Assembly (NCBI GenBank): GCA_964409035.1 | Contig: CAYPBQ010000002.1 | Location: 83,267 to 147,266 of the forward strand | Source of the DNA: an uncultured Candidatus Saccharibacteria bacterium | Lineage (GTDB): Bacteria > Patescibacteriota > Minisyncoccia > Phycocordibacterales > UBA12088 | Direction of reading: 5' to 3' | Length of the DNA stretch: 64,000 bases | Part shown: in pieces, positions 1 through 64,000 of the stretch | Layout of the letters: each line of letters opens with the position of its first letter | Position numbering within the stretch: the first letter of the stretch is position 1 | Program-made: the position numbers and the translations under genes | The notes under the pieces: model-generated | What the model was told of the DNA's origin: nothing | What the model saw: only the letters and a program-made list of their open reading frames with translations | The model's database searches: none

Positions 1-916
1 GTGGGGTAACTGAACCAGACTTTGCGAGCACCTGACCTCGGTGTACATCTTCCTTTTTAGTACCTCGAAGAAGGATACCTGCGTTGTCTCCTGCCTGACC
101 CTCTTGTAGTTGCTTGTTGAACATTTCAACTCCAGTAACTGTAGTCTTAGCAGTAGGAGCCATACCAACAATTTCTACTTCTTCACCTACCTTAACTACA
201 CCTCGCTCAATACGGCCGGTAACTACTGTTCCGCGACCTTCAATTGAGAAGATGTCTTCAATTGGCATAAGGAATGGCTTTTCGATTTCTCGAACTGGCA
301 TTGGGAAGTATTCATCCATTGCCGTTACAAGCTCTACAACCTTTTCACTCCATGGACCCTTTGGATCCTCAAGCGCCTTAAGACCTGAACCCTTGATAAC
401 AGGGGTATTTTTACCGTCAAATCCGTTTGCATCGAGAAGCTCTCGGATTTCTTCCTCTACAAGCATTACCATTTCTTCATCATCCACCATGTCCACCTTG
501 TTGATGAATACGATGATCTTTGGCACACCTACTTGGCGCGCAAGAAGTACGTGCTCACGAGTTTGTGGCATCATACCGTCGGTTGCTGCTACTACGAGTA
601 CTGCGCCGTCCATCTGAGCGGCACCAGTAATCATGTTTTTGATGTAGTCGGCGTGACCTGGGGCATCAATGTGCGCATAGTGGCGGTTTTTGGTCCAGTA
701 CTCACTGTGCGATAGCGAAATAGTAATACCACGCGCCTTTTCTTCTGGCGCCTTATCAATATCATCTACTCCCTTTACGGTAGCTCCGTAGTCGCCTCCT
801 CGGGCGTTAAGGGTGTTGAGAATCGCAGCGGTAAGCGTAGTCTTGCCGTGGTCAACGTGACCAATGGTTCCTACGTTTATGTGCGGTCTCGAGCGATCAA
901 ACTCTGCTGCTGCCAT
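1..916 (-). CDS. tuf: Elongation factor Tu, C-terminally truncated by the window edge. The N-terminus reads [32 protein letters not shown].
   Basis: Reverse-strand translation gives the canonical EF-Tu G-domain motifs ([20 protein letters not shown]). The ATG is at the complement of 914-916. The plus-strand ORFs at 114-617 and 533-715 are antisense artefacts. Confidence 0.9.
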
Positions 917-1151
917 ATAATTGTAGCTTAACACTGATAATAAAGGCTGTTTTCAGATGAAGGCGCGAGAACACCTCCTCGTCTAAAAACGGCACATACT
1001 GCGCAACGGCTGACCAAAGCATTAAGCACACAATTATTGTTAAGGTGCAAAGAAAACTAAGGCGCAACGTGCGGTACATCGGAGTATAGAGGGAGAAAGC
1101 TAATAGGTCAAGCGGGGTTTGTTTATTACAACAAGCAAACCATGGCTTACT

Positions 1152-1186
1152 TGACTAATATTTATAATCGTGTTATATTTTATAAA
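1152..1186 (+). promoter_or_regulatory. Sigma70-like promoter (TTGACT, 17 bp spacer, TATATT) upstream of the GGDEF gene.
   Basis: Hexamers with 17-bp spacing are seen in the sequence. An AGGAG Shine-Dalgarno site lies 6 nt before the ATG at 1230. Confidence 0.4.
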
Positions 1187-1229
1187 GCAAAGAGGGAGGG
1201 GTCCCTACACACCAACCTAGGAGATCCCT

Positions 1230-1835
1230 ATGGAGTCGTACTCAGTTGTTCTCTTTTTTGTTGCCTTACTACTTGCCTGCTTATGGCTTGCAATTATGTG
1301 GGCAATTGAAAGAAATAAATCAACGGTACTAATGCAAAGGGTAAAAACTCTGGAAAAAGAGCTCACCTCCGATCCCCTTACCGGTTTACAAAACCGGAAG
1401 GGATTCGACAAGGTTGCTGAGCGCCATTTTCAGAGAGAGGCACGAGCTGAGGGCAGGTTGGCCGCTGCCTACTTTGACCTTGATCATTTTAAAGAGGTGA
1501 ACGACAAGATCGGCCACCAAGCAGGTGACCAAGTCTTGAGAATATTTGCAAAAATATTACAAGAGCTTTTCCGACCAGGCGATGCTATCGCGCGCCTTGG
1601 GGGGGACGAATTCGTGGTGGTAGCACCCCGCATGACCAAAGAAGTTCTAGAAGCTCGATGCAAATCCGCAAGGATATTGCTTGAGCAAGCTACAATGGAA
1701 GAATTTGGCATTGGTTGCTCTGCCACGATTGGTATGGCAAGCATTGCAGGAGAAAACTTGATGGGTGCATCTTTCGCTGACCTCATGAATGAGGTTGAGC
1801 GAGAGATGCGAAACAACAAGCAAGAAAGGAGTTGA
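1230..1835 (+). CDS. Minimal GGDEF-domain protein (putative diguanylate cyclase) with a single N-terminal transmembrane helix.
   Basis: RLGGDEFVVV active-site motif. Upstream I-site-like region (LTGLQNRKGFDKV ... DLDHFKEVND). Hydrophobic N-terminus. Confidence 0.7.
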   Translation: MESYSVVLFFVALLLACLWLAIMWAIERNKSTVLMQRVKTLEKELTSDPLTGLQNRKGFDKVAERHFQREARAEGRLAAAYFDLDHFKEVNDKIGHQAGDQVLRIFAKILQELFRPGDAIARLGGDEFVVVAPRMTKEVLEARCKSARILLEQATMEEFGIGCSATIGMASIAGENLMGASFADLMNEVEREMRNNKQERS

Positions 1836-1837
1836 AC

Positions 1838-1870
1838 GAAGGCGGGCGCGCAAGCGCCCGCCTTTCTAAT
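1838..1870 (+). terminator. GC-rich hairpin (ggcgggcgc-gcaa-gcgcccgcc) after the GGDEF gene.
   Basis: Perfect 9-bp stem with a GCAA loop. The following T-run is weak. Confidence 0.5.
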
Positions 1871-2196
1871 TACCACCCCTGCTATCACTTCCCTTACACG
1901 CAAATACACGCCTTGATGGCGTGTATTGCAATACTGTACCCTCTCTTTTTTATCCCAGAAGGAGATAAAACTGTGCGAACATCACCGTCGTGCTTGCAAA
2001 AAGTCCGGTCACAAAGACCGCAAACATTTTTTGATCAAGCTCGTAAAGCTCACCTAGTGCCTGTTTCATATTGCTGATACAAAGCTACTAATAAGCAACA
2101 AAAAATGCGCCTCCTTAGCGCTGGTGTGTACCGCACAATCCCTTGTGCTTATAGAGTATACACCTACGCCATAGATATGCACGTAAAGTTATACAC

Positions 2197-2232
2197 ACAA
2201 AAGCCCGCAACATATTGCGGGCTTTTGTGTGT
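2197..2232. terminator. Bidirectional intrinsic terminator (gcccgcaa...ttgcgggc) flanked by A- and T-runs; it lies at the 3' end of fusA.
   Basis: Stem-loop followed by ttttgtgtgt on the plus strand and preceded by acacacaaaa. Confidence 0.6.
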
Positions 2233-2244
2233 AATTGGTATTGC

Positions 2245-4410
2245 TTATGCCTTTACCCCACCTCTCTTTTTGATGATATCCATAGCCACATTTGGTGGTA
2301 CTGGTTGGTATGAACTGAACTCCATCGTCCAGTTGCCACGTCCTTCGGTAAGGGATCGCAGCGTAGTAGTATATCCAAACATTTCTGAAAGGGGTACCTT
2401 TGCATGAATAGCCTGATTCATACCACGCGCTTCCATACCTTCAATTTGTCCACGCTTTGAAGCAAGATGTCCGTTTATATCACCCATGAATTGTTCTGGG
2501 ATAACCACCTCAACGTTCATGATTGGTTCAAGAATAATCGGCGCCGCCTTTCTTGTTGCTTCTTGGAATGCTTGTGACGCAGCAATTTTGAAAGCAATTT
2601 CTGATGAGTCAACATCATGGTATGAACCGTCGTACAAATCCACTGATACATCAACGACTTTGTATCCAGCTTGAATACCTCTATCCATTGCTTCTCTAAA
2701 GCCTTTTTCACATGCAGGAATATACTCTTGTGGAATCACTCCTCCCTTGATGCTGTTTATGAACTCAAAGTGTGCCTCACGCTTAACCGCCTTTGGAAGA
2801 TCTTTGATTTCTTCCTCTGACAATACTGTCATCGGCTTTACCTTTATCTTTACGTGACCATACTGACCACGACCACCAGTTTGCTTGATGTATTTGACTT
2901 CAGCATCTGCAGGATTCTGAATAGTTTCTCGGTAGGTAACCTGAGGCGCTCCAACATTAGCCTCAACGTTAAACTCACGCTTCATTCTGTCTACCAAAAT
3001 ATCTAGGTGAAGCTCACCCATACCTGAGATGATAGTCTCGCCGGTTTCTTCATCACTTGAAACTCTAAAGGTTGGATCTTCGTCTGAAAGGCGTCTAAGC
3101 GCAACTGAAAGCTTTTCTTGATCTTGCTTTGTTTTAGGTTCAATACGAAGCGATACCACTGGTTCAGGGAATTTTATTTCTTCAAGAATAATTGGGCGGT
3201 TTTCATCACAGAGTGTGTCTGAGGTTTTTGTATCTTTAAGACCCACGGTTGCCGCAATGTCGCCCGCGCGAACTTCTTGCACGTCTTCTCGCTTGTCTGC
3301 CATAAGACGAACCATACGAGAAAGGCGCTCTCTCTGACCAGTACGTGAGTTAAGCACGTATGATCCTGCTTGCATGGTTCCTGAGTATACTCGGAAGAAT
3401 GTGAGCGCACCCACATATGGATCAGTCTGGATTTTAAATGCAAGTGCTGCAAACGGTTCATCATCTGATGAGTTTCGTGGCTCGCTCTCGCCAGTCTTTG
3501 GACTTATACCAATCATTGCAGGAACTTCAAGTGGTGATGGGAGATAGTCAACAACACCGTCAAGAACTAGCTGTACACCCTTATTCTTTAGCGCAGATCC
3601 AGTAAATACAGGGAAAATCTTATTTGCGATAACGGCCTTTCTTAGCGTTTTCTTTATGTCCTCATTAGAAGGTTCTACCCCATCGAGGTACGCGGTCATA
3701 AGCGCATCATCATGCTCTACTACCTTTTCAATAAGCTCCGCTCTGTAGGCTGCTGCCATTTCTTTAAGCTCTTCAGGTATCTCGTGCTCCGTAACCTCCA
3801 TACCCATATTGCCCTCAAAGGTGTATGCCTTCATCTTGATAAGGTCTACGACACCAACATGATGCTCTTCTTCGCCCCATGGGATTTGTACTCGCACCGC
3901 ATTTGGTGAAAGACGCTTTAGAATGCTATCAAATGATCGTTCAAAGCTTGCGCCCGTTCTGTCCAGCTTGTTAATGAAACAAATTCTTGGCACGTGTGCA
4001 TCTTCTGCGTAACGCCAGTTTGTTTCTGATTGTGGTTCTACTCCTGCTACTCCATCAAATACTACAATCGCGCCGTCGAGCACGCGCATAGAGCGCTGTA
4101 CCTCAGCGGTAAAGTCGATGTGACCCGGAGTATCAATAATGTTAAACGCGGTTCTTGATGCCTTGTCTTCCTTATTTGGAACATCAGTTTTAACCCATGA
4201 GCATGAGATAGCAGCAGCAGTGATGGTAATACCACGCTCTCGCTCTTGTTCCATCCAGTCAGTTACAGTAGCACCTTCATGCACTTCTCCGATTTTGTGA
4301 CTTTCGCCAGTATAAAAAAGTATGCGCTCAGAAGTTGTTGTTTTTCCTGCGTCAATATGGGCAATAATGCCAAAATTACGTAGTTTATCTAATGGATACT
4401 GCCTTGCCAT
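2245..4410 (-). CDS. fusA: Elongation factor G.
   Basis: 721 aa. The N-terminal GTPase reads [19 protein letters not shown]. Conserved synteny rpsL-rpsG-fusA-tuf. Confidence 0.95.
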
Positions 4411-4468
4411 ATATTGACTATGCTAAACAATAAAACTACCAATAATACCTCTTCCCTTAGAGACTATA

Positions 4469-4936
4469 CTACCACGCAAAGTGAGCAAATGCGCGGTTAG
4501 CCTCTGCCATCTTATGCACGTCCTCCTTCTTCTTTACTGCAGCGCCTTCATTGTTTGCTGCGGCAACAAGCTCTTTAGCAAGAGATTTGTAGCTTTCACC
4601 TGCGCCACGACTTGAACGAGCTGAGTCTTTAAGCCAACGCATTGCGAGCGCAAGACGTCTTTCAGGACGAACTTCACGTGGTACCTGATAGTTAGCACCT
4701 CCCACTCGTCGAGATCGAACTTCAACCATAGGACCCACGTTTTTAAGGGCGGTCTCAAATACTTCGAGAGGATTCTTGCCATCCTTTTCAATGTGATCAA
4801 ACGCTTGATAGAGAAGCTTTCTTGCGGTCTCCTTTTTACCATCGAGCATGAGGTAATTAATGAAACGACCAACTTTTTCGTTGTTGAAACGAAAATCAGG
4901 TCGTGGAGTGATTCTGTTTTTTACTGGTCGTCGCAT
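4469..4936 (-). CDS. rpsG: 30S ribosomal protein S7.
   Basis: 155 aa with full-length S7 signature. Located in the str operon. Confidence 0.95.
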
Positions 4937-4968
4937 GATTGTCTATACAATTAATTGTTTCTACTTTG

Positions 4969-5379
4969 TTATGCCTTTGGCTTCTTTGCGCCATACATTG
5001 AGCGACCCTTTCGGCGCTTCTCAACTCCTGCTGCGTCAAGCTTACCTCGCACAATGGTGTATCGGATTCCTACGTCTTTTACTCGACCGCCACGCACAAG
5101 CACGACAGAGTGTTCTTGCAGATTGTGACCTTCACCAGGAATGTATGCAGTAATTTCGTATCCATTAGAGAGACGTACGCGGGCAATCTTTCTGATAGCA
5201 GAGTTAGGCTTTCTTGGTGTCTTTGTAGTCACCTTAGTACATACCCCGCGCTTGAATGGAGATGGGTATGATGAAGGCTTGTTTTTAAGCGTGTTAAAAC
5301 CACGCCCAAGAGCCACGGTCTTAGCCTTTTGTATTCTGTCTTTTCTTCCCTTGCGGACTAATTGATTGATTGTTGGCAT
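4969..5379 (-). CDS. rpsL: 30S ribosomal protein S12.
   Basis: 136 aa. [12 protein letters not shown] ... PKKPNSA is the canonical S12 sequence. Confidence 0.95.
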
Positions 5380-5789
5380 GAAATGCTCGATCTCTCTATA
5401 CGAGTGAACGTGGCGATACTGTACTATCTTAAGTCAAAAAAGGCAAGTGGGTAGTCGGTGATATGTATGGTAAAGGCCGGAACTGTTCGTTCCGGCCGGT
5501 CCCTTACTGGGGCTTTATCCTTTTTCTCCTATGAATAGATTGCGGTTCTTCCTCATTTTTGTCAGGAGTCCTATGCAAACCAAATTTTCTTTTTGACATA
5601 CCTGATCTCTTCTCTATCTCCCGTGATGCGATTTGATGTAAATACCTTGATTTTTCAAGGTTGGAAAATTCTGGAGGCGGCTCAATCACTGGTGACGGCC
5701 CTCTACTTGAGAAGGGTTTTTTCTTTTTCACTGCGTTTCCTCTTTTTTTGGCTATCACGACAATACTACAGAGAATGCATTTGGCAAAT

Positions 5790-6431
5790 CTACATTGATG
5801 TACCCGTAAGTAGTGTGAACACCATTCCAAGAAATGCGCTGAAAAATGGCCACAGAAGTGTGATGAAGATAAATAAAAATAGTATAGCGCCGAGTATGCC
5901 GTAGCGGTACATAAACTCCTCAAATGCCCTAAACTTAATCATGAGTCGAATAGGTAGTAATGACTTTAGGATTTTAGACCCATCAAGTGGTGGCACCGGT
6001 ACCATATTAAATAGCGCCAAGAGAAGATTGAGATACACCACAAAGGCAATAAGCGGAAGTGATGCTTCAGGAAGCGCGAGGGTGTCACTGAATCGAATCA
6101 TCATTGCAAACACCACCGCTATGACCACGTTTACAAATGGCCCAGCACCTGCAACGAGCGCCTCGCCCCAACGCTTGTTTCGTAAATTATGAGGGTTGTA
6201 AGGGACAGGCTTTGCCCACCCAAACAATAGGTTAGCACCAGAGAGGAGCAAGATGCCTGGAATGATAACTGATCCCATTGGGTCGATGTGAGCAAATGGA
6301 TTTATGGTGAGTCTCCCCTCTAGTCGTGCGGTAGGGTCCCCTAGCCAGTTAGCAGCAAAGCCGTGTGCCGCCTCATGAACAACAATAGAGAGAACAAGAA
6401 CGATGATAAAAAATATGCTTTCAATGCCCAT
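5790..6431 (-). CDS. Site-2 protease family (peptidase M50) zinc metalloprotease. The start is probably the internal MGIESIFF; the ORF is open up to 6479.
   Basis: HEAAHG zinc motif in a transmembrane helix. LDGSKIL motif. Multi-pass membrane topology. Confidence 0.7.
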   Translation of the reverse strand: MGIESIFFIIVLVLSIVVHEAAHGFAANWLGDPTARLEGRLTINPFAHIDPMGSVIIPGILLLSGANLLFGWAKPVPYNPHNLRNKRWGEALVAGAGPFVNVVIAVVFAMMIRFSDTLALPEASLPLIAFVVYLNLLLALFNMVPVPPLDGSKILKSLLPIRLMIKFRAFEEFMYRYGILGAILFLFIFITLLWPFFSAFLGMVFTLLTGTSM

Positions 6432-6562
6432 AATATCGGTTATAGAATCGTAATGATGACAATGAAGTGATAGTAGCACATACCCATATATATTGTCGCA
6501 TTATCACCACTCTCCACACCCCCACTTGCATGATTTGTATTGTGTTGTAGTATAGCCACACC

Positions 6563-6808
6563 ATGACTAGGGAATGTCCAATCACTGGAAAATCAACAAA
6601 AATGGCTAACCGCCTATCAAATCGCATTCGCGCGACTAAGTTTAATCCTTGTGGAAAGGTGCGAAGGAAGGCGAATATGCAAAAGCGACGCATTTTTGTA
6701 CCTGAACTAAACACCACCCTTACTGTTGACCTATCAACAAAGGGTCTCAAAACATTGAATAAAAACGGTGCCTACAAAACACTAAAGAAAGCTGGAGTTA
6801 TTGCGTAG
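6563..6808 (+). CDS. rpmB: 50S ribosomal protein L28.
   Basis: 81 aa. MTRECPITGKS ... NRIRATKF matches the L28 family N-terminus and is basic throughout. Confidence 0.75.
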   Translation: MTRECPITGKSTKMANRLSNRIRATKFNPCGKVRRKANMQKRRIFVPELNTTLTVDLSTKGLKTLNKNGAYKTLKKAGVIA

Positions 6809-6815
6809 ACACTAC

Positions 6816-7667
6816 CTAGTTGGTGGCAAATACTGTTGTGCCGTCACTCTGAAAGGAAACCATACCCGAAAGGGTATCTTTCTTTTGTATGCCAAATGCT
6901 GCAATTTTTTCTAGCACTTCTTCGTGTGGGTGACCGTACCTATTGTCTTTCCCTGCAGATATAATTGCATAGTCTGGACTAACAAAACCTAAAAATAATT
7001 CACTTGTTGATGTGCGGGAACCGTGGTGTCCAAGCTTGAGTACATCACTTTCTAACTTCTTTCCGTCGAGCATTACTAAATATTCTTCTATTTCATCTGG
7101 TGAGTCGCCGGTAAACATAAACGCGGTTTTTCCATATCGAATTTGTAACACAAGTGATGCGGTATTTGTTTCAATATCATCAAGTTCTCTATCGGGAAAC
7201 AACACTGTGGCATGTACGCCCGCTCCCAGATCAAGACCAGAACCACGTAGCGGTGTTTTGATGGAGACCCCTCTCTCTTTAGCAATACCAATGAGTCGTT
7301 CATCAACATCAGTATCATTACCTGGAAATGACACGAGTAACATGCCAACACTGTATCGCTTCATCACCTCTATAAGTCCTCCGATGTGATCAAAATCAGG
7401 GTGCGTGGCAACAACAACGTCAATACTTCTGTCATAAAATGGCATTACTCTTGATAACTCACGCAACACCGCACCATTTGACCCACCATCTATAAGCATT
7501 TGTACGCCGGTTGGTGATTCGATAAATGATGCATCACCTTGTCCTACAGACAAAAAATGAACTTGCATGAAATGATTACTATCCTCACGTACGACATACA
7601 CCCAAATGCATATAGTCCCCATAATGAGGACCATAAGGAGTAGCGGGATATATGCGTGTTTCTTCAT
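6816..7667 (-). CDS. Membrane-anchored metallo-beta-lactamase-fold protein, ComEC C-terminal-domain type.
   Basis: HPDFDHIGG and SVGQGDASFIE motifs typical of the ComEC/Rec2 MBL domain. N-terminal transmembrane helix. Confidence 0.7.
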   Translation of the reverse strand: MKKHAYIPLLLMVLIMGTICIWVYVVREDSNHFMQVHFLSVGQGDASFIESPTGVQMLIDGGSNGAVLRELSRVMPFYDRSIDVVVATHPDFDHIGGLIEVMKRYSVGMLLVSFPGNDTDVDERLIGIAKERGVSIKTPLRGSGLDLGAGVHATVLFPDRELDDIETNTASLVLQIRYGKTAFMFTGDSPDEIEEYLVMLDGKKLESDVLKLGHHGSRTSTSELFLGFVSPDYAIISAGKDNRYGHPHEEVLEKIAAFGIQKKDTLSGMVSFQSDGTTVFATN

Positions 7668-7670
7668 GAA

Positions 7671-7901
7671 TTAAATACACCCACGCGCACTCATGCGGAT
7701 TCTGTCTAGATACGAGAGAGCATATTCACCATCTTGGGTGATGTACGGCTTAAGGAGTGTAGCGCAATACTCTTTTTTTGCACCAGCACATTCAACACAC
7801 GGCTCGCGATTGAGGTACATAAATGCACCAACCATTACTAACCCTATGGTAAGAATGAGAATTATGAATTGCATATACGTTATGGTAAGTCGCATTACCA
7901 A
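7671..7901 (-). CDS. Small Cys-containing membrane protein, hypothetical. Its stop overlaps the start of the MBL gene (ATGA).
   Basis: N-terminal transmembrane helix and a CxxC...C...C pattern. Supported by operon position only. Confidence 0.3.
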   Translation of the reverse strand: MVMRLTITYMQFIILILTIGLVMVGAFMYLNREPCVECAGAKKEYCATLLKPYITQDGEYALSYLDRIRMSARGCI

Positions 7902-8021
7902 TGGTGTCTAGCTACTATTCCACAACTAAAGAACGGTTCATACTAGGTATTGACAAGCGCTTGTAATTAGAGCACTATGAATATGCCTCCCTTACAACGA
8001 TTTAGCACTCAGGTGGTGCAA

Positions 8022-8070
8022 GCCGACATTCTCTCAAGCTCTCGAGCAAGAATGTCGGCATTTTTTTTGA
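8022..8070 (+). terminator. Strong intrinsic terminator or attenuator hairpin followed by T8, immediately upstream of the SOD start codon.
   Basis: gccgacattct...agaatgtcggc stem followed by tttttttt. Confidence 0.5.
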
Positions 8071-8085
8071 TACATTTTTATACTT

Positions 8086-8691
8086 TTGCGATACACTATA
8101 GTCATGCAACCATATACACCAATCGAATATACCTTGCCTGAAGTATCGGGTATCTCTCAAAAGCAATTATCTGAACACCTTACCCTCTACAAGGGGTACG
8201 TTACTCATGTAAACAAATTATACGAAGAAATGGGAGCGCTCGCCTCTGCGGGTGGTCATGATCATGAAATTTCTGAGCTTAGGCGCAGACTGGGCTTTGA
8301 GTTTTGTGGTATGCGCCTCCACGAATACTACTTTGGTGACTTGGTAGGGGGGAGCAAACCACTTCCACAAAACTCACCGCTACATGAAGCACTCATCAAG
8401 CAATACGGATCATTTGAAGCGTGTATTACAGAAATAAAAAATACAATCACAAGAGGTACTGGATGGATAATTCTTAATTATGATCCTATCTATGGACGTT
8501 TTCACACCAACTGGGTAGACGAACATCACATAGGACACCTCGCGACACTACCTGTGGTTATTGCAATAGATATGTGGGAGCACGCCTATATGGTTGATTA
8601 TCTTCCTGGTGAGAAAAAAACATACCTAGAAAATTATCTTCACGCGATAAACTTTGAAACAGTAGCATCACGTTTTTCTTTGCCCGCATAG
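8086..8691 (+). CDS. Fe/Mn superoxide dismutase.
   Basis: DMWEHAYMVDY C-terminal signature and the metal-ligand His pattern of the Fe/Mn SOD family. Confidence 0.85.
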   Translation: MRYTIVMQPYTPIEYTLPEVSGISQKQLSEHLTLYKGYVTHVNKLYEEMGALASAGGHDHEISELRRRLGFEFCGMRLHEYYFGDLVGGSKPLPQNSPLHEALIKQYGSFEACITEIKNTITRGTGWIILNYDPIYGRFHTNWVDEHHIGHLATLPVVIAIDMWEHAYMVDYLPGEKKTYLENYLHAINFETVASRFSLPA

Positions 8692-10103
8692 CGATACGCA
8701 CCATACAGCACGGCATACATAAACACGACAACCCAGTAAGAAAATTGGGGTATGTGTAGTGTTATAAATGGTAAGTTAGATAGCCAAGTAGTGACTCCTA
8801 GTTGGTACGAAAGCACCAAGCTGGTCACCGCGCCCGGCACCACCGCTACTAGACTTATTGGATATGCCAACAGTCCAACCACACCAGTTATAAAGCCAAG
8901 TGCCATCGCGAATGGCACAACCAAAAGTACGGCAATGTTAGAAATCGGAGCAATGAGTGACATAGTGCCCGAAAACCATAAAAGATGAGGGAGTACAAAT
9001 AGTTGCGTAGCAAACGTGGTTGCCAATATCTCACGGATACTAAACAAGTGTGTCATACGTCCGAATATACTTTGCATGATGGGAGTAAAATAAATAATTC
9101 CTAGTGTTGCTAAAAACGACAATTGAAATGAGGGGTCGAAGGCAAGAATGAGCGGATGAAAAAACACCATAATTCCTCCAGCAACAAGAAGTGCTCGGGT
9201 AATATTGTAGTTTCTCCCCACCACCCTTGAAAGGAGAACAATGACCGCCATTATTGAGGCGCGAATAATAGTTGCTGAGCCACCCGTAAGTATTGCGAAA
9301 AGAACTATACTAATACCTCCAACAAACGCACCGATGCTAGTAGGTAAAAATCCAAGCGCACGAAGTAACCAGTCAGCTATTATGCTTACGTTATATCCAG
9401 AGAGAACCACAATATGGATAAGTCCCGTATCACGAAAACGATGCAACAACTCTTCACCCATGGATTCTTTTGCCCCAAGAAGTAATCCTCCGAGTAGTGA
9501 CATTTGTGGTTCGGGGATAACATTTTGAAGTGAATCTAAAAAACGTTCTTTGTTTGAAAACAAAAATTCTTTTACAACATTTCCCTGCCCATGACCAACT
9601 ACAGATACTCTAGGGAAGGTCATGATAGCGGTAATACTATCCTTAAGTAGCCATGCCTCGTATGCAAATTCTCTCCCCTCATCTGTTGTGAATGTTGTGG
9701 GGCGTTCAATAACCCCATCAAGGGATACTCGATCGCCATATGAAAGATCGTGACTTAGTGGCAACGTGACACGAATACGTGTCGTATCCGTTGATACCAC
9801 AACATGCTGATTTTTCTCTCGTATATCAGGTTCATCCACTATTATTCCTTCAATCACGGCGTGTCCATATATGGGACGAGTGGCTTCAATTGCATCAATA
9901 TGAAGATCGGTACGCAACACCCCAATACTTGCTGCTAGTAAAAAAATTGCCACCACTGTCCCCTTGGTGCGTAAGGTGAGTACTGAAACAAATGAAAGCA
10001 ACCAAAGAAACACCACGCCTGAAATGCCAAAATCAAAAAAAGATCGCCACAGGACACCGAGTCCTGTGGCGATCACCATGAGTTCAATAAGATATCTTCT
10101 CAT
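8640..10103 (-). CDS. comEC: ComEC/Rec2 DNA-uptake channel, membrane core only (N-terminal extracellular domain plus the competence domain), with no MBL domain.
   Basis: 487 aa polytopic membrane protein with the ComEC-like arrangement. The MBL domain is encoded separately at 6816-7667. Confidence 0.75.
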   Translation of the reverse strand: MRRYLIELMVIATGLGVLWRSFFDFGISGVVFLWLLSFVSVLTLRTKGTVVAIFLLAASIGVLRTDLHIDAIEATRPIYGHAVIEGIIVDEPDIREKNQHVVVSTDTTRIRVTLPLSHDLSYGDRVSLDGVIERPTTFTTDEGREFAYEAWLLKDSITAIMTFPRVSVVGHGQGNVVKEFLFSNKERFLDSLQNVIPEPQMSLLGGLLLGAKESMGEELLHRFRDTGLIHIVVLSGYNVSIIADWLLRALGFLPTSIGAFVGGISIVLFAILTGGSATIIRASIMAVIVLLSRVVGRNYNITRALLVAGGIMVFFHPLILAFDPSFQLSFLATLGIIYFTPIMQSIFGRMTHLFSIREILATTFATQLFVLPHLLWFSGTMSLIAPISNIAVLLVVPFAMALGFITGVVGLLAYPISLVAVVPGAVTSLVLSYQLGVTTWLSNLPFITLHIPQFSYWVVVFMYAVLYGAYRYAGKEKRDATVSKFIA

Positions 10104-10465
10104 GTTTTTAGTTTTCTTATCACATCAATGATGAGTGTTACAAACAACAACAAACCCAAGAACAGAGACGGTATACCTAGCAATGGTGATCTGGTTAGCA
10201 GTTCTGATAGTCCAAACGGAAATAAAATAATCGCCCCGTAAAATTGACACGCGTTTATGAATTCGGATTGCTCGATGGTGATACTTTTTTCGGCAATCAC
10301 TTCTTTTGCTGATAACTGAGGATATAAGTACAAGGAAATATATTTTAAGATGGTCAATGGGATTATGCCCACCAACATCTTCCAGCTACCAAACACAAAC
10401 GAGTATGTAATTCCAATTAATTGCAAAAATACTCCATAAAAAACTAGTCGCATTGCCATCTCCAT
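10100..10465 (-). CDS. Hypothetical membrane protein upstream of comEC; its stop overlaps the comEC start by 4 nt.
   Basis: Four predicted transmembrane segments. Translational coupling to comEC. Confidence 0.4.
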   Translation of the reverse strand: MEMAMRLVFYGVFLQLIGITYSFVFGSWKMLVGIIPLTILKYISLYLYPQLSAKEVIAEKSITIEQSEFINACQFYGAIILFPFGLSELLTRSPLLGIPSLFLGLLLFVTLIIDVIRKLKT

Positions 10466-10522
10466 CCCCCTCCAATAGACGACCTGACAAAAAAGATACT
10501 CTTTATAATAAAATTGGCAAGA

Positions 10523-10942
10523 TTATACCGCGCCATCCATAGCAATGTTTGCAAGCTCATCAGCCTTTGCGTTTTGTTCTCTTTTTATATGCACAAATGA
10601 TACATGAGCAAATCGTACAAGAAGCGCTCGTACCCGTTCGTGTTGTTTTTTTAAGCCAGGATCTTTTACTTTGTATTCACCTCTCATTTGCTTAATGATA
10701 AGCTCGCTATCCATATGCACGAGCACGTTCTTGCCTTCTTGCTTGTGAACAATGAGTAACTGGAGTCCCTCTATAAGACCTTCGTACTCAGCATAGTTAT
10801 TTGTTTGATGCCCAATATACTTTGCGTGCTCAAAAACAATTTCACCCGCCGAGTCTTTTGCCCACACACCAATGCCGGATATACCGGGATTACCCCTTGC
10901 TCCTCCATCGCTATATAATTCTATAATTTCTTTCATAGGCAT
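10523..10942 (-). CDS. rnhA: Ribonuclease HI. The start is probably the internal MPMKEII; the ORF is open up to 11023.
   Basis: YSDGGARGNPG and a DSELII-type catalytic DEDD pattern. Confidence 0.8.
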   Translation of the reverse strand: MPMKEIIELYSDGGARGNPGISGIGVWAKDSAGEIVFEHAKYIGHQTNNYAEYEGLIEGLQLLIVHKQEGKNVLVHMDSELIIKQMRGEYKVKDPGLKKQHERVRALLVRFAHVSFVHIKREQNAKADELANIAMDGAV

Positions 10943-10946
10943 GCGT

Positions 10947-10974
10947 GCACTATCGCGATATATCGCGATAGTGC
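10947..10974. repeat. 28-bp perfect palindrome gcacTATCGCGATATATCGCGATAgtgc (copy 1 of 4).
   Basis: Exact reverse-complement symmetry. It lies just upstream of the rnhA start and at the 3' end of the yerC-like gene. Confidence 0.9.
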
Positions 10975-10982
10975 GTGTGGGG

Positions 10983-11435
10983 TTATCTTTTATTACGGGA
11001 GTGCAGACTCTGCCACCGCCCATTACCTACTACTGGTGGCAATCCTACTCTAAGCGCATACTCAATATTTTTCCATAGTGACTCACTGCGTTTGGTATTG
11101 CTAAACAATCGTTGCAGCGATTCAAATCCTCCAGTGGTAATCATTGCAGTATACATTCGTACTGTGGAATCACTCACGCTCAGTATTTTTGCGATTCTAT
11201 AGGTAGAATATCCTCTTACCACCATACCTATAATTGCCAAACGCTTGGCAAGCATAACCCGTTCTGTTGGAGTAAACAAACTAAGTATTACTTGAGATTT
11301 TTGTTGCGAAAGTAATTCAGCAAATTCTTCGGTGATTTTTTTGTCTGCGTACTCTTGAATATGCTTTTTTGAGACATGTGTCACCCCTCCAATATAGCGA
11401 TATATCGCTATATTGTCGTGAAAGTTTTCCACCAT
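10983..11435 (-). CDS. TrpR-related YerC/YecD-family helix-turn-helix protein, a putative transcriptional regulator.
   Basis: LFTPTERVMLAKRLAIIGMVVRGYSTYRIAKILSVSDSTVRMY matches the YerC/TrpR HTH consensus. The N-terminal limit is uncertain. Confidence 0.55.
   Translation of the reverse strand: MVENFHDNIAIYRYIGGVTHVSKKHIQEYADKKITEEFAELLSQQKSQVILSLFTPTERVMLAKRLAIIGMVVRGYSTYRIAKILSVSDSTVRMYTAMITTGGFESLQRLFSNTKRSESLWKNIEYALRVGLPPVVGNGRWQSLHSRNKR
11391..11414. repeat. 24-bp perfect palindrome aaTATAGCGATATATCGCTATAtt (copy 2, variant core).
   Basis: Exact symmetry. It lies inside the 5' part of the yerC-like ORF. Confidence 0.9.
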
Positions 11436-11446
11436 ACCTAGCCAAT

Positions 11447-11476
11447 CACACTATCGCGATATATCGCGATAGTGTG
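11447..11476. repeat. 30-bp perfect palindrome cacacTATCGCGATATATCGCGATAgtgtg (copy 3).
   Basis: Exact symmetry. It lies in the 41-bp gap between the recJ stop and the yerC-like start. Confidence 0.9.
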
Positions 11477-13162
11477 TTACACAGAGAGTGATGAATCATC
11501 CATTACAATGTCTAGTATTCTTATACGTACAGCAGTACGCCCCATAAATGTACCGCTCTCTATGTTTCCCATCACCGCCACCTTTTTACCAACCTCAGGA
11601 AATACTTCAAAGTCTGTTGGTTTTTTAAAGAAAGCAATTGCCTCTCGCTTTGTTCTTTTATCATCTACACAAATCATGCGAACATGCTCACCACTTTTAC
11701 CAAAAGACGCCACCTCTTTAATGTGTACTGGAGTGATTTTTAAATACGGCTTTTTGTTACCTTCCCCAAACGGGCGTAACGTTTCTAAACTTTCCAAGAA
11801 TGAATCCGATATTTCTGTAAGTGAAACCGTAATTACATGTGGAGCATCAGAACTATCTATTACTTTGGGAATAGTACGCATCACCCTCACCAATGCCTCT
11901 TCTAAAAAATGAATTTGTTCGTGAGAAACAGAAAATCCACCAGAACAATCATGTCCTCCTTTATCTAAAAAATACTCCTGTGCTCGCTCCATGATTTCCA
12001 TTACATTGTAACCAAGAGGAGACCTACACGACCCCTTTATAACTGAGCCGTCTTCTCTCCCCCACAAGAATACAGGTACCCCATATTCGCCCATGAGTGT
12101 ATTTGCAACAAGACCAAGCAAGGAAGGTTTCCATGACGGATCACCAAGGACAATAACCCCGTTTATTTCTCTGTGGGCGAGACGTTTTCTTACCTCCTTA
12201 ACAAGTGACGCAACTACCCCCTTTCGTTTATTGTTTAGTAAATCTAGTTCTCGCGCGAGAGTTTCAGCTTCTTGTATGCTTTCTGTAGAAAGCAATGTAA
12301 ATGCTTGTTCAGGCAGACCCATTCTGCTTGCAGCATTAATACGAGGACTAATGCCAAATCCTATATCATCTTCAGTAAGTGTTTTTTGATCAATACGTAA
12401 ACGTTTTAGAAGCGCTCGAATACCAGGTCGAGATGTTTTTCGCATGACATGAAGACCATACCGTGCAAAAGCACGATTCTCTCCAAGAAGAGGCACCATA
12501 TCGGATAGTGTTGCTATAGCAACCATATCAAGAAGCCATTTCTCCCACCCAGCTGGGGCATCTTCGATAGGCCTAAGTGCAATCAGTGCTCTTACTAATT
12601 GAAATGCCACGCCAGCGCCGCAGATATCTTTGTTTGGATATATATCATCCTTTTGTTTTGGATTAACGAGAGCAATTGCTGCCGGTGGGTGTTCTGGTAC
12701 GGTGTGGTGATCTGTTATTATCACATCAACACCAAGTGCTCGAGCACGATCCACTTCTTTATTATCTGTTGATCCACAATCAATGGTGATAATGAGTGTA
12801 GCTCCACTACTTGCTATCTCTTCTATTGCCCGCACATTAAGACCAAATCCCTCAAGCACCCTATGTGGTGTGTAGACGCGAACATGTTCATACTTTACCT
12901 TCTTAAAATAATCATTAAGTATGACACCGCCCGGAATGCCGTCAGTATCGTAATCGGTATAGATTACTATCTGCTCTTTATTATCCATAGCGGTAAGTAT
13001 TCTTTTTCCCGCTATTTCTATTTGAGAAAGTAAAAATGGATCATGAACATCTCTGTTGTAATCTGGATACAGAAATAACTTGCGCGCCTCCTCATCAACG
13101 AGCCCTCGAGAAATAAGTAATCGTTCTATAAGCTCTGGCGTCATAGACGCATATTGTACCAC
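11477..13162 (-). CDS. recJ: Single-stranded-DNA-specific exonuclease RecJ.
   Basis: DHH and DHHA1 motifs (DCGSTD ... VIITDHH). 561 aa. Confidence 0.9.
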   Translation of the reverse strand: MVQYASMTPELIERLLISRGLVDEEARKLFLYPDYNRDVHDPFLLSQIEIAGKRILTAMDNKEQIVIYTDYDTDGIPGGVILNDYFKKVKYEHVRVYTPHRVLEGFGLNVRAIEEIASSGATLIITIDCGSTDNKEVDRARALGVDVIITDHHTVPEHPPAAIALVNPKQKDDIYPNKDICGAGVAFQLVRALIALRPIEDAPAGWEKWLLDMVAIATLSDMVPLLGENRAFARYGLHVMRKTSRPGIRALLKRLRIDQKTLTEDDIGFGISPRINAASRMGLPEQAFTLLSTESIQEAETLARELDLLNNKRKGVVASLVKEVRKRLAHREINGVIVLGDPSWKPSLLGLVANTLMGEYGVPVFLWGREDGSVIKGSCRSPLGYNVMEIMERAQEYFLDKGGHDCSGGFSVSHEQIHFLEEALVRVMRTIPKVIDSSDAPHVITVSLTEISDSFLESLETLRPFGEGNKKPYLKITPVHIKEVASFGKSGEHVRMICVDDKRTKREAIAFFKKPTDFEVFPEVGKKVAVMGNIESGTFMGRTAVRIRILDIVMDDSSLSV

Positions 13163-13189
13163 GCGACCACTCTATGATTTACGTACGAC

Positions 13190-13606
13190 ATGGTAGTCTA
13201 TTGCTGTATGCAAGACTCAATATTTACAAAAATTCTAAAGGGCGAAATGCCCGGAGTGATAGTGTGGCAAGATGAAAAAGCCTTTATTCTTATGGATAAA
13301 TTCCCCTCAGTAGAGGGGCAGGCACTTGTTATTCCTAAGACACAAACTGATTACATGTTTGCTCTTGATGAGGACCTCTATCTACATCTGTGGAGTGTTA
13401 CTAATCATCTAGCACACGCTATGAATGTGTCGTTTCCAAACACGCGTGTCTGCGTAGTAGTTGAAGGCTTTGATGTACCACACGTACACATACGCGTGTA
13501 CCCAGTACCACACGGTAAACCACTTGTCGCACATAAAGGTGAAATGGCAGATGATGAGGCAATGGAAAAATTAGCACAAACAATACGATCATCACTTACG
13601 CTATAG
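13190..13606 (+). CDS. HIT-family (histidine triad) nucleotide hydrolase.
   Basis: HVHIRVYP histidine-triad variant. About 138 aa. Confidence 0.8.
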   Translation: MVVYCCMQDSIFTKILKGEMPGVIVWQDEKAFILMDKFPSVEGQALVIPKTQTDYMFALDEDLYLHLWSVTNHLAHAMNVSFPNTRVCVVVEGFDVPHVHIRVYPVPHGKPLVAHKGEMADDEAMEKLAQTIRSSLTL

Positions 13607-14078
13607 ATACAACATGCGGATTTACTACCGCGCGATAGTCGGCTGAGGTTATAGCCATCGAGACACCTCTGTCACCTGCATTAAAGATAATCTCGTTATT
13701 GGTATATAGCGATATATCGCTATATACCGGAAGGTTCCATAGTATGCCAAATGGTGGCACGCCCCCTGGCTTAACACCATCAGTAATTTCTGCGACCTCT
13801 TCTGGCGTAGCAAAGCGTATATCACTTGCACCGAGTACCTCTTTTAATTTCTTTGAATCAAATTTTTTATCTCCAGGTACCACCACCATGACAAAAAATT
13901 TTTCACCATGTTGTTTTACTCTCACGATTAAGGCCTTTGCCCCCTGAGATAATGAATATTCTGGACGCACCATTGCTGCCTCCTCGCTGGTGCAAACTGG
14001 TTCATGAACAAATTTTTTATACAATACTCCGCGTGACGACAAAAGTGACTCTATGAGGGCTACTGTTTTATGCTCCAT
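13596..14078 (-). CDS. YbaK/ProX-type aminoacyl-tRNA deacylase domain protein.
   Basis: GGVPPFG and LPVY...FNAG conserved blocks of the YbaK/EbsC family. Confidence 0.65.
   Translation of the reverse strand: MEHKTVALIESLLSSRGVLYKKFVHEPVCTSEEAAMVRPEYSLSQGAKALIVRVKQHGEKFFVMVVVPGDKKFDSKKLKEVLGASDIRFATPEEVAEITDGVKPGGVPPFGILWNLPVYSDISLYTNNEIIFNAGDRGVSMAITSADYRAVVNPHVVSIA
13701..13728. repeat. 28-bp perfect palindrome ggTATATAGCGATATATCGCTATATAcc (copy 4), embedded in the ybaK-like CDS.
   Basis: Exact symmetry. It encodes VYSDISLYT within a conserved block. Confidence 0.9.
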
Positions 14079-14080
14079 AG

Positions 14081-15220
14081 TTAGTTATTGTGCACGAGCG
14101 CCTCAAGTCCAACAAGAGTACCTTCTGCAAGATAATCAAGCATTGCACCGCCGCCTGTTGAAAGAAAAGTGAATTTATCTTCAAGTTTAAGCTGTCCTAT
14201 AGACGCTATCGTATCTCCCCCGCCCACAATCGATATAGCTGATGATGATGCAACCGCCTTTGCAAGTAACTCAGTTTCATTACTAAAACCTTTCTCGTAG
14301 TTTCCAAGCGGGCCGTTCCATAACACTGTTGCCGCATGAGAAGCAAGAGAACTTAGCATGTCTGTAGTTTTTGTACCAACATCCACTATTACGTCATCAG
14401 GGAGTACTTCAGTTGGCTCAACCACTACTGCAGCACCCTCACGAACCACAGTAACATCAAGTGGGAGAAGCAGATTCTTGTTATCCATAAGAGGAAGAAG
14501 CTCTTTTGTATCATCTGCAACCAATGATTTACCCACTTCATATCCCTTGGCTTTAAAAAAGTCGTTTGCGATTGCGCCACCAATAAAAATAGTGTCGTAA
14601 TGCTGTAGGCGCTTTATCAAAGGTATTTTTGTATGAAACTTTGCTCCGCCAAGAATAAGCAAAGAGGGTGACGCAGGAGTAAGTGCTGTATTAAGGTATG
14701 TGACCTCTTCCATAAATTCTACTCCAGCAAATGATGGTAGTAATCGTGGAACACCAACAATAGAGGCGTGCTGTCTGTGTGAGGCAGCGAATGCATCATT
14801 TACATAGACATCTGCTAGCGTTGCCAAGCGCTCTGCAAAGACTGCATCTGCTTCCACTTCACCACTATTTGATCTGAGGTTTTCAAGCAATAAGACTTCA
14901 CCCTCTTTAAGAGATGACACAAGACGCTCTGCTTCATCAAGGGTTTTCGCAAAATGAATAGGGACATGTTGCTGTAAGTAGTGATAAACAGGACGAAGAG
15001 TACTCTGCCCATCTTTGCCTATATGTGAAATAAGCACTACCCTACCTCCACCGTGAATAATTGCCGCAATAGTAGGAAGAGCCCTTCTAATACGAAAATC
15101 ATTAGTAATGACGCCATTATCTATGGGTACATTAAGGTCGGCACGAACCAAGACGCACCTGCCAGCAATATCCTCGGGAGAAAAAGTTCGAAGTTTATTT
15201 TGTTGCGTCATGCACAGCAC
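14081..15220 (-). CDS. pgk: Phosphoglycerate kinase.
   Basis: 379 aa with full-length PGK signature. Confidence 0.9.
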   Translation of the reverse strand: MLCMTQQNKLRTFSPEDIAGRCVLVRADLNVPIDNGVITNDFRIRRALPTIAAIIHGGGRVVLISHIGKDGQSTLRPVYHYLQQHVPIHFAKTLDEAERLVSSLKEGEVLLLENLRSNSGEVEADAVFAERLATLADVYVNDAFAASHRQHASIVGVPRLLPSFAGVEFMEEVTYLNTALTPASPSLLILGGAKFHTKIPLIKRLQHYDTIFIGGAIANDFFKAKGYEVGKSLVADDTKELLPLMDNKNLLLPLDVTVVREGAAVVVEPTEVLPDDVIVDVGTKTTDMLSSLASHAATVLWNGPLGNYEKGFSNETELLAKAVASSSAISIVGGGDTIASIGQLKLEDKFTFLSTGGGAMLDYLAEGTLVGLEALVHNN

Positions 15221-15974
15221 TTACAATTTTAGTAAACAGCGATGCATCAAGTGATGCATGCCCCACCAAAAGCCCGTCTACCATACCTTCTGTGATGATG
15301 GCCTGAGCATTTTCAGGAGAAACTGAGCCGCCATAGAGAATAGGAACAGCGAATGCAGCAGATTTCTCTGTCATATCAGTGAGTACCTTGCGCACAAATA
15401 ACACTGTCTCGTGTACATCAGTGGGGCGCATTGCTTCTTCTGGAGCTTTTCCTATCGCCCACACGGGTTCGTAAGCAACGATCACTCGCTTGAGTAATGT
15501 TGGCGATATATCCTTGAGTGACTGTTCAATCTCATCTTTAAGAAAATCAAGATATGTGGCAGATTTATCCCGTACTTGTTCACCAATACAAACAATTGGG
15601 GTAAGTCCGGCAGCTAGTGTTGCGTGTACCTTTTTATTGATGAGTGAATTATCTTCACCTCTGGCTCTTCTTTCTGAGTGTCCCAGTAATACATACGTAA
15701 CTCCAAGCTGTTTAAGTTGAGTTGGAGATACATCCCCAGTGTGTGCGCCGCTTGCCGCCATACCTGCATCTTGTGCACCCAAAGAAAGGAGTTTTAATCC
15801 AGTAAATCCAGCAACAGCACTTATATGCACATGGCTAGGAGCGAGAATAACATGAACTGCAGTAGCCTTCTTCACGCCTGTTTTGATAGCTTTTGCAAGA
15901 GACTTCACCTTAGTGGGTGACTCTGGATTCATTTTAAAATTGGCAACAACGTACCGTAGTGTTCTTTTTTTCAT
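15195..15974 (-). CDS. tpiA: Triosephosphate isomerase. The start is probably MKKRT.
   Basis: VANFKMN ... GHSERR ... GGS TIM signatures. It overlaps the pgk start, as in the classical pgk-tpi operon. Confidence 0.9.
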   Translation of the reverse strand: MKKRTLRYVVANFKMNPESPTKVKSLAKAIKTGVKKATAVHVILAPSHVHISAVAGFTGLKLLSLGAQDAGMAASGAHTGDVSPTQLKQLGVTYVLLGHSERRARGEDNSLINKKVHATLAAGLTPIVCIGEQVRDKSATYLDFLKDEIEQSLKDISPTLLKRVIVAYEPVWAIGKAPEEAMRPTDVHETVLFVRKVLTDMTEKSAAFAVPILYGGSVSPENAQAIITEGMVDGLLVGHASLDASLFTKIVSAVHDATK

Positions 15975-16004
15975 GCCCCTATAGTATATCACGCGCAGAA
16001 TATA

Positions 16005-16325
16005 CTATTTACGCTTGAGTGATACCCCAAATGATAGTATGACCAGACCTCCAATTAGGGCCGCTATTTCTTTTGTAGGGAGAGGTGCCGTTGGACCCAC
16101 ATAGGATTCATGTACCGCAAGAGCTGAGGCCATTGTGAGTATTCCTCCGATTATGGTTATAATCCCTCGCACAACCACAAGAGGATCTATGCCCACAATT
16201 TTTTTTATTTCTCGGGAAATTGCCTCTTTCTGCTTTTGCTCATTGAGATGCTTAAGCGCTTCGAGTTCATTACGCTTCTCAAGATCACTATATTCAATTG
16301 ACATATGATTGAGTATATATCGCAC
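16005..16325 (-). CDS. Hypothetical small protein with a coiled-coil N-terminus and two C-terminal transmembrane helices, in the pilus cluster.
   Basis: Composition and topology only. Confidence 0.3.
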   Translation of the reverse strand: MRYILNHMSIEYSDLEKRNELEALKHLNEQKQKEAISREIKKIVGIDPLVVVRGIITIIGGILTMASALAVHESYVGPTAPLPTKEIAALIGGLVILSFGVSLKRK

Positions 16326-16337
16326 CTAGTGGAATGA

Positions 16338-17762
16338 CTAGTTCATTTCCCTCCATTCTACAAACATAAAATCATCTGATGTGTACGGCGTGAGCGGTGG
16401 TGGACTTGTCGATAATTGCCTATCATAACTATTTTCTCTATCAGCATATCCAGAGCAGTACACATTACTACACAACCACTGTGTTCCCTCTCTGCCATTT
16501 GAGACTATTGTTCCCTTTAAGATTAAAGAGTCTTGCTTTACATATGAATCCAACGAGCTTGGCACTTCGTTGGTACCAGTTGTTGTGTAGTGATTTCTTC
16601 CAAAATGACCTGTTTGTGCAATATAGATGCCATTAAGGGTCATGATATTAGGCGACTGAAGCGGAATGAGTACATCTTCCTCTGCCACCAAGGTGAATCC
16701 ATCCACTCCAGAATTATTTGCGTACGTGATATTTCCAGAGAGAATTGCGCGTGTTGAAATTGCTGGGCTGTTTTCATTAGCAGATACTACTGTTACCTTT
16801 CCATTTACTACACCATCTATCCAGACATCATCTTCAACAAAAATTACTGGGCACTCGGTAGGTATAATACGATTCTCTAAGAAACGTTGTTTGTTTATTA
16901 TTTCATAATTTCTGTGCCAACCGAGTTCATTTGAGTATGCCCACACGTAACTAGTGTTTTGCACATCATATATATCCACTGATCCATTACTCTTTAACAC
17001 AAGATGGTACCCCGCTCCTCGTGGATTGAGATAAATGCCGCCATTGTTTTTTGCTGCATTTTTCATCGCTGTGAGATTAAGAGTGATTCCAGCAAAATCA
17101 ATCGATGGTGTTGGAAAACTCCACAGTTCATTTCCGCTTCCCACTCCGAAGACTCCGGGTTTTGTCTCTCCAGCATTTGAGCAACCAAAACTTGATGTGC
17201 AGAACCAGTTGGTAAGCGCACTAGTAACACTAGAATAATTGGTACCATCCATTCGAATACCTCCATTTGAGTGGTATCTTCCAAAAATCTCTCTGTCATT
17301 TCCTGCCCACACATTACTGTTGAGTATGTACGCATACTCAGCCACTGATGGTCTTGCGTACTTTGCGTATATTTCTCTTGTAAGTGATGGTTCGGCGCTA
17401 GTGTAACCAGTTGATCGTATCTCCACTGCTGATAGTTGTCCGCAGTAACTATTGCCTTCTACCTCAAGAGAAAACTCTCCTACCGTACCAGTCTCTGGAT
17501 CGGTATACTCATGCACATATGGACCCGGTGCATTGGTGCCATCCTGTAAATCTTGCGGGTAATGCGCAAGACGCCATTTGTAATATTCAAGCCCCGCCTC
17601 TGCGATGTGTATCGCCTTCTCTCTATTCTCTTTTGAGAATTGTAATTTTTTTTGCACCAACACAAACCCAACTAGTGAAGAAGTAAGTGTCACGAATAGC
17701 GTACCGAACACTAGTGTGAGAATTATGAGAGAACCTTTTTCATTGTGATGATGACGATACAT
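16338..17762 (-). CDS. Large membrane-anchored hypothetical protein, putatively type IV pilus-associated by synteny.
   Basis: N-terminal transmembrane helix. It sits in an operon with the pseudopilin genes. Confidence 0.4.
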   Translation of the reverse strand: MYRHHHNEKGSLIILTLVFGTLFVTLTSSLVGFVLVQKKLQFSKENREKAIHIAEAGLEYYKWRLAHYPQDLQDGTNAPGPYVHEYTDPETGTVGEFSLEVEGNSYCGQLSAVEIRSTGYTSAEPSLTREIYAKYARPSVAEYAYILNSNVWAGNDREIFGRYHSNGGIRMDGTNYSSVTSALTNWFCTSSFGCSNAGETKPGVFGVGSGNELWSFPTPSIDFAGITLNLTAMKNAAKNNGGIYLNPRGAGYHLVLKSNGSVDIYDVQNTSYVWAYSNELGWHRNYEIINKQRFLENRIIPTECPVIFVEDDVWIDGVVNGKVTVVSANENSPAISTRAILSGNITYANNSGVDGFTLVAEEDVLIPLQSPNIMTLNGIYIAQTGHFGRNHYTTTGTNEVPSSLDSYVKQDSLILKGTIVSNGREGTQWLCSNVYCSGYADRENSYDRQLSTSPPPLTPYTSDDFMFVEWREMN

Positions 17763-17773
17763 GTCTACTGGTG

Positions 17774-18385
17774 CTAATTGCTTCTTACATTTCTTAATGA
17801 TGCCGTTGAACGAAGTGTAAACTCTTCTGGAAGACGAGTAGGGTTAATATTTACTATAACCGTAACGCCCACAATTGCCACATCACTAACTCGAGTGTAA
17901 TCAAGTATCTCGGTACCTGTCGCATCAAAGTACTCAAGCATTGGTACATCATCCTCACCATTTCGCACATCCTCGGATACTACTGTTAGCTCACCCGTAC
18001 CGTCGACATACGTAAGTGGTGTACCGGTTGGATTTACTGTCTCACGCATTAGTACAGTACCGTTTAGATAATAATGTATGCGCTCAACTGCATTGTCTCT
18101 ATCGGTGTCACTATAAAAATACAACTCAGTGTCACTCATTGAAATAATCGGATAGGAACCTTCTTCAGAATACGTTGCTTCACGCACATCACGAACCATG
18201 TATTCGACACCCTTGCGTGCACTTGAGAGCGCGAGTGCTTGCTCGATTGCATTTGCATTTGTTCGATAAAAGAATAGTACCGATGACGCAATCGCCAACA
18301 TCGCGAGCGTTGAAATAGAAATAACGATAATACTTTCTATAAGGGTAAATCCATTCTTCTGAGTCATATGGTGAGGTGTGTTCAT
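17774..18385 (-). CDS. Prepilin-type N-terminal cleavage/methylation domain protein (pseudopilin).
   Basis: KNGFTLIESIIVISI is a class III signal peptide. Confidence 0.7.
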   Translation of the reverse strand: MNTPHHMTQKNGFTLIESIIVISISTLAMLAIASSVLFFYRTNANAIEQALALSSARKGVEYMVRDVREATYSEEGSYPIISMSDTELYFYSDTDRDNAVERIHYYLNGTVLMRETVNPTGTPLTYVDGTGELTVVSEDVRNGEDDVPMLEYFDATGTEILDYTRVSDVAIVGVTVIVNINPTRLPEEFTLRSTASLRNVRSN

Positions 18386-20136
18386 AGTGTGGGGAGGGTG
18401 ATGCGTAAACTATCCGCCCCAGAGATATTTACCCCAGTGAGAGTGACTGTTTCATATCCATCACGCACCACTACAATTGTGTATGAAGTACTGTTACTTA
18501 CTCCGGAAAAATGTGCCTGTCCGCATGTGCCTGTATTTTTTTGCGTGTCATACCCTCCTCCATACACACGAACTGATGCATCAGTCATGGTAGCACCTGC
18601 GTCATCTACCACCTCAACTCGTATTGAGTGTGGTGTGTGTGCGGTCATGTAGAGCGATAGAGTTTTGGTGCTTGCTGGTGAAATGGTGACAGGTAACGTG
18701 TCACATGCCTGTGCAATATCAAAACCTCCCCCAACACCATCAACGGTAAGTGTGTACGTATCCCATTCAATGGCATCAAATGAGGTGACTCCCTCGCTGT
18801 TTGTAGTCTGACTCTCTGTATATTTATATATTGGATTAATATCTTCATCGGTACCAATTGTTTTAGTGCTCGTTATGGTGATTGGGATACCACCTCTTGG
18901 TACGGGTCCTACAAGGCTAGAAAGATTCCACTCGTGTACATACGGCGTGACGGTGGTGGTATCAGTGTGTAACATGGCACGAATTCTAAGTTCGCTATAA
19001 GTCGTAGTAGCAAGTCCATATAGCGACACTGGCGAAGTGGTAAAACCAGTAGTGTTACCACTCAAATCGCTTTCTGGTATTGGTACAAAGTCAGTGCCGT
19101 TATTGTAGAGCAATTGGTACCGTAGTGATGTTGTCTCGGGTACGGTATGAGCAAAGGTTAGTTCGCCCCATGAAACCAAGTATGGAGACGCGATAGTAAG
19201 TGAGTCTGCGGTACCGTCTGGATAATATTCATCATTTGTTGTGGCTAGTAGTATGTCTCCTCCGGTACGTGTCGTGTTAGAGAGACTTGCAATACCTCCG
19301 CCGCTATCAAATGTGTCACTAGTGGTAGAGGTAGCCACAGGATCATACGTATTCACAAATAAATCTGACAACACATCAATCGCGAAACTGCCAGTGGTAG
19401 TTTCTCCTTCCGCAACAGAAAGATTCGCAGGAAGTGGGTTTGGATTTTGAGCCGTTGCATCGTAGGTACTGTCAGTACTGTAGCCAGCTTTGGTAACAGT
19501 AATATGATAGTTACTTCCCTCTGGAGTACCACCTGGAAAAATCGCAACCCCAGAGAGGTTGGTGAATGTGGTGACATCAATTGGTGGTGAAACTGCATTA
19601 TTGCGAATATGCACTTGTGCGCTCGGCACTGGCAATGCCGATGCGTTAAACACAGCAATCTTTAATGTGCCACCACCTGTGATGTTTTCAATACCAACCG
19701 GCACCACCGATGATGTTATCGCATACGATTGCACTCTATCTTTTAATGTCCACTCTAGTTCGACTTTAACTTTTTTATAATCTGCAGTGATACCATTTTC
19801 ATCCTCTTCATCAAGTCCATCTTCAGGATCATCTACGTAGGTGATGAATGTGCGTCTTGTGTATGTAGTTTGATTTAGGTCAATGGTTTCTGTTTGGGGT
19901 AGTAGTCCCGCTGGTATACCTCCCACCGTACCAATAGCGTCATATGTCATTGATCTAACAAATTCCATTTTCTCTGTCGCTAGTGACATCGCGCCTACTT
20001 TTGCTTTATTACTTCCAATAAGCACGATGGACAAACGAAATGTTCCATACAATCCGTAAAAGACAAGCATAATGAGAGCGATGCCGATGATCACATCGAT
20101 AAGCGTCATTCCCCTTTCTTTTCTATTGATAACCAT
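18382..20136 (-). CDS. Large prepilin-type minor pilin (584 aa) with a Thr/Gly-rich beta-rich C-terminal domain.
   Basis: RGMTLIDVIIGIAL prepilin signal. Possibly a tip adhesin. Confidence 0.6.
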   Translation of the reverse strand: MVINRKERGMTLIDVIIGIALIMLVFYGLYGTFRLSIVLIGSNKAKVGAMSLATEKMEFVRSMTYDAIGTVGGIPAGLLPQTETIDLNQTTYTRRTFITYVDDPEDGLDEEDENGITADYKKVKVELEWTLKDRVQSYAITSSVVPVGIENITGGGTLKIAVFNASALPVPSAQVHIRNNAVSPPIDVTTFTNLSGVAIFPGGTPEGSNYHITVTKAGYSTDSTYDATAQNPNPLPANLSVAEGETTTGSFAIDVLSDLFVNTYDPVATSTTSDTFDSGGGIASLSNTTRTGGDILLATTNDEYYPDGTADSLTIASPYLVSWGELTFAHTVPETTSLRYQLLYNNGTDFVPIPESDLSGNTTGFTTSPVSLYGLATTTYSELRIRAMLHTDTTTVTPYVHEWNLSSLVGPVPRGGIPITITSTKTIGTDEDINPIYKYTESQTTNSEGVTSFDAIEWDTYTLTVDGVGGGFDIAQACDTLPVTISPASTKTLSLYMTAHTPHSIRVEVVDDAGATMTDASVRVYGGGYDTQKNTGTCGQAHFSGVSNSTSYTIVVVRDGYETVTLTGVNISGADSLRITLPTL

Positions 20137-20147
20137 GTGGTGAAAAA

Positions 20148-21371
20148 CTAAATACCTTCGGTAACCGAATATATCGGTGTGATCATTGATACCGCAAAAA
20201 ATCCAACAACAGCTCCCACGATAACCATCAAAAATGGTTCGATAATCGTGGACATGTCTTTTGTTTTTTGCTCAACCTCAAGCTCGTAAAACTCTGCGAC
20301 ACGCAAAAGAAGTTCAGGAAGTTTCCCAGTCTCCTCACCTACAGCAATAAGCTCGCCAACGAGTGTTGGATACAAATCTTCATGCACATGAAATACATCT
20401 GCGAGTGGATTACCTTTCTGGATTTTTTCTTTTGCTTCAACAAGCACCGCTCGATAGTATGAATGCTGTACCACATCAGCGGTAATCTCTAGTGAGTGCA
20501 CAACATCAACTCCAGCAGACAACAATGATGAGAGGGTGCGAGCAGTACGTGCAGAGTTGGTTTCCTTAACAAGCTCTTTTATGATTGGCATCTTGAGTAA
20601 TACCGTTTCAAATATTCTTCTGCCGATGCTGGTTTTAAGTCCGTAATAAAATCCTGCTATAACTCCGATGCATAGAATGATTGCGGCAACTGTTTGCTCT
20701 TGCATAAAATTACTTGCGCCGATAATCATCTTTGTTGATGCTGGAAGCTCTACTCCAAGCTCGGTAAATGTCTGACTGAGGGTAGGTACCACAAAGACCA
20801 AAAGGAGTGCGCCGATAACGACAAGTGCTGCCATAATGATTCCGGGATAAATGAGTGCTCCTTTGATTTTCTTTTTTAGTCGATAGGTCTGATCCATCTG
20901 CTCACCTACCACAAGCAGTGAGTTAGATAGCCCACCACTCTCTTCACCTGCGCGCACCATAGAAATAACCAGTGATGAAAATACTTTTGGATGTTTTGCT
21001 AGCGCTTCATTAAAAGTAATTCCCTTCTCTATTGATGCCACCAGATCAAGGAGTACTGTCTTGAATCCCGGCTTCTTTGTTTGCCGTTCCATCACCTGAA
21101 GTGCTCGCGAGAGGGAGAGCCCTGCTGAGAGCATGGCGGAAAGATTTTTGGCAAAGTTAATTTTGTCCGTCTCTTTTATTCTTCCAAAGAAACTACTGAT
21201 AATAGGTATCTGGATATTTATAGAACTTCCACCCTTTGTTTCTTCAAAAGAAACCACCGTCGCGTTTTCTTTGCGTATATGTTGGTACAGCTCAAATCTA
21301 TCTGTCGCCTCAAGCGTACCTTCGTACTCTTCTCCTGTATCTCGTTTAGCTTTGTATACAAATGTTGGCAT
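20148..21371 (-). CDS. pilC: Type IV pilus assembly platform protein PilC/GspF.
   Basis: 407 aa with two T2SSF repeats. Confidence 0.85.
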   Translation of the reverse strand: MPTFVYKAKRDTGEEYEGTLEATDRFELYQHIRKENATVVSFEETKGGSSINIQIPIISSFFGRIKETDKINFAKNLSAMLSAGLSLSRALQVMERQTKKPGFKTVLLDLVASIEKGITFNEALAKHPKVFSSLVISMVRAGEESGGLSNSLLVVGEQMDQTYRLKKKIKGALIYPGIIMAALVVIGALLLVFVVPTLSQTFTELGVELPASTKMIIGASNFMQEQTVAAIILCIGVIAGFYYGLKTSIGRRIFETVLLKMPIIKELVKETNSARTARTLSSLLSAGVDVVHSLEITADVVQHSYYRAVLVEAKEKIQKGNPLADVFHVHEDLYPTLVGELIAVGEETGKLPELLLRVAEFYELEVEQKTKDMSTIIEPFLMVIVGAVVGFFAVSMITPIYSVTEGI

Positions 21372-21607
21372 GGTGTGTACTTATGTCCGCGGCAACAAGC
21401 ATCTATTTATACCGAACAGCAGTACTTCAATGATACCACTCATCTCTCATTTATTTTGAAAGTTAATCAACAGTACAAGCTCTCAATGCGACACACAAAA
21501 ACCTTTCGATTTATCAAAAGGTTTTTGTGTGGGGTATTTGTATAAAAAGAAAATCACTCGAAAGAGTGATGCGTTACTGTACGAGTGTGATTTAACTGAG
21601 TACAAAA

Positions 21608-21680
21608 ACAAAAGAGGGCTCGCGAACGAGCCCTCTGCATGAGAGGTTTGGACCCTCTCATGCTAATTACTACTTGCTGT
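21608..21680 (-). terminator. Tandem hairpins (agagggctcg-cgaa-cgagccctct and catgagagg...cctctcatg) followed on the minus strand by a T-run; the pilB terminator.
   Basis: Seen about 100 nt downstream of the pilB stop. Confidence 0.55.
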
Positions 21681-21773
21681 GCCCTTCATACAAGAGATGC
21701 ACAGCATGATCAATGGTAAAACTAGACACATCGCCTAACAGGGGTGTGAGTCCACTAAAATAATTACTACTTA

Positions 21774-23525
21774 TTACTCACTAATTACACGAAGCACTTC
21801 TTCTATTGAGGTAATACCTTGCGCAGATTTGAATATGCCGTCTTCTAGCATGGTAAGCATGCCTTCTGTTCTTGCTTGCTGTTCAATATGGTCTGCGTCC
21901 TTACCTTCCATTATTAGGTCGCGAATTTTTGACGACATAGAAAGTATTTCGTGTATGCCGATACGCCCTTTATACGCGTCTTCTTCTTTACCTTTTTTAG
22001 GTCTAAAAAATGGAACTTTATCAAGTGTGGTGATCTTTTTATCTACTATCCCCTCTTCATGTAGCGCTTTCATCACGCGCTCAATATTTGCATGTACAGC
22101 AAGATTATCTACTTCTGCTTTGGTGAGATTGTACTCTTCTTTTTCTTTTGTAAACTTTCTTACCAATCGCTGGGCAATAACAACATCAAGGGTAGACACG
22201 AGGAGAAATGCTTCTGCACCCATTTCGATAAGACGAGGGATAGCGCCAGCAGCAGAGTTGGTGTGGAGCGTGGAGAGAACAAGGTGCCCCGTGAGTGCTG
22301 CATTAACAGCAAGACTTGCAGTTTCGCCATCACGAATCTCTCCCACCATGATAATGTCTGGGTCTTGGCGAACAAGTGAGCGCAGACCTTCGGAGAAGGT
22401 AAAGCCGATTTGTGGTTTTACCTGTGTCTGATTTACCCGTTGCATTTGATATTCGATAGGGTCTTCTATGGTTGAGATATTTACCTCTGGGGTATTTACA
22501 ATATCTAAAATAGTATAGAGCGTGGTTGTTTTACCTGAACCTGTTGGACCAGTAGTAAGAATCATGCCCACCGTACGGCGAGTTGCCTCGTGAATCTTTT
22601 CTAATCCATTACCATGGAAGCCAAGTGACTCAAGAGTGTAGCCTCCACCTCCCTCTCGCAACAATCGCATCACTGTTTTTTCACCGTAGTACACCGGCAA
22701 CACTGATACACGGAATGATACCTTTTCGTCATCTATCTTCATTTTAAAACGACCATCTTGTGGGAGACGCTTTTCATCAAGCTTTAAATTGGAAAGTACT
22801 TTTATGCGCGCCGTAATGGAAGGTCCTGCACTTTTAGGAAGTGACATTGCGTCATGGAGTATGCCGTCAATTCTATAGCGAACAAGTACTGTCTCTTCCA
22901 TTGGCTCTACGTGTATGTCAGATGCGTTTTGCAAAATTGCATGCTTTAAGAGCGCATTAACAATGCGTACCACAGGAAGATCTTCAGCGAGCTTTTTTAA
23001 ATCGGTACCAGAAACTTCCTCGCCTGAATTTTCAGATACTACCGCAAGTGTTTCTGATTCTCGTTTTATGATATCGCCAAACTCATCCTTGAGTGTTTTT
23101 TGATACTGCAGTAGCGCATCCTTGATTGAATTTACATCGGTAAGGCGAGGTAAAATCTTGAGTCCTGTCTTCTTTTTTATGAATTCAATAGAGCGTAGAT
23201 CATCTGTATCAAGCATGGCAACCTCAAGCTCCTTGTCCTGCTTTTTAAACGCGACAATATTGTTGGTGCGCGCAATAGGCTCTGGAATTAATGATAGAGT
23301 ATCAAAATCTATATGCTTCCCTTTTAATGAAATAAACGGGATACCAAGTATGTATGCCTGTACCCGGCGCAAATCATCCTCAGAAAGGTGCCCATCACTT
23401 AATAAAATGTCCCCTAGTTTTTTCTTTGTTGCTTTTGCTTTAATCAATGAATCCTCAACCACCTGCTTGGGCACAAGACCAGAATCAAGTACGAATTCTT
23501 TTAGTTGTATTTGATCTACTACCAT
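21774..23525 (-). CDS. pilB: Type IV pilus assembly ATPase PilB/GspE.
   Basis: 583 aa. Walker A (GPTGSGKTTT), Asp box and His box (LSTLHTNSAAGAIPRL). N-terminal GSPII_E_N domain. Confidence 0.9.
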   Translation of the reverse strand: MVVDQIQLKEFVLDSGLVPKQVVEDSLIKAKATKKKLGDILLSDGHLSEDDLRRVQAYILGIPFISLKGKHIDFDTLSLIPEPIARTNNIVAFKKQDKELEVAMLDTDDLRSIEFIKKKTGLKILPRLTDVNSIKDALLQYQKTLKDEFGDIIKRESETLAVVSENSGEEVSGTDLKKLAEDLPVVRIVNALLKHAILQNASDIHVEPMEETVLVRYRIDGILHDAMSLPKSAGPSITARIKVLSNLKLDEKRLPQDGRFKMKIDDEKVSFRVSVLPVYYGEKTVMRLLREGGGGYTLESLGFHGNGLEKIHEATRRTVGMILTTGPTGSGKTTTLYTILDIVNTPEVNISTIEDPIEYQMQRVNQTQVKPQIGFTFSEGLRSLVRQDPDIIMVGEIRDGETASLAVNAALTGHLVLSTLHTNSAAGAIPRLIEMGAEAFLLVSTLDVVIAQRLVRKFTKEKEEYNLTKAEVDNLAVHANIERVMKALHEEGIVDKKITTLDKVPFFRPKKGKEEDAYKGRIGIHEILSMSSKIRDLIMEGKDADHIEQQARTEGMLTMLEDGIFKSAQGITSIEEVLRVISE

Positions 23526-24055
23526 TATAAGTAGTATACCGCATACACGCGGTTACTTTAGGCACTTCTCAACATGCGACATAGGTACACAGTGTTTACC
23601 GTTACAAAAGAAACAGCACGCAGAGTATTGCGTGCTGTTTGGTGAAGGAGTCTTCACATGACTAATTATTTTTTCTCCATCTCTTTTTAAATTTCGCTTT
23701 TCGTAACTCCTTTTCGATTCTTTCTTTTTGTCTTTTTTCACTTTCTTCTTGCTCTTTTCTTTGCTTTGGAGTTTTCTTCATGACCGTCTCCAACCGGCCT
23801 ACGTGCCGGCAACGTCCGCACCACTGGCGGATGAAACAACACTACGTGTATTATTACATGAAAATATTGATTAGTCAATAGCTTACTTGACAGTTTTTAG
23901 TCAGATGCTAGTATTATCGCATCAGAAACGCCCCATTGGGGCGATTCTTTTTGCCCGAATAATAGTTATATAGTACTTATTCATACATACTATATATAAT
24001 AGAAGGGTATGATGTGTATACGGGTATTTAGAAGACAATTGAATAACAACTACAT

Positions 24056-25222
24056 ATGGCGCTATTTGATCTAAAAGTAATTAATTCAGTCCTTGACCAG
24101 CTCGAAGAAGAGCGTGGTATTCCTCGTGCAAAAACCCTTGATGCAATCGAGCAAGCACTTGCTACTGCTTATAAAAAGGAGTACGGAAAGCGCTCACAGA
24201 TTGTACGAGCAAAATTTAATCCAGAAACTGGGGATGTTACCTTTTCCCAAGTAAAGATAGTGGTAGACCCGTCGCAGGTACGCATGGAAAGCGACGAACC
24301 AGTTGATAAGGATGATGACCGTATTCGCTACAACCCAGAACAGCATATATTTATTGACGATGCTCGCAGAATGAAAAAGGATACCGAGCTAGACGAAGAA
24401 ATAGTATTCCCTCTTGAAGAGAAGGGTGACTACGGACGAATCGCCGCACAAACCGCAAAACAAGTAATTATTCAGAAAATACGAGAGGCGGAAAAGACCT
24501 CAGTATTTGAGGAATACGGCCAAAAGCAAGGAGAAATAGTGTCCGGTACAGTACAGAGAATAGAACGGGGTAATATCTACATTGATCTTGGTAGAACTAC
24601 CGGCATCCTCCCATACGAAGAACAAATACCTGGTGAACGTTTTCGCCAGGGCGAGCGTGTGCGAGCGTACCTGTACTCTGTTGATGAGGGACACCGTGGT
24701 GTGTTTTTGCGACTTTCCAGATCACATCCTAAGTTTCTTGCAAAGCTTTTTGAAATGGAAACTCCTGAATTACAGCACAAAACCGTGGAAATTAAGGCAA
24801 TCGCACGTGAACCGGGTAGCAGATCTAAAATTGCTGTTACCTCATATGATGATCACATTGACCCAGTAGGATCGCTTGTAGGTCAACGTGGCGTACGCGT
24901 AACCACTGTAATGGGTGAACTAGGTGGCGAAAAGATAGACATCATTGCCTGGGATGCTAATCCTACAACATTTATCGAGGAAGCCCTCTCTCCTGCAAAA
25001 ATACTCAATATAGAGATTAATGAAACAACAAGGACTGCCTTTGTTGAAGTATCTGAGGATCAGCAATCTCTAGCAATTGGAAAAGCGGGGCAAAACGTCC
25101 GTCTTGCGGCTAAACTAACTGGTTGGAAAATTGATATTCACTCAGTAGGTACACCAGAAAGTACAGATTCTGCGGATGAAACTGCGGATACGCCACTTTC
25201 TACGGAAACAGAAACGGAGTAA
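24056..25222 (+). CDS. nusA: Transcription termination/antitermination factor NusA.
   Basis: 388 aa with an N-terminal domain, an S1 domain and two KH domains. Confidence 0.9.
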   Translation: MALFDLKVINSVLDQLEEERGIPRAKTLDAIEQALATAYKKEYGKRSQIVRAKFNPETGDVTFSQVKIVVDPSQVRMESDEPVDKDDDRIRYNPEQHIFIDDARRMKKDTELDEEIVFPLEEKGDYGRIAAQTAKQVIIQKIREAEKTSVFEEYGQKQGEIVSGTVQRIERGNIYIDLGRTTGILPYEEQIPGERFRQGERVRAYLYSVDEGHRGVFLRLSRSHPKFLAKLFEMETPELQHKTVEIKAIAREPGSRSKIAVTSYDDHIDPVGSLVGQRGVRVTTVMGELGGEKIDIIAWDANPTTFIEEALSPAKILNIEINETTRTAFVEVSEDQQSLAIGKAGQNVRLAAKLTGWKIDIHSVGTPESTDSADETADTPLSTETETE

Positions 25223-25256
25223 AGTAACGCTGTTAGCACTAACCATACAACAGTCT

Positions 25257-25778
25257 ATGAATCTACTTCATGACATTGAACCAGGGACCCGTGATGAAAT
25301 GAATGTCATCATAGAAATTCCACGCGGTTCTAAAAATAAGTACGAAATAGATAAGGCCACAGGTCTTATTGCCCTTGATAGAGCCATGCACACTTCGCAG
25401 GACTATCCATTTGATTATGGCTTCATTCCGCGCACTCTATGGGACGATGGTGACGCACTCGACGTGCTTGTCCTTACCACCTACCCATTAGCTCCAGGCA
25501 TTCTTGTACGAGTACGCCCAGTAGCTGTAATGGATATGATTGATGGAGGTGAAAGTGACAATAAAGTGATTGCGGTACCAACCGACGATCCGCGGTGGAA
25601 TGAAGTGAAAGACCTAGGAGACATCAATAAACACACCATAAAAGAGATCGAGCACTTCTTCTCTACCTACAAAAAAATTCAAAATAAGGAGGTTGCAGTA
25701 AATGGATTTAGAGGAGCTGAAGACGCAAAAAAAGACTACGACAAGGCGATAGCTCAGTACCAAGCAAAGAAGGCATAG
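25257..25778 (+). CDS. ppa: Inorganic pyrophosphatase, family I. The start is the internal MNLLHDIE.
   Basis: EIPRGSKNKYE and DGDALDVLV signatures. Confidence 0.85.
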   Translation: MNLLHDIEPGTRDEMNVIIEIPRGSKNKYEIDKATGLIALDRAMHTSQDYPFDYGFIPRTLWDDGDALDVLVLTTYPLAPGILVRVRPVAVMDMIDGGESDNKVIAVPTDDPRWNEVKDLGDINKHTIKEIEHFFSTYKKIQNKEVAVNGFRGAEDAKKDYDKAIAQYQAKKA

Positions 25779-25942
25779 TCTCGCTACACAACATATAGCA
25801 ATAGAATAATCCCCACCAACTGGTGGGGATTATTCTATCCACACAAGAAAACTCTCCTATCACACTTTTGTTGGTATACTTATCGCAAGTATACGGCTTG
25901 TGCTTGGTACTTGTTATTATCATTTATTTAATAAAAGAACAT

Positions 25943-26794
25943 ATGCGTAGTTATCTTTTAGTACTACTTCTCGCATTTGTGGTCACCCTAGGTGGTGTGC
26001 CGGTACACGCGGAAGAATCAACCACAACAGGAGCTTCTAGCACATCTACAAAAGATCGCTTTAATGCGGTACGCGAACAAAGTTCAGCAAAACTTGAGGA
26101 GGCACGTGCGCAAGCTGAAGCAAAGAAGGCAGAGCTTCAGAAGTCACTTGAAGCAAAAAAGGCTGAGATGGTAAAAAAAGCAGAAGAAAAAAAGGCCGAG
26201 GTGAAGGCGATGATTGATACCAAAAAGGCATCAACTACTGAGCGGATGGAACAGCGAAAGGCCTCAACAACACAACGTATTGAGGACAGAAAGGCATCTT
26301 CAAGTGCCAGAGTGGACGAAATGAAGAAAAAACAAGAAGAGCGAAAGGCAGAACTTGAGGCAAAGGCAAAAGAAAGAGTGACTGAATACTCTGAAAAGGT
26401 CACAGAGAGACTTCTTGCTGCTGTAACACGACTTGATGATATTACCGTGCGTGTAGAGACTCGTATTGCCAAGCTACTTGAACAACACGCAGCAGCAGGG
26501 CTAAAGCTAGACACAGCAACAGCAAAGCTAACTGAAGCTAAGTCAGCTATTAACGCAGCAGAAACAAGCGCAGGAACAATAATGGCAAGCGTTGAAGCCG
26601 CCCTAGCAACTGAAGATCCAAAGAAAGCAATCGAGGAAGTAAAAAAAGAAATAAAGAATATTATCGAGCAAATCAAGGATGCACACGAATTGTTGCGTGA
26701 TGCAGTAAAAGAAATTAACAAGGCGGTGACTGCGTTCAACAAAACACGAAAGACCACTACCCCAACAAACACCGCGACAAGTACCACTAATTAA
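25943..26794 (+). CDS. Secreted Lys/Glu/Ala-rich coiled-coil protein. The signal peptide starts at MRSYLLVLLLAFVV.
   Basis: Signal peptide followed by apolipoprotein-like amphipathic helical repeats. Confidence 0.45.
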   Translation: MRSYLLVLLLAFVVTLGGVPVHAEESTTTGASSTSTKDRFNAVREQSSAKLEEARAQAEAKKAELQKSLEAKKAEMVKKAEEKKAEVKAMIDTKKASTTERMEQRKASTTQRIEDRKASSSARVDEMKKKQEERKAELEAKAKERVTEYSEKVTERLLAAVTRLDDITVRVETRIAKLLEQHAAAGLKLDTATAKLTEAKSAINAAETSAGTIMASVEAALATEDPKKAIEEVKKEIKNIIEQIKDAHELLRDAVKEINKAVTAFNKTRKTTTPTNTATSTTN

Positions 26795-26820
26795 TAGCAG
26801 TAATAGATTAACCACGTACT

Positions 26821-27183
26821 ATGGACGAACAACAAAACAACATGGGTACCGTACCGCCGGTTGCTCCTATGCAGAACCAAGCACCAGCACAGGCGCCTGT
26901 AACGCATCATGGATCAATGGGTCCAGTTATTGGGGCAATAATCGTTATTGCTATTCTTGCGGTAGGAGGTCTCTACTACTGGGGGGCAGAACTCAGAAAA
27001 ACTGAAATGAACCTATCTAACGATCAAGAGTATGCGCCAGTTGAAGCGGATGAATCTGCACCAACAGCACAAGAACTGCTTGAACTTAGCACTTCAGATG
27101 AAATTTCAGATATTCAAAGTGATATCGAAGCATCAAATTTCGATGCGTTGGACGCTGAGCTCAGTGGTGATCTAAATCTCTAG
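26821..27183 (+). CDS. Small single-pass membrane protein with an acidic C-terminal tail.
   Basis: One transmembrane helix (VIGAIIVIAILAVGGLYYW). A terminator follows. Confidence 0.4.
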   Translation: MDEQQNNMGTVPPVAPMQNQAPAQAPVTHHGSMGPVIGAIIVIAILAVGGLYYWGAELRKTEMNLSNDQEYAPVEADESAPTAQELLELSTSDEISDIQSDIEASNFDALDAELSGDLNL

Positions 27184-27204
27184 AGTAATCCCTTGTTGCT
27201 ACAT

Positions 27205-27245
27205 AAAACACGCCAGCACTAGATTGTGCGGGCGTGTTTTGTTAT
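27205..27245 (+). terminator. Intrinsic terminator (aacacgcc...ggcgtgtttt).
   Basis: Stem followed by TTTTGTT. Confidence 0.55.
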
Positions 27246-27256
27246 AGTCCATCAAT

Positions 27257-28417
27257 ATGACAGAAAAACAATACGAAGATATAGTAATAACACCAAAAGA
27301 GCACTCCGAGGTAGAAATCACCGGGGCGCTTACCGCACCCTCGATAGAGAAAAAGAAGCCTGAGGTACTCAAAAAAATTGCTAGCAAACTAACTATTGAT
27401 GGTTTTAGAGAGGGACACGTACCAGAGGCGGTGGCACTAAAACACGTTGGAGAAATGAAACTACTTGAAGAGGTGGCATTATCAATGCTTGAAAAAGCAT
27501 ACCCAGAAATTGTACTTTCAAACAATCTTGAGGTCATAGGTAGACCTGAGGTAGCCATAACCAAAATAGCTCCAGGAAATCCAATCGAATTTAGAATTCG
27601 AACTGCGGTGATACCGACCGTTACGCTTCCAGACTATGAAACAATTGCTAAAGATATGCGTGCAGAGTGGGAAAAAAGCACTGTCACATTGTCTGATGAA
27701 GAATTTGAATCAGTACTTACTGATATTCGTAAGCGACATGCCCTACTAAAAAAGAAAGAATTGGATAGCGAGAGCACTGCGACCATTGATGATATAAAAA
27801 CCGAGGATTTGGTTACCCTCACCGATGAGATGGTGGGAGAATTTGGTGAATTTACATCCGTGGGAGACTTTCATGCAAAGCTAAGAACCGACCTAGAGCG
27901 AGATAAGCAATTTAAAGAAAAAGAGAAACAGCGAGCTGCTATAGCCGATGCGATTGCAGAAAAGACAGTAGTCGATGTCCCTAAAATATTTGTCGAAAGT
28001 GAGCTTGATAAAATGCTTACCGACATGAATGCGCACCTTTCAAGAATGAATGTTTCTCTCGAAGATTATCTATCACACACCGGAAAAACAAAAGAAACCA
28101 TAAAGGAGGAGTGGCGAGGAGAAGCAACCAAGCGTGCAACCCTTCAATTAGCTCTTTCTACTATCGCAAAGAAAGAGGGTCTAGTTCCACAAAGTGAACG
28201 AGTACACAAGGAAGTCTCTCACTTACTGATTCACTACCCTGACGCAAACCCTGAAGCGCTAGAGAGCTATGTCAGCACCCTTATGATGAACGATATGGTG
28301 TTTACCTACCTTGAAACCGGGGTTAAGCCAGCCGAACCAAGTCCAATCCATGATCACGACCATGATGATCACCATGATCATGATGATGAGGATGATACTC
28401 ACCACACAGAGCAATAG
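27257..28417 (+). CDS. tig: Trigger factor-like chaperone lacking a recognisable PPIase domain, with a His/Asp-rich C-terminal tail.
   Basis: Trigger-factor C-domain similarity and the conserved position before clpP. Confidence 0.55.
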   Translation: MTEKQYEDIVITPKEHSEVEITGALTAPSIEKKKPEVLKKIASKLTIDGFREGHVPEAVALKHVGEMKLLEEVALSMLEKAYPEIVLSNNLEVIGRPEVAITKIAPGNPIEFRIRTAVIPTVTLPDYETIAKDMRAEWEKSTVTLSDEEFESVLTDIRKRHALLKKKELDSESTATIDDIKTEDLVTLTDEMVGEFGEFTSVGDFHAKLRTDLERDKQFKEKEKQRAAIADAIAEKTVVDVPKIFVESELDKMLTDMNAHLSRMNVSLEDYLSHTGKTKETIKEEWRGEATKRATLQLALSTIAKKEGLVPQSERVHKEVSHLLIHYPDANPEALESYVSTLMMNDMVFTYLETGVKPAEPSPIHDHDHDDHHDHDDEDDTHHTEQ

Positions 28418-28482
28418 GCTATCGCTGCAACAATATTGCGTCAGCGCACACATTTGTTAGTATTGGCATATAAACAACATCT

Positions 28483-29070
28483 ATGAGCTACTTAGTACCA
28501 ACAGTAATAGAGAAAAGCACTCACGGCGAACGAGCATATGATATATACTCACGCTTACTTAAAGAGCGCATTATATTTTTAGGTGGACCAATTGATGACA
28601 CCGGAGCCAACCTCATCATTGCACAGCTACTCTTTCTAGAAAGCGAGGATCCAAAGAAAGATATTTCGTTGTATGTAAACTCGCCAGGAGGTCATGTTGA
28701 CGCTGGGTTGGCTATTATAGACACCATGAACCACGTAAAGCCAGATGTATCAACGGTATGCGTGGGTATGGCAGCTTCTATGGGCTCAATGATTCTTACG
28801 AGTGGCGCAAAGGGTAAGCGATTTATTCTCCCTAATGCAGAGGTAATGATTCACCAGCCATGGGGTGGTATACAGGGTCAGGCATCAGATATAGAAATAA
28901 CAGCTCGACATATCCTCAAACTACGAGATCGCCTCAATAAAATGCTTGCTAAAACAACAGGCCAAAAACTTGAACAAATTGAAAAAGACGTAGATAGAGA
29001 CTTTTTCATGGATGCCGAAGAAGCAAGAAAGTACGGCATTGTGGATGAGGTGCTTAAGGTTAAGAAATAA
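28483..29070 (+). CDS. clpP: ATP-dependent Clp protease proteolytic subunit.
   Basis: Catalytic S, H and D residues in context ([13 protein letters not shown]). Confidence 0.95.
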
Positions 29071-29090
29071 TCTTGTATATTCGTGATAGC

Positions 29091-29122
29091 AAAAACAGCA
29101 TGGTTACACCATGCTGTTTTGC
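29091..29122 (+). terminator. Intrinsic terminator after clpP.
   Basis: aacagcatgg-ttacacc-atgctgtttt. Confidence 0.6.
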
Positions 29123-29314
29123 GCTTCCTAGAACTTCTGGTACTGTGGACGTATACCTACAATACACGATAGGAACATTATTCACTTAGTACCAAAGGAA
29201 TTTCTTCAAAAGTACGTATGTATCTCTCAATAGAAACTGAAAAAAAACATTCTTCAAGCCATTTTTCCTGTTTTTCAGGCACATCAAGATAGTCTCTAGG
29301 GATACTCGCTCCTT

Positions 29315-30868
29315 TTGCGGAAGCTCTTTTACCGCAATATGTCTACAACAATACTACTGCTCGTTATCGCCCTTGTTGGCGTAGCTGGGACAGTTTTCGG
29401 CTATTTTTTGCGTTGGATAATCTCTCTAGGAAAGAGGGGTTCTATGGAGCTTGAGATAAAGAAGATGATGCTCGAAGCAAGAGAAGAGAGTAAACGAATC
29501 ACTGAAGCTGCAGAGAAAAAGGCGCTAGAGATTACAGAAGAAAAAACACAAGAATTTAAAGAAAAAGAACGAGAATATAAAAAAACTGAGGAGCGCCTCA
29601 TTGCAAAGGAAAGTCTTTTGGATAAGCGCCAAATTGATATCGACAAAGAGGTCGAGGTGATTAAGGCGCAAGGAGTAGAAATAGCAACCACCAAAGAGAG
29701 ACTTGAATCTGAGCGAAAAAAGCAACTTGAGGAACTAGAACGAGTCGCTGGACTTTCAATGAAGGAAGCAAAAACTGAGCTTGAAAAGAAATTAGAGCAA
29801 GAATACGAAGAGGATCTCATGTTGCGTCTTAAGAAGCTTGAAATTTCAGGAAAGGAAAAACTAGAGAAGAAGGCGCAAGATATTCTTGTTACTTCGATTC
29901 ATCGAATGGGTAATAGCGTGGCACAAGATATCATGAGTACCGCGATACCAATTCCAAATGATGAAATAAAAGGAAAGATAATTGGTAAAGAAGGAAGAAA
30001 TATTAAGGCCTTTGAACGAGCCTCTGGGGTAGAAGTAATTATAGATGACACCCCTGGTTCAATTGTACTGTCGAGCTTTGACCCAGTACGAAGACAGGTT
30101 GCTCGTGTCGCACTTGAAAACCTCATCATTGATGGGCGTATTCAACCAGCAAAGATAGAGGAGATGGTTGAAAAAGCAAAAGAAGAAATAAACAAGATAA
30201 TCAAAGAAAAAGGCGAGCAAGCTGCGTATGAAGCGGGAGTATTAAATCTAGATTCTCGAACACTTGCAATACTTGGAAGGCTTCATTTTCGTACTAGCTA
30301 CGGGCAGAATGTACTGCAACACTCTGTTGAAATGGCTCACATAGCAGGCATGCTTGCAGCTGAGTTAGGTGCTGATGTACAAATTGCACGTGCCGGCGCT
30401 CTTGTTCACGATATTGGAAAGGCGTTAGATCACGAGGTGCAAGGATCTCATGTTGAGATAGGAAGAAGGATACTCCAAAAATTCGGTGAAGATGAACGCA
30501 TAATCAAAGCAATGCAAGCACATCATGAGGAATATCCATATGAAACTATTGAATCAATTATTGTGCAGGTAGCTGATGCAATATCAGGTGGTAGACCAGG
30601 TGCAAGACGTGATACGGTAGAAAATTACCTCAAACGACTTGCTGAGCTTGAAGCAATAGCAAACTCATTTGAAGGCGTAGACAGATCATTTGCCCTTTCG
30701 GCTGGGCGCGAGATTCGTATCTTTGTTCACCCTGAACAAGTATCTGATATACGAGCACACGAAATGGCACGAGATATTGCAAAGAAAATTGAATCAGACC
30801 TTAAATACCCTGGTGAAATTAAAGTCCACGTCATACGAGAAAATAGAGTTATTGAATACGCACGGTAA
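29315..30868 (+). CDS. rny: Ribonuclease Y.
   Basis: N-terminal transmembrane helix, coiled coil, KH domain (IIGKEGRNIK) and HD domain (HSVEMAHIAG ... HDIGK). Confidence 0.9.
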   Translation: MRKLFYRNMSTTILLLVIALVGVAGTVFGYFLRWIISLGKRGSMELEIKKMMLEAREESKRITEAAEKKALEITEEKTQEFKEKEREYKKTEERLIAKESLLDKRQIDIDKEVEVIKAQGVEIATTKERLESERKKQLEELERVAGLSMKEAKTELEKKLEQEYEEDLMLRLKKLEISGKEKLEKKAQDILVTSIHRMGNSVAQDIMSTAIPIPNDEIKGKIIGKEGRNIKAFERASGVEVIIDDTPGSIVLSSFDPVRRQVARVALENLIIDGRIQPAKIEEMVEKAKEEINKIIKEKGEQAAYEAGVLNLDSRTLAILGRLHFRTSYGQNVLQHSVEMAHIAGMLAAELGADVQIARAGALVHDIGKALDHEVQGSHVEIGRRILQKFGEDERIIKAMQAHHEEYPYETIESIIVQVADAISGGRPGARRDTVENYLKRLAELEAIANSFEGVDRSFALSAGREIRIFVHPEQVSDIRAHEMARDIAKKIESDLKYPGEIKVHVIRENRVIEYAR

Positions 30869-30889
30869 TTGTTGCCAACCATTTACTTA

Positions 30890-30928
30890 GTACACACCCC
30901 CTGCATAGAAGGGGGTGTGTACGTTTTC
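30890..30928 (+). terminator. Intrinsic terminator after rny.
   Basis: acacaccccctgcatagaagggggtgtgt hairpin. Confidence 0.55.
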
Positions 30929-30944
30929 ATTGATACCTATTTTT

Positions 30945-30985
30945 TCAAAACTTGACAGTCGATATACAGAGGTATTTAATGACCG
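30945..30985 (+). promoter_or_regulatory. Sigma70-like promoter (TTGACA, 17 bp spacer, TTTAAT) ahead of a structured ~150-nt leader.
   Basis: Hexamers with 17-bp spacing. The downstream leader contains an 8-bp GGCTACCT/AGGTAGCC hairpin and the palindrome ACACTTGCAAGTGT. Confidence 0.4.
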
Positions 30986-31109
30986 GCTACCTTGAGAAGC
31001 AATACCCCTCTAGGTAGCCAAAAATGTCATACCCCTCCTTGCACCGGAACAAGGGGGCACAAGCACAAGTAACACTTGCAAGTGTGTATGAAGGTCGACA
31101 CGCACTGAG

Positions 31110-31349
31110 GTGTCCCTTAATGATAATACCGGTATGACAATATTTAAAGCAGTTGGCCTTATAATATTTCTCTATGCGCTCACTATACTTATGCCAAGTG
31201 TGGTTGAGGCACTAGAAGAAAGCATTGTAGCAGTTCTGCATCTTATAGAATCACTTGCGGGAAACGCAGAGAATATAGAAATAACCAAACTCGGAAGCAC
31301 CGCTATTCAAATGGCACCGACAGTGATTATGACACCAGGACTACAGTAA
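31110..31349 (+). CDS. Small hydrophobic membrane protein, hypothetical.
   Basis: Two predicted transmembrane segments and an upstream promoter. Confidence 0.3.
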   Translation: MSLNDNTGMTIFKAVGLIIFLYALTILMPSVVEALEESIVAVLHLIESLAGNAENIEITKLGSTAIQMAPTVIMTPGLQ

Positions 31350-31910
31350 CGGACGAGTAACCGCTACTACAAAGCTTGTATAGTTAAACTTTAGATCTTG
31401 AATACTCTCTTCAAGTATATCAAGGTTGTATAGCTCTGCAGCACGACGTGGTGCTATTGCTGCAGTCGTATCAGGTAACGTACCGCTTGCTATATCCGCA
31501 GCTGCCTTAGCGGTGTCGGGATATTCAACCACTTCTACTCCGTGCCACTTTCTTTTTAGGTACATTCGACACTGCTTTAGTGCTTGATCATGCGAGGTGA
31601 TAGTCTTTATATGGTCTGCCGTAATACCCTTCTTTACTAAAAGATTGTGGTGTACATCAATTTCAAACATTTTTTCTATTGAAAAAACATACGCGGCCAT
31701 TGCGTGTACTGCCTCTATAACAATACCGCCATTTGAATTTTCAATTGGAAAAATTCCTTTATCAACCACTCCTGTAGTAAGAGCTTTTAACACATTGTCA
31801 GCGCTTACTAAATAGTGTATTTGGTACTCAGTAATGCCTTCACTATTTATATATGTCATCGCTGCCTCTTCGGAAAAACTTCCTTTAGCTCCTGAAATGC
31901 CTATATTCAT
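31341..31910 (-). CDS. Prephenate dehydratase catalytic-domain protein with no ACT domain. The start is the internal MNIGISGAKGSFSEEA.
   Basis: PDT-domain blocks (GxKGSFSEEA, IENSxxG, TxxxxA). About 190 aa. Confidence 0.6.
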   Translation of the reverse strand: MNIGISGAKGSFSEEAAMTYINSEGITEYQIHYLVSADNVLKALTTGVVDKGIFPIENSNGGIVIEAVHAMAAYVFSIEKMFEIDVHHNLLVKKGITADHIKTITSHDQALKQCRMYLKRKWHGVEVVEYPDTAKAAADIASGTLPDTTAAIAPRRAAELYNLDILEESIQDLKFNYTSFVVAVTRPLL

Positions 31911-32149
31911 AGCCAAACTATCGCACATACCACTCGACACTGCAACAATACAGACACATTATTTGCGTATAGCAATTTATGACAAAAATTTTTAACAATG
32001 TATCATAATTATTGTCAATAGTTACGCTATCCTCAAGCGCTCTATTGCAGTATTTTTTAGCTACGATACAATGCTCGCAGGTAAGGGTGTACGCACCCCA
32101 CACACCACACCCTCTCACTCGGGAGGTATTACTCAATAATTATTTGTTC

Positions 32150-32422
32150 ATGAACAAGCAAACATTGGCAGAAAAGGTTCACGAGACTATTGGTTGCACC
32201 AAGGCAGACGCTGAGCGTGCAGTAGAAGCAATAATCGATGGGATCGTAGAGGGAGTAAAGAAGGGAGGTGAAGTATCAGTTGCTGGTCTTGGTATTTTTA
32301 GCTCTAAGATGCGACCAGCACGCGCGGGACGAAATCCTCGCACTGGTGAGTCAATCAGCATCCCTGCTATGCGAGTACCTAAGTTCCGCGCAGCAAAGGC
32401 TTTCAAGGACTCTGTAAAATAG
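32150..32422 (+). CDS. hup: DNA-binding protein HU. The start is MNKQTLAEK, within the longer ORF 32012-32422.
   Basis: 90 aa. GLGIFSSKMRPARAGRNPRTGESISIP is the HU beta-arm signature. Confidence 0.85.
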   Translation: MNKQTLAEKVHETIGCTKADAERAVEAIIDGIVEGVKKGGEVSVAGLGIFSSKMRPARAGRNPRTGESISIPAMRVPKFRAAKAFKDSVK

Positions 32423-32443
32423 TTTCTATTTGCAGACGCACAA

Positions 32444-32476
32444 ACAAAGACCGCCACATATGGCGGTTTTTGTTGT
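32444..32476. terminator. Bidirectional terminator (aaagaccgccacatatggcggtcttt) between hup and the convergent orphan gene.
   Basis: Stem with an A-run before it and a T-run after it. Confidence 0.6.
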
Positions 32477-33063
32477 TACTTGTGTTTATTTCCTAAGCTT
32501 TTTAAAACTGCTGTAATTTTCATAATATTTTTATTTATTTGCACCACCTCATCTTCACCGGCTCGTATCCTGCCGCTTTCGTTTATCAAGAAAGTAATTA
32601 TTTCAAGTAACGGCAATACGACACTAATAATATAATCAATTTCAATTGACCAAGAAATCGGTCGGTAGTGAATTAAGGGGTTTCGTAAATTATCGTTAAG
32701 CGTTTTAATAGCCTTCTTATGTTCATTTTTTGCAACAAAAGGCTTCGCATTTATATACCCTGTCATCTGTTCTTTTTTCTGTACTAGATCAAAAGCTTCC
32801 TTAAAATCAATTAGTTTTCCTTCTTTTAAACCTATGGTATTCAGATATTTATCGTCCGCCCAAACTCCCGACAAATCACTGTTTTGGAGGGCAAAGAGCA
32901 TGAAGTGATAAATTGCATGATGAATTGCAACTATAAACCACTTCCAGTAGAACTGATCATTTTTTGTCTTTGATAAAAAAACTACCGCCTTTTGGAGTGA
33001 GTCAATTGCATTACTCTTTTCATCAATCCTAAAATAGTGATCATCCATAGGCTTTTTTGCCAT
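32476..33063 (-). CDS. Hypothetical low-GC orphan protein (195 aa) with an Rx4H motif (RNPLIH), possibly HEPN-like.
   Basis: No recognisable family. Markedly AT-rich compared with neighbouring genes. Adjacent to a tRNA. Confidence 0.3.
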   Translation of the reverse strand: MAKKPMDDHYFRIDEKSNAIDSLQKAVVFLSKTKNDQFYWKWFIVAIHHAIYHFMLFALQNSDLSGVWADDKYLNTIGLKEGKLIDFKEAFDLVQKKEQMTGYINAKPFVAKNEHKKAIKTLNDNLRNPLIHYRPISWSIEIDYIISVVLPLLEIITFLINESGRIRAGEDEVVQINKNIMKITAVLKSLGNKHK

Positions 33064-33227
33064 GATTTAGTAACGTAACATTGTGGTACGGGAATTTCGG
33101 TCCTTGGAAACCTTCGGTTTTGGAGCGTTCGCTTTGCTCACTGCCTTCCTCCACAACAAGAGTATCCTCTCCCGACCCCTCTCATTCCGGTATCCCTCGT
33201 ATGTATAATGCCCTTTGGGCATGTATT

Positions 33228-33301
33228 TGGTGCGGGATACCGGAATCGAACCGGTACCTACTGCTTGGAAGGCAGTCATTCTACCACTAAACTAATCCCG
33301 C
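33228..33301 (-). tRNA. tRNA-Gly(UCC), with CCA encoded.
   Basis: Acceptor GCGGGAT/ATCCCGC, anticodon loop CUUCCAA, T-arm ACCGG-TTCGATT-CCGGT. Confidence 0.85.
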
Positions 33302-33329
33302 AATCACAATGTAGATGATTCTACCAAAT

Positions 33330-33365
33330 AACAACAAGTCCCGCCATAGAGCGGGACTTGTTGTC
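33330..33365 (-). terminator. 14-bp perfect hairpin (acaacaagtcccgc/gcgggacttgttgt) with a T-run on the minus strand; terminator of the acidic micro-ORF.
   Basis: Seen in the sequence; the minus strand reads the hairpin followed by tatttgg. Confidence 0.55.
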
Positions 33366-33373
33366 GCTAAGCC

Positions 33374-33463
33374 TTATTCTGACATGTCTGCGTCTTCTTC
33401 TTCGACAGCCACATCATCTGCCATATCACCGTCTGCTGCGTCATCCTCATTTTCCTCTTCCAT
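33374..33463 (-). CDS. 29-aa hyper-acidic micro-protein, MEEENEDDAADGDMADDVAVEEEDADMSE.
   Basis: Perfect Shine-Dalgarno site AGGAGG 5 nt upstream of the ATG, and a strong terminator immediately downstream. Not in the ORF track because it is shorter than 60 aa. Confidence 0.4.
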   Translation of the reverse strand: MEEENEDDAADGDMADDVAVEEEDADMSE

Positions 33464-33666
33464 AGAAACCTCCTCTGCGAACAAATGACTCAGATCAAGT
33501 AATTCTAGCGTTTGCATATATTATTCAGTTACTCAATATCGTACGATATTGTGTCTGATAAAAGGCTTCGCTTAAGAAGCGAATAAAAATAGTATACACA
33601 AAAATGCCCTATATTCAATTATCAGTGAGGCATTTCAGGTTCGCTAATAAGTGTTATACTCGGCGT

Positions 33667-34887
33667 ATGACGAATACAGCTCATCGCGTCGCGCTCCTTT
33701 CACTTAGCCTTTTCTTGTTGGTTATTTTTGGACTGCAGTCATTGTATGCGCCAAAAAAACAACTAACCCTTACTCAACACTCTACTAGCACTCCACCAAT
33801 GGAGGAGACTTCAATAGAAAAGGTTACCGCCCTTATAAAAGAGGAGATTACAGCGACAACCACTTCAACACTCCCTGTATTGCCAACAAAACAGGATTCA
33901 ACACCAACAAAAACAAAGAATGTAACTAGCTCAATTGCACCAAAGGAACCTGAGGAAGTTGTACCCGTTACCCCGGCAACGCTGAGCAAAACAGTAACCG
34001 AGACCCTCACTCCTCCCCTTCCGGTAGATATATTTCCGGTATCATTTTCAAGTATTAACGAAGATGTACGAGCATCGCTCGTCAATATACTTTGTGTAAC
34101 AAAATCTGGTGGACCGCTTATGCCTATTTCAGGATCAGGCATTATCATAGACGCTCGAGGGGTCATACTCACCAATGCACACATTGCTCAATATTTATTG
34201 CTTAAAGATTACATCGTAAAAGACTATGTTGAATGTATTATCCGCACAGGATCGCCAGCGTACCCTCTCTACACTACCGAGCTACTCTATGTATCCGAAG
34301 CGTGGATACGTGAAAACGCGGTACAAATTGATAGCGATAATCCCGTAGGTACTGGGGAACATGACTATGCCCTATTGCGAATTACCGGTACTGTTGATGG
34401 TGATGCAATTGGAGTAATTCCACACACTCCCGTAGATACAAAAGAGCTTGCAGTTGATGTGGGGTCTGAAGCGCTTGTTGCTGGTTATCCTGCAGGTTTT
34501 GTAGGAGGTATTACCATACAAAAGTCTCTCTACCCCGCATCAAGTGTCACCAGCGTGCGTGAAGTGTTTACCTTTGCCACCTCTACTGTTGACCTTATAT
34601 CAGTTGGCGGCAGTGTAGTAGCGCAAAAGGGCTCATCAGGAGGGGCGGTAGTGGGAAGAGATGGAAGATTAAAAGGTTTGGTAGTCACCTCAACACAAGC
34701 AGAATCAACCAATGACAGAGATTTGCGAGCGATCACACTCTCTCATATCAATAGAGATATAAAAATATCAACCGGCTATTCGTTAGGAGATTTTCTTTCA
34801 AGAAACCTATCTACTGAGTCACACCGATTTATTACTACGGTCGCGCCCACTCTCACTCGCCTACTTGAGAATGCGCTACGTGACTAA
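33667..34887 (+). CDS. Secreted or membrane-anchored trypsin-like (S1 family) serine protease with no PDZ domain. The start is probably MTNTAHRVALL.
   Basis: Catalytic triad in context (TNAHIA, DYALLRI, GSSGGAV). Signal anchor. Thr/Pro-rich linker. Confidence 0.7.
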   Translation: MTNTAHRVALLSLSLFLLVIFGLQSLYAPKKQLTLTQHSTSTPPMEETSIEKVTALIKEEITATTTSTLPVLPTKQDSTPTKTKNVTSSIAPKEPEEVVPVTPATLSKTVTETLTPPLPVDIFPVSFSSINEDVRASLVNILCVTKSGGPLMPISGSGIIIDARGVILTNAHIAQYLLLKDYIVKDYVECIIRTGSPAYPLYTTELLYVSEAWIRENAVQIDSDNPVGTGEHDYALLRITGTVDGDAIGVIPHTPVDTKELAVDVGSEALVAGYPAGFVGGITIQKSLYPASSVTSVREVFTFATSTVDLISVGGSVVAQKGSSGGAVVGRDGRLKGLVVTSTQAESTNDRDLRAITLSHINRDIKISTGYSLGDFLSRNLSTESHRFITTVAPTLTRLLENALRD

Positions 34888-34898
34888 AAAGTGATTTC

Positions 34899-35999
34899 TT
34901 AGCTACGCATTGCTACATTTGTAACAAATGCGTGTAGTACCTCACGATATCGTGATACATCATTAATATCTATCCACTCTTCCTCACTATGAGCACCACC
35001 ACCGCGTGGATACGTAAGAAGTGAAGGAATACCGTACCGGGCAAAGTGGCGTGCGTCTGAGGCGCCGTGTGAGCGAGTCCATCCCATCTCTATACCATAG
35101 AGATTTCGTGCAATTTCAGCAAACAACTGTGCTTCTTTATTATGTGGTGAAATGCCACACGCTGGCTCATCCATGACTATGTGATATGAAACTCTCGCAT
35201 CTTTGGCGATTATAGTCTTTATACCCTCAAGCATTGCTTCTCTATCTGCTTCATCAATTACTCGTATATCAGCATGCACCACAGCCCTCTCTGGCACCTG
35301 ATTAACGGCTTCGCCTCCCTCAATACGAGAAAAGGTTATGGTTGAATGCCAGTGATGCTCATCCTCTGTGGTAAATGAAGAAACAAATTTGGTAATAGCA
35401 TCAATGGTGGTAAGTAGTGTAGTTATCGCATTATCCCCCAACCACGGCCGTGACGCATGCGCAGAAGAACCAACTGCTTCAATTTGAATTCGGATCATTC
35501 CTTTTGCATACTCCTCAAAGCACCACTCACCTCCTCCATCAGGAATAATCGCAAAGCCTCCTCTGTATCCCTCTTTTTCAAGCAACGCGCGCACTCCATC
35601 AAACCCTCCCACCTCTTCATCCGCGGTAATCATAAGGCCAAGGTCATATTGCGATACCCGATCCCCAAGCTCGCGCAAAATATCAATGTATAGTGCGATT
35701 GCAAACTTCATATCAAATGCACCTCGCCCTTTTAATACTCCATCTTCAATCTTTGAATGAAACAGTGTAGTAGCCCCTGGCACCACATCAATATGAGCAC
35801 TGAGCCAAAGCGTTGGAGATTTGGTTGCGGTACTTGTAGCTACAAGAGATTGATGTCCGCTATAGGTATACCGATGCAGGTGTAGTGGTACGTCACGTAG
35901 TTGTTCCTCTATAAAATCATATGCCATTGCCACCTCTGTATGGTTACCCGTAACCGTGTGAAAGGTGATTAACTTTTGGAGTGTTTCTAACAAATGCAT
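34899..35999 (-). CDS. M20-family metallopeptidase (ArgE/DapE/CPG2-like).
   Basis: HIDVVPG ... GAFDMK ... ITADEEVGG metal-binding blocks. Confidence 0.75.
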   Translation of the reverse strand: MHLLETLQKLITFHTVTGNHTEVAMAYDFIEEQLRDVPLHLHRYTYSGHQSLVATSTATKSPTLWLSAHIDVVPGATTLFHSKIEDGVLKGRGAFDMKFAIALYIDILRELGDRVSQYDLGLMITADEEVGGFDGVRALLEKEGYRGGFAIIPDGGGEWCFEEYAKGMIRIQIEAVGSSAHASRPWLGDNAITTLLTTIDAITKFVSSFTTEDEHHWHSTITFSRIEGGEAVNQVPERAVVHADIRVIDEADREAMLEGIKTIIAKDARVSYHIVMDEPACGISPHNKEAQLFAEIARNLYGIEMGWTRSHGASDARHFARYGIPSLLTYPRGGGAHSEEEWIDINDVSRYREVLHAFVTNVAMRS

Positions 36000-36089
36000 A
36001 CTAGTGACTGTAAACCATTTATTACTATTTGAAAATAAAGACACCATGCCGCACGTGGCGTGGTGTCTTATTGTCCCGAAACCGATATG

Positions 36090-36356
36090 CTACTTTGGAG
36101 GCTTTAACTGAGCACTAAGGTAATCACCTATCACTTGTAATGCGGCATCTCTACCATCCACGCCTAGGATGTTTATAGCGTGGCGCACTACTGATGGGTG
36201 TTGTTCAACGAACTTAAGGAAAAGCTTTATATCCATAGGATCTCTACCGAAAAGCATGGAGAAAGTGTCTATGATTTTATATTGCTGGGGTGTAAACACA
36301 CTGACGTCCATTTTATTCTCCTCAAAGAACTTCGCGAGCTCTCGCGACCAAGTCAA
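36090..36356 (-). CDS. Hypothetical 88-aa protein.
   Basis: ORF only. Moderate codon plausibility. Confidence 0.3.
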   Translation of the reverse strand: MTWSRELAKFFEENKMDVSVFTPQQYKIIDTFSMLFGRDPMDIKLFLKFVEQHPSVVRHAINILGVDGRDAALQVIGDYLSAQLKPPK

Positions 36357-36416
36357 TTGCGACCTGGAGTATCTGTCTATCTCCTGTAGGCAGATACTCC
36401 AAAGAACAATGTATAC

Positions 36417-36444
36417 AAAAGCCCCTCTGTGGGAGGGGCTTTTG
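36417..36444. terminator. Bidirectional terminator aaaagcccctctgtgggaggggcttttg.
   Basis: Perfect 9-bp stem flanked by A4 and T4. Confidence 0.6.
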
Positions 36445-36473
36445 TTGATTTATAGTGTCTTGATTTATTTCAA

Positions 36474-36536
36474 CTAAAAGCGCCCTCCTTGTGGGAGTGT
36501 AATCAGTACGAGGGTAATCAGCGCTATTTGCTTCAT
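36474..36536 (-). CDS. Candidate leaderless 20-aa hydrophobic micro-ORF, MKQIALITLVLITLPQGGRF; alternatively a ~115-nt small RNA.
   Basis: A minus-strand promoter (TTGACA, 17 bp spacer, TACTAT) ends 7 nt before the ATG. A terminator at 36417-36444 lies downstream. Confidence 0.25.
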   Translation of the reverse strand: MKQIALITLVLITLPQGGRF

Positions 36537-36542
36537 AAAAAT

Positions 36543-36570
36543 ATAGTACCGAACCAAAAAATACTGTCAA
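36543..36570 (-). promoter_or_regulatory. Minus-strand sigma70-like promoter (TTGACA, 16 bp spacer, TACTAT).
   Basis: Hexamers seen on the reverse complement of 36543-36570. Confidence 0.4.
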
Positions 36571-36581
36571 GAATAATAGAG

Positions 36582-36607
36582 AAGACGGCGCCCAAGGGCG
36601 CCGTCTG
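36582..36607 (-). terminator. Hairpin agacggcgcccaagggcgccgtct; minus-strand terminator of the 81-aa ORF.
   Basis: 10-bp GC-rich stem. On the minus strand a T-rich tract (tctctattattctt) follows. Confidence 0.5.
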
Positions 36608-36643
36608 TTTGGGGCATCATGCCCCGTGATAATCCGCAACACT

Positions 36644-36889
36644 TCAATCTTGCGGTGGTGTAACCGTATGAACCTCAGTAAAAATTACCACACCGCTTCT
36701 TCCATCTGGATCAGCGTCTGGCGCACTCGGGTAGATAGGTACATGTATCTTTGGAAATACAGGGAGTCTACTACCGCTACTACCCCAACCGATTGGAGTG
36801 GGCTTCCCCTCTCTACTAACAGATCCGCCATGGACTGGATCTCCAGGGACAGGCGACTGAACGAAAGCAAAACCCATTTTATCCGGCAT
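36644..36889 (-). CDS. 81-aa Pro/Gly-rich small protein, MPDKMGFAFVQSPVPGDPVHGG...
   Basis: Perfect Shine-Dalgarno site AAGGAGG 5 nt before the ATG. A downstream terminator. It lies in frame within the longer ORF-track entry 36644-37024. Confidence 0.35.
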   Translation of the reverse strand: MPDKMGFAFVQSPVPGDPVHGGSVSREGKPTPIGWGSSGSRLPVFPKIHVPIYPSAPDADPDGRSGVVIFTEVHTVTPPQD

Positions 36890-36924
36890 AAAAGCCTCCT
36901 TGCGTCGCCAGGGTCGACGCACTG

Positions 36925-36990
36925 TTTCCACTATTACCCCCTGGAGTGTGATCACCACACAATAACCACACTTCAGGGGGTAATACCTGA
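36925..36990. repeat. 19-bp near-perfect inverted repeat (tattaccccctggagtgtg / cacacttcagggggtaata) forming a long hairpin in the 5' UTR of the 81-aa ORF.
   Basis: Seen directly. One mismatch. 16-nt loop. Confidence 0.8.
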
Positions 36991-37028
36991 TGAAACTTTT
37001 ACCTTTCTCCAAAGAACAATTCATCTAC

Positions 37029-37068
37029 ACGACAACCGGCCCCTGTGTGGGGCCGGTTGTGTGTTTTT
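37029..37068 (+). terminator. Plus-strand intrinsic terminator (acaaccggcccc-tgtgt-ggggccggttgt followed by GTGTTTTTG).
   Basis: 12-bp GC stem followed by a T-run. There is no plus-strand CDS upstream. Confidence 0.55.
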
Positions 37069-37210
37069 GAAGTATTTTATCTACAACATTACGCACGCAT
37101 ACGGCCCCCAATCATTGGGAGTAGCCATGAAAATGCATACGCAAATACCTGTTGCATAAAAGGATAGTAACAAAGATGCTCTATCTGTGTCAAATATTAT
37201 GTGCTTGTTG

Positions 37211-37245
37211 AAAAAAAAATTGACCCCGGCACAAGTGCCGGGGTC
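37211..37245 (-). terminator. Minus-strand intrinsic terminator (gaccccggcac-aagt-gccggggtc followed by T9).
   Basis: 11-bp stem. On the minus strand it is followed by aatttttttttc. Confidence 0.7.
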
Positions 37246-37304
37246 TGCAGGCAAAGCCTGCTCCGATGTCCTGGGGCCCGAGGGCCCCGCCGATGGTGTT
37301 GATG

Positions 37305-37466
37305 CTACGCTGACTTGCCGCCGTCGGGCCGTCGCGACTTGCCGGGGTCCTGGTGGCCGACGGTCGCCTGGCTGGTGTCGTGCCGGTGCGTCGTCGCGTT
37401 CCAGATGTCGGTCGCCTGGCTGTTGTCGAGCATCGCAAAAGAGGTAGGATGATCACTTCGATTCAT
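37305..37466 (-). CDS. 53-aa hydrophilic micro-protein encoded in a ~68% GC island, MNRSDHPTSFAMLDNSQATDIWNATTHRHDTSQATVGHQDPGKSRRPDGGKSA.
   Basis: GGAG Shine-Dalgarno site 7 nt before the ATG. An upstream TGTATAAT extended -10 element. The strong terminator at 37211-37245. It contains two ~20-bp direct repeats (CGGTCGCCTGGCTG-G/T-TGTCG). Confidence 0.3.
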   Translation of the reverse strand: MNRSDHPTSFAMLDNSQATDIWNATTHRHDTSQATVGHQDPGKSRRPDGGKSA

Positions 37467-37643
37467 CGCTTTTCTCCGTAGCTACCGGCTTTGTTGGTGG
37501 ATCTTGCGATCCGCCGGTGCTAAGTAGAAATCTACACGATTATACATAAAAGTCAATAGCTTTCCCTATTTTCTAAAAAGTCTCAAGAGAATTGCACTAC
37601 GTCGAGCCACATTCTGGAATATCAACAAAGAAATGGTTTTAGT

Positions 37644-38438
37644 TTATAGCTCTGCTCCAACTGCAAGGTTGAAACGCTCCTTAGCACTCTCGCCTTGCAC
37701 GACAATTTCAACAAACCTATGTTCATCTATACCAGAGCTACCAACAATAAGGGCGCTTTCACCCTTTGGTACTGCTGCTAGGTGCTCGTAGCAGGTAAAT
37801 GTCCCAAGTTTTGTTTGTACCTGTGAGCCTTCAGCAAAAGAAATTTCTTGAGGTAGGATGGTGGTCTTTGCATTACCAAAGTTATCTATCCACCACAACG
37901 CATGTGGTGCTGATGCAACTTCTTGTAGTGAAATAGTTTCTGCGGGTACTGTATTACCCCCCAAAAGGTAAGCAAGCACTCGTGGGGTAAAGTCAAAACT
38001 TCTAAATTGTGACCCAATAATTCTATTGCGCTCTTCTTCTGTCATAGCGCCACCTGCCACCATTGCCTCAGTAACTGTAGGAATATCCATAAGAGACACT
38101 GATTCTGTAAGGGCAAGCTTTTTAATGAGCGAGAGCGTGAATCCATCGAATGATGACACCACAAGAGTGTCTCGCACTAAAAAGTAGCAAAACGGTGTGC
38201 CGTTTTGCCACTTTTTACTACCTTTATGGCGAGGGGCCACATTTACCAAAATCGCGGTTTTATTAGAAGTATCACGATACGCATCAAGCACATCAATAAG
38301 ATTGCCCGCTGCTGAAAGATCGCCATAATCACCCACACCCACCAAAGAAACAGATGCTCCAGTAAGCGCAGCAACACGGGCAAGCTGTCTTCCTCCCGCA
38401 TTATCATCGTGACAATCATTAATGATGGTGATGTGCAT
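37644..38438 (-). CDS. DUF62-like protein, a putative SAM hydroxide adenosyltransferase (SAM hydrolase/halogenase fold).
   Basis: C-terminal GSSGIDEHRFVEIVVQGESAKERF resembles the DUF62 GSSGLLEIAV..GSAA block. The N-terminal region is only weakly similar. Confidence 0.4.
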   Translation of the reverse strand: MHITIINDCHDDNAGGRQLARVAALTGASVSLVGVGDYGDLSAAGNLIDVLDAYRDTSNKTAILVNVAPRHKGSKKWQNGTPFCYFLVRDTLVVSSFDGFTLSLIKKLALTESVSLMDIPTVTEAMVAGGAMTEEERNRIIGSQFRSFDFTPRVLAYLLGGNTVPAETISLQEVASAPHALWWIDNFGNAKTTILPQEISFAEGSQVQTKLGTFTCYEHLAAVPKGESALIVGSSGIDEHRFVEIVVQGESAKERFNLAVGAEL

Positions 38439-38506
38439 GGTATGACAATAAATATATAAAGGTTATTTGAGCATACCCCAGAGCACTAGGCGCGTCTACT
38501 CTGCGC

Positions 38507-39673
38507 TTATAGTGACAGTATCTCTTGTGTGGTGGAGGCAACAGACTCATCCTTATCCTCTGTTGCAGGTAATTGTGTCTCTTCTACCACCTCAAATACA
38601 AGTGGTGTCTCATTTTTTAAAATAGATACCAATGCTGCATTCTTTGATGCTGAGACAGCGACACTAAACTTCTGCGCGTTCTCAACCTCATCACACTCAT
38701 CACCCCCAGCACTTACGTTAAGTTGTATGGAAATTTCTTCATTGTTATTGGTTGTAGAAAGGGTAGATTCAGCAGTGACAAGCTCGCACACACCGCCTTG
38801 AAGTGATCCGGCAAAGTGGTGCACCCCATCTTCGTATCGGTGGGTAACCACAATAGGTGTAGTGTGTGCTATTACTGCCGTCACCGATTGTGGTATACCT
38901 GCAATACGTGATTGCACAGTATCAATAATAGGGGTTAGCGCAGTGGTAGGCACTGCATACATAGCAATCTCTGTACCCACATGAGCAGAAACCTTAGCAG
39001 ACACCTCAGATGATCCCTCTATTGAGAGGGGTTGCGTATCTACCGCTTTATTAAGCGCAAGAACTGCACCCTCTTCAATAATCGTACTCTCAATTGCCAT
39101 AAGCTCTTCAGAGCCTTTCAAGAGCGCCTGCGCAAAAAGGGTGCTAATGGTGTCAGCTGTTTCAGGGCTTTCAACTCGTAGCTTTGCTATTTTTTCAGAT
39201 GCGCGTGACGCAAACGTATCAATATCAACTGCAAGTGATGCAAATACTGCCTCTGGAATATTTTTTGAATTGCGTGCAAGGGTAATTGCTTCATCAAGAC
39301 GACGCTCCGCGCGACGAATTTCCCACTTTGCTGAAGCCTCGTCACTAAACGCAAACAATAGACGAGCCTCCTCATTTATTTTTACTTTTACGGTATACAA
39401 AGAATCTCCAGGGAGCGAGCCCTCTGCAGCATACGAAACTCCTGATAGCGCAATTATCGCTACTAAAGATGCCCCCATAACAGGACGAGCGTGGTTTATA
39501 AACCAAGAAAATAGTGGATATGCTGCACTAGGCTCAGAACGTACTACCCCTGTACGCAGCGGTGTCATGGCAACATACTCACGCAACACATTTTTCATGT
39601 GTTCACGCTCCTCATGAGAGAGGTAAAATTGTTGATTGTTATCCTTCATATACAAATTGTTTTTCAGTTGCAA
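38507..39673 (-). CDS. Putative membrane anti-sigma factor (DUF5667-like) downstream of the ECF sigma factor.
   Basis: Operon position, overlapping the sigma gene. A single transmembrane helix after a ~60-aa cytoplasmic N-terminus. An LYTVKVKINEEARLLF block. Confidence 0.45.
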   Translation of the reverse strand: MQLKNNLYMKDNNQQFYLSHEEREHMKNVLREYVAMTPLRTGVVRSEPSAAYPLFSWFINHARPVMGASLVAIIALSGVSYAAEGSLPGDSLYTVKVKINEEARLLFAFSDEASAKWEIRRAERRLDEAITLARNSKNIPEAVFASLAVDIDTFASRASEKIAKLRVESPETADTISTLFAQALLKGSEELMAIESTIIEEGAVLALNKAVDTQPLSIEGSSEVSAKVSAHVGTEIAMYAVPTTALTPIIDTVQSRIAGIPQSVTAVIAHTTPIVVTHRYEDGVHHFAGSLQGGVCELVTAESTLSTTNNNEEISIQLNVSAGGDECDEVENAQKFSVAVSASKNAALVSILKNETPLVFEVVEETQLPATEDKDESVASTTQEILSL

Positions 39674-40187
39674 CTCGTTTGAGTGCCTTGAGCGCTCGAT
39701 GTAATCGTACTGATATTACATTTTCACTCTCACCGGTGATGGTTGCTATTTCTTTTGGAGATAGCTCGTCAATAAAGCGCATGGTTACCACCTGCGCGTA
39801 CTGGTCTGGAACATGAGCGAGCAAATCGTACACCTTCTCTGCATCAATACTCTTTACGGTATCTTTATGAGAGAGATCAACTAGCTCAGGAAAATCTCCC
39901 TCCTTCACATGATCACTCTCGAGTATTTCATCAAGAGATGAGGTTTTTTTCTTCCTATACTCATCGATAATAAGGTTGTTGAGGACTCGATACAAAAATG
40001 AACGATATTCGTCGATAATCCCCCCTTCACTTATGAACTTCCATGTTTTCATGAAGGTATCTTGGACTACGTCCTTTGCCTTTTCTCTATCTGAAAGACG
40101 AAATATGGCATGACGAAAAAGTACATCCGAATACTCATCAAATGACGAAATAAAAGCTTCTTCTGTTACTTTTTTGTTCTCTCCCAT
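39639..40187 (-). CDS. ECF-type RNA polymerase sigma-70 factor.
   Basis: Region 2 (VVQDTFMKTWKF) and region 4 HTH (LSPKEIATITGESENVISVRLHRALKAL). Confidence 0.8.
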   Translation of the reverse strand: MGENKKVTEEAFISSFDEYSDVLFRHAIFRLSDREKAKDVVQDTFMKTWKFISEGGIIDEYRSFLYRVLNNLIIDEYRKKKTSSLDEILESDHVKEGDFPELVDLSHKDTVKSIDAEKVYDLLAHVPDQYAQVVTMRFIDELSPKEIATITGESENVISVRLHRALKALKRVATEKQFVYEG

Positions 40188-40236
40188 AGTGAAGACGATT
40201 GAGGTATGCCTACTCTTTCATGTATACCATTAGGCA

Positions 40237-41034
40237 CTACCGTATCCCTAAAAACACCTCTACACCCTTTATTATACGCGACTCAAGGAGGGAGCTAACA
40301 CCATAATGACCTCCCTTCTTATGCATAACCATGCGTATCCCCATGCGTGTTGCAAATTCCTTTACTGGCGCACTTAACACTACGGTATCATCATCGGCAT
40401 GAAAGATACACACCTTCTCTGCAGCTATGAGCTTTGTGCTGTGGACTGGATTGTATAAAGTGCCTTTCCTCAATTTTTGTACCACATTCTTTGTCCATCT
40501 ATATCCATTACCAAATGCCTGTAGCGCATACGCATGCATAGCCTCAAATGGTTCACCATTTGAGGGGTGCGCCCAATCTACAACTGGCGAGAGGGCTATC
40601 ACCTTTTCTACTAATGGATGATGTGATGCCATAAGTACGGCAGGCCCTCCGAAGGAAGCTCCCACAAGATGAATTGACTTAATTGGTATATGTACCATCT
40701 GTTTACTCCACAGATCTTCGAAACCTTTTTCTATACCCGAAATAACATCAAGCACATCATAGTGGTGTGACTTTGCTAGAAACACCCCACCGCTTTCCCA
40801 ACTGCCTCTATATCGAGGCTGAAACGCCCAATACCCCTTGCTAGAAAAGTACTCTAGTAATTCAGGGGCGCCGGGACTACTTGGTGCTCCTTTCATTATA
40901 ATTACCACCTTTCGTGGTGATTGCTTTGGTGGTGTAGCTTTTTTGCCTTGTGCAACTGCCTTCATATAGGCATATACATCTTTTGGAGGTAAATATTCTG
41001 AAACTATGTCGTGTGAGAAGCGGGTACGAAACAT
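40237..41034 (-). CDS. Alpha/beta-hydrolase fold protein (S9/dienelactone-hydrolase-like).
   Basis: GASFGG nucleophile elbow, with downstream catalytic D and H. Confidence 0.6.
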   Translation of the reverse strand: MFRTRFSHDIVSEYLPPKDVYAYMKAVAQGKKATPPKQSPRKVVIIMKGAPSSPGAPELLEYFSSKGYWAFQPRYRGSWESGGVFLAKSHHYDVLDVISGIEKGFEDLWSKQMVHIPIKSIHLVGASFGGPAVLMASHHPLVEKVIALSPVVDWAHPSNGEPFEAMHAYALQAFGNGYRWTKNVVQKLRKGTLYNPVHSTKLIAAEKVCIFHADDDTVVLSAPVKEFATRMGIRMVMHKKGGHYGVSSLLESRIIKGVEVFLGIR

Positions 41035-41216
41035 ATTACATTACTTGTTCCTCGCAAAAATAACCAACCATTCCTACAGATATCATAATAATGGCGATAA
41101 CCGCCCAAAATGCAAGGGGATATTCTAACCAGATACATATGTATCCGGATTCTACACACTATCCAGTCTATATAACTTACTCGTGCGTTGTTATGGAATG
41201 AGCACCCTACGAGGAT

Positions 41217-41582
41217 TTATAAGATGTATATGAAAGTGGTCGGGGATAGATTTAAATTTTTTTGTTGCCTCCCAAGATATTGATAGGTATCCGCAAGGTG
41301 CGTGTGTTTAATCTCTACCAATTCTTCCTTCTCTTCTTGGGTTAAACCTCGTTCATCTACATGCCTAAGTGGTATAAGCATGTGATGTACTTCTGCAAAC
41401 TTTCCGTACGGAAAGGCGTTTATAACTATCCGCCAGTGGTTAAATATGTGCAGTGCAGGCTCATCGCTACAAAGCGGACACCCAGCATCCTCCGGTTGTG
41501 ATTTGCGGTGGGCTCGGTATGCTTCTTCTACCTCTGGTAGCCTAAGTGATACTGGTGTATACGACATAACCTGAGTGTGCAT
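41217..41582 (-). CDS. Hypothetical HIT-like or CPxC-motif protein.
   Basis: GCPLCS motif and an HHxLIPLRH His cluster. Weak assignment. Confidence 0.3.
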   Translation of the reverse strand: MHTQVMSYTPVSLRLPEVEEAYRAHRKSQPEDAGCPLCSDEPALHIFNHWRIVINAFPYGKFAEVHHMLIPLRHVDERGLTQEEKEELVEIKHTHLADTYQYLGRQQKNLNLSPTTFIYIL

Positions 41583-41622
41583 CCTAAAAATAATTCCAAA
41601 CCTGCTTCTCTCTCTTATGTTG

Positions 41623-41693
41623 TCGGGGCGCCGAGAATCGAACTCGGGCTACACGGTCCCAAACCGTGCGTACTACCTCTATACGACGCCCCG
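41623..41693 (-). tRNA. tRNA-Pro(UGG), no CCA encoded.
   Basis: C1:G72 acceptor typical of bacterial tRNA-Pro. Anticodon loop UUUGGGA. T-arm CCGAG-TTCGATT-CTCGG. Confidence 0.8.
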
Positions 41694-41764
41694 CGAGGCA
41701 AAACCATATGACTCGTTACGATAACGTACCATAATATACGAATAAAATGAAGCGTATATCGCTC

Positions 41765-42190
41765 TTAAAATGAGACATTCTCAAAAAACTCACACTTTGC
41801 CAGCTTCTTATTCTCATCTATATAAACTGTAATAAGATCAACCTGCCACTCCCCCACCTCACGCTCTTCAAGATACATTTCAATGGTGCTGAGCAATTTT
41901 GCGAGCTTGTGTCGGGTCATATTTTCTTCAGGTCGTATGCCTGGCACAGACGGCACGTAGCCACCCTCTGACCCTGTAAATGTGCATATCGCACTCTTTA
42001 CTTCTATAAAGTGAGTTACTCCCCCATTTGTTGCAACTAAATCTATTTCTCCATGAGTGGTGCGGATATTTCTATCCACCACATGGTGACCTCTATCTAA
42101 AAGCCACTTAACTGCAATGTCCTCTCCCAGTTTACCTGTCTTTTGAGCGGTTGTTGTACCATAGTTCCACATATTCATATTATAAGCCAT
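41765..42190 (-). CDS. YraN (UPF0102) family endonuclease-fold protein.
   Basis: GEDIAVKWLLDRGHHVVDRN...GEIDLV...FIEVKS restriction-endonuclease-like core. Confidence 0.65.
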   Translation of the reverse strand: MAYNMNMWNYGTTTAQKTGKLGEDIAVKWLLDRGHHVVDRNIRTTHGEIDLVATNGGVTHFIEVKSAICTFTGSEGGYVPSVPGIRPEENMTRHKLAKLLSTIEMYLEEREVGEWQVDLITVYIDENKKLAKCEFFENVSF

Positions 42191-42329
42191 ATTTCAACCT
42201 TTTGCTATAAAAAGACTCTCTCGTATGAGACTAAAAAGGTCGTCCTTTATACACTAATCCCCAGAGTTATCCACAGTTTTGACCTATTCTGTGCATTTCT
42301 TTTATCCCTTTGGCAGTAGCAAAGGGATT

Positions 42330-42602
42330 AGAGAATGGAGTAATCTTTTAATACGACCAAAGAAACAAGGAGCGGTGCGACTAGATTTCTTGAAGTACTC
42401 CTGTGGTGCAGGTAGGGAGAAAGGGTCAGCTCACTAAGTACATTGAGTCGTAAACTCCTCAATGTACTAAGTGGCTCCTCCCCGGCCTCACCTGTCGTAC
42501 TCGCTATCGCTCCGTGCGACATGGCTCCGGCTTTCGATTCTCCACGAAATGCACGAAGGTGTATTACTCTACCCATTCAAAATATATCGTCAAAGCTTCG
42601 CT
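42330..42602 (-). ncRNA. rnpB: Probable RNase P RNA, reduced, about 270 nt.
   Basis: The reverse strand reads GAGAAUCGAAAGCCGGAGCCAUGUCGCACGGAGCGAUAGCGAG. This resembles the P4 5' strand and the downstream conserved region of RNase P RNA; compare the B. subtilis GGAAAGUCCAUGCUCGCACGGUGCUGAGAUGC. A candidate P4 3' strand (GCUCCUUGUUUC) lies ~170 nt downstream. The element sits directly 3' of tRNA-Gly. Confidence 0.5.
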
Positions 42603-42618
42603 TTTTCCTCTTATTTTG

Positions 42619-42689
42619 TGCGGGTAGGGAGAATCGAACTCCCGTCTGCTCCATGGCAAGGAGCCGTCATACCACTAAACTATACCCGC
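42619..42689 (-). tRNA. tRNA-Gly(GCC), no CCA encoded.
   Basis: Acceptor GCGGGTA/TACCCGC, anticodon loop UUGCCAU, T-arm GGGAG-TTCGATT-CTCCC. Confidence 0.85.
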
Positions 42690-42754
42690 AGTTGAGGTAG
42701 CAACGCTACTCAATTGCTCAAAACAATACCACTTATCCCCTCCCCTCTCAAGTT

Positions 42755-42964
42755 TTAATGAACATCCTGCTTTAACTCTTTGAGCGATAGGTCGTTAAAA
42801 TATAGGTACGCCAAAGCAAAAAGACCTGGAACGATATCCCCTAGTAATGAGTTACCAAAAAAGTAGTCTGCGCCGTGCCATATAGCCCTCCAGATGAGCG
42901 CCAAACACACTACTACTAGCACTGAGTTGATTACTCCATGACGCTTAATAAAATCTTGAAACAT
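42755..42964 (-). CDS. Small two-TM membrane protein, hypothetical.
   Basis: ORF plus hydrophobicity only. Confidence 0.3.
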   Translation of the reverse strand: MFQDFIKRHGVINSVLVVVCLALIWRAIWHGADYFFGNSLLGDIVPGLFALAYLYFNDLSLKELKQDVH

Positions 42965-43007
42965 GTATCGTATAACTAGCGAATCAAATTAAAACCCCTA
43001 CTTTTTG

Positions 43008-43079
43008 TGCGCCCGCCAGGACTCGAACCCAGAATAACTGATCCGAAGTCAGTTGTGATATCCATTTCACCACGGGCGC
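43008..43079 (-). tRNA. tRNA-Arg(UCG), no CCA encoded.
   Basis: Acceptor GCGCCCG/CGGGCGC, anticodon loop CUUCGGA. Confidence 0.75.
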
Positions 43080-43139
43080 ATATGCGGAATAATAGCCTAG
43101 TATAGAGAAAATACAAAGTCTGGAGTACACTATATACAC

Positions 43140-44609
43140 ATGGAGATTACCCGACCCTACATACCTGATGAGGTGGCGCGTGTCACTGCTGTAATAGAAA
43201 ATGCTGGATTTGAAGCATATCTTGTTGGTGGATGTGTGCGGGATCTTCTACTTGGAAGAGCACCAAAAGACTGGGATATTACCACCAACGCAGTACCTGC
43301 AGAAATTCAATCTCTCTTCGAAGAAACTTATTACCACAACGAATTTGGTACAGTGGGAGTTGTAACAACAAGTGAACTTCCCTCTTTAAAGGTCATAGAG
43401 ATTACGCCATATAGGACAGAAGGCTCTTATTCTGACGCGAGACGCCCAGATAGTGTGTCCTTTAGCAAAAACCTTTCAGATGACCTGGAACGACGTGATT
43501 TTAGTATAAATGCGATGGCATATAATGTTTCATCCGAAACACTTGTTGATATTTTTAACGGAAAAGAAGACCTAAAAAGGTGTTTAATTAGAGCAGTTGG
43601 TGATGCAAATAAAAGATTTTCTGAAGATGCGCTGCGTATTCTACGCGCTGTACGCCTTTCTGCTGAATTAGGATTTACCATTGAAGCAGATACCCTATCT
43701 GCAATAGTTACATGTGTAACGCAGTTGGAGAAGATTTCAAAAGAACGTATCAGAGATGAATTTTCAAGAATAATGCTTTCAGATAGACCAGCTGAGGCAC
43801 TGTTTCTTATGAAACAGGTCAAAATGCTGCAATATGTTATTCCAGACATTATGAGGTCTATTAATGTTGAGCAGAATAAATCCCACAAGTACAACGTATT
43901 TGAGCACTTAGTGCGCAGCGCCCAACACGCAGCAGATAAAAACCTACCGCTAGACATGCGATTGGCAGCTCTATTCCACGATATTTCAAAACCTGAAAGC
44001 AGGAGGTTTTCACAGGAAACACATGACTATACGTTCTACGGACATGAAGTAATTGGCGCTAGAGTAACAAAAAGAGCTTTACAGAGCCTTAAATATCCAA
44101 ATGACCTCGTCGAGAGGGTTTCTTTGTTGGTTAGGTGGCATATGTTCTTCTCTGATCCTGATGAAATTACACTTTCAGCGGTCCGAAGAATGATTAGTAA
44201 TGTTGGGAAGGAGAACATTTGGGACCTGCTAGAACTAAGAATATGCGACAGAATTGGTAGTGGTAGACCTAAGGAGCAGCCATTTAGATTTAGAAGGTAC
44301 AAGGCAATGGTTGAAGAAGCTCTGCGTGACCCAATCAGTGTAGCAATGTTGAAAATTGACGGCGCTAAGCTGATGGAAACATTTCATGAGAAACCAGGAC
44401 CAAGGATTGGCTGGACATTACACGCCCTTCTTGAAGAAGTTATAGAAGATCCAAAGAAAAACACTGAGATGCTGCTCCTTAAAAGAGCTAAAGAGCTGCT
44501 TGATTTACCAAATGAAGAGCTTGAAACGTTAGGCAAAAAAGGCAGGGAAAAGCGTGACGAAGTTGATGAAGCAGAGATTGCTGAAATACAAAAAAAGTAC
44601 GGTGTGTAG
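43140..44609 (+). CDS. cca: CCA-adding tRNA nucleotidyltransferase (PolyA_pol head domain plus HD domain).
   Basis: GGCVRDLLLGRAPKDWDITT head motif. RDFSINAMA. A C-terminal HD-domain histidine/aspartate pattern. Confidence 0.85.
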   Translation: MEITRPYIPDEVARVTAVIENAGFEAYLVGGCVRDLLLGRAPKDWDITTNAVPAEIQSLFEETYYHNEFGTVGVVTTSELPSLKVIEITPYRTEGSYSDARRPDSVSFSKNLSDDLERRDFSINAMAYNVSSETLVDIFNGKEDLKRCLIRAVGDANKRFSEDALRILRAVRLSAELGFTIEADTLSAIVTCVTQLEKISKERIRDEFSRIMLSDRPAEALFLMKQVKMLQYVIPDIMRSINVEQNKSHKYNVFEHLVRSAQHAADKNLPLDMRLAALFHDISKPESRRFSQETHDYTFYGHEVIGARVTKRALQSLKYPNDLVERVSLLVRWHMFFSDPDEITLSAVRRMISNVGKENIWDLLELRICDRIGSGRPKEQPFRFRRYKAMVEEALRDPISVAMLKIDGAKLMETFHEKPGPRIGWTLHALLEEVIEDPKKNTEMLLLKRAKELLDLPNEELETLGKKGREKRDEVDEAEIAEIQKKYGV

Positions 44610-44996
44610 CTAAACGGCTCAACAAAGCCAATTTACAAAAATTGGTAGTTTCATGGGAAACGAAAAATGCCCCGTTGGCATTGTGGAGAAAGCCGACGAG
44701 GCACTCGCTATCCGCAGAATGCGGAAAGAACAAACTAGACTCTATACTTAAGAACAATTATCTACTTTCTGGGGTGATGTCACTTTATACAAAATTATTG
44801 TCTATTAGTGAGGACAAACACATTCCAGGGCTACGCCAAGATTATTATTCTCAAGAAACTCAAGAACAGAAAGAACTAAGCTACGATCTCAAGGAGAAGC
44901 GAGACCGTATTGGCACACACCATGTTTATTGATCTGATAATAGTATCTGTCCTTTATGCAAACATGTAAAGGACATGGGTGTGGATAACTTGTCCT

Positions 44997-45773
44997 TTAT
45001 AGTTCCTTGTTTAGCGTAAGGGTTATGGGGCAATGATCTGAGCCTAGTATGTCGCTTTGTATAGTCGTATTTTTAAGATAGGGAAGTAGCTCAGTTGAAA
45101 TAAAAAAGTAGTCAATTCTCCATCCCACATTTCTGTTTCTTGCAAATGATTTCATATCCCAGTATGTATATGCATCTTTTTTTGTTGGGTGTAGTTGCCT
45201 GAATGTATCTATAAATCCTGCGTTTAGTAGCTCGTCTACCCACGCCCTCTCCTCAGGAAGAAATCCAACGTGGGTTTCATTTTCTTTTGGTCTTGCTATG
45301 TCGATTTCTTCGTGGGCAACATTTACATCGCCCATAACAATAACGTGCATACCCTTCTTTTTAAGTGAAGTAATATAAGAAAGAAATGCGTCGTAAAATG
45401 CCAGTTTATATGAAAGACGCTCAGGAGCACCTCCACCGTTAGGGAAGTAGACATTACAGATAGCAGTATTACCATAAAATGCAATAATTGTGCGCCCTTC
45501 TTGGTCATTAGTACCAAAGTCATAGAGCACAGAATCTGGCTCTTTTTTTGAGTAAAGAGCAACACCACTATAGCCCTTTCTGGTTTTTGACGAAGCAAAA
45601 TATGCATTATACCCCTTGAGTGTTCTTACCTCCTCAGGTATTTGTGCTTCTTCTGCCTTAGTTTCTTGAATACCTATTACATCTGCGCCGTTACAGTCTG
45701 CAAGAAACGTATCCCAATAACCCTGCTTGTGAGTTGCGCGTATGCCGTTAGTGTTCCACGAAACTAGTTTCAT
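44997..45773 (-). CDS. xth: Exodeoxyribonuclease III (AP endonuclease).
   Basis: MKLVSWNTNGIR ... QETK ... SDHCP catalytic blocks. Confidence 0.9.
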   Translation of the reverse strand: MKLVSWNTNGIRATHKQGYWDTFLADCNGADVIGIQETKAEEAQIPEEVRTLKGYNAYFASSKTRKGYSGVALYSKKEPDSVLYDFGTNDQEGRTIIAFYGNTAICNVYFPNGGGAPERLSYKLAFYDAFLSYITSLKKKGMHVIVMGDVNVAHEEIDIARPKENETHVGFLPEERAWVDELLNAGFIDTFRQLHPTKKDAYTYWDMKSFARNRNVGWRIDYFFISTELLPYLKNTTIQSDILGSDHCPITLTLNKEL

Positions 45774-45863
45774 ACGGCTATCGTAGCACGCAAATTAAGT
45801 GGATTGTATCCATGGCCCAACAGTGAAGTTATATAACAATGAAGCGTACAAAAAGGAAGTGTC

Positions 45864-46250
45864 ATGGGCACGAACAACATCACAAAACCAGTAACACCGC
45901 TAAAAGTTACAAGATCAAAGTCATTTTATGAGGGGCTCTGGTGGTTATATGTTGGCGGTGTTGAACACGCAGTCAGCATAATAGCTAAAATGAATTATCA
46001 AGAAAAAATACTGTTCCTTGGATGGATGCGTGGACAGGTTATCTTGGGATGGCAAGTATTTATTGAGCACCTGCAGTACCATGCGGCATTGCCTTTCAAT
46101 AATGCACCAAAAAGGAAACCTTACTCACTCATTGGTGATGCCTCTGGAAGAACACTATTTGAATTTATGGTTGCTCTAGATAGAAAACTTACCCACGCTA
46201 ACCTAAGTGTCGCTAAAGTACTTGAGCAAAGGCACGGAGGGAAATATTAG
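45864..46250 (+). CDS. Hypothetical 128-aa protein.
   Basis: ORF with a downstream terminator. No recognisable motif. Confidence 0.35.
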   Translation: MGTNNITKPVTPLKVTRSKSFYEGLWWLYVGGVEHAVSIIAKMNYQEKILFLGWMRGQVILGWQVFIEHLQYHAALPFNNAPKRKPYSLIGDASGRTLFEFMVALDRKLTHANLSVAKVLEQRHGGKY

Positions 46251-46252
46251 AG

Positions 46253-46279
46253 TGTACGCCCAGCGTTTGCTGGGCGTAC
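46253..46279. terminator. Bidirectional terminator gtacgcccagc-gtttg-ctgggcgtac.
   Basis: Perfect 11-bp stem. Confidence 0.6.
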
Positions 46280-46281
46280 CA

Positions 46282-47205
46282 TCATCTTTTTGTATGAAAA
46301 CGCTTGTGTACTTCACGTAAATGCTTATCAGTTACGTGTGTATACACTTGAGTAGTTGCGATATTGGCATGACCTAAAAGCGCTTGCACCGAGCGAAGAT
46401 CAGCACCATTTGACAACAAGTCGGTTGCAAATGAGTGCCTGATTACGTGCGGGGTAACTTTTTTGGTGATACCTGCTTTTATAGCGTATTGCTTAACAAT
46501 TCGCTCAACAGAGCGCGGGGTGAGGCGTGTGGTGGTGGCATTTTTTGCTCGATTTGATGTTTGTACAAACAGCGCATCATCCATGTCTTTTCTTTTTGCA
46601 AGATATGCTCGTATACCCTCACGAGCAGCATCAGATAAAAACACAACGCGAACCTTTTCTCCTTTACCCCTAACAGAAAACTCCTCTTTAGTGAGGTCTA
46701 AATCACGCGACAGCGAGCAAAGCTCTGATACTCGTAATCCAGTTGAAAATAGGAGTTCAAGCATGGCTCTATCACGAAGAGACTTAACATCGTCACCATT
46801 TGCTGCTGCTATTAGTCGAGTAAGCTCTTCAAATGATATGAGATCGAGCGATCGCTCTCCGACTTTTGCTAACTCAATACGCTCAGGAGATAGGGATTCG
46901 ACACCACGCTTTCGCAGATACTTTAAAAATGCCCGGAGGGCAATAAGGTAGTAATTTTGAGTTTTTTTCTTTAGTGTTTCCTTTCTTCCACCGATTGAGG
47001 TGCCAGATTCCTGGCGGTTAAGCCATAATCGATATTCTCTAAGTAGAGAGTCATCAATAGTTGATGGATTTTCTACCTTAGCAAAAGAGAGAAAGCGAGC
47101 GAGGTAACGCTCATAATTCTCTATAGTATTGAGCGAGCGTCCCTTTTCTATTTCAAGGTGTTCTAAAAACTCACGCTTTAGTGATTCTATTTGCGTGTAT
47201 GACAT
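46282..47205 (-). CDS. Tyrosine recombinase XerC/XerD family. The start is probably MSYTQIES.
   Basis: C-terminal RHSFATDLL ... LLGHANIATTQVYTHV catalytic R-H-R-Y box. Confidence 0.85.
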   Translation of the reverse strand: MSYTQIESLKREFLEHLEIEKGRSLNTIENYERYLARFLSFAKVENPSTIDDSLLREYRLWLNRQESGTSIGGRKETLKKKTQNYYLIALRAFLKYLRKRGVESLSPERIELAKVGERSLDLISFEELTRLIAAANGDDVKSLRDRAMLELLFSTGLRVSELCSLSRDLDLTKEEFSVRGKGEKVRVVFLSDAAREGIRAYLAKRKDMDDALFVQTSNRAKNATTTRLTPRSVERIVKQYAIKAGITKKVTPHVIRHSFATDLLSNGADLRSVQALLGHANIATTQVYTHVTDKHLREVHKRFHTKR

Positions 47206-47242
47206 ATCATAAGTATGACACCGGTGTCGCAAAATAAAAAGT

Positions 47243-47263
47243 GCGCCGCCTGTAAGGCGGCGC
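47243..47263 (-). terminator. Hairpin gcgccgcc-tgtaa-ggcggcgc followed by a minus-strand T-run.
   Basis: Seen in the sequence. It overlaps the stop of the small lipoprotein ORF. Confidence 0.5.
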
Positions 47264-47454
47264 TATCTGCGCCACGTCCTTTTAGTGGGGACGCAGCGGT
47301 AGGGGAACCAATCTGTGTTTGGTGACGGACACAGTGGGTGTGGGACTTCTATTTTATACGTTGGGGTTCTTGGACCCCCTTCAAATCCAGCATCGCCGGA
47401 TAAAGCACACCCTCCAAGAAGGAGAAGTGCGAAAAAAGCTAGGGCGAATCTCAT
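47263..47454 (-). CDS. Small putative lipoprotein (signal MRFALAFFALLLLGGCA).
   Basis: GGAGGG Shine-Dalgarno site before the second ATG. A lipobox, LLGGC. Confidence 0.4.
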   Translation of the reverse strand: MRFALAFFALLLLGGCALSGDAGFEGGPRTPTYKIEVPHPLCPSPNTDWFPYRCVPTKRTWRR

Positions 47455-47523
47455 CCTGCCCTCCTTCCTCACCAGACTTCACCACCCCTTGCCAAAAAAG
47501 TCAATACGTGCTATAAATGTGTC

Positions 47524-47790
47524 ATGCTGACAAAGCGACAAAAAGAGAATGCAATACGTGAAATAAAGCGCCACGATACCGACACAGGATCGCCGGAGGC
47601 TCAGATCGCGCTTCTCACTAAAACAATAAACGAACTGACCGACCATCTAAAAAAGCATGGGAAGGATCTTCATTCTCGACGAGGTCTTTTGGGTATGGTT
47701 GCCGACAGACGTTCACATCTTCGCTATCTAGAGAAAAAAGACAAAAAGCGCTACAACGCTGTAGTAAAAAAGCTTGATCTTAAAAAGTAG
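47524..47790 (+). CDS. rpsO: 30S ribosomal protein S15.
   Basis: 88 aa. GSPEAQIALLT ... HLKKH..D.HSRRGLL is the S15 signature. Confidence 0.9.
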   Translation: MLTKRQKENAIREIKRHDTDTGSPEAQIALLTKTINELTDHLKKHGKDLHSRRGLLGMVADRRSHLRYLEKKDKKRYNAVVKKLDLKK

Positions 47791-47885
47791 TTAGCTGTGT
47801 CGCTCGACACAACAGTGGTGTGCATTTTGTATAAACGCGTTATAGTTAAGCGAGGGAATTTTTATATTTATATATAGTATTTTTT

Positions 47886-48428
47886 ATGGCTGCAATTAAA
47901 CATGGGGCGCAACGAGTGGGGGTATTTATTGATACGCAAAATTTATATCACAGCGCAAAGCATTTGTATCAAGCAAAGGTTAATTTTGGTTCAGTGTTAA
48001 AAGACGCGCTTGCTGGACGCACGCTAATACGCGCAATCGCATATGTGATAACCACAGAAAGCGGCGAAGAACAAGGCTTTTTTGAAGCACTTGAAAAGGT
48101 TGGTATCGAAACAAAGACTAAGGACCTACAAGTATTCTATGGGGGAGCAAAGAAGGCAGACTGGGATGTCGGACTTGCGGTTGATGCTATTAAAATGGCA
48201 TCTAAGCTAGACACTGTAATCATAGCCTCTGGTGATGGCGATTTCGCGCCACTTGTTGAATATCTTAAAATGAATGAGGGGTGCCAAGTTGAAGCAATAT
48301 CATTTGGCCGCTCAACGTCAGGAGCACTGAGAGAGGCGGTGGATGTATTTACCGACCTAGATGAAAATCCAAAAAACTTCCTAATTGGTTATCGTGGTTC
48401 AAAATTCATACCTCGAACAAAGAAATAG
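47886..48428 (+). CDS. NYN/LabA-like (PIN-fold) domain protein.
   Basis: RVGVFIDTQNLYHS N-terminal block and the acidic residues of LabA/NYN nucleases. Confidence 0.6.
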   Translation: MAAIKHGAQRVGVFIDTQNLYHSAKHLYQAKVNFGSVLKDALAGRTLIRAIAYVITTESGEEQGFFEALEKVGIETKTKDLQVFYGGAKKADWDVGLAVDAIKMASKLDTVIIASGDGDFAPLVEYLKMNEGCQVEAISFGRSTSGALREAVDVFTDLDENPKNFLIGYRGSKFIPRTKK

Positions 48429-48558
48429 CTCTCGCTCATTTTCTCTGTTACACTCGAAGTGTTATAAGCTCGCTTTCCTTTAGAGAGCGAGGTTTGAAGC
48501 TGTTTAGAGAATATCAGTTTCAAGTCTTTACTCTGAAGGAGAGTGATAATAGGACTAT

Positions 48559-50709
48559 ATGGTAAAGAAAACGTATTCTGTGGAACTAGGAGGGAAGACG
48601 CTAACGGCAGAATTTAGTGATCTTGCTGATCAAGCAAATGGTTCAGTTATTTTGCGCTATGGCAAAACAGTTGTACTCGCAACCGCTACCATGGGGGAAG
48701 CAGAGAGACACGAAATCGATTACTTTCCGCTCACTGTTGATTATGAAGAGCGATTTTATGCTGCGGGGCAAATACTTGGATCACGCTTTATGCGCAGAGA
48801 AGGGCGCCCAAGTGAGGAGGCTATTCTCTCAGGAAGAATTGTGGACAGAACAATTCGTCCACTTTTTAATCACCACCTAAGAAATGAGGTGCAGGTAGTG
48901 CTTACGATACTTTCAATTGATGAGGATGATCCAGATGTACTAGGCGTTATTGCTGCGTCACTTGCACTTGGTGTTAGCGATATACCGTGGGGTGGGCCAG
49001 TTAGTGCGGTGCGAATAGGAAAGAAAAAGGGAGGGGAAGTGATTATAAACCCCACCTATATTGAGCGAGCATTTGAAGACTATCATTATGATGTGCTTGC
49101 CTGTGGCAAAGATGGATCAATCAACATGATTGAAATTGCATCAGACGAAGCAAGCGAGCAGGAGATTCTTGAAGCGCTACAAGCAGCCGCGCGCATACAC
49201 AACACCCTAGGAGCGTGGCAACAAGAAATAATTTCAGAAATAGGAAAGCAGAAAAAAACAGTTACTCATCTAGCATATGCTGATGAAATTATCGCTCACT
49301 TTAATGAGCATGCGGCAGCTAAACTCCCAGCTGCACTTATATCTGGTGAACCTGGTAAGGCGGGCATAAAGAAACTGAAAGAAGAGTGGCTTGCAAAGGT
49401 TGCGGTGGACATTCCTGATTTCTCAAAGCGCGCAGGGCATTATTTTGAAGAGAAAGTTGACGAACAACTACACAGCGAAGCTACGGTAAATGGAAGACGT
49501 CCTGATGGAAGAGCAATGGATGAGGTTAGACCACTATTTGCACTTGCAGGAGAAATGTCACCAATGGCACACGGTACTGGCATATTTTATCGTGGTGGAA
49601 CACACGTATTTACCGCACTCACCCTAGGTGGTCCTGGTGATTCACAAATTGTGGATTCTATAGAACACCAAGATGAGAGCAAGCGCTTCATGCATCACTA
49701 CAACTTCCCACCATTCAGCTCTGGAGAAACTGGAAGACTTGGTGGAGTTAACAGAAGAGCGGTAGGGCATGGCGCTCTAGCAGAGAAGGCGCTCCTTCCA
49801 ATGATTCCTAAAAAGGAAGACTTTCCATATACCATTAGGTTGGTATCTGAGTGTATGGCATCTAATGGATCTACCTCAATGGCATCAACATGCGCATCAA
49901 CACTAGCGCTTATGGATGGAGGTGTACCCATTAAACGACCAGTGGCGGGCATTGCCATGGGGCTTATGCTGCACAAAGGTTCTCACAAGGTGCTCACTGA
50001 TATTCAAGGACCGGAAGATCATCATGGAGATATGGATTTTAAGGTGGCAGGAACATCAGAGGGTATAACTGCGGCACAGATGGATGTAAAAGTTGGCGGA
50101 ATACCCCTTACCATTCTTGAAGAGGCATTAGTGGGTGCAAAGAAGGCTCGTCTCCACATACTTGAAACCATGCGTGGTGCAATCAGCGCACCTCGTTCGG
50201 ACATATCGCCACTTGCTCCTAAGATAATCGCGCTTAAGGTGCGAATCGATCAAATTGGTCTTGTTATTGGTCCTGGTGGAAAAACCATAAATGGTATTAA
50301 AGACAGAACAGGTGTTACAGACATCACCATAGAAGATGATGGCTCTGTGTTTATAACAGGAAAGGAGGGTACTGCAGAATTGGCCCGAGATGAAATTGCT
50401 AGCCTCACCCATGTATACACCGCAGGTGAACGATACGAAGGAGAGGTTGTACGCATTATGGATTTTGGAGCATTTGTAAAAATAGGAAAAAATGCCGAAG
50501 GATTGGTACACATTTCTGAAATAGCTCCATTTAGAATCCAAAAAGTTGAAGATGTGCTTTCTGTAGGAGAGGTTGTTCCGGTTATAATACGAGAGATAGA
50601 TGAGAAAGAACGAATTAATCTTTCTATCAAAATGGCTGACCCAGAATTTGCACAGCGTAAAGGTATAAACCCCGACATAAAGGGAACAAGTACCAATGGA
50701 TCCAACTAA
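48559..50709 (+). CDS. pnp: Polyribonucleotide nucleotidyltransferase (PNPase).
   Basis: 716 aa with two RNase PH domains plus KH and S1 domains. Classical rpsO-pnp arrangement. Confidence 0.95.
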   Translation: MVKKTYSVELGGKTLTAEFSDLADQANGSVILRYGKTVVLATATMGEAERHEIDYFPLTVDYEERFYAAGQILGSRFMRREGRPSEEAILSGRIVDRTIRPLFNHHLRNEVQVVLTILSIDEDDPDVLGVIAASLALGVSDIPWGGPVSAVRIGKKKGGEVIINPTYIERAFEDYHYDVLACGKDGSINMIEIASDEASEQEILEALQAAARIHNTLGAWQQEIISEIGKQKKTVTHLAYADEIIAHFNEHAAAKLPAALISGEPGKAGIKKLKEEWLAKVAVDIPDFSKRAGHYFEEKVDEQLHSEATVNGRRPDGRAMDEVRPLFALAGEMSPMAHGTGIFYRGGTHVFTALTLGGPGDSQIVDSIEHQDESKRFMHHYNFPPFSSGETGRLGGVNRRAVGHGALAEKALLPMIPKKEDFPYTIRLVSECMASNGSTSMASTCASTLALMDGGVPIKRPVAGIAMGLMLHKGSHKVLTDIQGPEDHHGDMDFKVAGTSEGITAAQMDVKVGGIPLTILEEALVGAKKARLHILETMRGAISAPRSDISPLAPKIIALKVRIDQIGLVIGPGGKTINGIKDRTGVTDITIEDDGSVFITGKEGTAELARDEIASLTHVYTAGERYEGEVVRIMDFGAFVKIGKNAEGLVHISEIAPFRIQKVEDVLSVGEVVPVIIREIDEKERINLSIKMADPEFAQRKGINPDIKGTSTNGSN

Positions 50710-52318
50710 CGAAACAACAAAAGACAGTCCGACATCGCAAGCTACACCAACCAATAATGATGTAGTACTTGATGATCTGGATGTAAAACTCTCTGAAGTT
50801 GAGCATTCGCTCTCAGAGAGAGATATTTCTGCGCGCACCAGAGCGGAAGAGGAGCTTGCCGCAGAGCTTGCAAATGGAGTAAATCAAGACATCTCACTTG
50901 ATTTACCTGATAATCCAAATGCAACTTGGCCTGTTGCTGCAACTCCTAACAAGGAGATTGTAATCAATGCCACCCCTCCAACCAAGCAAGAGGAGGTAGC
51001 GCAACAACAAAACAAAGAAACTTCTGAACCTTCTTCTGCTGCAACACCATTTGCCTATAGAGGCTCTGTCACACCACTTGAACAAAGAGGTGTTAAGGAA
51101 GTGAGTATCTCAGCCGTTGCCGAGTCTGCTCCAAAACAGAGCGCGCTTGCTAATGCTAAGTCAGCACTCTTAGCTGGAGGTAATGCTGTGCGAGATTTCT
51201 CAGCTAGTAAACCACCCGTGGAAGCACCAGCGTCTATTCGAGCACCACAAACAGCACCTCAGCCGTTACCAACTAGTGTAAATAGTGAGATTTCTACATC
51301 TCCTGTTACACCCACCGCTCCAAAATTAGCGCCTACTATTCCTTCAGTTTCAGAAGCGACACAAGGCAATATTGTGCCTCCGCAGACACCAGAGCAACCA
51401 ACACCACAAGCAACTCAAAGTGACGATTCTGTAAGACCGATTCGCACCTTTAGAGATGATATTGCGCGCGTGCTTCAGAAGAAAAAAACTACCTTGGTAG
51501 ATGCCGTGGTCGCCGAAGAGAATCGTGCAAATCGCACAAAAGAGGTAGAGGCTCCAAAGGAGGCGCCGCGATCGATTGTGTCGTATATAGTTGTATTTTT
51601 AAGTGGCCTACTCATTACTGGCGGACTTAGTGCATATGCTATCTATTACTTTTTTGGGCCAACTGATATAACCAGAATTGATGTTGCTGAAGTGCCGTCA
51701 ATAATATTTGTGGAGGAGCAAAAAGAGTTTGAGTTTTTTGACGACGAGAGCAAGCGCGACATCTTTAGAAGAATTGGCGTAGAAAAAGATTCTGCACTAC
51801 TTAGATTAGGAAATATAGAACAACTCTATTTTACACGCAGTATCTATGACGAAAGTATTGCCTCAACCAAAAAAATGCTTGTTTCGTCAGCAGAATTTAT
51901 TGCTCGAAGTGAATTTCGCATTGATAGCTCCTTCGCAAGAAATCTTTTGCCTGAGATGACCTTTGGCTATCACTCATTTGATGGCACCCAACCATTTATA
52001 GTCTTTAAAACTGAGTTCTATGAAGACGCCTTTGCTGCCATGCTTGATTGGGAACCACGCATGAATGAGGATTTATCACCACTATTTGGAGATATAGTGA
52101 TGGAAACATACCTAGTTGGGTCATCAACAAGAACAAGACCTGCAAATCTTACCTTTGAAGATGTGCTGGTAAAGAATAAAGAAGTGAGAGTGCTACATGA
52201 TGCTAATGGTAAAGAGTTACTCCTCTATGGATTTCCAAATCCTGAAACCCTAATAATCACCACAAATCAATATACATTTACTGAAATAGTCACTCGTTTG
52301 CAGTCAATTAGAATATAG
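50696..52318 (+). CDS. Hypothetical single-pass membrane protein: a Pro/Thr/Ala-rich disordered N-terminal half, a transmembrane helix, and a ~230-aa C-terminal domain.
   Basis: Topology from hydrophobicity only. It overlaps the pnp stop. Confidence 0.4.
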   Translation: MDPTNETTKDSPTSQATPTNNDVVLDDLDVKLSEVEHSLSERDISARTRAEEELAAELANGVNQDISLDLPDNPNATWPVAATPNKEIVINATPPTKQEEVAQQQNKETSEPSSAATPFAYRGSVTPLEQRGVKEVSISAVAESAPKQSALANAKSALLAGGNAVRDFSASKPPVEAPASIRAPQTAPQPLPTSVNSEISTSPVTPTAPKLAPTIPSVSEATQGNIVPPQTPEQPTPQATQSDDSVRPIRTFRDDIARVLQKKKTTLVDAVVAEENRANRTKEVEAPKEAPRSIVSYIVVFLSGLLITGGLSAYAIYYFFGPTDITRIDVAEVPSIIFVEEQKEFEFFDDESKRDIFRRIGVEKDSALLRLGNIEQLYFTRSIYDESIASTKKMLVSSAEFIARSEFRIDSSFARNLLPEMTFGYHSFDGTQPFIVFKTEFYEDAFAAMLDWEPRMNEDLSPLFGDIVMETYLVGSSTRTRPANLTFEDVLVKNKEVRVLHDANGKELLLYGFPNPETLIITTNQYTFTEIVTRLQSIRI

Positions 52319-52359
52319 AGAGTGTTGCGTAGGGTATGTAGAGGAGTTATCATAATGAT

Positions 52360-52758
52360 ATGAATCATCCCGATATAACGCCAGCACAACTGGAATCATT
52401 TAAAAATAGACTGCTCGCAGAAAAAATAGAGGTGGAAGAATCTCTTAAAGAAGTTGGTGTTAGAAACCCACAAAATCCTAGCGATTGGGTAGCGACATCA
52501 GGTGATATGCCTGAAGTAAATGCTGATGCTAACGAGCTAAGCGATAAGTTTGAAGAATATGGTCAAAACCAGGGGTTGGTAAACAATCTTGAAGTACGCC
52601 TCGCAAATATTTCTCGTGCCCTAGAAAAAATAGACAATGGGGGATACGGTATCTGTGAAATATCAAATGCACCAATCGAGATGGATAGACTCGAGGCTAA
52701 TCCTACTGCTCGAACCTGCAAGGAACACATGGAAGAGGGTGACTCGCTTCAAGCGTAA
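52360..52758 (+). CDS. DksA/TraR-family C4-type zinc-finger protein.
   Basis: CEISNAPIEMDRLEANPTARTC is a TraR/DksA-like C4 finger. Coiled-coil N-terminus. Confidence 0.55.
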   Translation: MNHPDITPAQLESFKNRLLAEKIEVEESLKEVGVRNPQNPSDWVATSGDMPEVNADANELSDKFEEYGQNQGLVNNLEVRLANISRALEKIDNGGYGICEISNAPIEMDRLEANPTARTCKEHMEEGDSLQA

Positions 52759-52761
52759 TAT

Positions 52762-54261
52762 ATGGCGGTAGCTCGGGTAACAAGCGCCCAACCCAGCTAT
52801 CCGTACGCAGTGCTTGTAGACGTTGAAACCGACCTTGGAAAGGGGCTTAATTCTTTTTCAATTGTTGGACTTCCTGATAAGGCGGTTGATGAAGCAAAAG
52901 ATAGGGTTTCATCTGGCATCAAAAATTCTGGCTATCCCTCACCAAAAAGTACCAATGTAAAAACAGTGGTTTCTCTTGCTCCTGCTGATTTTAAAAAGGA
53001 GGGTACGCACTACGACCTACCAATTGCTGTGTCATACCTTATAGCAAACGGGGTAATTCCGCCTATTTCTACATCAATTATGTTGATTGGTGAGCTTGCT
53101 CTTGATGGAGGCGTGCGCGGCGTTCGCGGTGTATTAGCTTGTGCAATCGCTGCAAAAAAAGCAGGGTGTGAAGCTATCGTAGTACCGCTTGCAAACGCAG
53201 AAGAAGCCTCGTTGGTTGACGGTGTTTCGGTGTATCCGATAACCACTCTTAAAGAATTGATACTGCACCTTAGAAATGAAGTGCTATTATCTCGCCACAA
53301 CTCATCACACACGCCAAAAGATATAAGTCCACCTCGTATAGACTTTTTTGATATTAGAGGACAAGAAAGCGCAAAGCGAGCACTCGAGATAGCGGCAGCA
53401 GGAAGACACAATATAGTGCTATATGGCCCACCAGGTACTGGTAAATCAATGCTTGCACAAGCCTTTTGCGGTATTTTACCTCCTCTTACCCACGAAGAAG
53501 CGCTTGAGGCAACCATTGTTCACTCTCTTGCGGGAGTATTGCATACAACATATATCAGCGAGCCTCCGATGCGAGCTCCACACCACACAAGCTCACATAT
53601 TGCGCTAGTAGGAGGGGGGAGCACGCCTCGTCCAGGAGAAATAACCCTAGCACACAGGGGAGTATTATTTTTGGATGAGTTTCCTGAATTTGAACGAAGA
53701 ACAATTGACGCCTTGCGTGAACCACTAGAAGGAGGAGAAATAACTATCGCACGAGCTCGAGGCGCGGTTAAGTATCCAGCAAATTTTATTCTTGTTGCGG
53801 CAATGAATCCAACAAGAGGGCATGACGGCGTTCAAAATAATGCTGAAAAGGATCGATTACAAAAGAAGATATCTGGTCCAGTGGTAGACAGAATTGATAT
53901 ATGGATTGAAGTAGGACTCATTACACACAGCACTCTCTCGAGTATTCCTAATGGAGAACGCTCTATTGCTATACAAAACCGAGTTGCTGACGCGAGAAAA
54001 CTGCAGTATCAAAGATTTAACATAAACGGAAAAACTAATTCAGAGATGTCTGTTCGGGATTTAGACACTTTTATAACCATGAACGCAGATGCCAAGGAGG
54101 TGTTAAACCAATCCGCACAGCGCCTTCAGCTCTCACCACGTTCATACCATCGAGTAGTTAAGCTATCTCGAACGATTGCTGACTTATCAAAAAGCGAGAA
54201 CGTAGAGAGTGCGCACGTACTTGAGGCACTTCACTACAGACCAAAGGATTTATTTATCTAA
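52762..54261 (+). CDS. comM: YifB/ComM family Mg-chelatase-like AAA+ ATPase.
   Basis: Lon-like N-terminal domain. Walker A (GPPGTGKSMLA). ChlI-like C-terminus. Confidence 0.85.
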   Translation: MAVARVTSAQPSYPYAVLVDVETDLGKGLNSFSIVGLPDKAVDEAKDRVSSGIKNSGYPSPKSTNVKTVVSLAPADFKKEGTHYDLPIAVSYLIANGVIPPISTSIMLIGELALDGGVRGVRGVLACAIAAKKAGCEAIVVPLANAEEASLVDGVSVYPITTLKELILHLRNEVLLSRHNSSHTPKDISPPRIDFFDIRGQESAKRALEIAAAGRHNIVLYGPPGTGKSMLAQAFCGILPPLTHEEALEATIVHSLAGVLHTTYISEPPMRAPHHTSSHIALVGGGSTPRPGEITLAHRGVLFLDEFPEFERRTIDALREPLEGGEITIARARGAVKYPANFILVAAMNPTRGHDGVQNNAEKDRLQKKISGPVVDRIDIWIEVGLITHSTLSSIPNGERSIAIQNRVADARKLQYQRFNINGKTNSEMSVRDLDTFITMNADAKEVLNQSAQRLQLSPRSYHRVVKLSRTIADLSKSENVESAHVLEALHYRPKDLFI

Positions 54262-55259
54262 AATGGGTTTTTAGCACCGCGAACCTCAAAGTGTAGATGG
54301 GGACCTGTTGATCTGCCGGTGTTACCTACATAACCAATAACCTGTCCTTGAACCACCTGCTGCCCGGCATACACAATATTTCCAGAAAGGTGAGCATAGA
54401 GTGTTTGTGTACCGTTTGGATGTTCTACCACAATGTAATTACCATACCCACCATTCCAACCGCTAGTACGCGAGACGAGCACCTTTCCTCCCGCAGAAGC
54501 TCTCACCGACGCGCCAATTCTCGCGCCAAAGTCAATTCCGTTGTATCCATGAATACCTTGTGTCTTAACTGCTCCTGGTACTGGATGAATGTAGTAACCC
54601 GAATTTGAAGCGGTTTTTGAACCTCTCGATGCATATGCTGGTTTTGGTGCCTCAATCTCTCCTCCAGGAATAGTGAGGGTTTCACCTACGGAAATGGCTT
54701 CTGCTGAGTCGAGGTGGTTATATGAAATAATCTCCTCTTCATTACCTTTAAACTTTTTAGCAATAGAGGCTAGGGTATCGCCCTTTTTGACAGTATATTG
54801 AACACCGTTAATAGGTAGGATCAGTAGCTCTTGCCCAGGCAAAATAGAGCTACCCTTGGAAATATTATTTGCCCACAAAATAGTATTCGGGGAAACATTA
54901 AACATCTGAGCGATTTGCGAGAGGGAGTCTCCATCCTTTACTACATAGAGTGAAATCTCGCCATTTCCTGAAGTATCCTCGATATTGGCCATTGAACCAG
55001 CAGGGCCAGTCTCAGCACGTAGCGCGCTGTCTGAAACTACAATAATATCTCCACCTCCCTTTGAAGGATTTGGATCGACATTATACGCCCCCTTAAGGAG
55101 GGGTACGGTTTGTGAGCTATATGCCTCATAGGCCTCATCGCTAGTCTGCTTTTCTGAGGAAAAGAATGACGTCATCCGAGAAAGCATGCTACCTTCTGCT
55201 GCCATTGGCATACTTATTAGACCAAAGATGGCGATGTAGGTCACGATATATGTCACCAA
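54258..55259 (-). CDS. LysM-domain M23-family peptidoglycan endopeptidase.
   Basis: Two LysM repeats. M23 HxxxD ... HLHFE zinc motif. Confidence 0.8.
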   Translation of the reverse strand: MVTYIVTYIAIFGLISMPMAAEGSMLSRMTSFFSSEKQTSDEAYEAYSSQTVPLLKGAYNVDPNPSKGGGDIIVVSDSALRAETGPAGSMANIEDTSGNGEISLYVVKDGDSLSQIAQMFNVSPNTILWANNISKGSSILPGQELLILPINGVQYTVKKGDTLASIAKKFKGNEEEIISYNHLDSAEAISVGETLTIPGGEIEAPKPAYASRGSKTASNSGYYIHPVPGAVKTQGIHGYNGIDFGARIGASVRASAGGKVLVSRTSGWNGGYGNYIVVEHPNGTQTLYAHLSGNIVYAGQQVVQGQVIGYVGNTGRSTGPHLHFEVRGAKNPF

Positions 55260-55521
55260 AGGGGAGTGTAATACGCTCGTAGCCTTTGGATCTTTGTGAG
55301 TTGTTTTGATAAGCCGTTTTTTAGCCCAATCAGCCGGTATTTTCTGGAAATGGCTCTGTTGAGCCGTGGGTCATTCGGTCGTATGCGTCAGTACCTAAGC
55401 ACTATAGCGGTCTATAAAATGCTGTCAACGACTTTTATACACGAAAAAATAATGAAATATTACTAGACAACTAGTCAAGTTTTGTTGCTTTATTTTATAG
55501 GCGGTATGGTATAGTCCACCC

Positions 55522-57444
55522 ATGACATATTTAGACGAACTAAATACCCACCAACATGAAGCTGCGACTACCATCACGGGTCCACTTCTTGTTATCGCAG
55601 GAGCCGGGGCAGGGAAGACAAAGACCATCACCCATCGAATACTCCATATAATCAACTCTGGGGTTGCCCCAAAGAACATTCTTGCTGTTACCTTTACCAA
55701 TAAGGCAGCAAGTGAGATGCGCGAGCGGGTGCTATCCCTCATGAACAAAGAAGGTATATCTCGTGAGGACGGGTCACCAACAGTAGCAACCTTTCACTCC
55801 TTGTGTGCGACTATTTTAAGAAACGAATCAGAGGCCATCGGTATAAAGAGGCACTTTGTCATATTAGATAGAGCAGATTCAATAAAGGCAATAAAGGAGG
55901 CTATGGAAAAATCAGGCGTATCTGATAAGCAATTTGAACCAAGAACCATACTTGGACATATTTCAAGGCAAAAGGGAGAGGGTAATACCGCAGAGGTGTA
56001 TGAGCGTAATTATGGGTCCGAGCATGTGCCGGGTGTAATCGCTAAGGTGTGGAGAAATTATGAAGTCATACTCCAAAGAGAGCAGGCGCTTGATTTTGAT
56101 GACCTACTCTTAAAAACCAAATTACTATTTAACGAGCGTAAAGACATACTCTCTCGATACTCAGCTGCGTGGCAATATATCCACATTGATGAATACCAAG
56201 ATACCAATAAAGTGCAGTTCAGCATTGCGCGACTGTTGGCAAGCGAGCATGGCAACATATGCGTTGTAGGTGATATTGATCAAAATATTTACTCGTGGCG
56301 GGGTGCGTCTATCGATAACATCTTAGACTTTGAAAAAGAGTTCCCGGGCGCACGGGTAGTTACCCTCGAGCAGAATTACCGATCAACAAAGACAATTGTG
56401 CATGTTTCAAACAAAGTCATAGAAAAAAATCTTCGCCGTAAAAAGAAAGTGGTCTTTACTGAAAACGAGGATGGCGAGCCTATCTCGCTATTTTCTGCAT
56501 TTGATGAGCAAGATGAAGCTAGGTTTATAGCCCACACGTCAAAGAAATTGATCGAGAGTGGTGTATCACCAAGCTCAATAGCAGTTCTTTATAGAGCCAA
56601 CTTTCAGTCACGCGTACTGGAAGAGGCGTATCTCTCTAGCGAGGTGTCGTATCGTGTGTTAGGGGTAAAGTTTTTTGATAGAAAAGAAATTAAAGATGTA
56701 CTCTCATATGTAAGAGCATCACTTAACAGAGATTCTCACTTCGATATATCTCGCACTGCAAATGTGCCGGTAAGAGGTATTGGCAAAGTGACGCTGATTA
56801 AAATGTTGGCTGGTCAAATCGACGACCTTACCCCCGCAACAAGAAAAAAGGTGACGGATTATTACACACTACTTGATGCTATTAAAAATCAAGCCTCAAC
56901 CTCTAAACCATCTGAAACGATTAAATTTGTACTTGACGCAAGCGGCTACCTACAAAGTCTTGAGCATACAAAAAAGGAAGAGGACGTAGAGCGAGCAGAA
57001 AACCTCAAAGAACTGGTAACGTTGGCTCAAAAATACGATGAACTTAGCCCCCTTCAAGGTATCGAAGCGCTGCTTGAATACGCAGCACTTGAAAGCGACC
57101 AGGACAAGCTAGAGCAAAAGGAGAAAGCGGTAACACTGATGACAGTACACGCGGCAAAAGGTCTTGAGTTTGATTATGTATTTATAGCAGGACTCGAGGA
57201 TGGTCTATTTCCACACGAGAGAATGGGAGATGGGAGGGTTGATAATGAAGAGGAGCGCCGACTCTTCTACGTTGCAGTAACAAGAGCTGCTAAAAAAATA
57301 TATCTAACTCACTCAGCAACCCGCACCATATATGGATCAAAGCAGGTAAACTTGCCGTCTGAATTTTTAGCAGATATTGATGAGGAATTCCTTGTTGCAG
57401 AAGAGAGGCCTGATGGCTTTAGTAGGGTAATATACCTAGATTAG
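55522..57444 (+). CDS. pcrA: UvrD/PcrA-type superfamily 1 DNA helicase.
   Basis: Walker A (AGAGAGKT), motifs II through VI, and VHAAKGLEFD. Confidence 0.9.
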   Translation: MTYLDELNTHQHEAATTITGPLLVIAGAGAGKTKTITHRILHIINSGVAPKNILAVTFTNKAASEMRERVLSLMNKEGISREDGSPTVATFHSLCATILRNESEAIGIKRHFVILDRADSIKAIKEAMEKSGVSDKQFEPRTILGHISRQKGEGNTAEVYERNYGSEHVPGVIAKVWRNYEVILQREQALDFDDLLLKTKLLFNERKDILSRYSAAWQYIHIDEYQDTNKVQFSIARLLASEHGNICVVGDIDQNIYSWRGASIDNILDFEKEFPGARVVTLEQNYRSTKTIVHVSNKVIEKNLRRKKKVVFTENEDGEPISLFSAFDEQDEARFIAHTSKKLIESGVSPSSIAVLYRANFQSRVLEEAYLSSEVSYRVLGVKFFDRKEIKDVLSYVRASLNRDSHFDISRTANVPVRGIGKVTLIKMLAGQIDDLTPATRKKVTDYYTLLDAIKNQASTSKPSETIKFVLDASGYLQSLEHTKKEEDVERAENLKELVTLAQKYDELSPLQGIEALLEYAALESDQDKLEQKEKAVTLMTVHAAKGLEFDYVFIAGLEDGLFPHERMGDGRVDNEEERRLFYVAVTRAAKKIYLTHSATRTIYGSKQVNLPSEFLADIDEEFLVAEERPDGFSRVIYLD

Positions 57445-57445
57445 T

Positions 57446-58252
57446 ATGCGAGCCAAAAAAAGCCTTGGGCAACACTTTTTAACAAGTACTTCAGCAGTTT
57501 CATCCATTATTGCTGCCGCAAAGTTAGATAAAAACGATGTGGTAATTGAAATAGGCCCCGGAAAAGGAGTGCTCACAAGGGCGCTGCTGCAGCATGTAGG
57601 GAAGGTTGTTGCCATTGAAAAAGACCCTGACATGATTTCATTTCTCTCTGAGGAATTTGCGCCCGAGCTTCAAAGTGGCTCACTCTTGTTATACGAGGGC
57701 GGTGCTGAAGAAATTAGCTTTGACTCACTAATATTAGGTGAGTATAAAATTGTGGCTAACATTCCGTATTATATTACCGGTCTTCTGCTACGACATATTT
57801 TTTCACAAAAAAGGCTTCCATCATGTGCGGTATTACTAGTCCAGAAGGAGGTCGCGACACGAATCGCAAGGGATGAAAAGGAGAGTATCCTCTCTCTTTC
57901 AGTAAAGGTGTATGGAAACCCGGTGTACATTCAAACCGTAAAAGCAGGCAGTTTTTCTCCTGTTCCTAAGGTTGATTCAGCAATTCTGGCTATTTATGAT
58001 ATACAACGAAATAATATTGAATCGCCACACAAAGAAAAGGTGTTTTTTACCTTAATTAAGGAGGGGTTTAGCAAAAAGAGAAAGTTACTTGTATCAAATT
58101 TATCAAGTGTATTACCTAAAGAGGATATTCTTAGAGCATTTATGGATGCCGACATTTCGAACAGTGCAAGAGCGGAAGATGTTCATCTTTCAAAATGGCT
58201 GACTATTACCACATCACTTGAAAGACTAATCCACAGCAACAATACAAATTAG
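57446..58252 (+). CDS. rsmA: 16S rRNA (adenine1518/1519-N6)-dimethyltransferase KsgA/RsmA.
   Basis: LGQHFL ... VIEIGPGKGVLT SAM-binding motifs. Confidence 0.9.
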   Translation: MRAKKSLGQHFLTSTSAVSSIIAAAKLDKNDVVIEIGPGKGVLTRALLQHVGKVVAIEKDPDMISFLSEEFAPELQSGSLLLYEGGAEEISFDSLILGEYKIVANIPYYITGLLLRHIFSQKRLPSCAVLLVQKEVATRIARDEKESILSLSVKVYGNPVYIQTVKAGSFSPVPKVDSAILAIYDIQRNNIESPHKEKVFFTLIKEGFSKKRKLLVSNLSSVLPKEDILRAFMDADISNSARAEDVHLSKWLTITTSLERLIHSNNTN

Positions 58253-58297
58253 CTATTCTGTAATAAAACTCTGCTATACTTTGCAGGAAGGGTATTT

Positions 58298-59335
58298 ATG
58301 AACGAATCCATACTTCCAAGCAAGCAGTTTATTATTACCGTGATTGTTATTACGCTAGTGCTTGGCGGTGGTATCGCCGTATTTTTAAGCACGAGAGAAT
58401 CCGCAAGCAAATTTTTTGCTGAATCAAACGAGAAAGAGATGCGGGAAATTGCAGAAAAACTGGTCGCGTCTGACGAAGATGAGGATGGACTACTTGATTG
58501 GGAAGAATCGCTTTGGAAAACTGATGTAAAAAATGCAGACACTGATGGCGACGGCACATTAGATGGCGAAGAAATACAGATCGGAAGAGACCCACTTAAA
58601 CCTGCCCCAGGTGATGAAATCACCGTTCAGAGTATTGAAGTATTTAGGGATAATGCCGTAGCTGATGCGGAAGGGAGGAGTAGTAACCTTACCGCTGAAT
58701 TTGCTAAAAACTTTTTTATTGAGTACGCAAAAACCAAAGAGGCAGGTCTTCCTGTTGGGATCATGGGGGCAAGTATTCAAAAAGTAGAGAATTTGATTCC
58801 TCAAGATCAATACGAAAATAGGAAGCCTCTTTTTACAGAGGAAGATATTTTGATAGCGCCATCACAAGACAATTACGCCCTGCGAACGTATGGAAATGAG
58901 GTAGGACTTGCGTTAAAAAACCACCCTGTGGTAGGGGAGAACATGCTTGATGTATTCTACCGAGCACTGCGGAGCGGAAACAAAGCAGAGCTTGATACCC
59001 TACGAGCCTCAGCTACTTCTGTAGACAAGTTGGCAGAAGAAATAATCTCAATACGAGTACCTGAGCCGCTAGTAGCTAGTCATGTTGAGCTATTGAATAG
59101 CTTGGCGCTTTTTAATGAATTACTTGTTGCGTTTGGTAATACGTACGAAGATCCACTGGGCGCAACTATTGCTATGACCTATTACCCTAAGACCGCTAAA
59201 GAACTAGCAATTGTAGCAATATCGACCGCAAAGTACTTTGAGTCGAGGGATATTGTGTATGCACGAAATGACCCAGGGTATGTATTTAATGAACTACTTG
59301 TTATTTATAAGAGATCGCCGAATCTATTTATATGA
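58298..59335 (+). CDS. Membrane-anchored protein with thrombospondin-type-3-like Ca-binding Asp repeats (DEDEDGLLD, DTDGDGTLDGEE).
   Basis: N-terminal transmembrane helix. DxDxDG repeats. Confidence 0.4.
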   Translation: MNESILPSKQFIITVIVITLVLGGGIAVFLSTRESASKFFAESNEKEMREIAEKLVASDEDEDGLLDWEESLWKTDVKNADTDGDGTLDGEEIQIGRDPLKPAPGDEITVQSIEVFRDNAVADAEGRSSNLTAEFAKNFFIEYAKTKEAGLPVGIMGASIQKVENLIPQDQYENRKPLFTEEDILIAPSQDNYALRTYGNEVGLALKNHPVVGENMLDVFYRALRSGNKAELDTLRASATSVDKLAEEIISIRVPEPLVASHVELLNSLALFNELLVAFGNTYEDPLGATIAMTYYPKTAKELAIVAISTAKYFESRDIVYARNDPGYVFNELLVIYKRSPNLFI

Positions 59336-61038
59336 AATCAGTTGTTGGGGTAATCACATCTCTTCTGACTCGCTATATTGCGCCTTCTACAATAATAATG
59401 GCGTTGTTTGCTCCTTCAGTATTCATCATAGCAACCCCACAAAAGACTGAGGCGTTGTTTGGATTCGGCACAGTACCAGTAATTGATGTCGACAATTTAT
59501 TTACCAATGTTGCAAACACGGTTGAGGCTGTGTGGGCAACACTAAAGGAGTCCACACTTGATGGAATTGCCTGGTATCTAGCCAAATTAGTAATACAACG
59601 AATGACTGTTGAAATTATCAACTGGATCAATAGGGACTTTGAAGGGTATCCACAATTTGTTAATAACCTTGGGGTATTTCTTACTGATATTGCTGACCAA
59701 GCAACCGGCGCATTTATCCGAGAGAATAACCTTGAATATTTATGTAACCCCCTGAGTATCCGAATCGCCTTGCTTACCTATCAATACGAGCCTATTCAGC
59801 AAAGATACTCGTGTACCCTCTCTAGGGTGGTAAATAATATCGACTCATTTATCCAAGGAAATTTTGCTGAGGGTGGGTGGACTGGATGGTTTTCACACGC
59901 AACTATCCCCACCAACAACCTCCCAGGGCAATATCTTGTGATACAGGGTGAACTTGTTAAGTACGCAAACAAAAAAGAAGAGAATCAGAAAAACTACCTC
60001 TCTTATGGGCAGGGTATGTTTTCAGACCTCTCATTTGAATGGTGTCAAACTGTTGAAAATACTGAGGGAGTACCTGATGGGGCAGGTGGGGTTAGATATG
60101 AGGCAGGAATGACTAGAGATGATTGCCCAATAAAGACTCCGGGCAAGTTGATAACCGACCAGCTAAGTTGGGTAACCACAAGTCCACTTAGACAACAAGA
60201 GCTTGCTGATGAGCTAAATGAGGCTATATCAGCCATACTTAGCACGCTAATGAGTAAGCTACTCTCTGATGGACTTGCATATCTTACTTCAAGCGGCTTA
60301 GGAAGAGGTTCTGCTGGATCTTCGTATGATGATCTTTTGCGAGAAGATATCGCGCGCCAACAAGATCGCGTAACTCAAGACATTGTGCTCCAGATAGATC
60401 AGCAAATTGAAGAGGAGCTCGCGCTTGGTAGGGAGCTTGGATGTTATGGAGAGGATCCAGGAGATGGTGATGGAGGAGGAGGTGGGGGCGGCGGAGGGGG
60501 CGATATTGGGGGAAATGAATTTCGTGATGTACCTATCGGTGACAGATCAGAACTTCCTGATACCACCACATTCTCAAATATTAGATACACCCCCGCTGAT
60601 TCGTATGCGGCATATCAATCATCTGGTCTTGAGCCTCTTACCCCAACGGAGTACTACGAGCAGCTTGTCCTTGGTGGATTTATCGATACACCAACTAGTA
60701 CTTCGTGGAGTGAGAACTTTACCCTTAGAGAAGTTGGCATAGATGAAGGTTCTATTATTATAGAAAGGACTGGTGAGGATGCGTACCGAGTACTCTATGA
60801 TGCAAATGGCGACGATGTACGAGAGGTCATCGCAACCACCAGAGAAGTAGAGGGGCAGTCGGGTGTTTACGCCTTTACTCGAGTGACTGGTGAGGATTTA
60901 GGATTTCAAAATCTTGGCGTAAGAAGTAATGTTGCTGCCGGAGCGGTAAATGAGGCACTACGAGAGTATTACTTAATAAATGAAAATCCTCCTCAAACAA
61001 AACTTGATCCAGTAGGCGCTGGCGGATCGACCCAGTAA
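59332..61038 (+). CDS. Large secreted or membrane hypothetical protein with an internal poly-Gly linker (GDGDGGGGGGGGGGD).
   Basis: N-terminal hydrophobic segment. Gly-rich linker similar to those in the two downstream genes. Confidence 0.4.
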   Translation: MKSVVGVITSLLTRYIAPSTIIMALFAPSVFIIATPQKTEALFGFGTVPVIDVDNLFTNVANTVEAVWATLKESTLDGIAWYLAKLVIQRMTVEIINWINRDFEGYPQFVNNLGVFLTDIADQATGAFIRENNLEYLCNPLSIRIALLTYQYEPIQQRYSCTLSRVVNNIDSFIQGNFAEGGWTGWFSHATIPTNNLPGQYLVIQGELVKYANKKEENQKNYLSYGQGMFSDLSFEWCQTVENTEGVPDGAGGVRYEAGMTRDDCPIKTPGKLITDQLSWVTTSPLRQQELADELNEAISAILSTLMSKLLSDGLAYLTSSGLGRGSAGSSYDDLLREDIARQQDRVTQDIVLQIDQQIEEELALGRELGCYGEDPGDGDGGGGGGGGGGDIGGNEFRDVPIGDRSELPDTTTFSNIRYTPADSYAAYQSSGLEPLTPTEYYEQLVLGGFIDTPTSTSWSENFTLREVGIDEGSIIIERTGEDAYRVLYDANGDDVREVIATTREVEGQSGVYAFTRVTGEDLGFQNLGVRSNVAAGAVNEALREYYLINENPPQTKLDPVGAGGSTQ

Positions 61039-61121
61039 TAATGGAGTGGGGAGGTTATAAAAATTTATTCAAAAGCATCGAAGCACACACCAGAGTTGCA
61101 ACCAGCAAAGATTCATAAAAT

Positions 61122-62900
61122 ATGACTCAGTTAAAATCACTTCTCATCTCATCACTTCTCATCATTAGCGCATATGCTGGTTCAATTTGGTTTTATTCAG
61201 ATTCGCTTTCTGCACAAAGCCCTCCAAGAGAGGCGGTAACCTGTGAGGAGGTTGATACTACCATCGCACAACTCACCGCCCTTCGCGCACGAGCAGAGGC
61301 AGCAGACACACCAGAGGAGATACAAGCGATAGTAGATGAGTTTAACAGGCTAGAGACACATAACGGCAATGACCTTTTGGTGGCACAGCAAGAAAATCAA
61401 CTTGAAGATAGGAGGGAGTATTTGATAAGTAGGATAGAAGACACTATAGAGGTAGATACTGCGCAAGGTGGAAGAAATGCTGAAGAGCTTAATGATCTAC
61501 TAGCACGAGCAGAGACAGCAAATAACATTACCGAGCTTGGACGAGTAGAGGGAGAGCTCACTGAGATACGTGGAAGGTTAGGACTAAGTGGAGGTGGGGG
61601 TAGTGGAGGAGGTGGTGGAGGTGGGGGCGGGGTGATTGGTGGAGGGGGAGATGGGTCATGGGCAGGAGGCGTACTTGATGGAAGTGGAAAAGCTAATCGT
61701 GTTCCGATACCCGCCTTTACAAGAACCATAGTGCTTAACCCTGGTGATGACATACAAGCCGCAATAAACTCTGCGGGGCCTGGAACAGATATACAACTAA
61801 GAAGCGGCACATACTCATTCCGCAATATTTCTATAAATGGAAAGCAGGGTAATCCAAATGCGTGGATACGACTTGGAAACGCACCAGGAGAACGTCCAGT
61901 ACTAAAACCAACAGGTGGATATGCTGGTATAAGTGTTTTAGGAGGTTCAAGCTACGTCCTTATAGAAGGGTTAGAAGTAGATGGAAATAGAGTAGGAACA
62001 ACCCTTCCTGACGGAACCTACATTGGTTCATGGAATGACATGCTTAACTATTCAAACAGAAGTTGTGGCAACATTGGGTACCATTGCAATCAAGGGATTC
62101 ACATAGGGTGCGGAGGTTGTACTACAAACCAAGCGCATCACGTCGTAGTGAGGGACAATATCACCCACGACTTTGGCGGGTCAGGTATAACCACCTTTGC
62201 AGCTGACTATGTGGTAATCGAAGACAATGTGTCATTTAACAATGGTAACTTCTCTCGCTATGGCGAGAGCGGTATTTCTGCAGGTTTTCCTGTCATGACT
62301 GGTGGTGGAAGTTTGAATGATTATGGCTTTATAGTGCGAAGAAATATCACCTTCAACAATAAACAATTTCTTGGCTCAATAGATTGCGGTTGCGGTCCTG
62401 GTATCACCGACGGTAACGGCATAATTGTTGATGGAGCGGATCATTTTGGAGCATACAGAAGAACACTGCTTGAGAGCAATCTCTCGTATAACAATGGAGT
62501 TGAGGTTTCAGGGCAAGGAGTACACGGCACGGGTATGCACTCGGTAGATTCAAGTAATGTTGATTTTATAAACAACACTGCATACAACAATGCCGCGGGA
62601 CAAATATTTGCGTGTTGTAATTCGCGCAACAATACCTTCTACAACAACATAGCAATTGGTCCAAGGGCTCTTTTCACCGCAAGTGGGGGTTCCGGAACAG
62701 GAAAGTGCAACATTGTAAGTGCTAGTGAAAATGTAACCGCTACCGTTGCTGACCCTCTCTTTGTTAACCCCGGCGCAGGTGATTTTAGCTTGCGAGCAGG
62801 ATCGCCCGCCATTAATGCCGCATGCGATGTAACCGCATCCGCGGACCTAAATGGCAAAACCGCAAATGGCATCAAAGATATTGGGGCAATTGAAATGTAG
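61122..62900 (+). CDS. Secreted two-module protein: a conserved ~165-aa N-terminal module, a poly-Gly linker, and a right-handed parallel beta-helix (pectate-lyase-like) domain.
   Basis: Signal peptide. Repeating NN/NxG beta-helix coils (ITHDFGGSGITTF, VSFNNGNF, ITFNNKQF, LSYNNGVE, FINNTAYNNAAG). Confidence 0.55.
   Translation: MTQLKSLLISSLLIISAYAGSIWFYSDSLSAQSPPREAVTCEEVDTTIAQLTALRARAEAADTPEEIQAIVDEFNRLETHNGNDLLVAQQENQLEDRREYLISRIEDTIEVDTAQGGRNAEELNDLLARAETANNITELGRVEGELTEIRGRLGLSGGGGSGGGGGGGGGVIGGGGDGSWAGGVLDGSGKANRVPIPAFTRTIVLNPGDDIQAAINSAGPGTDIQLRSGTYSFRNISINGKQGNPNAWIRLGNAPGERPVLKPTGGYAGISVLGGSSYVLIEGLEVDGNRVGTTLPDGTYIGSWNDMLNYSNRSCGNIGYHCNQGIHIGCGGCTTNQAHHVVVRDNITHDFGGSGITTFAADYVVIEDNVSFNNGNFSRYGESGISAGFPVMTGGGSLNDYGFIVRRNITFNNKQFLGSIDCGCGPGITDGNGIIVDGADHFGAYRRTLLESNLSYNNGVEVSGQGVHGTGMHSVDSSNVDFINNTAYNNAAGQIFACCNSRNNTFYNNIAIGPRALFTASGGSGTGKCNIVSASENVTATVADPLFVNPGAGDFSLRAGSPAINAACDVTASADLNGKTANGIKDIGAIEM
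61260..61650 (+). repeat. 391-bp segment 100% identical to 63047-63437; the shared N-terminal module plus Gly linker of two adjacent secreted-protein genes.
   Basis: Base-by-base identity checked across both copies. The flanks diverge. Confidence 0.9.
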
Positions 62901-62911
62901 GTTCTCGCATC

Positions 62912-64000
62912 ATGAAAAACGCAATCAGTATAAGTAGTTTAGTGTCATTTATACTAATTGCGATTGCCTGTGTAAGTATTATTCCAACAAAGGGTAGTGC
63001 TCAGACACCACCACAAGAACCAATAACGTGCCAAGAAGTTTCTTCCACCATCGCACAACTCACCGCCCTTCGCGCACGAGCAGAGGCAGCAGACACACCA
63101 GAGGAGATACAAGCGATAGTAGATGAGTTTAACAGGCTAGAGACACATAACGGCAATGACCTTTTGGTGGCACAGCAAGAAAATCAACTTGAAGATAGGA
63201 GGGAGTATTTGATAAGTAGGATAGAAGACACTATAGAGGTAGATACTGCGCAAGGTGGAAGAAATGCTGAAGAGCTTAATGATCTACTAGCACGAGCAGA
63301 GACAGCAAATAACATTACCGAGCTTGGACGAGTAGAGGGAGAGCTCACTGAGATACGTGGAAGGTTAGGACTAAGTGGAGGTGGGGGTAGTGGAGGAGGT
63401 GGTGGAGGTGGGGGCGGGGTGATTGGTGGAGGGGGAGGGGGCACCACTACACCAGGAACAGGGGTAGGATCAGGTACCGCAGCGGGTACTGCAACTGATA
63501 CAGGCTTTGTGCCTGCGGGATATACCCTCGCATGGAATGATGAGTTTAACTCCCTAAGTCTAGGAAGTGGGTCCGCGTTTAGATGGACACCATTTGATAC
63601 CCTCGCAGCAAATGCAGGATATGACGCAAAAGGAAGAATACTTGCAAGTAACAGCTCTGATGCAATTTGGGTTGCTGACCACGAGATGGGTGCAAGTGGA
63701 ACACGAACATATGGTGACGCATTTAAAGCGGCGGGTACTTATGGCGATGGGCCATTCTTCCATGAAGTTTCGAGTGGTGCACTTGCCATGCGGGCATACC
63801 CAGTACCAAGCTCGGTTCGTAACGAATTTATTGCCTATGGATGGCCACAAGGCGCTCCTTATGCCGCAGGTGGAATATTTGGCTCACTCTCACACACACA
63901 GACATACGGCTACTATGAGGTGCGGCTTCGCGTAAACTCAATAACAAGAGGTCAGCATTTTGCGCTTTGGCTACTACAAGACGATCTGGCGTGGCCTCCT
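62912..64000 (+). CDS. Secreted paralog with the same N-terminal module and Gly linker, but a concanavalin-like/GH16-like C-terminal domain. Partial; it runs off the window edge.
   Basis: Nucleotides 63047-63437 are identical to 61260-61650. The C-terminus resembles GH16 (GQHFALWLLQDD, analogous to the PAFWLL block). Confidence 0.45.
   Translation, partial: MKNAISISSLVSFILIAIACVSIIPTKGSAQTPPQEPITCQEVSSTIAQLTALRARAEAADTPEEIQAIVDEFNRLETHNGNDLLVAQQENQLEDRREYLISRIEDTIEVDTAQGGRNAEELNDLLARAETANNITELGRVEGELTEIRGRLGLSGGGGSGGGGGGGGGVIGGGGGGTTTPGTGVGSGTAAGTATDTGFVPAGYTLAWNDEFNSLSLGSGSAFRWTPFDTLAANAGYDAKGRILASNSSDAIWVADHEMGASGTRTYGDAFKAAGTYGDGPFFHEVSSGALAMRAYPVPSSVRNEFIAYGWPQGAPYAAGGIFGSLSHTQTYGYYEVRLRVNSITRGQHFALWLLQDDLAWPP

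Follow-up and report, generated by a model that had tools for sequence, protein, structure and literature searches.

A GC-rich island in a Saccharibacteria genome is probably a native, hypervariable small gene

Introduction

The genes comC/CSP, agrD, comX and blpC of Gram-positive bacteria are polymorphic precursor genes for pheromones or bacteriocins, known as 'pherotype' genes. The locus described here, a GC island in the genome of a Candidatus Saccharibacteria bacterium, resembles such pherotype loci in having a very short open reading frame (ORF) with its own expression signals, conserved ends and a variable middle, and in occurring as many alleles in closely related strains with near-identical flanks; the mosaic look of these alleles suggests recombination. 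Unlike the pherotype precursors, the predicted peptide has no double-glycine leader, no cysteine or C-terminal tail of the AgrD type and no signal peptide, and no processing enzyme, exporter or receptor is encoded next to it. Nor is a codon usage opposed to the bias of the genome a known trait of pherotype genes.

In the targets of diversity-generating retroelements (DGRs), adenine mutagenesis acting on AAC codons would be expected to leave a dominance of NNC codons. Patescibacteria commonly carry DGRs, and one DGR clade is restricted to this group (PMC8144416). The locus matches DGR variable regions in its ~100-nt distal hypervariation, its NNC-rich codons and its downstream GC-rich hairpin, but differs from DGR targets in its length polymorphism, in substitutions that are not limited to particular sites, and in encoding a 25–53-aa peptide rather than a C-type lectin domain.

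RNAIII/hld, SgrS/SgrT and SR1/SR1P are dual-function small RNAs (sRNAs) with small peptides and a conserved base-pairing region, and screening for GC content is a classical route to non-coding RNA (ncRNA) genes in AT-rich genomes. With the former, our locus shares a transcript of ~300 nt with stable hairpins and a mini-ORF (here predicted to be translated); by contrast, its body is its most variable part, and no target complementarity was found in the 64-kb stretch of DNA that was analysed (hereafter, the window). With GC-rich ncRNA islands it has in common a sharp local GC peak bounded by promoter and terminator, but the GC excess is concentrated in the third positions of one frame and ends at the stop codon. 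The combination of a short ORF, GC hairpins and a terminator, with peptides rich in Thr and Ile, is also reminiscent of the leaders thrL, pheL and hisL (Rfam RF00506, RF01859). Unlike these, the locus has no conserved regulatory codon run or mutually exclusive pairings, no regulated operon lies in the window, and Rfam scores are far below threshold, with the weak matches falling in neighbouring units. We conclude, with a probability of about 0.6, that the island is a native small gene of a narrow Saccharibacteria clade, built for strong expression and encoding a peptide of 25–53 residues with a fast-evolving core.

Results

A GC island bounded by expression signals

The 225-bp stretch 37224–37448 has a GC content of 68.9%, against a mean of 43.3% (sd 3.85%) for all 225-bp windows across the 64 kb. 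This places it 6.6 sd above the mean and bears out the abrupt GC island reported in the preliminary description of this DNA. The runner-up GC peak (59.6%, 63318–63542) was considered as a paralogous island and rejected because it is a poly-Gly stretch or linker within a large ORF. The edges of the island coincide with functional signals, the Shine-Dalgarno sequence and start codon on one side and the terminator on the other. Its high GC has two sources: a variable core composed almost only of NNC and NNG codons, which makes up the bulk of the island, and GC-rich stabilising and terminator hairpins.

Promoter, 5′ stem-loop, Shine-Dalgarno sequence, ORF, hairpins and terminator form one compact unit, all on the minus strand (Table 1). 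The elements listed in the preliminary description, namely a promoter, a Shine-Dalgarno site, a 53-aa ORF with an internal repeat and a T9 terminator, are all present as parts of this self-contained unit, and the several GC hairpins claimed alongside them are found in the 3′ UTR as two hairpins, accompanied by a stem-loop in the 5′ UTR.

Table 1. Coordinates of the features of the transcription unit in the window.
Feature	Position	Strand	Details
Sigma-70-type promoter	37529–37556	-	-35 TTGACT 37556-37551, 16-nt spacer, -10 TAGATT 37534-37529
5′-UTR stem-loop	37485–37517	-	outer CCGGC/GCCGG, inner GGAUC-GCAA-GAUCC
Shine-Dalgarno GGAG	37474–37477	-	7 nt upstream of ATG
Mini-ORF, 53 aa, MNRSDHPTSFAMLDNSQATDIWNATTHRHDTSQATVGHQDPGKSRRPDGGKSA	37305–37466	-	ATG at 37466, stop TAG 37307-37305
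N-terminal head, codons 1-10	37437–37466	-	conserved motif M-x-R-x-x-H-P-(P/T)
GC-rich variable core, codons 11-53	37308–37436	-	G/C-ending codons 41/43 (24 C, 17 G)
Direct repeat copy 1, 23 nt	37361–37383		minus strand encodes ...TSQATV
Direct repeat copy 2, 23 nt	37409–37431		encodes ...NSQATD; 21/23 identical to copy 1
Second in-frame duplication	37312–37349		14-nt copies 37312-37325 and 37336-37349; spacing 24 nt (8 codons)
3′-UTR hairpin 1	37273–37288	-	GGGGCCC-UC-GGGCCCC
3′-UTR hairpin 2	37247–37261	-	GCAGGC-UUU-GCCUGC
Intrinsic terminator	37211–37245	-	10-11-bp GC stem GACCCCGGCAC / GUGCCGGGGUC at 37245-37222, AA, U9 (T9 37219-37211)

The promoter block CTATTGACTT-N12-GTGTA[G/T]ATT is kept in the related contigs L002, L063, L104–L106, L109 and L110, and the arrangement GGAGA(A)-N5-ATG is common to the window allele, the L002 type and L063. 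The inner stem of the 5′ stem-loop reads GGGGC/GCCCC in L002 and CGGUGC/GCACCG in L063, so that the hairpin is kept while its sequence has changed; in L109 this stem-loop is weak or absent. The conserved nucleotide sequence of the head is GGAGAATGGCAATG...CATCCTCCG, and the conserved 3′ hairpin sequence is GAGGAGGGGGTTTTACCCCCTCCGAGCGGCCCC.

Within the ORF, the copies of the 23-nt direct repeat are spaced by 48 nt, or 16 codons, and the chance expectation of such a repeat in ~230 nt is, by a rough estimate, below 1e-4. The repeat noticed at the outset is real, although its boundaries had been placed 1–2 nt off. The 14-nt copies of the second duplication encode DPGKS and DGGKS. A 10-nt segment of the ORF (37340–37349) is an exact copy of the terminator stem's 5′ arm, a feature seen only in the window allele.

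Folding of the unit relative to shuffled sequence yielded MFE z scores of -3.6 for the window allele, -5.0 for L002 and -5.1 for L063. The plus strand of the window scored -3.7; because it folds equally well, the fold score has no power to tell the strand. Together with the comparison of stems between species, folding upholds the 5′ and 3′ hairpins as real and the 5′ stem as kept with a changed sequence, and does not discriminate the strand. Sequestration of the Shine-Dalgarno sequence is present in the L002 fold, but its pairing partner differs or is missing in the window allele and L063, and it was rejected as a shared regulatory hairpin.

The neighbouring genes encode RNase Y, prephenate dehydratase, HU, a trypsin-like protease, an M20 peptidase, SAM_HAT, DUF5667, an ECF sigma factor and an S9-like hydrolase. 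The 64-kb window contains no ATP-grasp, radical SAM, YcaO, LanM or C39-ABC gene, nor was an exporter, modifying enzyme or receptor for the peptide found within it. The window also encodes ComEC and type IV pilus genes. A gene of 77–107 aa begins within ~60–130 nt of the unit in L109 and in the L002 and L063 types, and the downstream orphan gene of the sister genomes weakly resembles one ATP-grasp subdomain. The window itself has no gene downstream before the next unit, which has its own promoter.

A frame-specific coding signature

GC contents at the first, second and third codon positions (GC1/GC2/GC3) in the ORF frame are.58/.55/.81 in the window allele,.48/.67/.83 in L002 and.56/.52/.88 in L063, for which Fisher tests of codon-position GC gave p values of.0016,.0026 and.0029, respectively (combined 2e-6). 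The extreme GC3 is seen in the ORF frame of every allele, with core values of.82–.97 in 8/8, whereas ordinary genes have a GC3 of.355±.036 and a maximum of.46 (37 long ORFs of the window). Codon usage in the head is ordinary for the genome, with G- or C-ending codons at 2/10 positions, and GC3 of the first ten codons is.2–.6 in seven alleles and.8 in L063. No codon periodicity was found 3′ of the stop codon.

In five conspecific alleles, the ATG and a homologous GCC-TGA stop are kept around ORFs of 84–144 nt (28–48 aa). Internal duplications are multiples of three in 5/5 cases (48 and 24 nt in the window allele, 36 nt in L002, 36 and 9 nt in L113), as are allele length differences in 4/4, although slippage of the core in 3n/6n units (GGCACC, GACACC, GGCATC) could yield both in-frame indels and three-base periodicity unselected. 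The peptide ends are conserved as M-x-R-x-x-HPP and (A/S)AR...(S/T)A, while differences in the core are spread about equally over all three codon positions, a distribution compatible with relaxed or diversifying selection. Collectively, these sequence statistics suggest that the ORF is translated.

The ORF was overlooked by gene callers. Its core is of low complexity, with T, D, G, S, A, I, P and R abundant. The peptide of L063 is hydrophobic and those of the window and the L002 type are hydrophilic; this change of character between species is hard to reconcile with a single protein function common to all. No signal peptide was found in the mini-ORF product, and neither this peptide nor any of the small ORFs matched a Pfam or NCBIfam family. 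AlphaFold2 modelled the peptide with low confidence (mean pLDDT 62, pTM 0.21). A profile of the eight alleles run against 5.8 billion protein clusters recovered a sole member, P0129, which is the L105 allele.

Hypervariation confined to the ORF

Over 8,087 nt, the Logan contig L001 matches the window with 100% identity. The comparison with sister genomes located syntenic counterparts of the island on at least nine contigs from sister lineages and different samples. In L002 (86% aa identity of SAM_HAT) and L063 (80%), an orthologous unit follows immediately after the SAM_HAT gene, and further alleles were recovered from L104–L108, L110, L113 and L109, the last of which has the same promoter and then the downstream orphan gene. 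In sister Saccharibacteria the unit occupies the same position, behind the same promoter and with the same N-terminal codons. It is orthologous across at least four lineages (about four carry it), which are 42–59% diverged at four-fold degenerate (neutral) sites with core GC3 still high. In relatives with 59–66% SAM_HAT identity (L059, L064, L100–L103), no island is present at the SAM_HAT-adjacent position. A metagenome scan with the conserved promoter block returned 34 matches, all ordinary promoters with no downstream rise in GC, and two scans of viral contigs gave chance matches only.

Between strains, hypervariation is confined to the ORF and the flanks are identical. L002 and L106 have no differences in 229 nt of 5′ and 375 nt of 3′ flank (604 nt), but differ at 36 of 96 aligned nucleotides of the ORF, with 30 additional gap positions. 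The same holds for L002 and L105, which differ at 0/375 nt of the 3′ flank and 17/120 nt of the ORF. Alleles differ in length by 6–60 nt and carry several indels, the peptides have 25–53 residues, and conspecific alleles are as different from each other as alleles from separate species.

Discussion

That the unit is a structured small RNA or a dual-function RNA, with the GC-rich body as scaffold or base-pairing module and the ORF incidental or secondary, is possible but doubtful. The strong promoter and terminator, the folding scores, the 5′ hairpin kept with different stem sequences in three species and the several GC hairpins in every 3′ UTR would suit such an RNA, as would the differing peptide properties between species; open frames also arise by chance in GC-rich DNA, and on its minus strand the island is open in each of the three frames. 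Yet in 8/8 alleles it is the ORF frame alone that is enriched in GC3, and the enrichment ends at the stop; the Shine-Dalgarno sequence, the ATG and the first codons, which end in A or T, are conserved; and folding is just as good on the plus strand. Conservation is lowest in the body, which ranges from 84 to 144 nt between strains with identical flanks, and this free variation argues that no fixed structure or seed is maintained. At gathering thresholds, Rfam identified only four tRNAs in the whole window, and permissive E-values on 37100–37650 and 36050–37250 produced sub-threshold, terminator-driven matches among the families compared (tfoR, Spot 42, the rnk leader and others); the top match to the unit, tfoR, had 27.3 bits (gathering score 70) and was carried by the terminator hairpins. 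A search for RNA targets found no complementarity of at least 15 nt to the island elsewhere in the window. Of the regulatory RNA proposed in the preliminary description, the 5′ and 3′ hairpins stand, but the core shows codon periodicity and evolves in frame, and no Rfam family reaches threshold; given the codon signature of the GC-rich core, a pure structural RNA is unlikely. The order of short ORF, GC hairpins and intrinsic terminator also recalls a leader-peptide attenuator, in which ribosome progress through the GC-rich ORF, itself difficult to unwind, would decide whether the hairpins that follow end transcription ahead of the next gene. The 77–107-aa gene at short distance in L109 and in the L002 and L063 types is in keeping with this arrangement, the ORF segment that repeats the terminator arm in the window allele could compete for pairing, and there are Rfam leader-family matches, sub-threshold only and located in neighbouring units. 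An attenuator is nonetheless improbable: the window allele has no downstream gene to control, the next unit being served by a promoter of its own; in L002, hairpin A does not overlap with the terminator, and the two are hence not mutually exclusive; and the organism lacks the amino-acid operons usually controlled by such leaders. In addition, strains differ in the ORF body but not in the hairpins, which leaves no conserved alternative pairing or regulatory codon run.

Known hosts of Saccharibacteria are Actinobacteria, and the core GC3 of.87–.97 with GC1 exceeding GC2 in the window allele is like that of genes from organisms of 65–72% GC, as would be expected had a coding fragment of a high-GC (actinobacterial) host been recently imported and fused behind a native promoter and start. 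When 1.84 billion protein representatives were searched with the 53-aa ORF by phmmer (HMMER), no donor protein was identified, the matches being P0121, a repetitive artefact in which an 11-residue motif matched many times, and the weak P0122; in phage and plasmid collections, blastn of the unit gave chance matches of 30–52 nt only. Rather than being patchily present between non-conserved flanks, the unit keeps both its synteny and the promoter ahead of it in the window, the L002 type and the L063 type. Because GC3 of.82–.97 persists undecayed in orthologous lineages despite 42–59% neutral divergence, the core does not behave as a decaying import, and because conspecific alleles are as divergent as interspecific ones, import would need a fresh event per strain. 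The host-derived acquisition suggested earlier, with no credible protein relative, no phage or plasmid match and sister orthologues in place, is accordingly very unlikely. The preliminary description had also raised an assembly chimera, a high-GC read joined to a Saccharibacteria contig. Such a join would produce the abrupt composition change at both edges, but these edges match functional signals, and the chimera is ruled out by the independent Logan assembly, identical over 8 kb, and by syntenic units in at least nine other contigs from different samples, which reduce its probability to a negligible level. Under programmed diversification, the variable region would be rewritten by a DGR encoded at another site of the genome or by some undescribed hypermutation process that acts locally. 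This would account for variation limited to the distal ~100 nt of the ORF in otherwise identical genomes, for the dominance of NNC codons in the core and for the GC-rich hairpins just after the variable stretch. Pfam searches that covered nearly every ORF of 150 aa or more in the window detected no RVT_1 reverse transcriptase; of the two ORFs that contain a YxDD motif, one is NusA and the other a CarboxypepD_reg protein, and an RVT_3 match at 10526–11026 is RNase H. An ungapped scan for a template repeat, allowing any base opposite template A, found nothing but self-matches in the window, the 12.8-kb L002 locus and the 6.4-kb L063 locus, and blastn-short of the island against the window returned nothing. 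With no reverse transcriptase found in the window and no template repeat in the three loci, a local DGR is not supported. The length differences of 6–60 nt, substitutions at all codon positions and a target far smaller than a C-type lectin fold further speak against programmed diversification, which we regard as quite improbable.

In the reading we prefer, that of a native small gene, strong expression would be achieved through the near-consensus promoter, the 5′ stem-loop, the GGAG sequence, two to three GC-rich 3′ hairpins and the terminator. The first ~8–10 codons are kept, with ordinary codon usage, and the core changes very rapidly by substitution and by in-frame duplication and deletion. 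The peptide may be a strain-specific product under diversifying or balancing selection, acting in signalling, competition or host interaction, with its short conserved ends as putative handling signals. Alleles may be swapped by homologous recombination, for which the ComEC and type IV pilus genes of the window could be relevant. Two candidate causes may be named for the retention of G and C at third positions: selection for very stable mRNA, or GC-biased repair of heteroduplexes, in which many mismatches would arise as divergent alleles recombine. A more speculative and improbable version would make the locus a dedicated diversification cassette with conserved head and tail, whose core is rewritten or swapped by a remote DGR or by a new mechanism acting on the GC-rich NNC-codon repeats, and whose peptide serves in epibiont-host or kin recognition. 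Bolder still, the host-like codon usage (GC3 ~0.9) of such a cassette might mean that it is expressed in a high-GC actinobacterial host cell or adapted to one.

Saccharibacteria and other bacteria of the Candidate Phyla Radiation (CPR) have tiny genomes, and how they recognize hosts and competitors is largely unknown. A single hypervariable spot in several hundred otherwise identical bases implies strong diversifying pressure or a local diversification mechanism. Although built for high expression, the locus is near-invisible to gene callers, with one call in 5.8 billion clusters. Its synonymous-site GC of 0.82–0.97, against 0.36 in ordinary genes, is held across speciation and is hard to explain by mutation bias. 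The locus is thus a natural test case for selection on mRNA structure and for GC-biased gene conversion in bacteria, a hypothesis put forward in PMC4450053. More generally, when a low-GC genome contains a sharply bounded GC island, the cause need not be foreign DNA, an RNA gene or a chimera.

Anatomy of the island

The GC-rich island reaches 68.9% GC in the 225-bp window 37224-37448, compared with a mean of 43.3% (sd 3.85%) for 225-bp windows across the 64-kb sequence, bearing out the compositional anomaly of the preliminary description. The second-highest peak (59.6% at 63318-63542) falls inside a large ORF, where a poly-glycine stretch is encoded; it is due to the poly-Gly linker of two adjoining large ORFs (61122-64000) that share a near-identical N-terminal region and a coiled segment, and appear to be tandem paralogues. 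The promoter, Shine-Dalgarno site, short ORF and terminator first read in the island are all present and, with a 5′ stem-loop and hairpins, form a single compact unit on the minus strand. The direct repeat is likewise real, at slightly shifted coordinates.

Elements of the island and their positions in the window
Feature	Coordinates	Strand	Detail
-35 TTGACT	37556-37551	-	followed by 16-nt spacer
-10 TAGATT	37534-37529	-	
Two-tier 5′ stem-loop	37517-37485	-	
Shine-Dalgarno GGAG	37477-37474	-	
Mini-ORF	ATG 37466 to TAG 37307-37305	-	53 codons
Two short GC hairpins	37288-37273; 37261-37247	-	
Terminator, 10-11-bp GC stem	37245-37222	-	followed by AA and U9
Direct repeat pair	37361-37383; 37409-37431		21/23 identical, 48 nt apart
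Second repeat pair	37312-37325; 37336-37349		24 nt apart

Codons 40-43 contain GACCCCGGCA (37340-37349), an exact 10-base copy of the 5′ arm of the terminator stem (37236-37245), which could therefore pair with the 3′ arm (37222-37231). This copy is found in the window's allele only and may have arisen incidentally from the duplications that built the core, the variable part of the mini-ORF from codon 11 onward.

Counterparts in sister lineages

The neighbouring SAM_HAT gene assigns the window to Candidatus Saccharibacteria. By this gene, the closest genome locus is that of contig L002 (86% amino-acid identity), and GC peaks lie directly downstream of SAM_HAT both there and in contig L063 (80%); at the equivalent position, the island is missing from relatives whose SAM_HAT identity is 59-66%. 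The three islands have in common a promoter block, CTATTGACTT-N12-GTGTA[G/T]ATT, a 5′ hairpin, GGAGA-N5-ATG and the first codons M-x-R-x-x-H-P-P. The GC-rich body that follows this head cannot be aligned between them by blastn, and is succeeded by two to four GC hairpins and then a terminator. An assembly chimera, one of the readings offered earlier, is refuted by these counterparts and by a Logan contig from a different assembly pipeline (SRR14271331), which matches 8,087 nt of the window, island included, without a difference.

A codon signature in the mini-ORF

GC content by codon position was counted in the frame of the conserved ATG, with a Fisher test for higher GC3. The values of GC1, GC2 and GC3 are.58,.55 and.81 in the window (p =.0016),.48,.67 and.83 in L002 (p =.0026), and.56,.52 and.88 in L063 (p =.0029), for a combined p of 2e-6. 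The first ten codons are ordinary (GC3 of 0.2 in the window, 0.2-0.6 in seven of eight alleles and 0.8 in L063). From codon 11 on, the third base is G or C in 41 of 43 codons of the window and in 31 of 32 of L002, and core GC3 is 0.82-0.97 in all eight known alleles; past the stop codon GC is even across the three phases, with no periodicity. By comparison, the 37 long ORFs of the window have a GC3 of 0.355 ± 0.036 (maximum 0.46), and a CAI-like index of 0.73 ± 0.03 versus 0.52 for the mini-ORF. Each of the five internal duplications has a length divisible by three (48 and 24 nt in the window, 36 nt in L002, 36 and 9 nt in L113, a further contig).

The core thus looks coding, as judged from its sequence: a translated message under nucleotide-level GC pressure would be expected to have an unstructured start with AT-ending codons and then a body saturated in GC. 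The proposal of a structured regulatory RNA covers the hairpins only and is unlikely for the core, which carries the codon signature; a purely structural RNA would offer no reason for a GC excess at every third base that ends at the stop codon. Comparison of the fold across homologues shows that the 5′ stem-loop is retained in three species with changed stems, GGAUC/GAUCC in the window, GGGGC/GCCCC in L002 and CGGUGC/GCACCG in L063; together with the stacked 3′ hairpins, it would fit a stable message. Growth of the core by slippage of 3n/6n units (GGCACC, GACACC, GGCATC) could make the in-frame indels and the periodicity partly by-products.

Hypervariable alleles between identical flanks

A search of 5.8 billion protein clusters gave only six relatives of the gene that comes after the island in L002 and L063, and further alleles were taken from the contigs of these six, which derive from seven different sequencing runs.

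Peptide alleles of the mini-ORF
Contig	Lineage	Peptide
L002	L002 species	MTRTKHPPFSVISMANLGTDPSARRVDTTGTNPSARHSTGSA
L105	L002 species	MTRTHPPFANISMAKLGIGTSARKVDTTGTDPSARPAGSA
L113	L002 species	MTRHSNHPNHPFSVTGTDMVKLGIGTNPSARRIDTAAIDPSARMSGSA
L106 (L107 nearly identical)	L002 species	MDRTHPPFATFANTVDSTDIDTGTAARPADTA
L110	L002 species	MTRTHPPNFMKLGTSTGIGIAARPADSA
L109	further lineage	MTHRHRVLAPLGLGICIVQIHGGAGINYGHVHDSAGSGIDTDHLRVGIA

The five complete L002-type alleles all start at one shared ATG and end at one homologous GCC-TGA stop. Between L002 and L106 there are no differences in 229 nt upstream of the ATG or in 375 nt past the stop, and 36 of 96 aligned ORF bases differ, with 30 gap positions; for L002 and L105 the figures are 0/375 past the stop and 17/120 in the ORF, with 6 gap positions. 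Differences are about equally spread over the three codon positions, and are therefore compatible with a core free of purifying selection at the amino-acid level. The end motifs, M-x-R-x-x-HPP at the head and (A/S)AR...(S/T)A at the C terminus, are kept, and the alleles look mosaic: L105 has ARPA in common with L106 and L110, and GSA with L002 and L113. Contig L104 (1-160) is a natural deletion allele in which codon 17 is fused at a CAGCA microhomology to the Shine-Dalgarno site of the downstream orphan gene, with loss of the variable core, hairpins and terminator.

Neighbouring small elements

Directly past the island terminator lies a second small unit (37030-37193, minus strand) with a promoter-like TTGACA-N18-TACTAT (37193-37164), which terminates at a 12-bp GC hairpin (37032-37060). 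It is kept in both L002 and L063 and, in part, in relatives whose SAM_HAT identity is 60-66%, has no convincing ORF and no Rfam family match, and may be an sRNA. An orphan gene of 81 aa (36647-36889, minus strand), with a strong AAGGAGG ribosome-binding site, has a long leader that is well conserved and contains a perfect 12-bp hairpin, TATTACCCCCTG ... CAGGGGGTAATA (36932-36985; about 7741-7800 in L002). Neither gene nor hairpin has an Rfam or Pfam family match, and the hairpin could be a cis-regulatory element of an unrecognised type. A tiny hydrophobic ORF, MKQIALITLVLITLPQGGRF (36474-36536, minus strand; promoter TTGACA-N16-TACTAT at 36543-36570), is almost unchanged at the DNA level in L002 and L063, and its Phe-leader-like Rfam score is below threshold (26.5 bits versus 55); it looks like a small membrane or leader peptide.

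Origin and possible identity

Acquisition from a host, the reading initially preferred, is not supported. A phmmer search of the mini-ORF against 1.84 billion representatives returned, in place of a donor, one weak match and one repetitive 1,527-aa protein with many copies of the motif KDIWEATGRRH; phage and plasmid collections gave chance matches alone. The surrounding genes are housekeeping (RNase Y, HU, trypsin-like protease, M20 peptidase, SAM_HAT, DUF5667, ECF sigma factor), and no mobile-element genes were found adjoining the island. Identity at SAM_HAT four-fold degenerate sites is 58% (window-L002), 41% (window-L063) and 50% (L002-L063), against 26% expected at saturation, and neutral sites have therefore substantially turned over. 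An imported high-GC fragment would be expected to decay in a genome with an ordinary GC3 of 0.36, yet core GC3 is at least 0.82 in every lineage, which argues that the GC content is maintained and is not a relic of recent import. The island is native and limited to a few Saccharibacteria lineages.

Diversity-generating retroelements (DGRs), one clade of which is confined to Patescibacteria (PMC8144416), have variable regions that resemble the mini-ORF, in which variation is limited to ~100 nt, NNC codons are frequent and a GC hairpin follows closely. A DGR depends on a reverse transcriptase and on a template repeat that almost matches the variable region, with the mismatches opposite adenines of the template (PMC8144416). 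The 64-kb window encodes no RVT_1 reverse transcriptase, the window, L002 and L063 loci contain no template repeat, even with template A matching any base, and the alleles, unlike the substitution-only variants of DGRs, vary in length; on these three grounds a local DGR acting on the core is not supported. It is unlikely, though conceivable, that a remote DGR elsewhere in the genome diversifies the core.

The island is most likely a small translated gene for a fast-diversifying peptide, which its signals suggest would be strongly expressed. Its pattern, in which the ends are conserved, the middle is hypervariable and numerous alleles sit between identical flanks, comes closest to that of polymorphic pheromone or bacteriocin precursor genes; unlike those loci, the island has no exporter, modifying enzyme or receptor gene nearby. 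The L063 peptide is hydrophobic and the others hydrophilic, and an AlphaFold2 model of the peptide is of low confidence (mean pLDDT 62) and mostly coil. The high GC3 might reflect selection that favours an mRNA which is very stable or unwinds slowly. Alternatively, it might arise from GC-biased mismatch repair of heteroduplexes where divergent alleles often recombine, a hypothesis taken from work on gene conversion (PMC4450053), which would explain why the conserved, non-polymorphic first ten codons lack GC enrichment. The window also encodes ComEC, a type IV pilus set (pilin-like N_methyl protein, T2SSF platform, T2SSE ATPase) and a XerC/D-type tyrosine recombinase (8643-10124, 17777-23552 and 46285-47262); these would fit a naturally transformable organism, which bears on allele exchange. 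The feature is real and unusual: a native mini-gene that is hypervariable and whose codon usage runs counter to that of its own genome.

Follow-up and report, generated by a model that had tools for sequence, protein, structure and literature searches.

Why should two neighbouring genes share a stretch of several hundred base pairs without a single difference when the proteins that they encode end in different enzyme-type folds, and what might the shared part do? The question is raised by the 3' end of the DNA analysed here (64,000 nt, hereafter the window), where g3 and g4 (Table 1), tandem paralogues of old standing, belong to the genome of a wastewater Candidatus Saccharibacteria, a member of a group of ultrasmall bacteria that live on other bacteria. 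The two genes have the same build, a Sec-type signal/anchor followed by about 15 residues with an invariant Cys, a helical module, a Gly linker and an enzyme-type domain, and their products are predicted from sequence to be exported modular proteins. The open reading frame list agrees with the original prediction on the coordinates of all four genes at this end. Similarly, its view of g1 and g2 as secreted or membrane proteins, and of g3 and g4 as starting with a signal peptide, fits the one N-terminal hydrophobic stretch found in each protein (Kyte-Doolittle 19-aa mean 1.7-2.8); no second stretch of this kind was seen in any of the four on the same scale. The Gly runs that it read as linkers are present in g2, g3 and g4, and the epibiont setting that it assumed agrees with the closest genome, that of a Candidatus Saccharibacteria.

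Table 1. Features at the 3' end of the window (positions are those of the window).
Feature	Position	Strand	Remarks
g1, 345 aa	58298-59335	+	ORF list; orthologues at the same position in L001, L009 and L014
g2, 568 aa	59332-61038	+	ORF list
g3, 592 aa	61122-62900	+	Signal/anchor, helical module, Gly linker, right-handed beta-helix enzyme-type domain
g3 codons 1-46	61122-61259	+	Hydrophobic signal/anchor, LSA/Q site, conserved Cys41; not converted
g3 helical module, aa 41-152	61242-61577	+	Helices 41-60, 64-80, 85-114, 120-132 and 136-152 (models)
Repeat copy A	61260-61650	+	391 bp, equal to 63047-63437; most of module and most of Gly-rich linker; gene-conversion tract
18-bp variable patch	61515-61532; second copy 63302-63319	+	Loop between last two module helices (module comparison)
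g3 Gly/Ser-rich linker, aa 157-190	61590-61691	+	Predicted disordered, pLDDT below 50
g3 right-handed parallel beta-helix, aa ~200-592	61719-62897	+	Closest structure Pel9A (PL9)
g4, open at window end (codon 363)	62912-64000	+	Signal/anchor, module identical to that of g3, Gly/Thr linker, N-terminal two thirds of GH16
Repeat copy B	63047-63437	+	Identical to 61260-61650
g4 GH16-like region, aa ~205-363	63524-64000	+	Window ends at '...LAWPP'

The predicted exact identity is borne out over the full 391 bp, which is the longest exact run at an offset of 1787. Identity drops sharply on either side: the 46 codons 5' of the repeat are only 53.5% identical between g3 and g4 at the DNA level, in keeping with the divergence claimed for the first 45 or so, and the sequences 3' of it are unrelated. 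The original prediction itself raised the danger that a repeat had been collapsed or duplicated in assembly; in that case just one such gene would be real. The window probably comes from a MAG, and a contig from a sibling sample (L002) has one gene only. A variant module allele is known, so bubble collapsing could have turned similar copies into identical ones. Against this, each copy is part of its own intact reading frame, and the sequences that flank the two differ on both the 5' and the 3' side. An independent MAG contig (L001), from a related Saccharibacteria genome, has the same two-gene layout, its module copies differing at 2 positions, and a third contig (L003) carries g3 and then the start of a g4-like gene. 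Furthermore, a Logan contig from another sample (L012), 100% identical to window positions 49332-61289, ends at 61289, exactly k-1 = 30 nt inside the repeat for its k=31 graph, and one from a different lineage (L016) breaks off at the equivalent point, nt 168 of g3; such stops are what two different left flanks running into the repeat should produce. An artefact is therefore extremely unlikely, and we conclude that the repeat is not one, although bubble collapsing by the assembler could have slightly inflated its identity from about 98% to perfect.

How the identity is maintained becomes clear when paralogues are compared with orthologues. The two modules of the window are identical at 321 of 321 positions and those of L001 at 319 of 321 (99.4%), whereas the window and L001 orthologues are only 84% identical (16% of sites differ; dS 0.67-0.74, dN/dS about 0.09). 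A recent duplication, in which the module was copied once onto a second gene by domain shuffling and is identical through youth, would explain why the identity ends as sharply at the domain borders as in a fresh fusion. However, both genes of the window, each with its own signal region, have orthologues in L001: the signal regions cluster by orthologue (65% and 81.5%) rather than by paralogue (53-57%), so the g3/g4 pair is older than a split with dS of about 0.7-1.6. Moreover, the two modules of each genome have all lineage-specific substitutions in common, even synonymous ones, and under this reading recent fusions must have happened twice, independently, at identical borders. We regard it as very unlikely. 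Gene conversion homogenising the module DNA within each genome is strongly supported by these sequence comparisons, as the original prediction had proposed in suggesting recent conversion or recombinational domain swapping.

The module DNA has been homogenised again and again between g3 and g4, with tracts arising independently in separate lineages; the exact tract spans gene nt 139-529 in the window and 151-458 in L001. Each tract ends where homology is lost: 5', at the diverged signal region; 3', within the Gly-linker region or at its start. Homogenisation is specific to particular lineages and not a requirement of the family, since in another relative, L009, neighbouring cassettes have modules that look only about 40% alike (read by eye).

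The sibling sample offers a chimeric one-gene variant. L002 shows 0 differences from the window over about 10 kb of flanks and 0 over 63438-64000, but it is without 61651-63046, leaving a single in-frame gene of 488 aa that joins the g3 signal and module to the GH16 domain. Its contig reads through the repeat at the point where L012 breaks, and no fragments of the g3 C-terminus at >=90% identity were found in the protein collection. Its variant module allele has 8 differences; the variable patch reads TANNI in both window copies but AADDF in L002, an otherwise identical strain, and in L001. This chimera, known from a single short-read contig, is most likely a repeat-mediated deletion, although as a real event, as opposed to one of assembly, it is not fully proven. 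The repeat would then be a substrate for unequal recombination, which in the sibling sample may have removed the g3 enzyme domain together with the g4 signal region.

Concerted evolution by gene conversion occurs in other bacteria, for example in tufA/tufB and in the babA/babB and sabA/sabB outer-membrane protein genes of Helicobacter pylori. As in those systems, part of each paralogue is kept identical inside one genome as the orthologues drift apart, tract borders are lineage-specific and chimeric genes arise. The difference is that in these tandem enzyme genes only the handle or targeting module is converted and the signal and catalytic regions remain unaffected; our literature search found no case of such module-confined conversion in tandem enzyme genes of Saccharibacteria.

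Both C-terminal domains match folds of polysaccharide enzymes in profile and structure comparisons. The parallel beta-helix of g3 (model pLDDT 77) superposes best on Pel9A (1ru4; Foldseek E 2.7e-11, TM(target) 0.62), but identity is only 16%. The family profile matches GH136, GH120, PL6 and PL9 about equally; the pectate-lyase-like fold that had been predicted stands but assignment to a single enzyme class does not. Homologues of g3 bear PF13229/PF22842, and the PF13229 score of g3 itself (19.1) is under the cut-off of 25.9. In g4, the window ends two codons before the catalytic EIDMLE motif, which begins at aa 365 in L002. The complete gene (485-488 aa in L001 and L002) has the ExDxxE catalytic motif, and this complete orthologue is above the Pfam GH16 threshold (PF00722, E 4.6e-20) and matches LamA of Pyrococcus furiosus (PDB 2vy0, E 1.6e-21). 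The C-terminus of g4 is therefore a GH16 domain, as first suggested, and of laminarinase-like type.

The two genes occupy a variable slot bounded by g1/g2 on one side and a VirB6-like type IV secretion gene on the other. The predicted presence and absence of cassettes among relatives is seen at this one site: module-bearing genes number 0 in L014, 1 in L002, 2 in the window and L001, and at least 3 in L009, and they carry GH16, beta-helix or RGL11-like domains. The L009 slot holds two further genes, one with a beta-helix, both below the threshold of the module model; in the same contig g2 occurs as a tandem duplicate that includes an exact repeat of 848 bp. Since all of these loci have orthologous copies of g1, g2 and the VirB6-like gene, and the last of these lies directly 3' of g2 in L014/L015, which have no cassettes, g1 and g2 are not part of the variable island, as had been thought, but conserved envelope backbone genes. 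The former has an N-terminal anchor (hydrophobic stretch aa 12-30), a TSP3/EF-hand-like acidic repeat of Ca-binding type (aa 79-102) and a domain of about 220 aa without assigned function; the likeness to TSP3 repeats holds, but the match to PF18884 (TSP3_bac; 24.0 bits, E 3.5e-5) stays just under the cut-off of 25. The latter consists of an N-terminal signal/anchor, a conserved Cys-containing domain of about 370 aa, a poly-Gly linker and a C-terminal domain of about 170 aa, and has no match in Pfam, NCBIfam or PDB sequences. Beyond the slot lies a conjugation-like type IV secretion cluster, with PrgI and a VirB4/TraG P-loop in the Pfam scan and TraC-like by precomputed gene-table annotation only. 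The literature describes this cluster as essential in a cultivated Saccharibacterium, and its function in Saccharibacteria as unknown (PMC10633639, PMC11665869).

With a secretion system adjoining, a constant N-terminus, variable C-termini and recombination at the conserved part, the locus resembles polymorphic toxins such as Rhs and CDI, in which a trafficking region would deliver interchangeable toxins to rivals or hosts and recombination brings in spare cassettes. This analogy, drawn in the original prediction, does not hold up. No small immunity-type ORF follows g3 or g4, which are separated by just 11 bp; the C-terminal folds are those of glycoside hydrolases or polysaccharide lyases, not toxins; no promoterless orphan C-terminal cassette occurs in any locus read; and wherever the 5' end of a module-bearing gene was covered, the gene encodes a signal sequence of its own. 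The proteins carry a Sec-type signal/anchor at the N-terminus. Toxin-like effectors are thus exceedingly improbable.

What, then, is the module? Structure prediction confirmed that the shared N-terminal part is helical, with five helices (block-averaged pLDDT mostly about 70-97), over about 115 aa, and the family alignment shows an invariant Cys and a near-invariant His. It matched nothing in Pfam or PDB sequences and nothing significantly in Foldseek, and a search of 1.84 billion representatives gave 12 matches only, with the family so far seen in Saccharibacteria-like genomes alone. In all eight new matches the module directly follows a hydrophobic N-terminus, and seven run on into Chondroitinase_B-like beta-helix, GH5 or RGL11-like domains. 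This combination of one non-catalytic module, a flexible linker and various catalytic folds (GH16, GH5, PL-type beta-helices, RGL11-like), with several such genes per genome, recalls dockerin-, SLH- and CBM-bearing enzymes. However, the module here is N-terminal, right after the signal, all-helical and unmatched by any of those models, and, in contrast to cellulosomal dockerin enzymes, it belongs to a tiny family with no known cohesin-like partner.

The exported enzymes also invite comparison with the cell-wall hydrolases VirB1, PrgK and TcpG of conjugation-type type IV secretion clusters, as glycan-cleaving enzymes encoded in or beside a cluster of monoderm type, and other glycosidases have been proposed as a possible replacement for the missing VirB1 in CPR (10.1101/2025.01.22.634366). 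Unlike those enzymes, the cassettes differ in number between relatives, with none in L014, and a LysM-M23 peptidase is separately conserved near this locus. Furthermore, GH16 and PL-like beta-helix folds are not known as peptidoglycan hydrolases.

Ordinary foraging could involve the same genes and the same conversion, with enzymes freely secreted or held at the surface that digest environmental glycans (beta-glucans and acidic polysaccharides of the sludge or biofilm matrix) for fermentation, the secretion-side site being a neutral insertion hotspot and the module a mere spacer. Laminarinase-type GH16 and PL-type beta-helices are among the classic foraging enzymes, the cassettes are dispensable in L014, and one GH5 module-bearing gene has fusA and tuf as its neighbours, well away from the secretion locus, so linkage to the secretion cluster is not obligatory. 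Patescibacteria, moreover, are believed to subsist on the sugars that their many glycoside hydrolases release (PMC11665869). However, in two lineages distant from the window (identity about 32% for g1 and about 25% for g2), module-bearing genes fill exactly this slot, with g2 on one side and the VirB6-like gene on the other, and neither the invariant Cys and near-invariant His nor the low dN/dS would be expected of a mere spacer. We consider foraging possible but somewhat doubtful.

It seems probable, taking all parts together, that these are tandem exported enzymes with a converted module, in a slot beside the type IV secretion genes; the module would be a common handle for enzymes that may act on extracellular or host-surface polysaccharides. 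Such a handle might be a stalk, an oligomerisation element or a dock, possibly through its lone Cys, to one shared cell-surface partner, and would present interchangeable enzymes outside the cell. Homogenisation may be tolerated or favoured because all of the enzymes must fit the same partner, and it would make catalytic domains easy to swap or lose.

The genes analysed here are two envelope genes, g1 and g2, followed by a tandem pair, g3 and g4, with a common N-terminal helical module. Nucleotides 61260-61650 are the same, base for base, as 63047-63437 when the window is compared directly with itself. These 391 bp are the longest exact run at an offset of 1787, and dense mismatches lie directly on either side. 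In the 46 codons 5' of the repeat g3 and g4 are alignable at a DNA identity of only 53.5%, and 3' of it their sequences are unrelated. The ORF listing and the window comparison agree, and the coordinates and description of the repeat in the original prediction were correct. No record in the assembly collection matches g3 exactly, and a promoter and terminator scan between the genes gave nothing usable. At 60001-64000 the G+C content (0.46-0.48) and GC skew (+0.13 to +0.20) lie above most of the window (G+C 0.40-0.45), in part because of the G-rich codons of the Gly linkers; the linkers of g2, g3 and g4 are also mutually similar in DNA (74% over 54 nt).

Coordinates of the two envelope genes and the tandem module-bearing pair
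Gene	Position	Orientation	Remarks
g1	58298-59335	co-oriented with g2-g4	345 aa (ORF listing)
g2	59332-61038	co-oriented with g1, g3 and g4	568 aa; 4-nt overlap with g1
g3	61122-62900	co-oriented with g1, g2 and g4	592 aa
g4	from 62912, open at window end	co-oriented with g1-g3	11 nt after g3

The repeat is real, and three independent lines back it. First, a metagenome-assembled contig from a related uncultured Candidatus Saccharibacteria bacterium (L001, GCA_964562615.1) has the gene order of the window, with intact equivalents of both g3 and g4. Second, a Logan contig (L012, run SRR14271331) is 100% identical to window positions 49332-61289 and ends at 61289, 30 nt inside the repeat; this is exactly k-1 for a de Bruijn graph of k=31, as happens when two different left flanks enter one sequence. 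Third, a contig of another lineage (L016, g2 87% identical) ends at nt 168 of g3, which is the gene position where L012 ends. It is therefore very unlikely that the repeat arose by assembly duplication or collapse, the artefact against which the prediction had warned. Bubble collapsing could slightly overstate the match, as exact identity rather than about 98%, and a variant module allele is present in a sibling sample. The contig of a 76% relative, L013, ends at nt 216 of g3. In the more distant L003, a contig end inside g4 was considered as a repeat shared with its g3 and rejected, the longest common word being 8 nt.

Comparison with L001 bears out the gene conversion or recombination that had been proposed. 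The two genomes are deeply diverged, with DNA identity of 75-84% over uvrD, rsmA, g1 and g2 and dS of about 0.9-1.8, and their module orthologues are 84% identical (dS 0.67-0.74, dN/dS about 0.09). Within each genome, however, the module paralogues are identical at 321/321 positions in the window (100%) and at 319/321 in L001 (99.4%), and all lineage-specific substitutions, synonymous ones included, are common to both copies of the genome concerned. The signal regions reverse this pattern: between genomes g3 matches g3 at 65% and g4 matches g4 at 81.5%, whereas paralogues within a genome reach 53-57%. Hence, the g3/g4 pair is older than the split between the two lineages. It is in the module segment only that paralogues within a genome are closer than orthologues between genomes, the classical hallmark of concerted evolution through gene conversion, and the module has been homogenised independently in the two lineages. 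The exact tracts also differ (nt 139-529 of the gene in the window, as against nt 151-458 and 469-503 in L001), which points again to separate conversion events, and the conversion tracts stop where homology stops. In L009 (GCA_026004575.1), a distant Saccharibacteria-like relative, adjacent modules are only about 40% alike, as judged by eye; homogenisation is therefore a lineage-specific state. This same contig holds two tandem copies of the g2 homologue. They share an exact repeat of 848 bp (5576-6423 and 7129-7976) that spans the N-terminal domain, their C-termini differ, and contigs L010 and L011 from other assemblies begin inside this repeat. As the pattern is like that of g3 and g4, the same process is therefore at work on another gene family of the locus. 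A diversity-generating retroelement target was also considered and rejected: both repeat copies are identical, and the differences seen in the one-gene variant described below are without adenine bias.

A second Logan contig (L002, SRR14271335, from the run series of L012) carries a single gene in place of the pair. Over 51697-61259 and 63438-64000 it matches the window without a single difference, and 61651-63046 is missing, leaving one in-frame gene of 488 aa that joins the g3 signal region and one module to the GH16 part of g4. L002 reads through the repeat, whereas L012 breaks there; in a collection of 5.8 billion proteins no fragment at least 90% identical to the g3 C-terminal domain was found; and a beta-helix gene follows g2 in the more distant L001 and L003, with L013 and L016 at least starting a g3-type gene there. 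Because of the spanning contig, the missing fragments and the beta-helix gene in L001 and L003, we favour a deletion over an assembly mis-join, and consider it likely that L002 represents a real repeat-mediated deletion dominating its sample, one that has probably yielded a functional-looking chimera. In about 10 kb the window and L002 differ by only eight substitutions, all in the module (61409 and 61515-61532, equivalent to 63196 and 63302-63319). Seven fall within the 18-bp patch 61515-61532, where a loop reads AADDF in L002 and TANNI in the window, and six of the eight are G:C to A:T. AADDF is also present in L001, and TANNI in both window copies. There is no third module copy in the window to act as donor of this patch; possibly a short divergent tract was imported and then converted, or the mutations were clustered.

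The chimera also helps to identify the g4 product, since its DNA is without differences from window 63438-64000. The g4 reading frame stops at aa 363 ('LAWPP') at the window end and gives only a weak EglC match (E 2e-6). The chimeric protein scores 72.2 bits against PF00722 (cut-off 22, E 4.6e-20), passing the GH16 family threshold, and has 51 PDB matches at E <= 0.01. Most of these are GH16 chains; 2vy0 (E 1.6e-21) ranks first, and the best alignments are with endo-beta-1,3-glucanases. The GH16 catalytic motif E-x-D-x(-x)-E is present as EIDMLE at aa 365-370, starting two codons past the window end. Thus, the predicted GH16 identity of the g4 C-terminus holds. The case of g3 is more mixed. 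Its C-terminus is modelled as a right-handed parallel beta-helix, for which the best Foldseek match is Pel9A (1ru4; E 2.7e-11, target TM-score 0.62), followed by GH136, PL6 and PL9 enzymes. The AlphaFold model, built on a 28-sequence alignment, has a pLDDT of 77 overall and mostly >80 through the beta-helix. By sequence, however, g3 falls below the curated Pfam threshold (PF13229: 19.1 bits, cut-off 25.9) and has no PF22842 match in our scan; in precomputed annotation its close homologues P0001 and P0002 are assigned to PF22842. Furthermore, the g3 family profile matches GH136, GH120, PL6 and PL9 sequences about equally. The predicted pectate-lyase-like beta-helix therefore stands at the level of fold rather than of enzyme class. 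D430, D437, H339 and H340 are invariant in the g3 family alignment. Both C-termini thus have the carbohydrate-active type of fold, GH16 in one and a Pel9A-like beta-helix in the other, whose absence would have undermined the original proposal.

The module itself, about 115 aa between the signal or anchor and the Gly-rich linker, is modelled as five helices (residues 41-60, 64-80, 85-114, 120-132 and 136-152 of g3; block-averaged pLDDT mostly about 70-97), followed by a disordered linker (157-190). A single-sequence run was poor (pLDDT 46) and confident in the module alone. Foldseek with that model gave no significant match, module-sized matches being generic helical bundles at E > 2; the structure prediction suggested earlier has therefore supplied helices and no fold relative. 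The module has no match in Pfam, NCBIfam or, by sequence, the PDB, and Pfam scans of 11 module sequences gave sub-threshold partial matches only. One such match, to DUF7902, covers the last two helices (residues ~120-155, window 61480-61585) in three of the 11 members (best E 1.7e-5) and suggests a possible, remote relationship. A VirB5-family match of one module sequence (E 0.013) was treated as chance, and an SNF7 match in the PDB was rejected because the Gly run and coiled-coil composition account for it.

The family is small: among 1.84 billion cluster representatives, a HMMER profile search recovered the module at E <= 0.001 in just 12 proteins. A scan of metagenome contigs with the module gave no match, and no relatives were found in phage records. 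Each protein has one N-terminal hydrophobic stretch and, 12-20 residues on, a family-invariant Cys. In eight new full-module proteins (P0038-P0045) the module lies at residues ~42-168, straight after the hydrophobic N-terminus, and seven run on into enzyme-type domains: a Chondroitinase_B-like beta-helix in five (two below the Pfam cut-off), a GH5 cellulase in P0040 and a rhamnogalacturonan-lyase-11-like domain in P0045. The eighth, P0039, is short, at 206 aa, and closes with a Thr/Pro-rich tail. These are exported modular proteins in which interchangeable enzyme-type heads are carried on a constant N-terminal module. In the str ribosomal-protein region, typically a highly expressed location, the P0040 gene (L006:10001-11722, also in L007 and L008) is flanked by fusA (EF-G) and tuf (EF-Tu).

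The original prediction had likened this arrangement to polymorphic-toxin systems, and that resemblance did not survive closer inspection. The g3-g4 gap is 11 bp, and no small ORF that might encode an immunity protein separates the cassettes of the window, L001 or L009. In place of toxin domains, the C-termini hold GH16, GH5, PL-type beta-helix or RGL11-like domains; no orphan cassettes were seen in the loci read; and wherever a module-bearing gene was read from its start, it encodes a hydrophobic N-terminus of its own.

Saccharibacteria are obligate epibionts. In L001 and L002, g4 is followed by a polytopic protein of 780-808 aa, small proteins, PrgI (VirB3-like), a TraC-like protein and a VirB4/TraG P-loop ATPase. 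The polytopic protein has no Pfam match and is taken to be VirB6-like on account of its size, its many hydrophobic segments and its place in the cluster; the TraC-like label comes from the precomputed gene table only, the Pfam scan giving no match. These genes make up the monoderm (MPF-FATA-like), conjugation-like type IV secretion cluster known from Patescibacteria (10.1101/2025.01.22.634366), which in Southlakia epibionticum is reported to be essential, with its role unknown (PMC10633639, PMC11665869). By BLASTP orthology, distant relatives keep a backbone of a LysM-M23 peptidase (on the opposite strand), UvrD, RsmA, g1, g2, the VirB6-like protein and PrgI, followed, in the loci that were read for L001 and L014, by TraC-like and VirB4 genes. 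The slot between g2 and the VirB6-like gene varies, as had been anticipated for the cassettes: it holds nothing in the groundwater contigs L014 and L015, the one chimeric gene in L002, two module-bearing genes in the window and L001 (the latter from wastewater study SRP286056; PMC9405806), and three in L009, together with two more genes, one for a beta-helix protein. The L009 genes were also assembled from a Kunashir hot-spring run (PMC8468003).

Their absence from L014 makes g3 and g4 accessory, at most, to the secretion cluster; the module-bearing enzyme genes form an accessory, recombining array. The inclusion of g1 and g2 in the same island does not hold, since both are conserved in distant relatives, three distant lineages keeping them in synteny with the VirB6-like, PrgI, TraC-like and VirB4 genes; with the backbone conserved and the slot variable, they are conserved partners of the secretion cluster. 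Neither matches type IV secretion component models. The g1 product reaches 24.0 bits against PF18884, the model for bacterial TSP3 repeats (cut-off 25, E 3.5e-5), in one repeat (aa 81-102) and has weak matches to CglD, MtsD and lanmodulin. A genome-contig scan anchored on g2 returned the L001 contig only, and a metagenome-contig scan with g2 gave no match.

Several other features of the neighbourhood deserve mention. The LysM-LysM-M23 peptidase (54258-55259, minus strand), a few genes upstream of g1 and kept in every related locus, is likely an exported peptidoglycan hydrolase and could be what remodels the wall for this neighbourhood. In the groundwater relative the UvrD/PcrA helicase (L014:5261-8287) has 1008 aa with an intein (PF14890), and its window orthologue (55522-57444) has 640 aa without one. 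Finally, cumulative GC skew has a minimum near 42-44 kb (42000-44609), beside three tRNA genes. We do not claim a replication origin there, since the adjacent 489-aa gene encodes a CCA-adding enzyme or poly(A) polymerase rather than DnaA.

We found no description of the module or the cassette slot in the literature searched. There are two nearest parallels: modular carbohydrate-active enzymes with common docking modules follow the same logic, and gene conversion between bacterial paralogues is the same process; both are already known, but the module here is different, N-terminal and previously undescribed. It may serve as a common handle, that is, a stalk, an oligomerisation element or a dock to a common surface partner, perhaps through the lone Cys, and the enzymes would act on extracellular or host-surface polysaccharides. 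An improbable extension is that the module is a docking or recognition handle coupling Sec-exported enzymes to the coupling-protein-less type IV secretion apparatus or to g1/g2, in two steps as for pertussis toxin and Ptl; the slot would then be a recombination-driven toolbox in which exchange of enzyme heads fits the epibiont to the glycans on the surfaces of its various hosts. If so, these would be the first candidate substrates or accessory factors of a secretion system whose role has been described as completely unknown. As to function, the chief alternative is ordinary foraging for glycans, unconnected with the secretion system; it is supported by the module-bearing GH5 gene sited between fusA and tuf and by cassettes that are dispensable in L014. 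If these are only foraging enzymes, the result is tidy but unsurprising modular enzyme evolution.

In summary, strain-variable genes for exported polysaccharide enzymes, all built on one module, are wedged between conserved genes of a secretion cluster; gene conversion maintains the uniformity of the module, and recombination can exchange or remove the enzyme heads. The locus clearly illustrates concerted evolution within a reduced genome, and its two-gene and one-gene variants, with flanks otherwise identical, form a natural experiment. Among its genes are concrete candidates for factors that degrade host surfaces or matrix, and its interest lies mainly in tying such strain-variable exported enzymes to a secretion locus.
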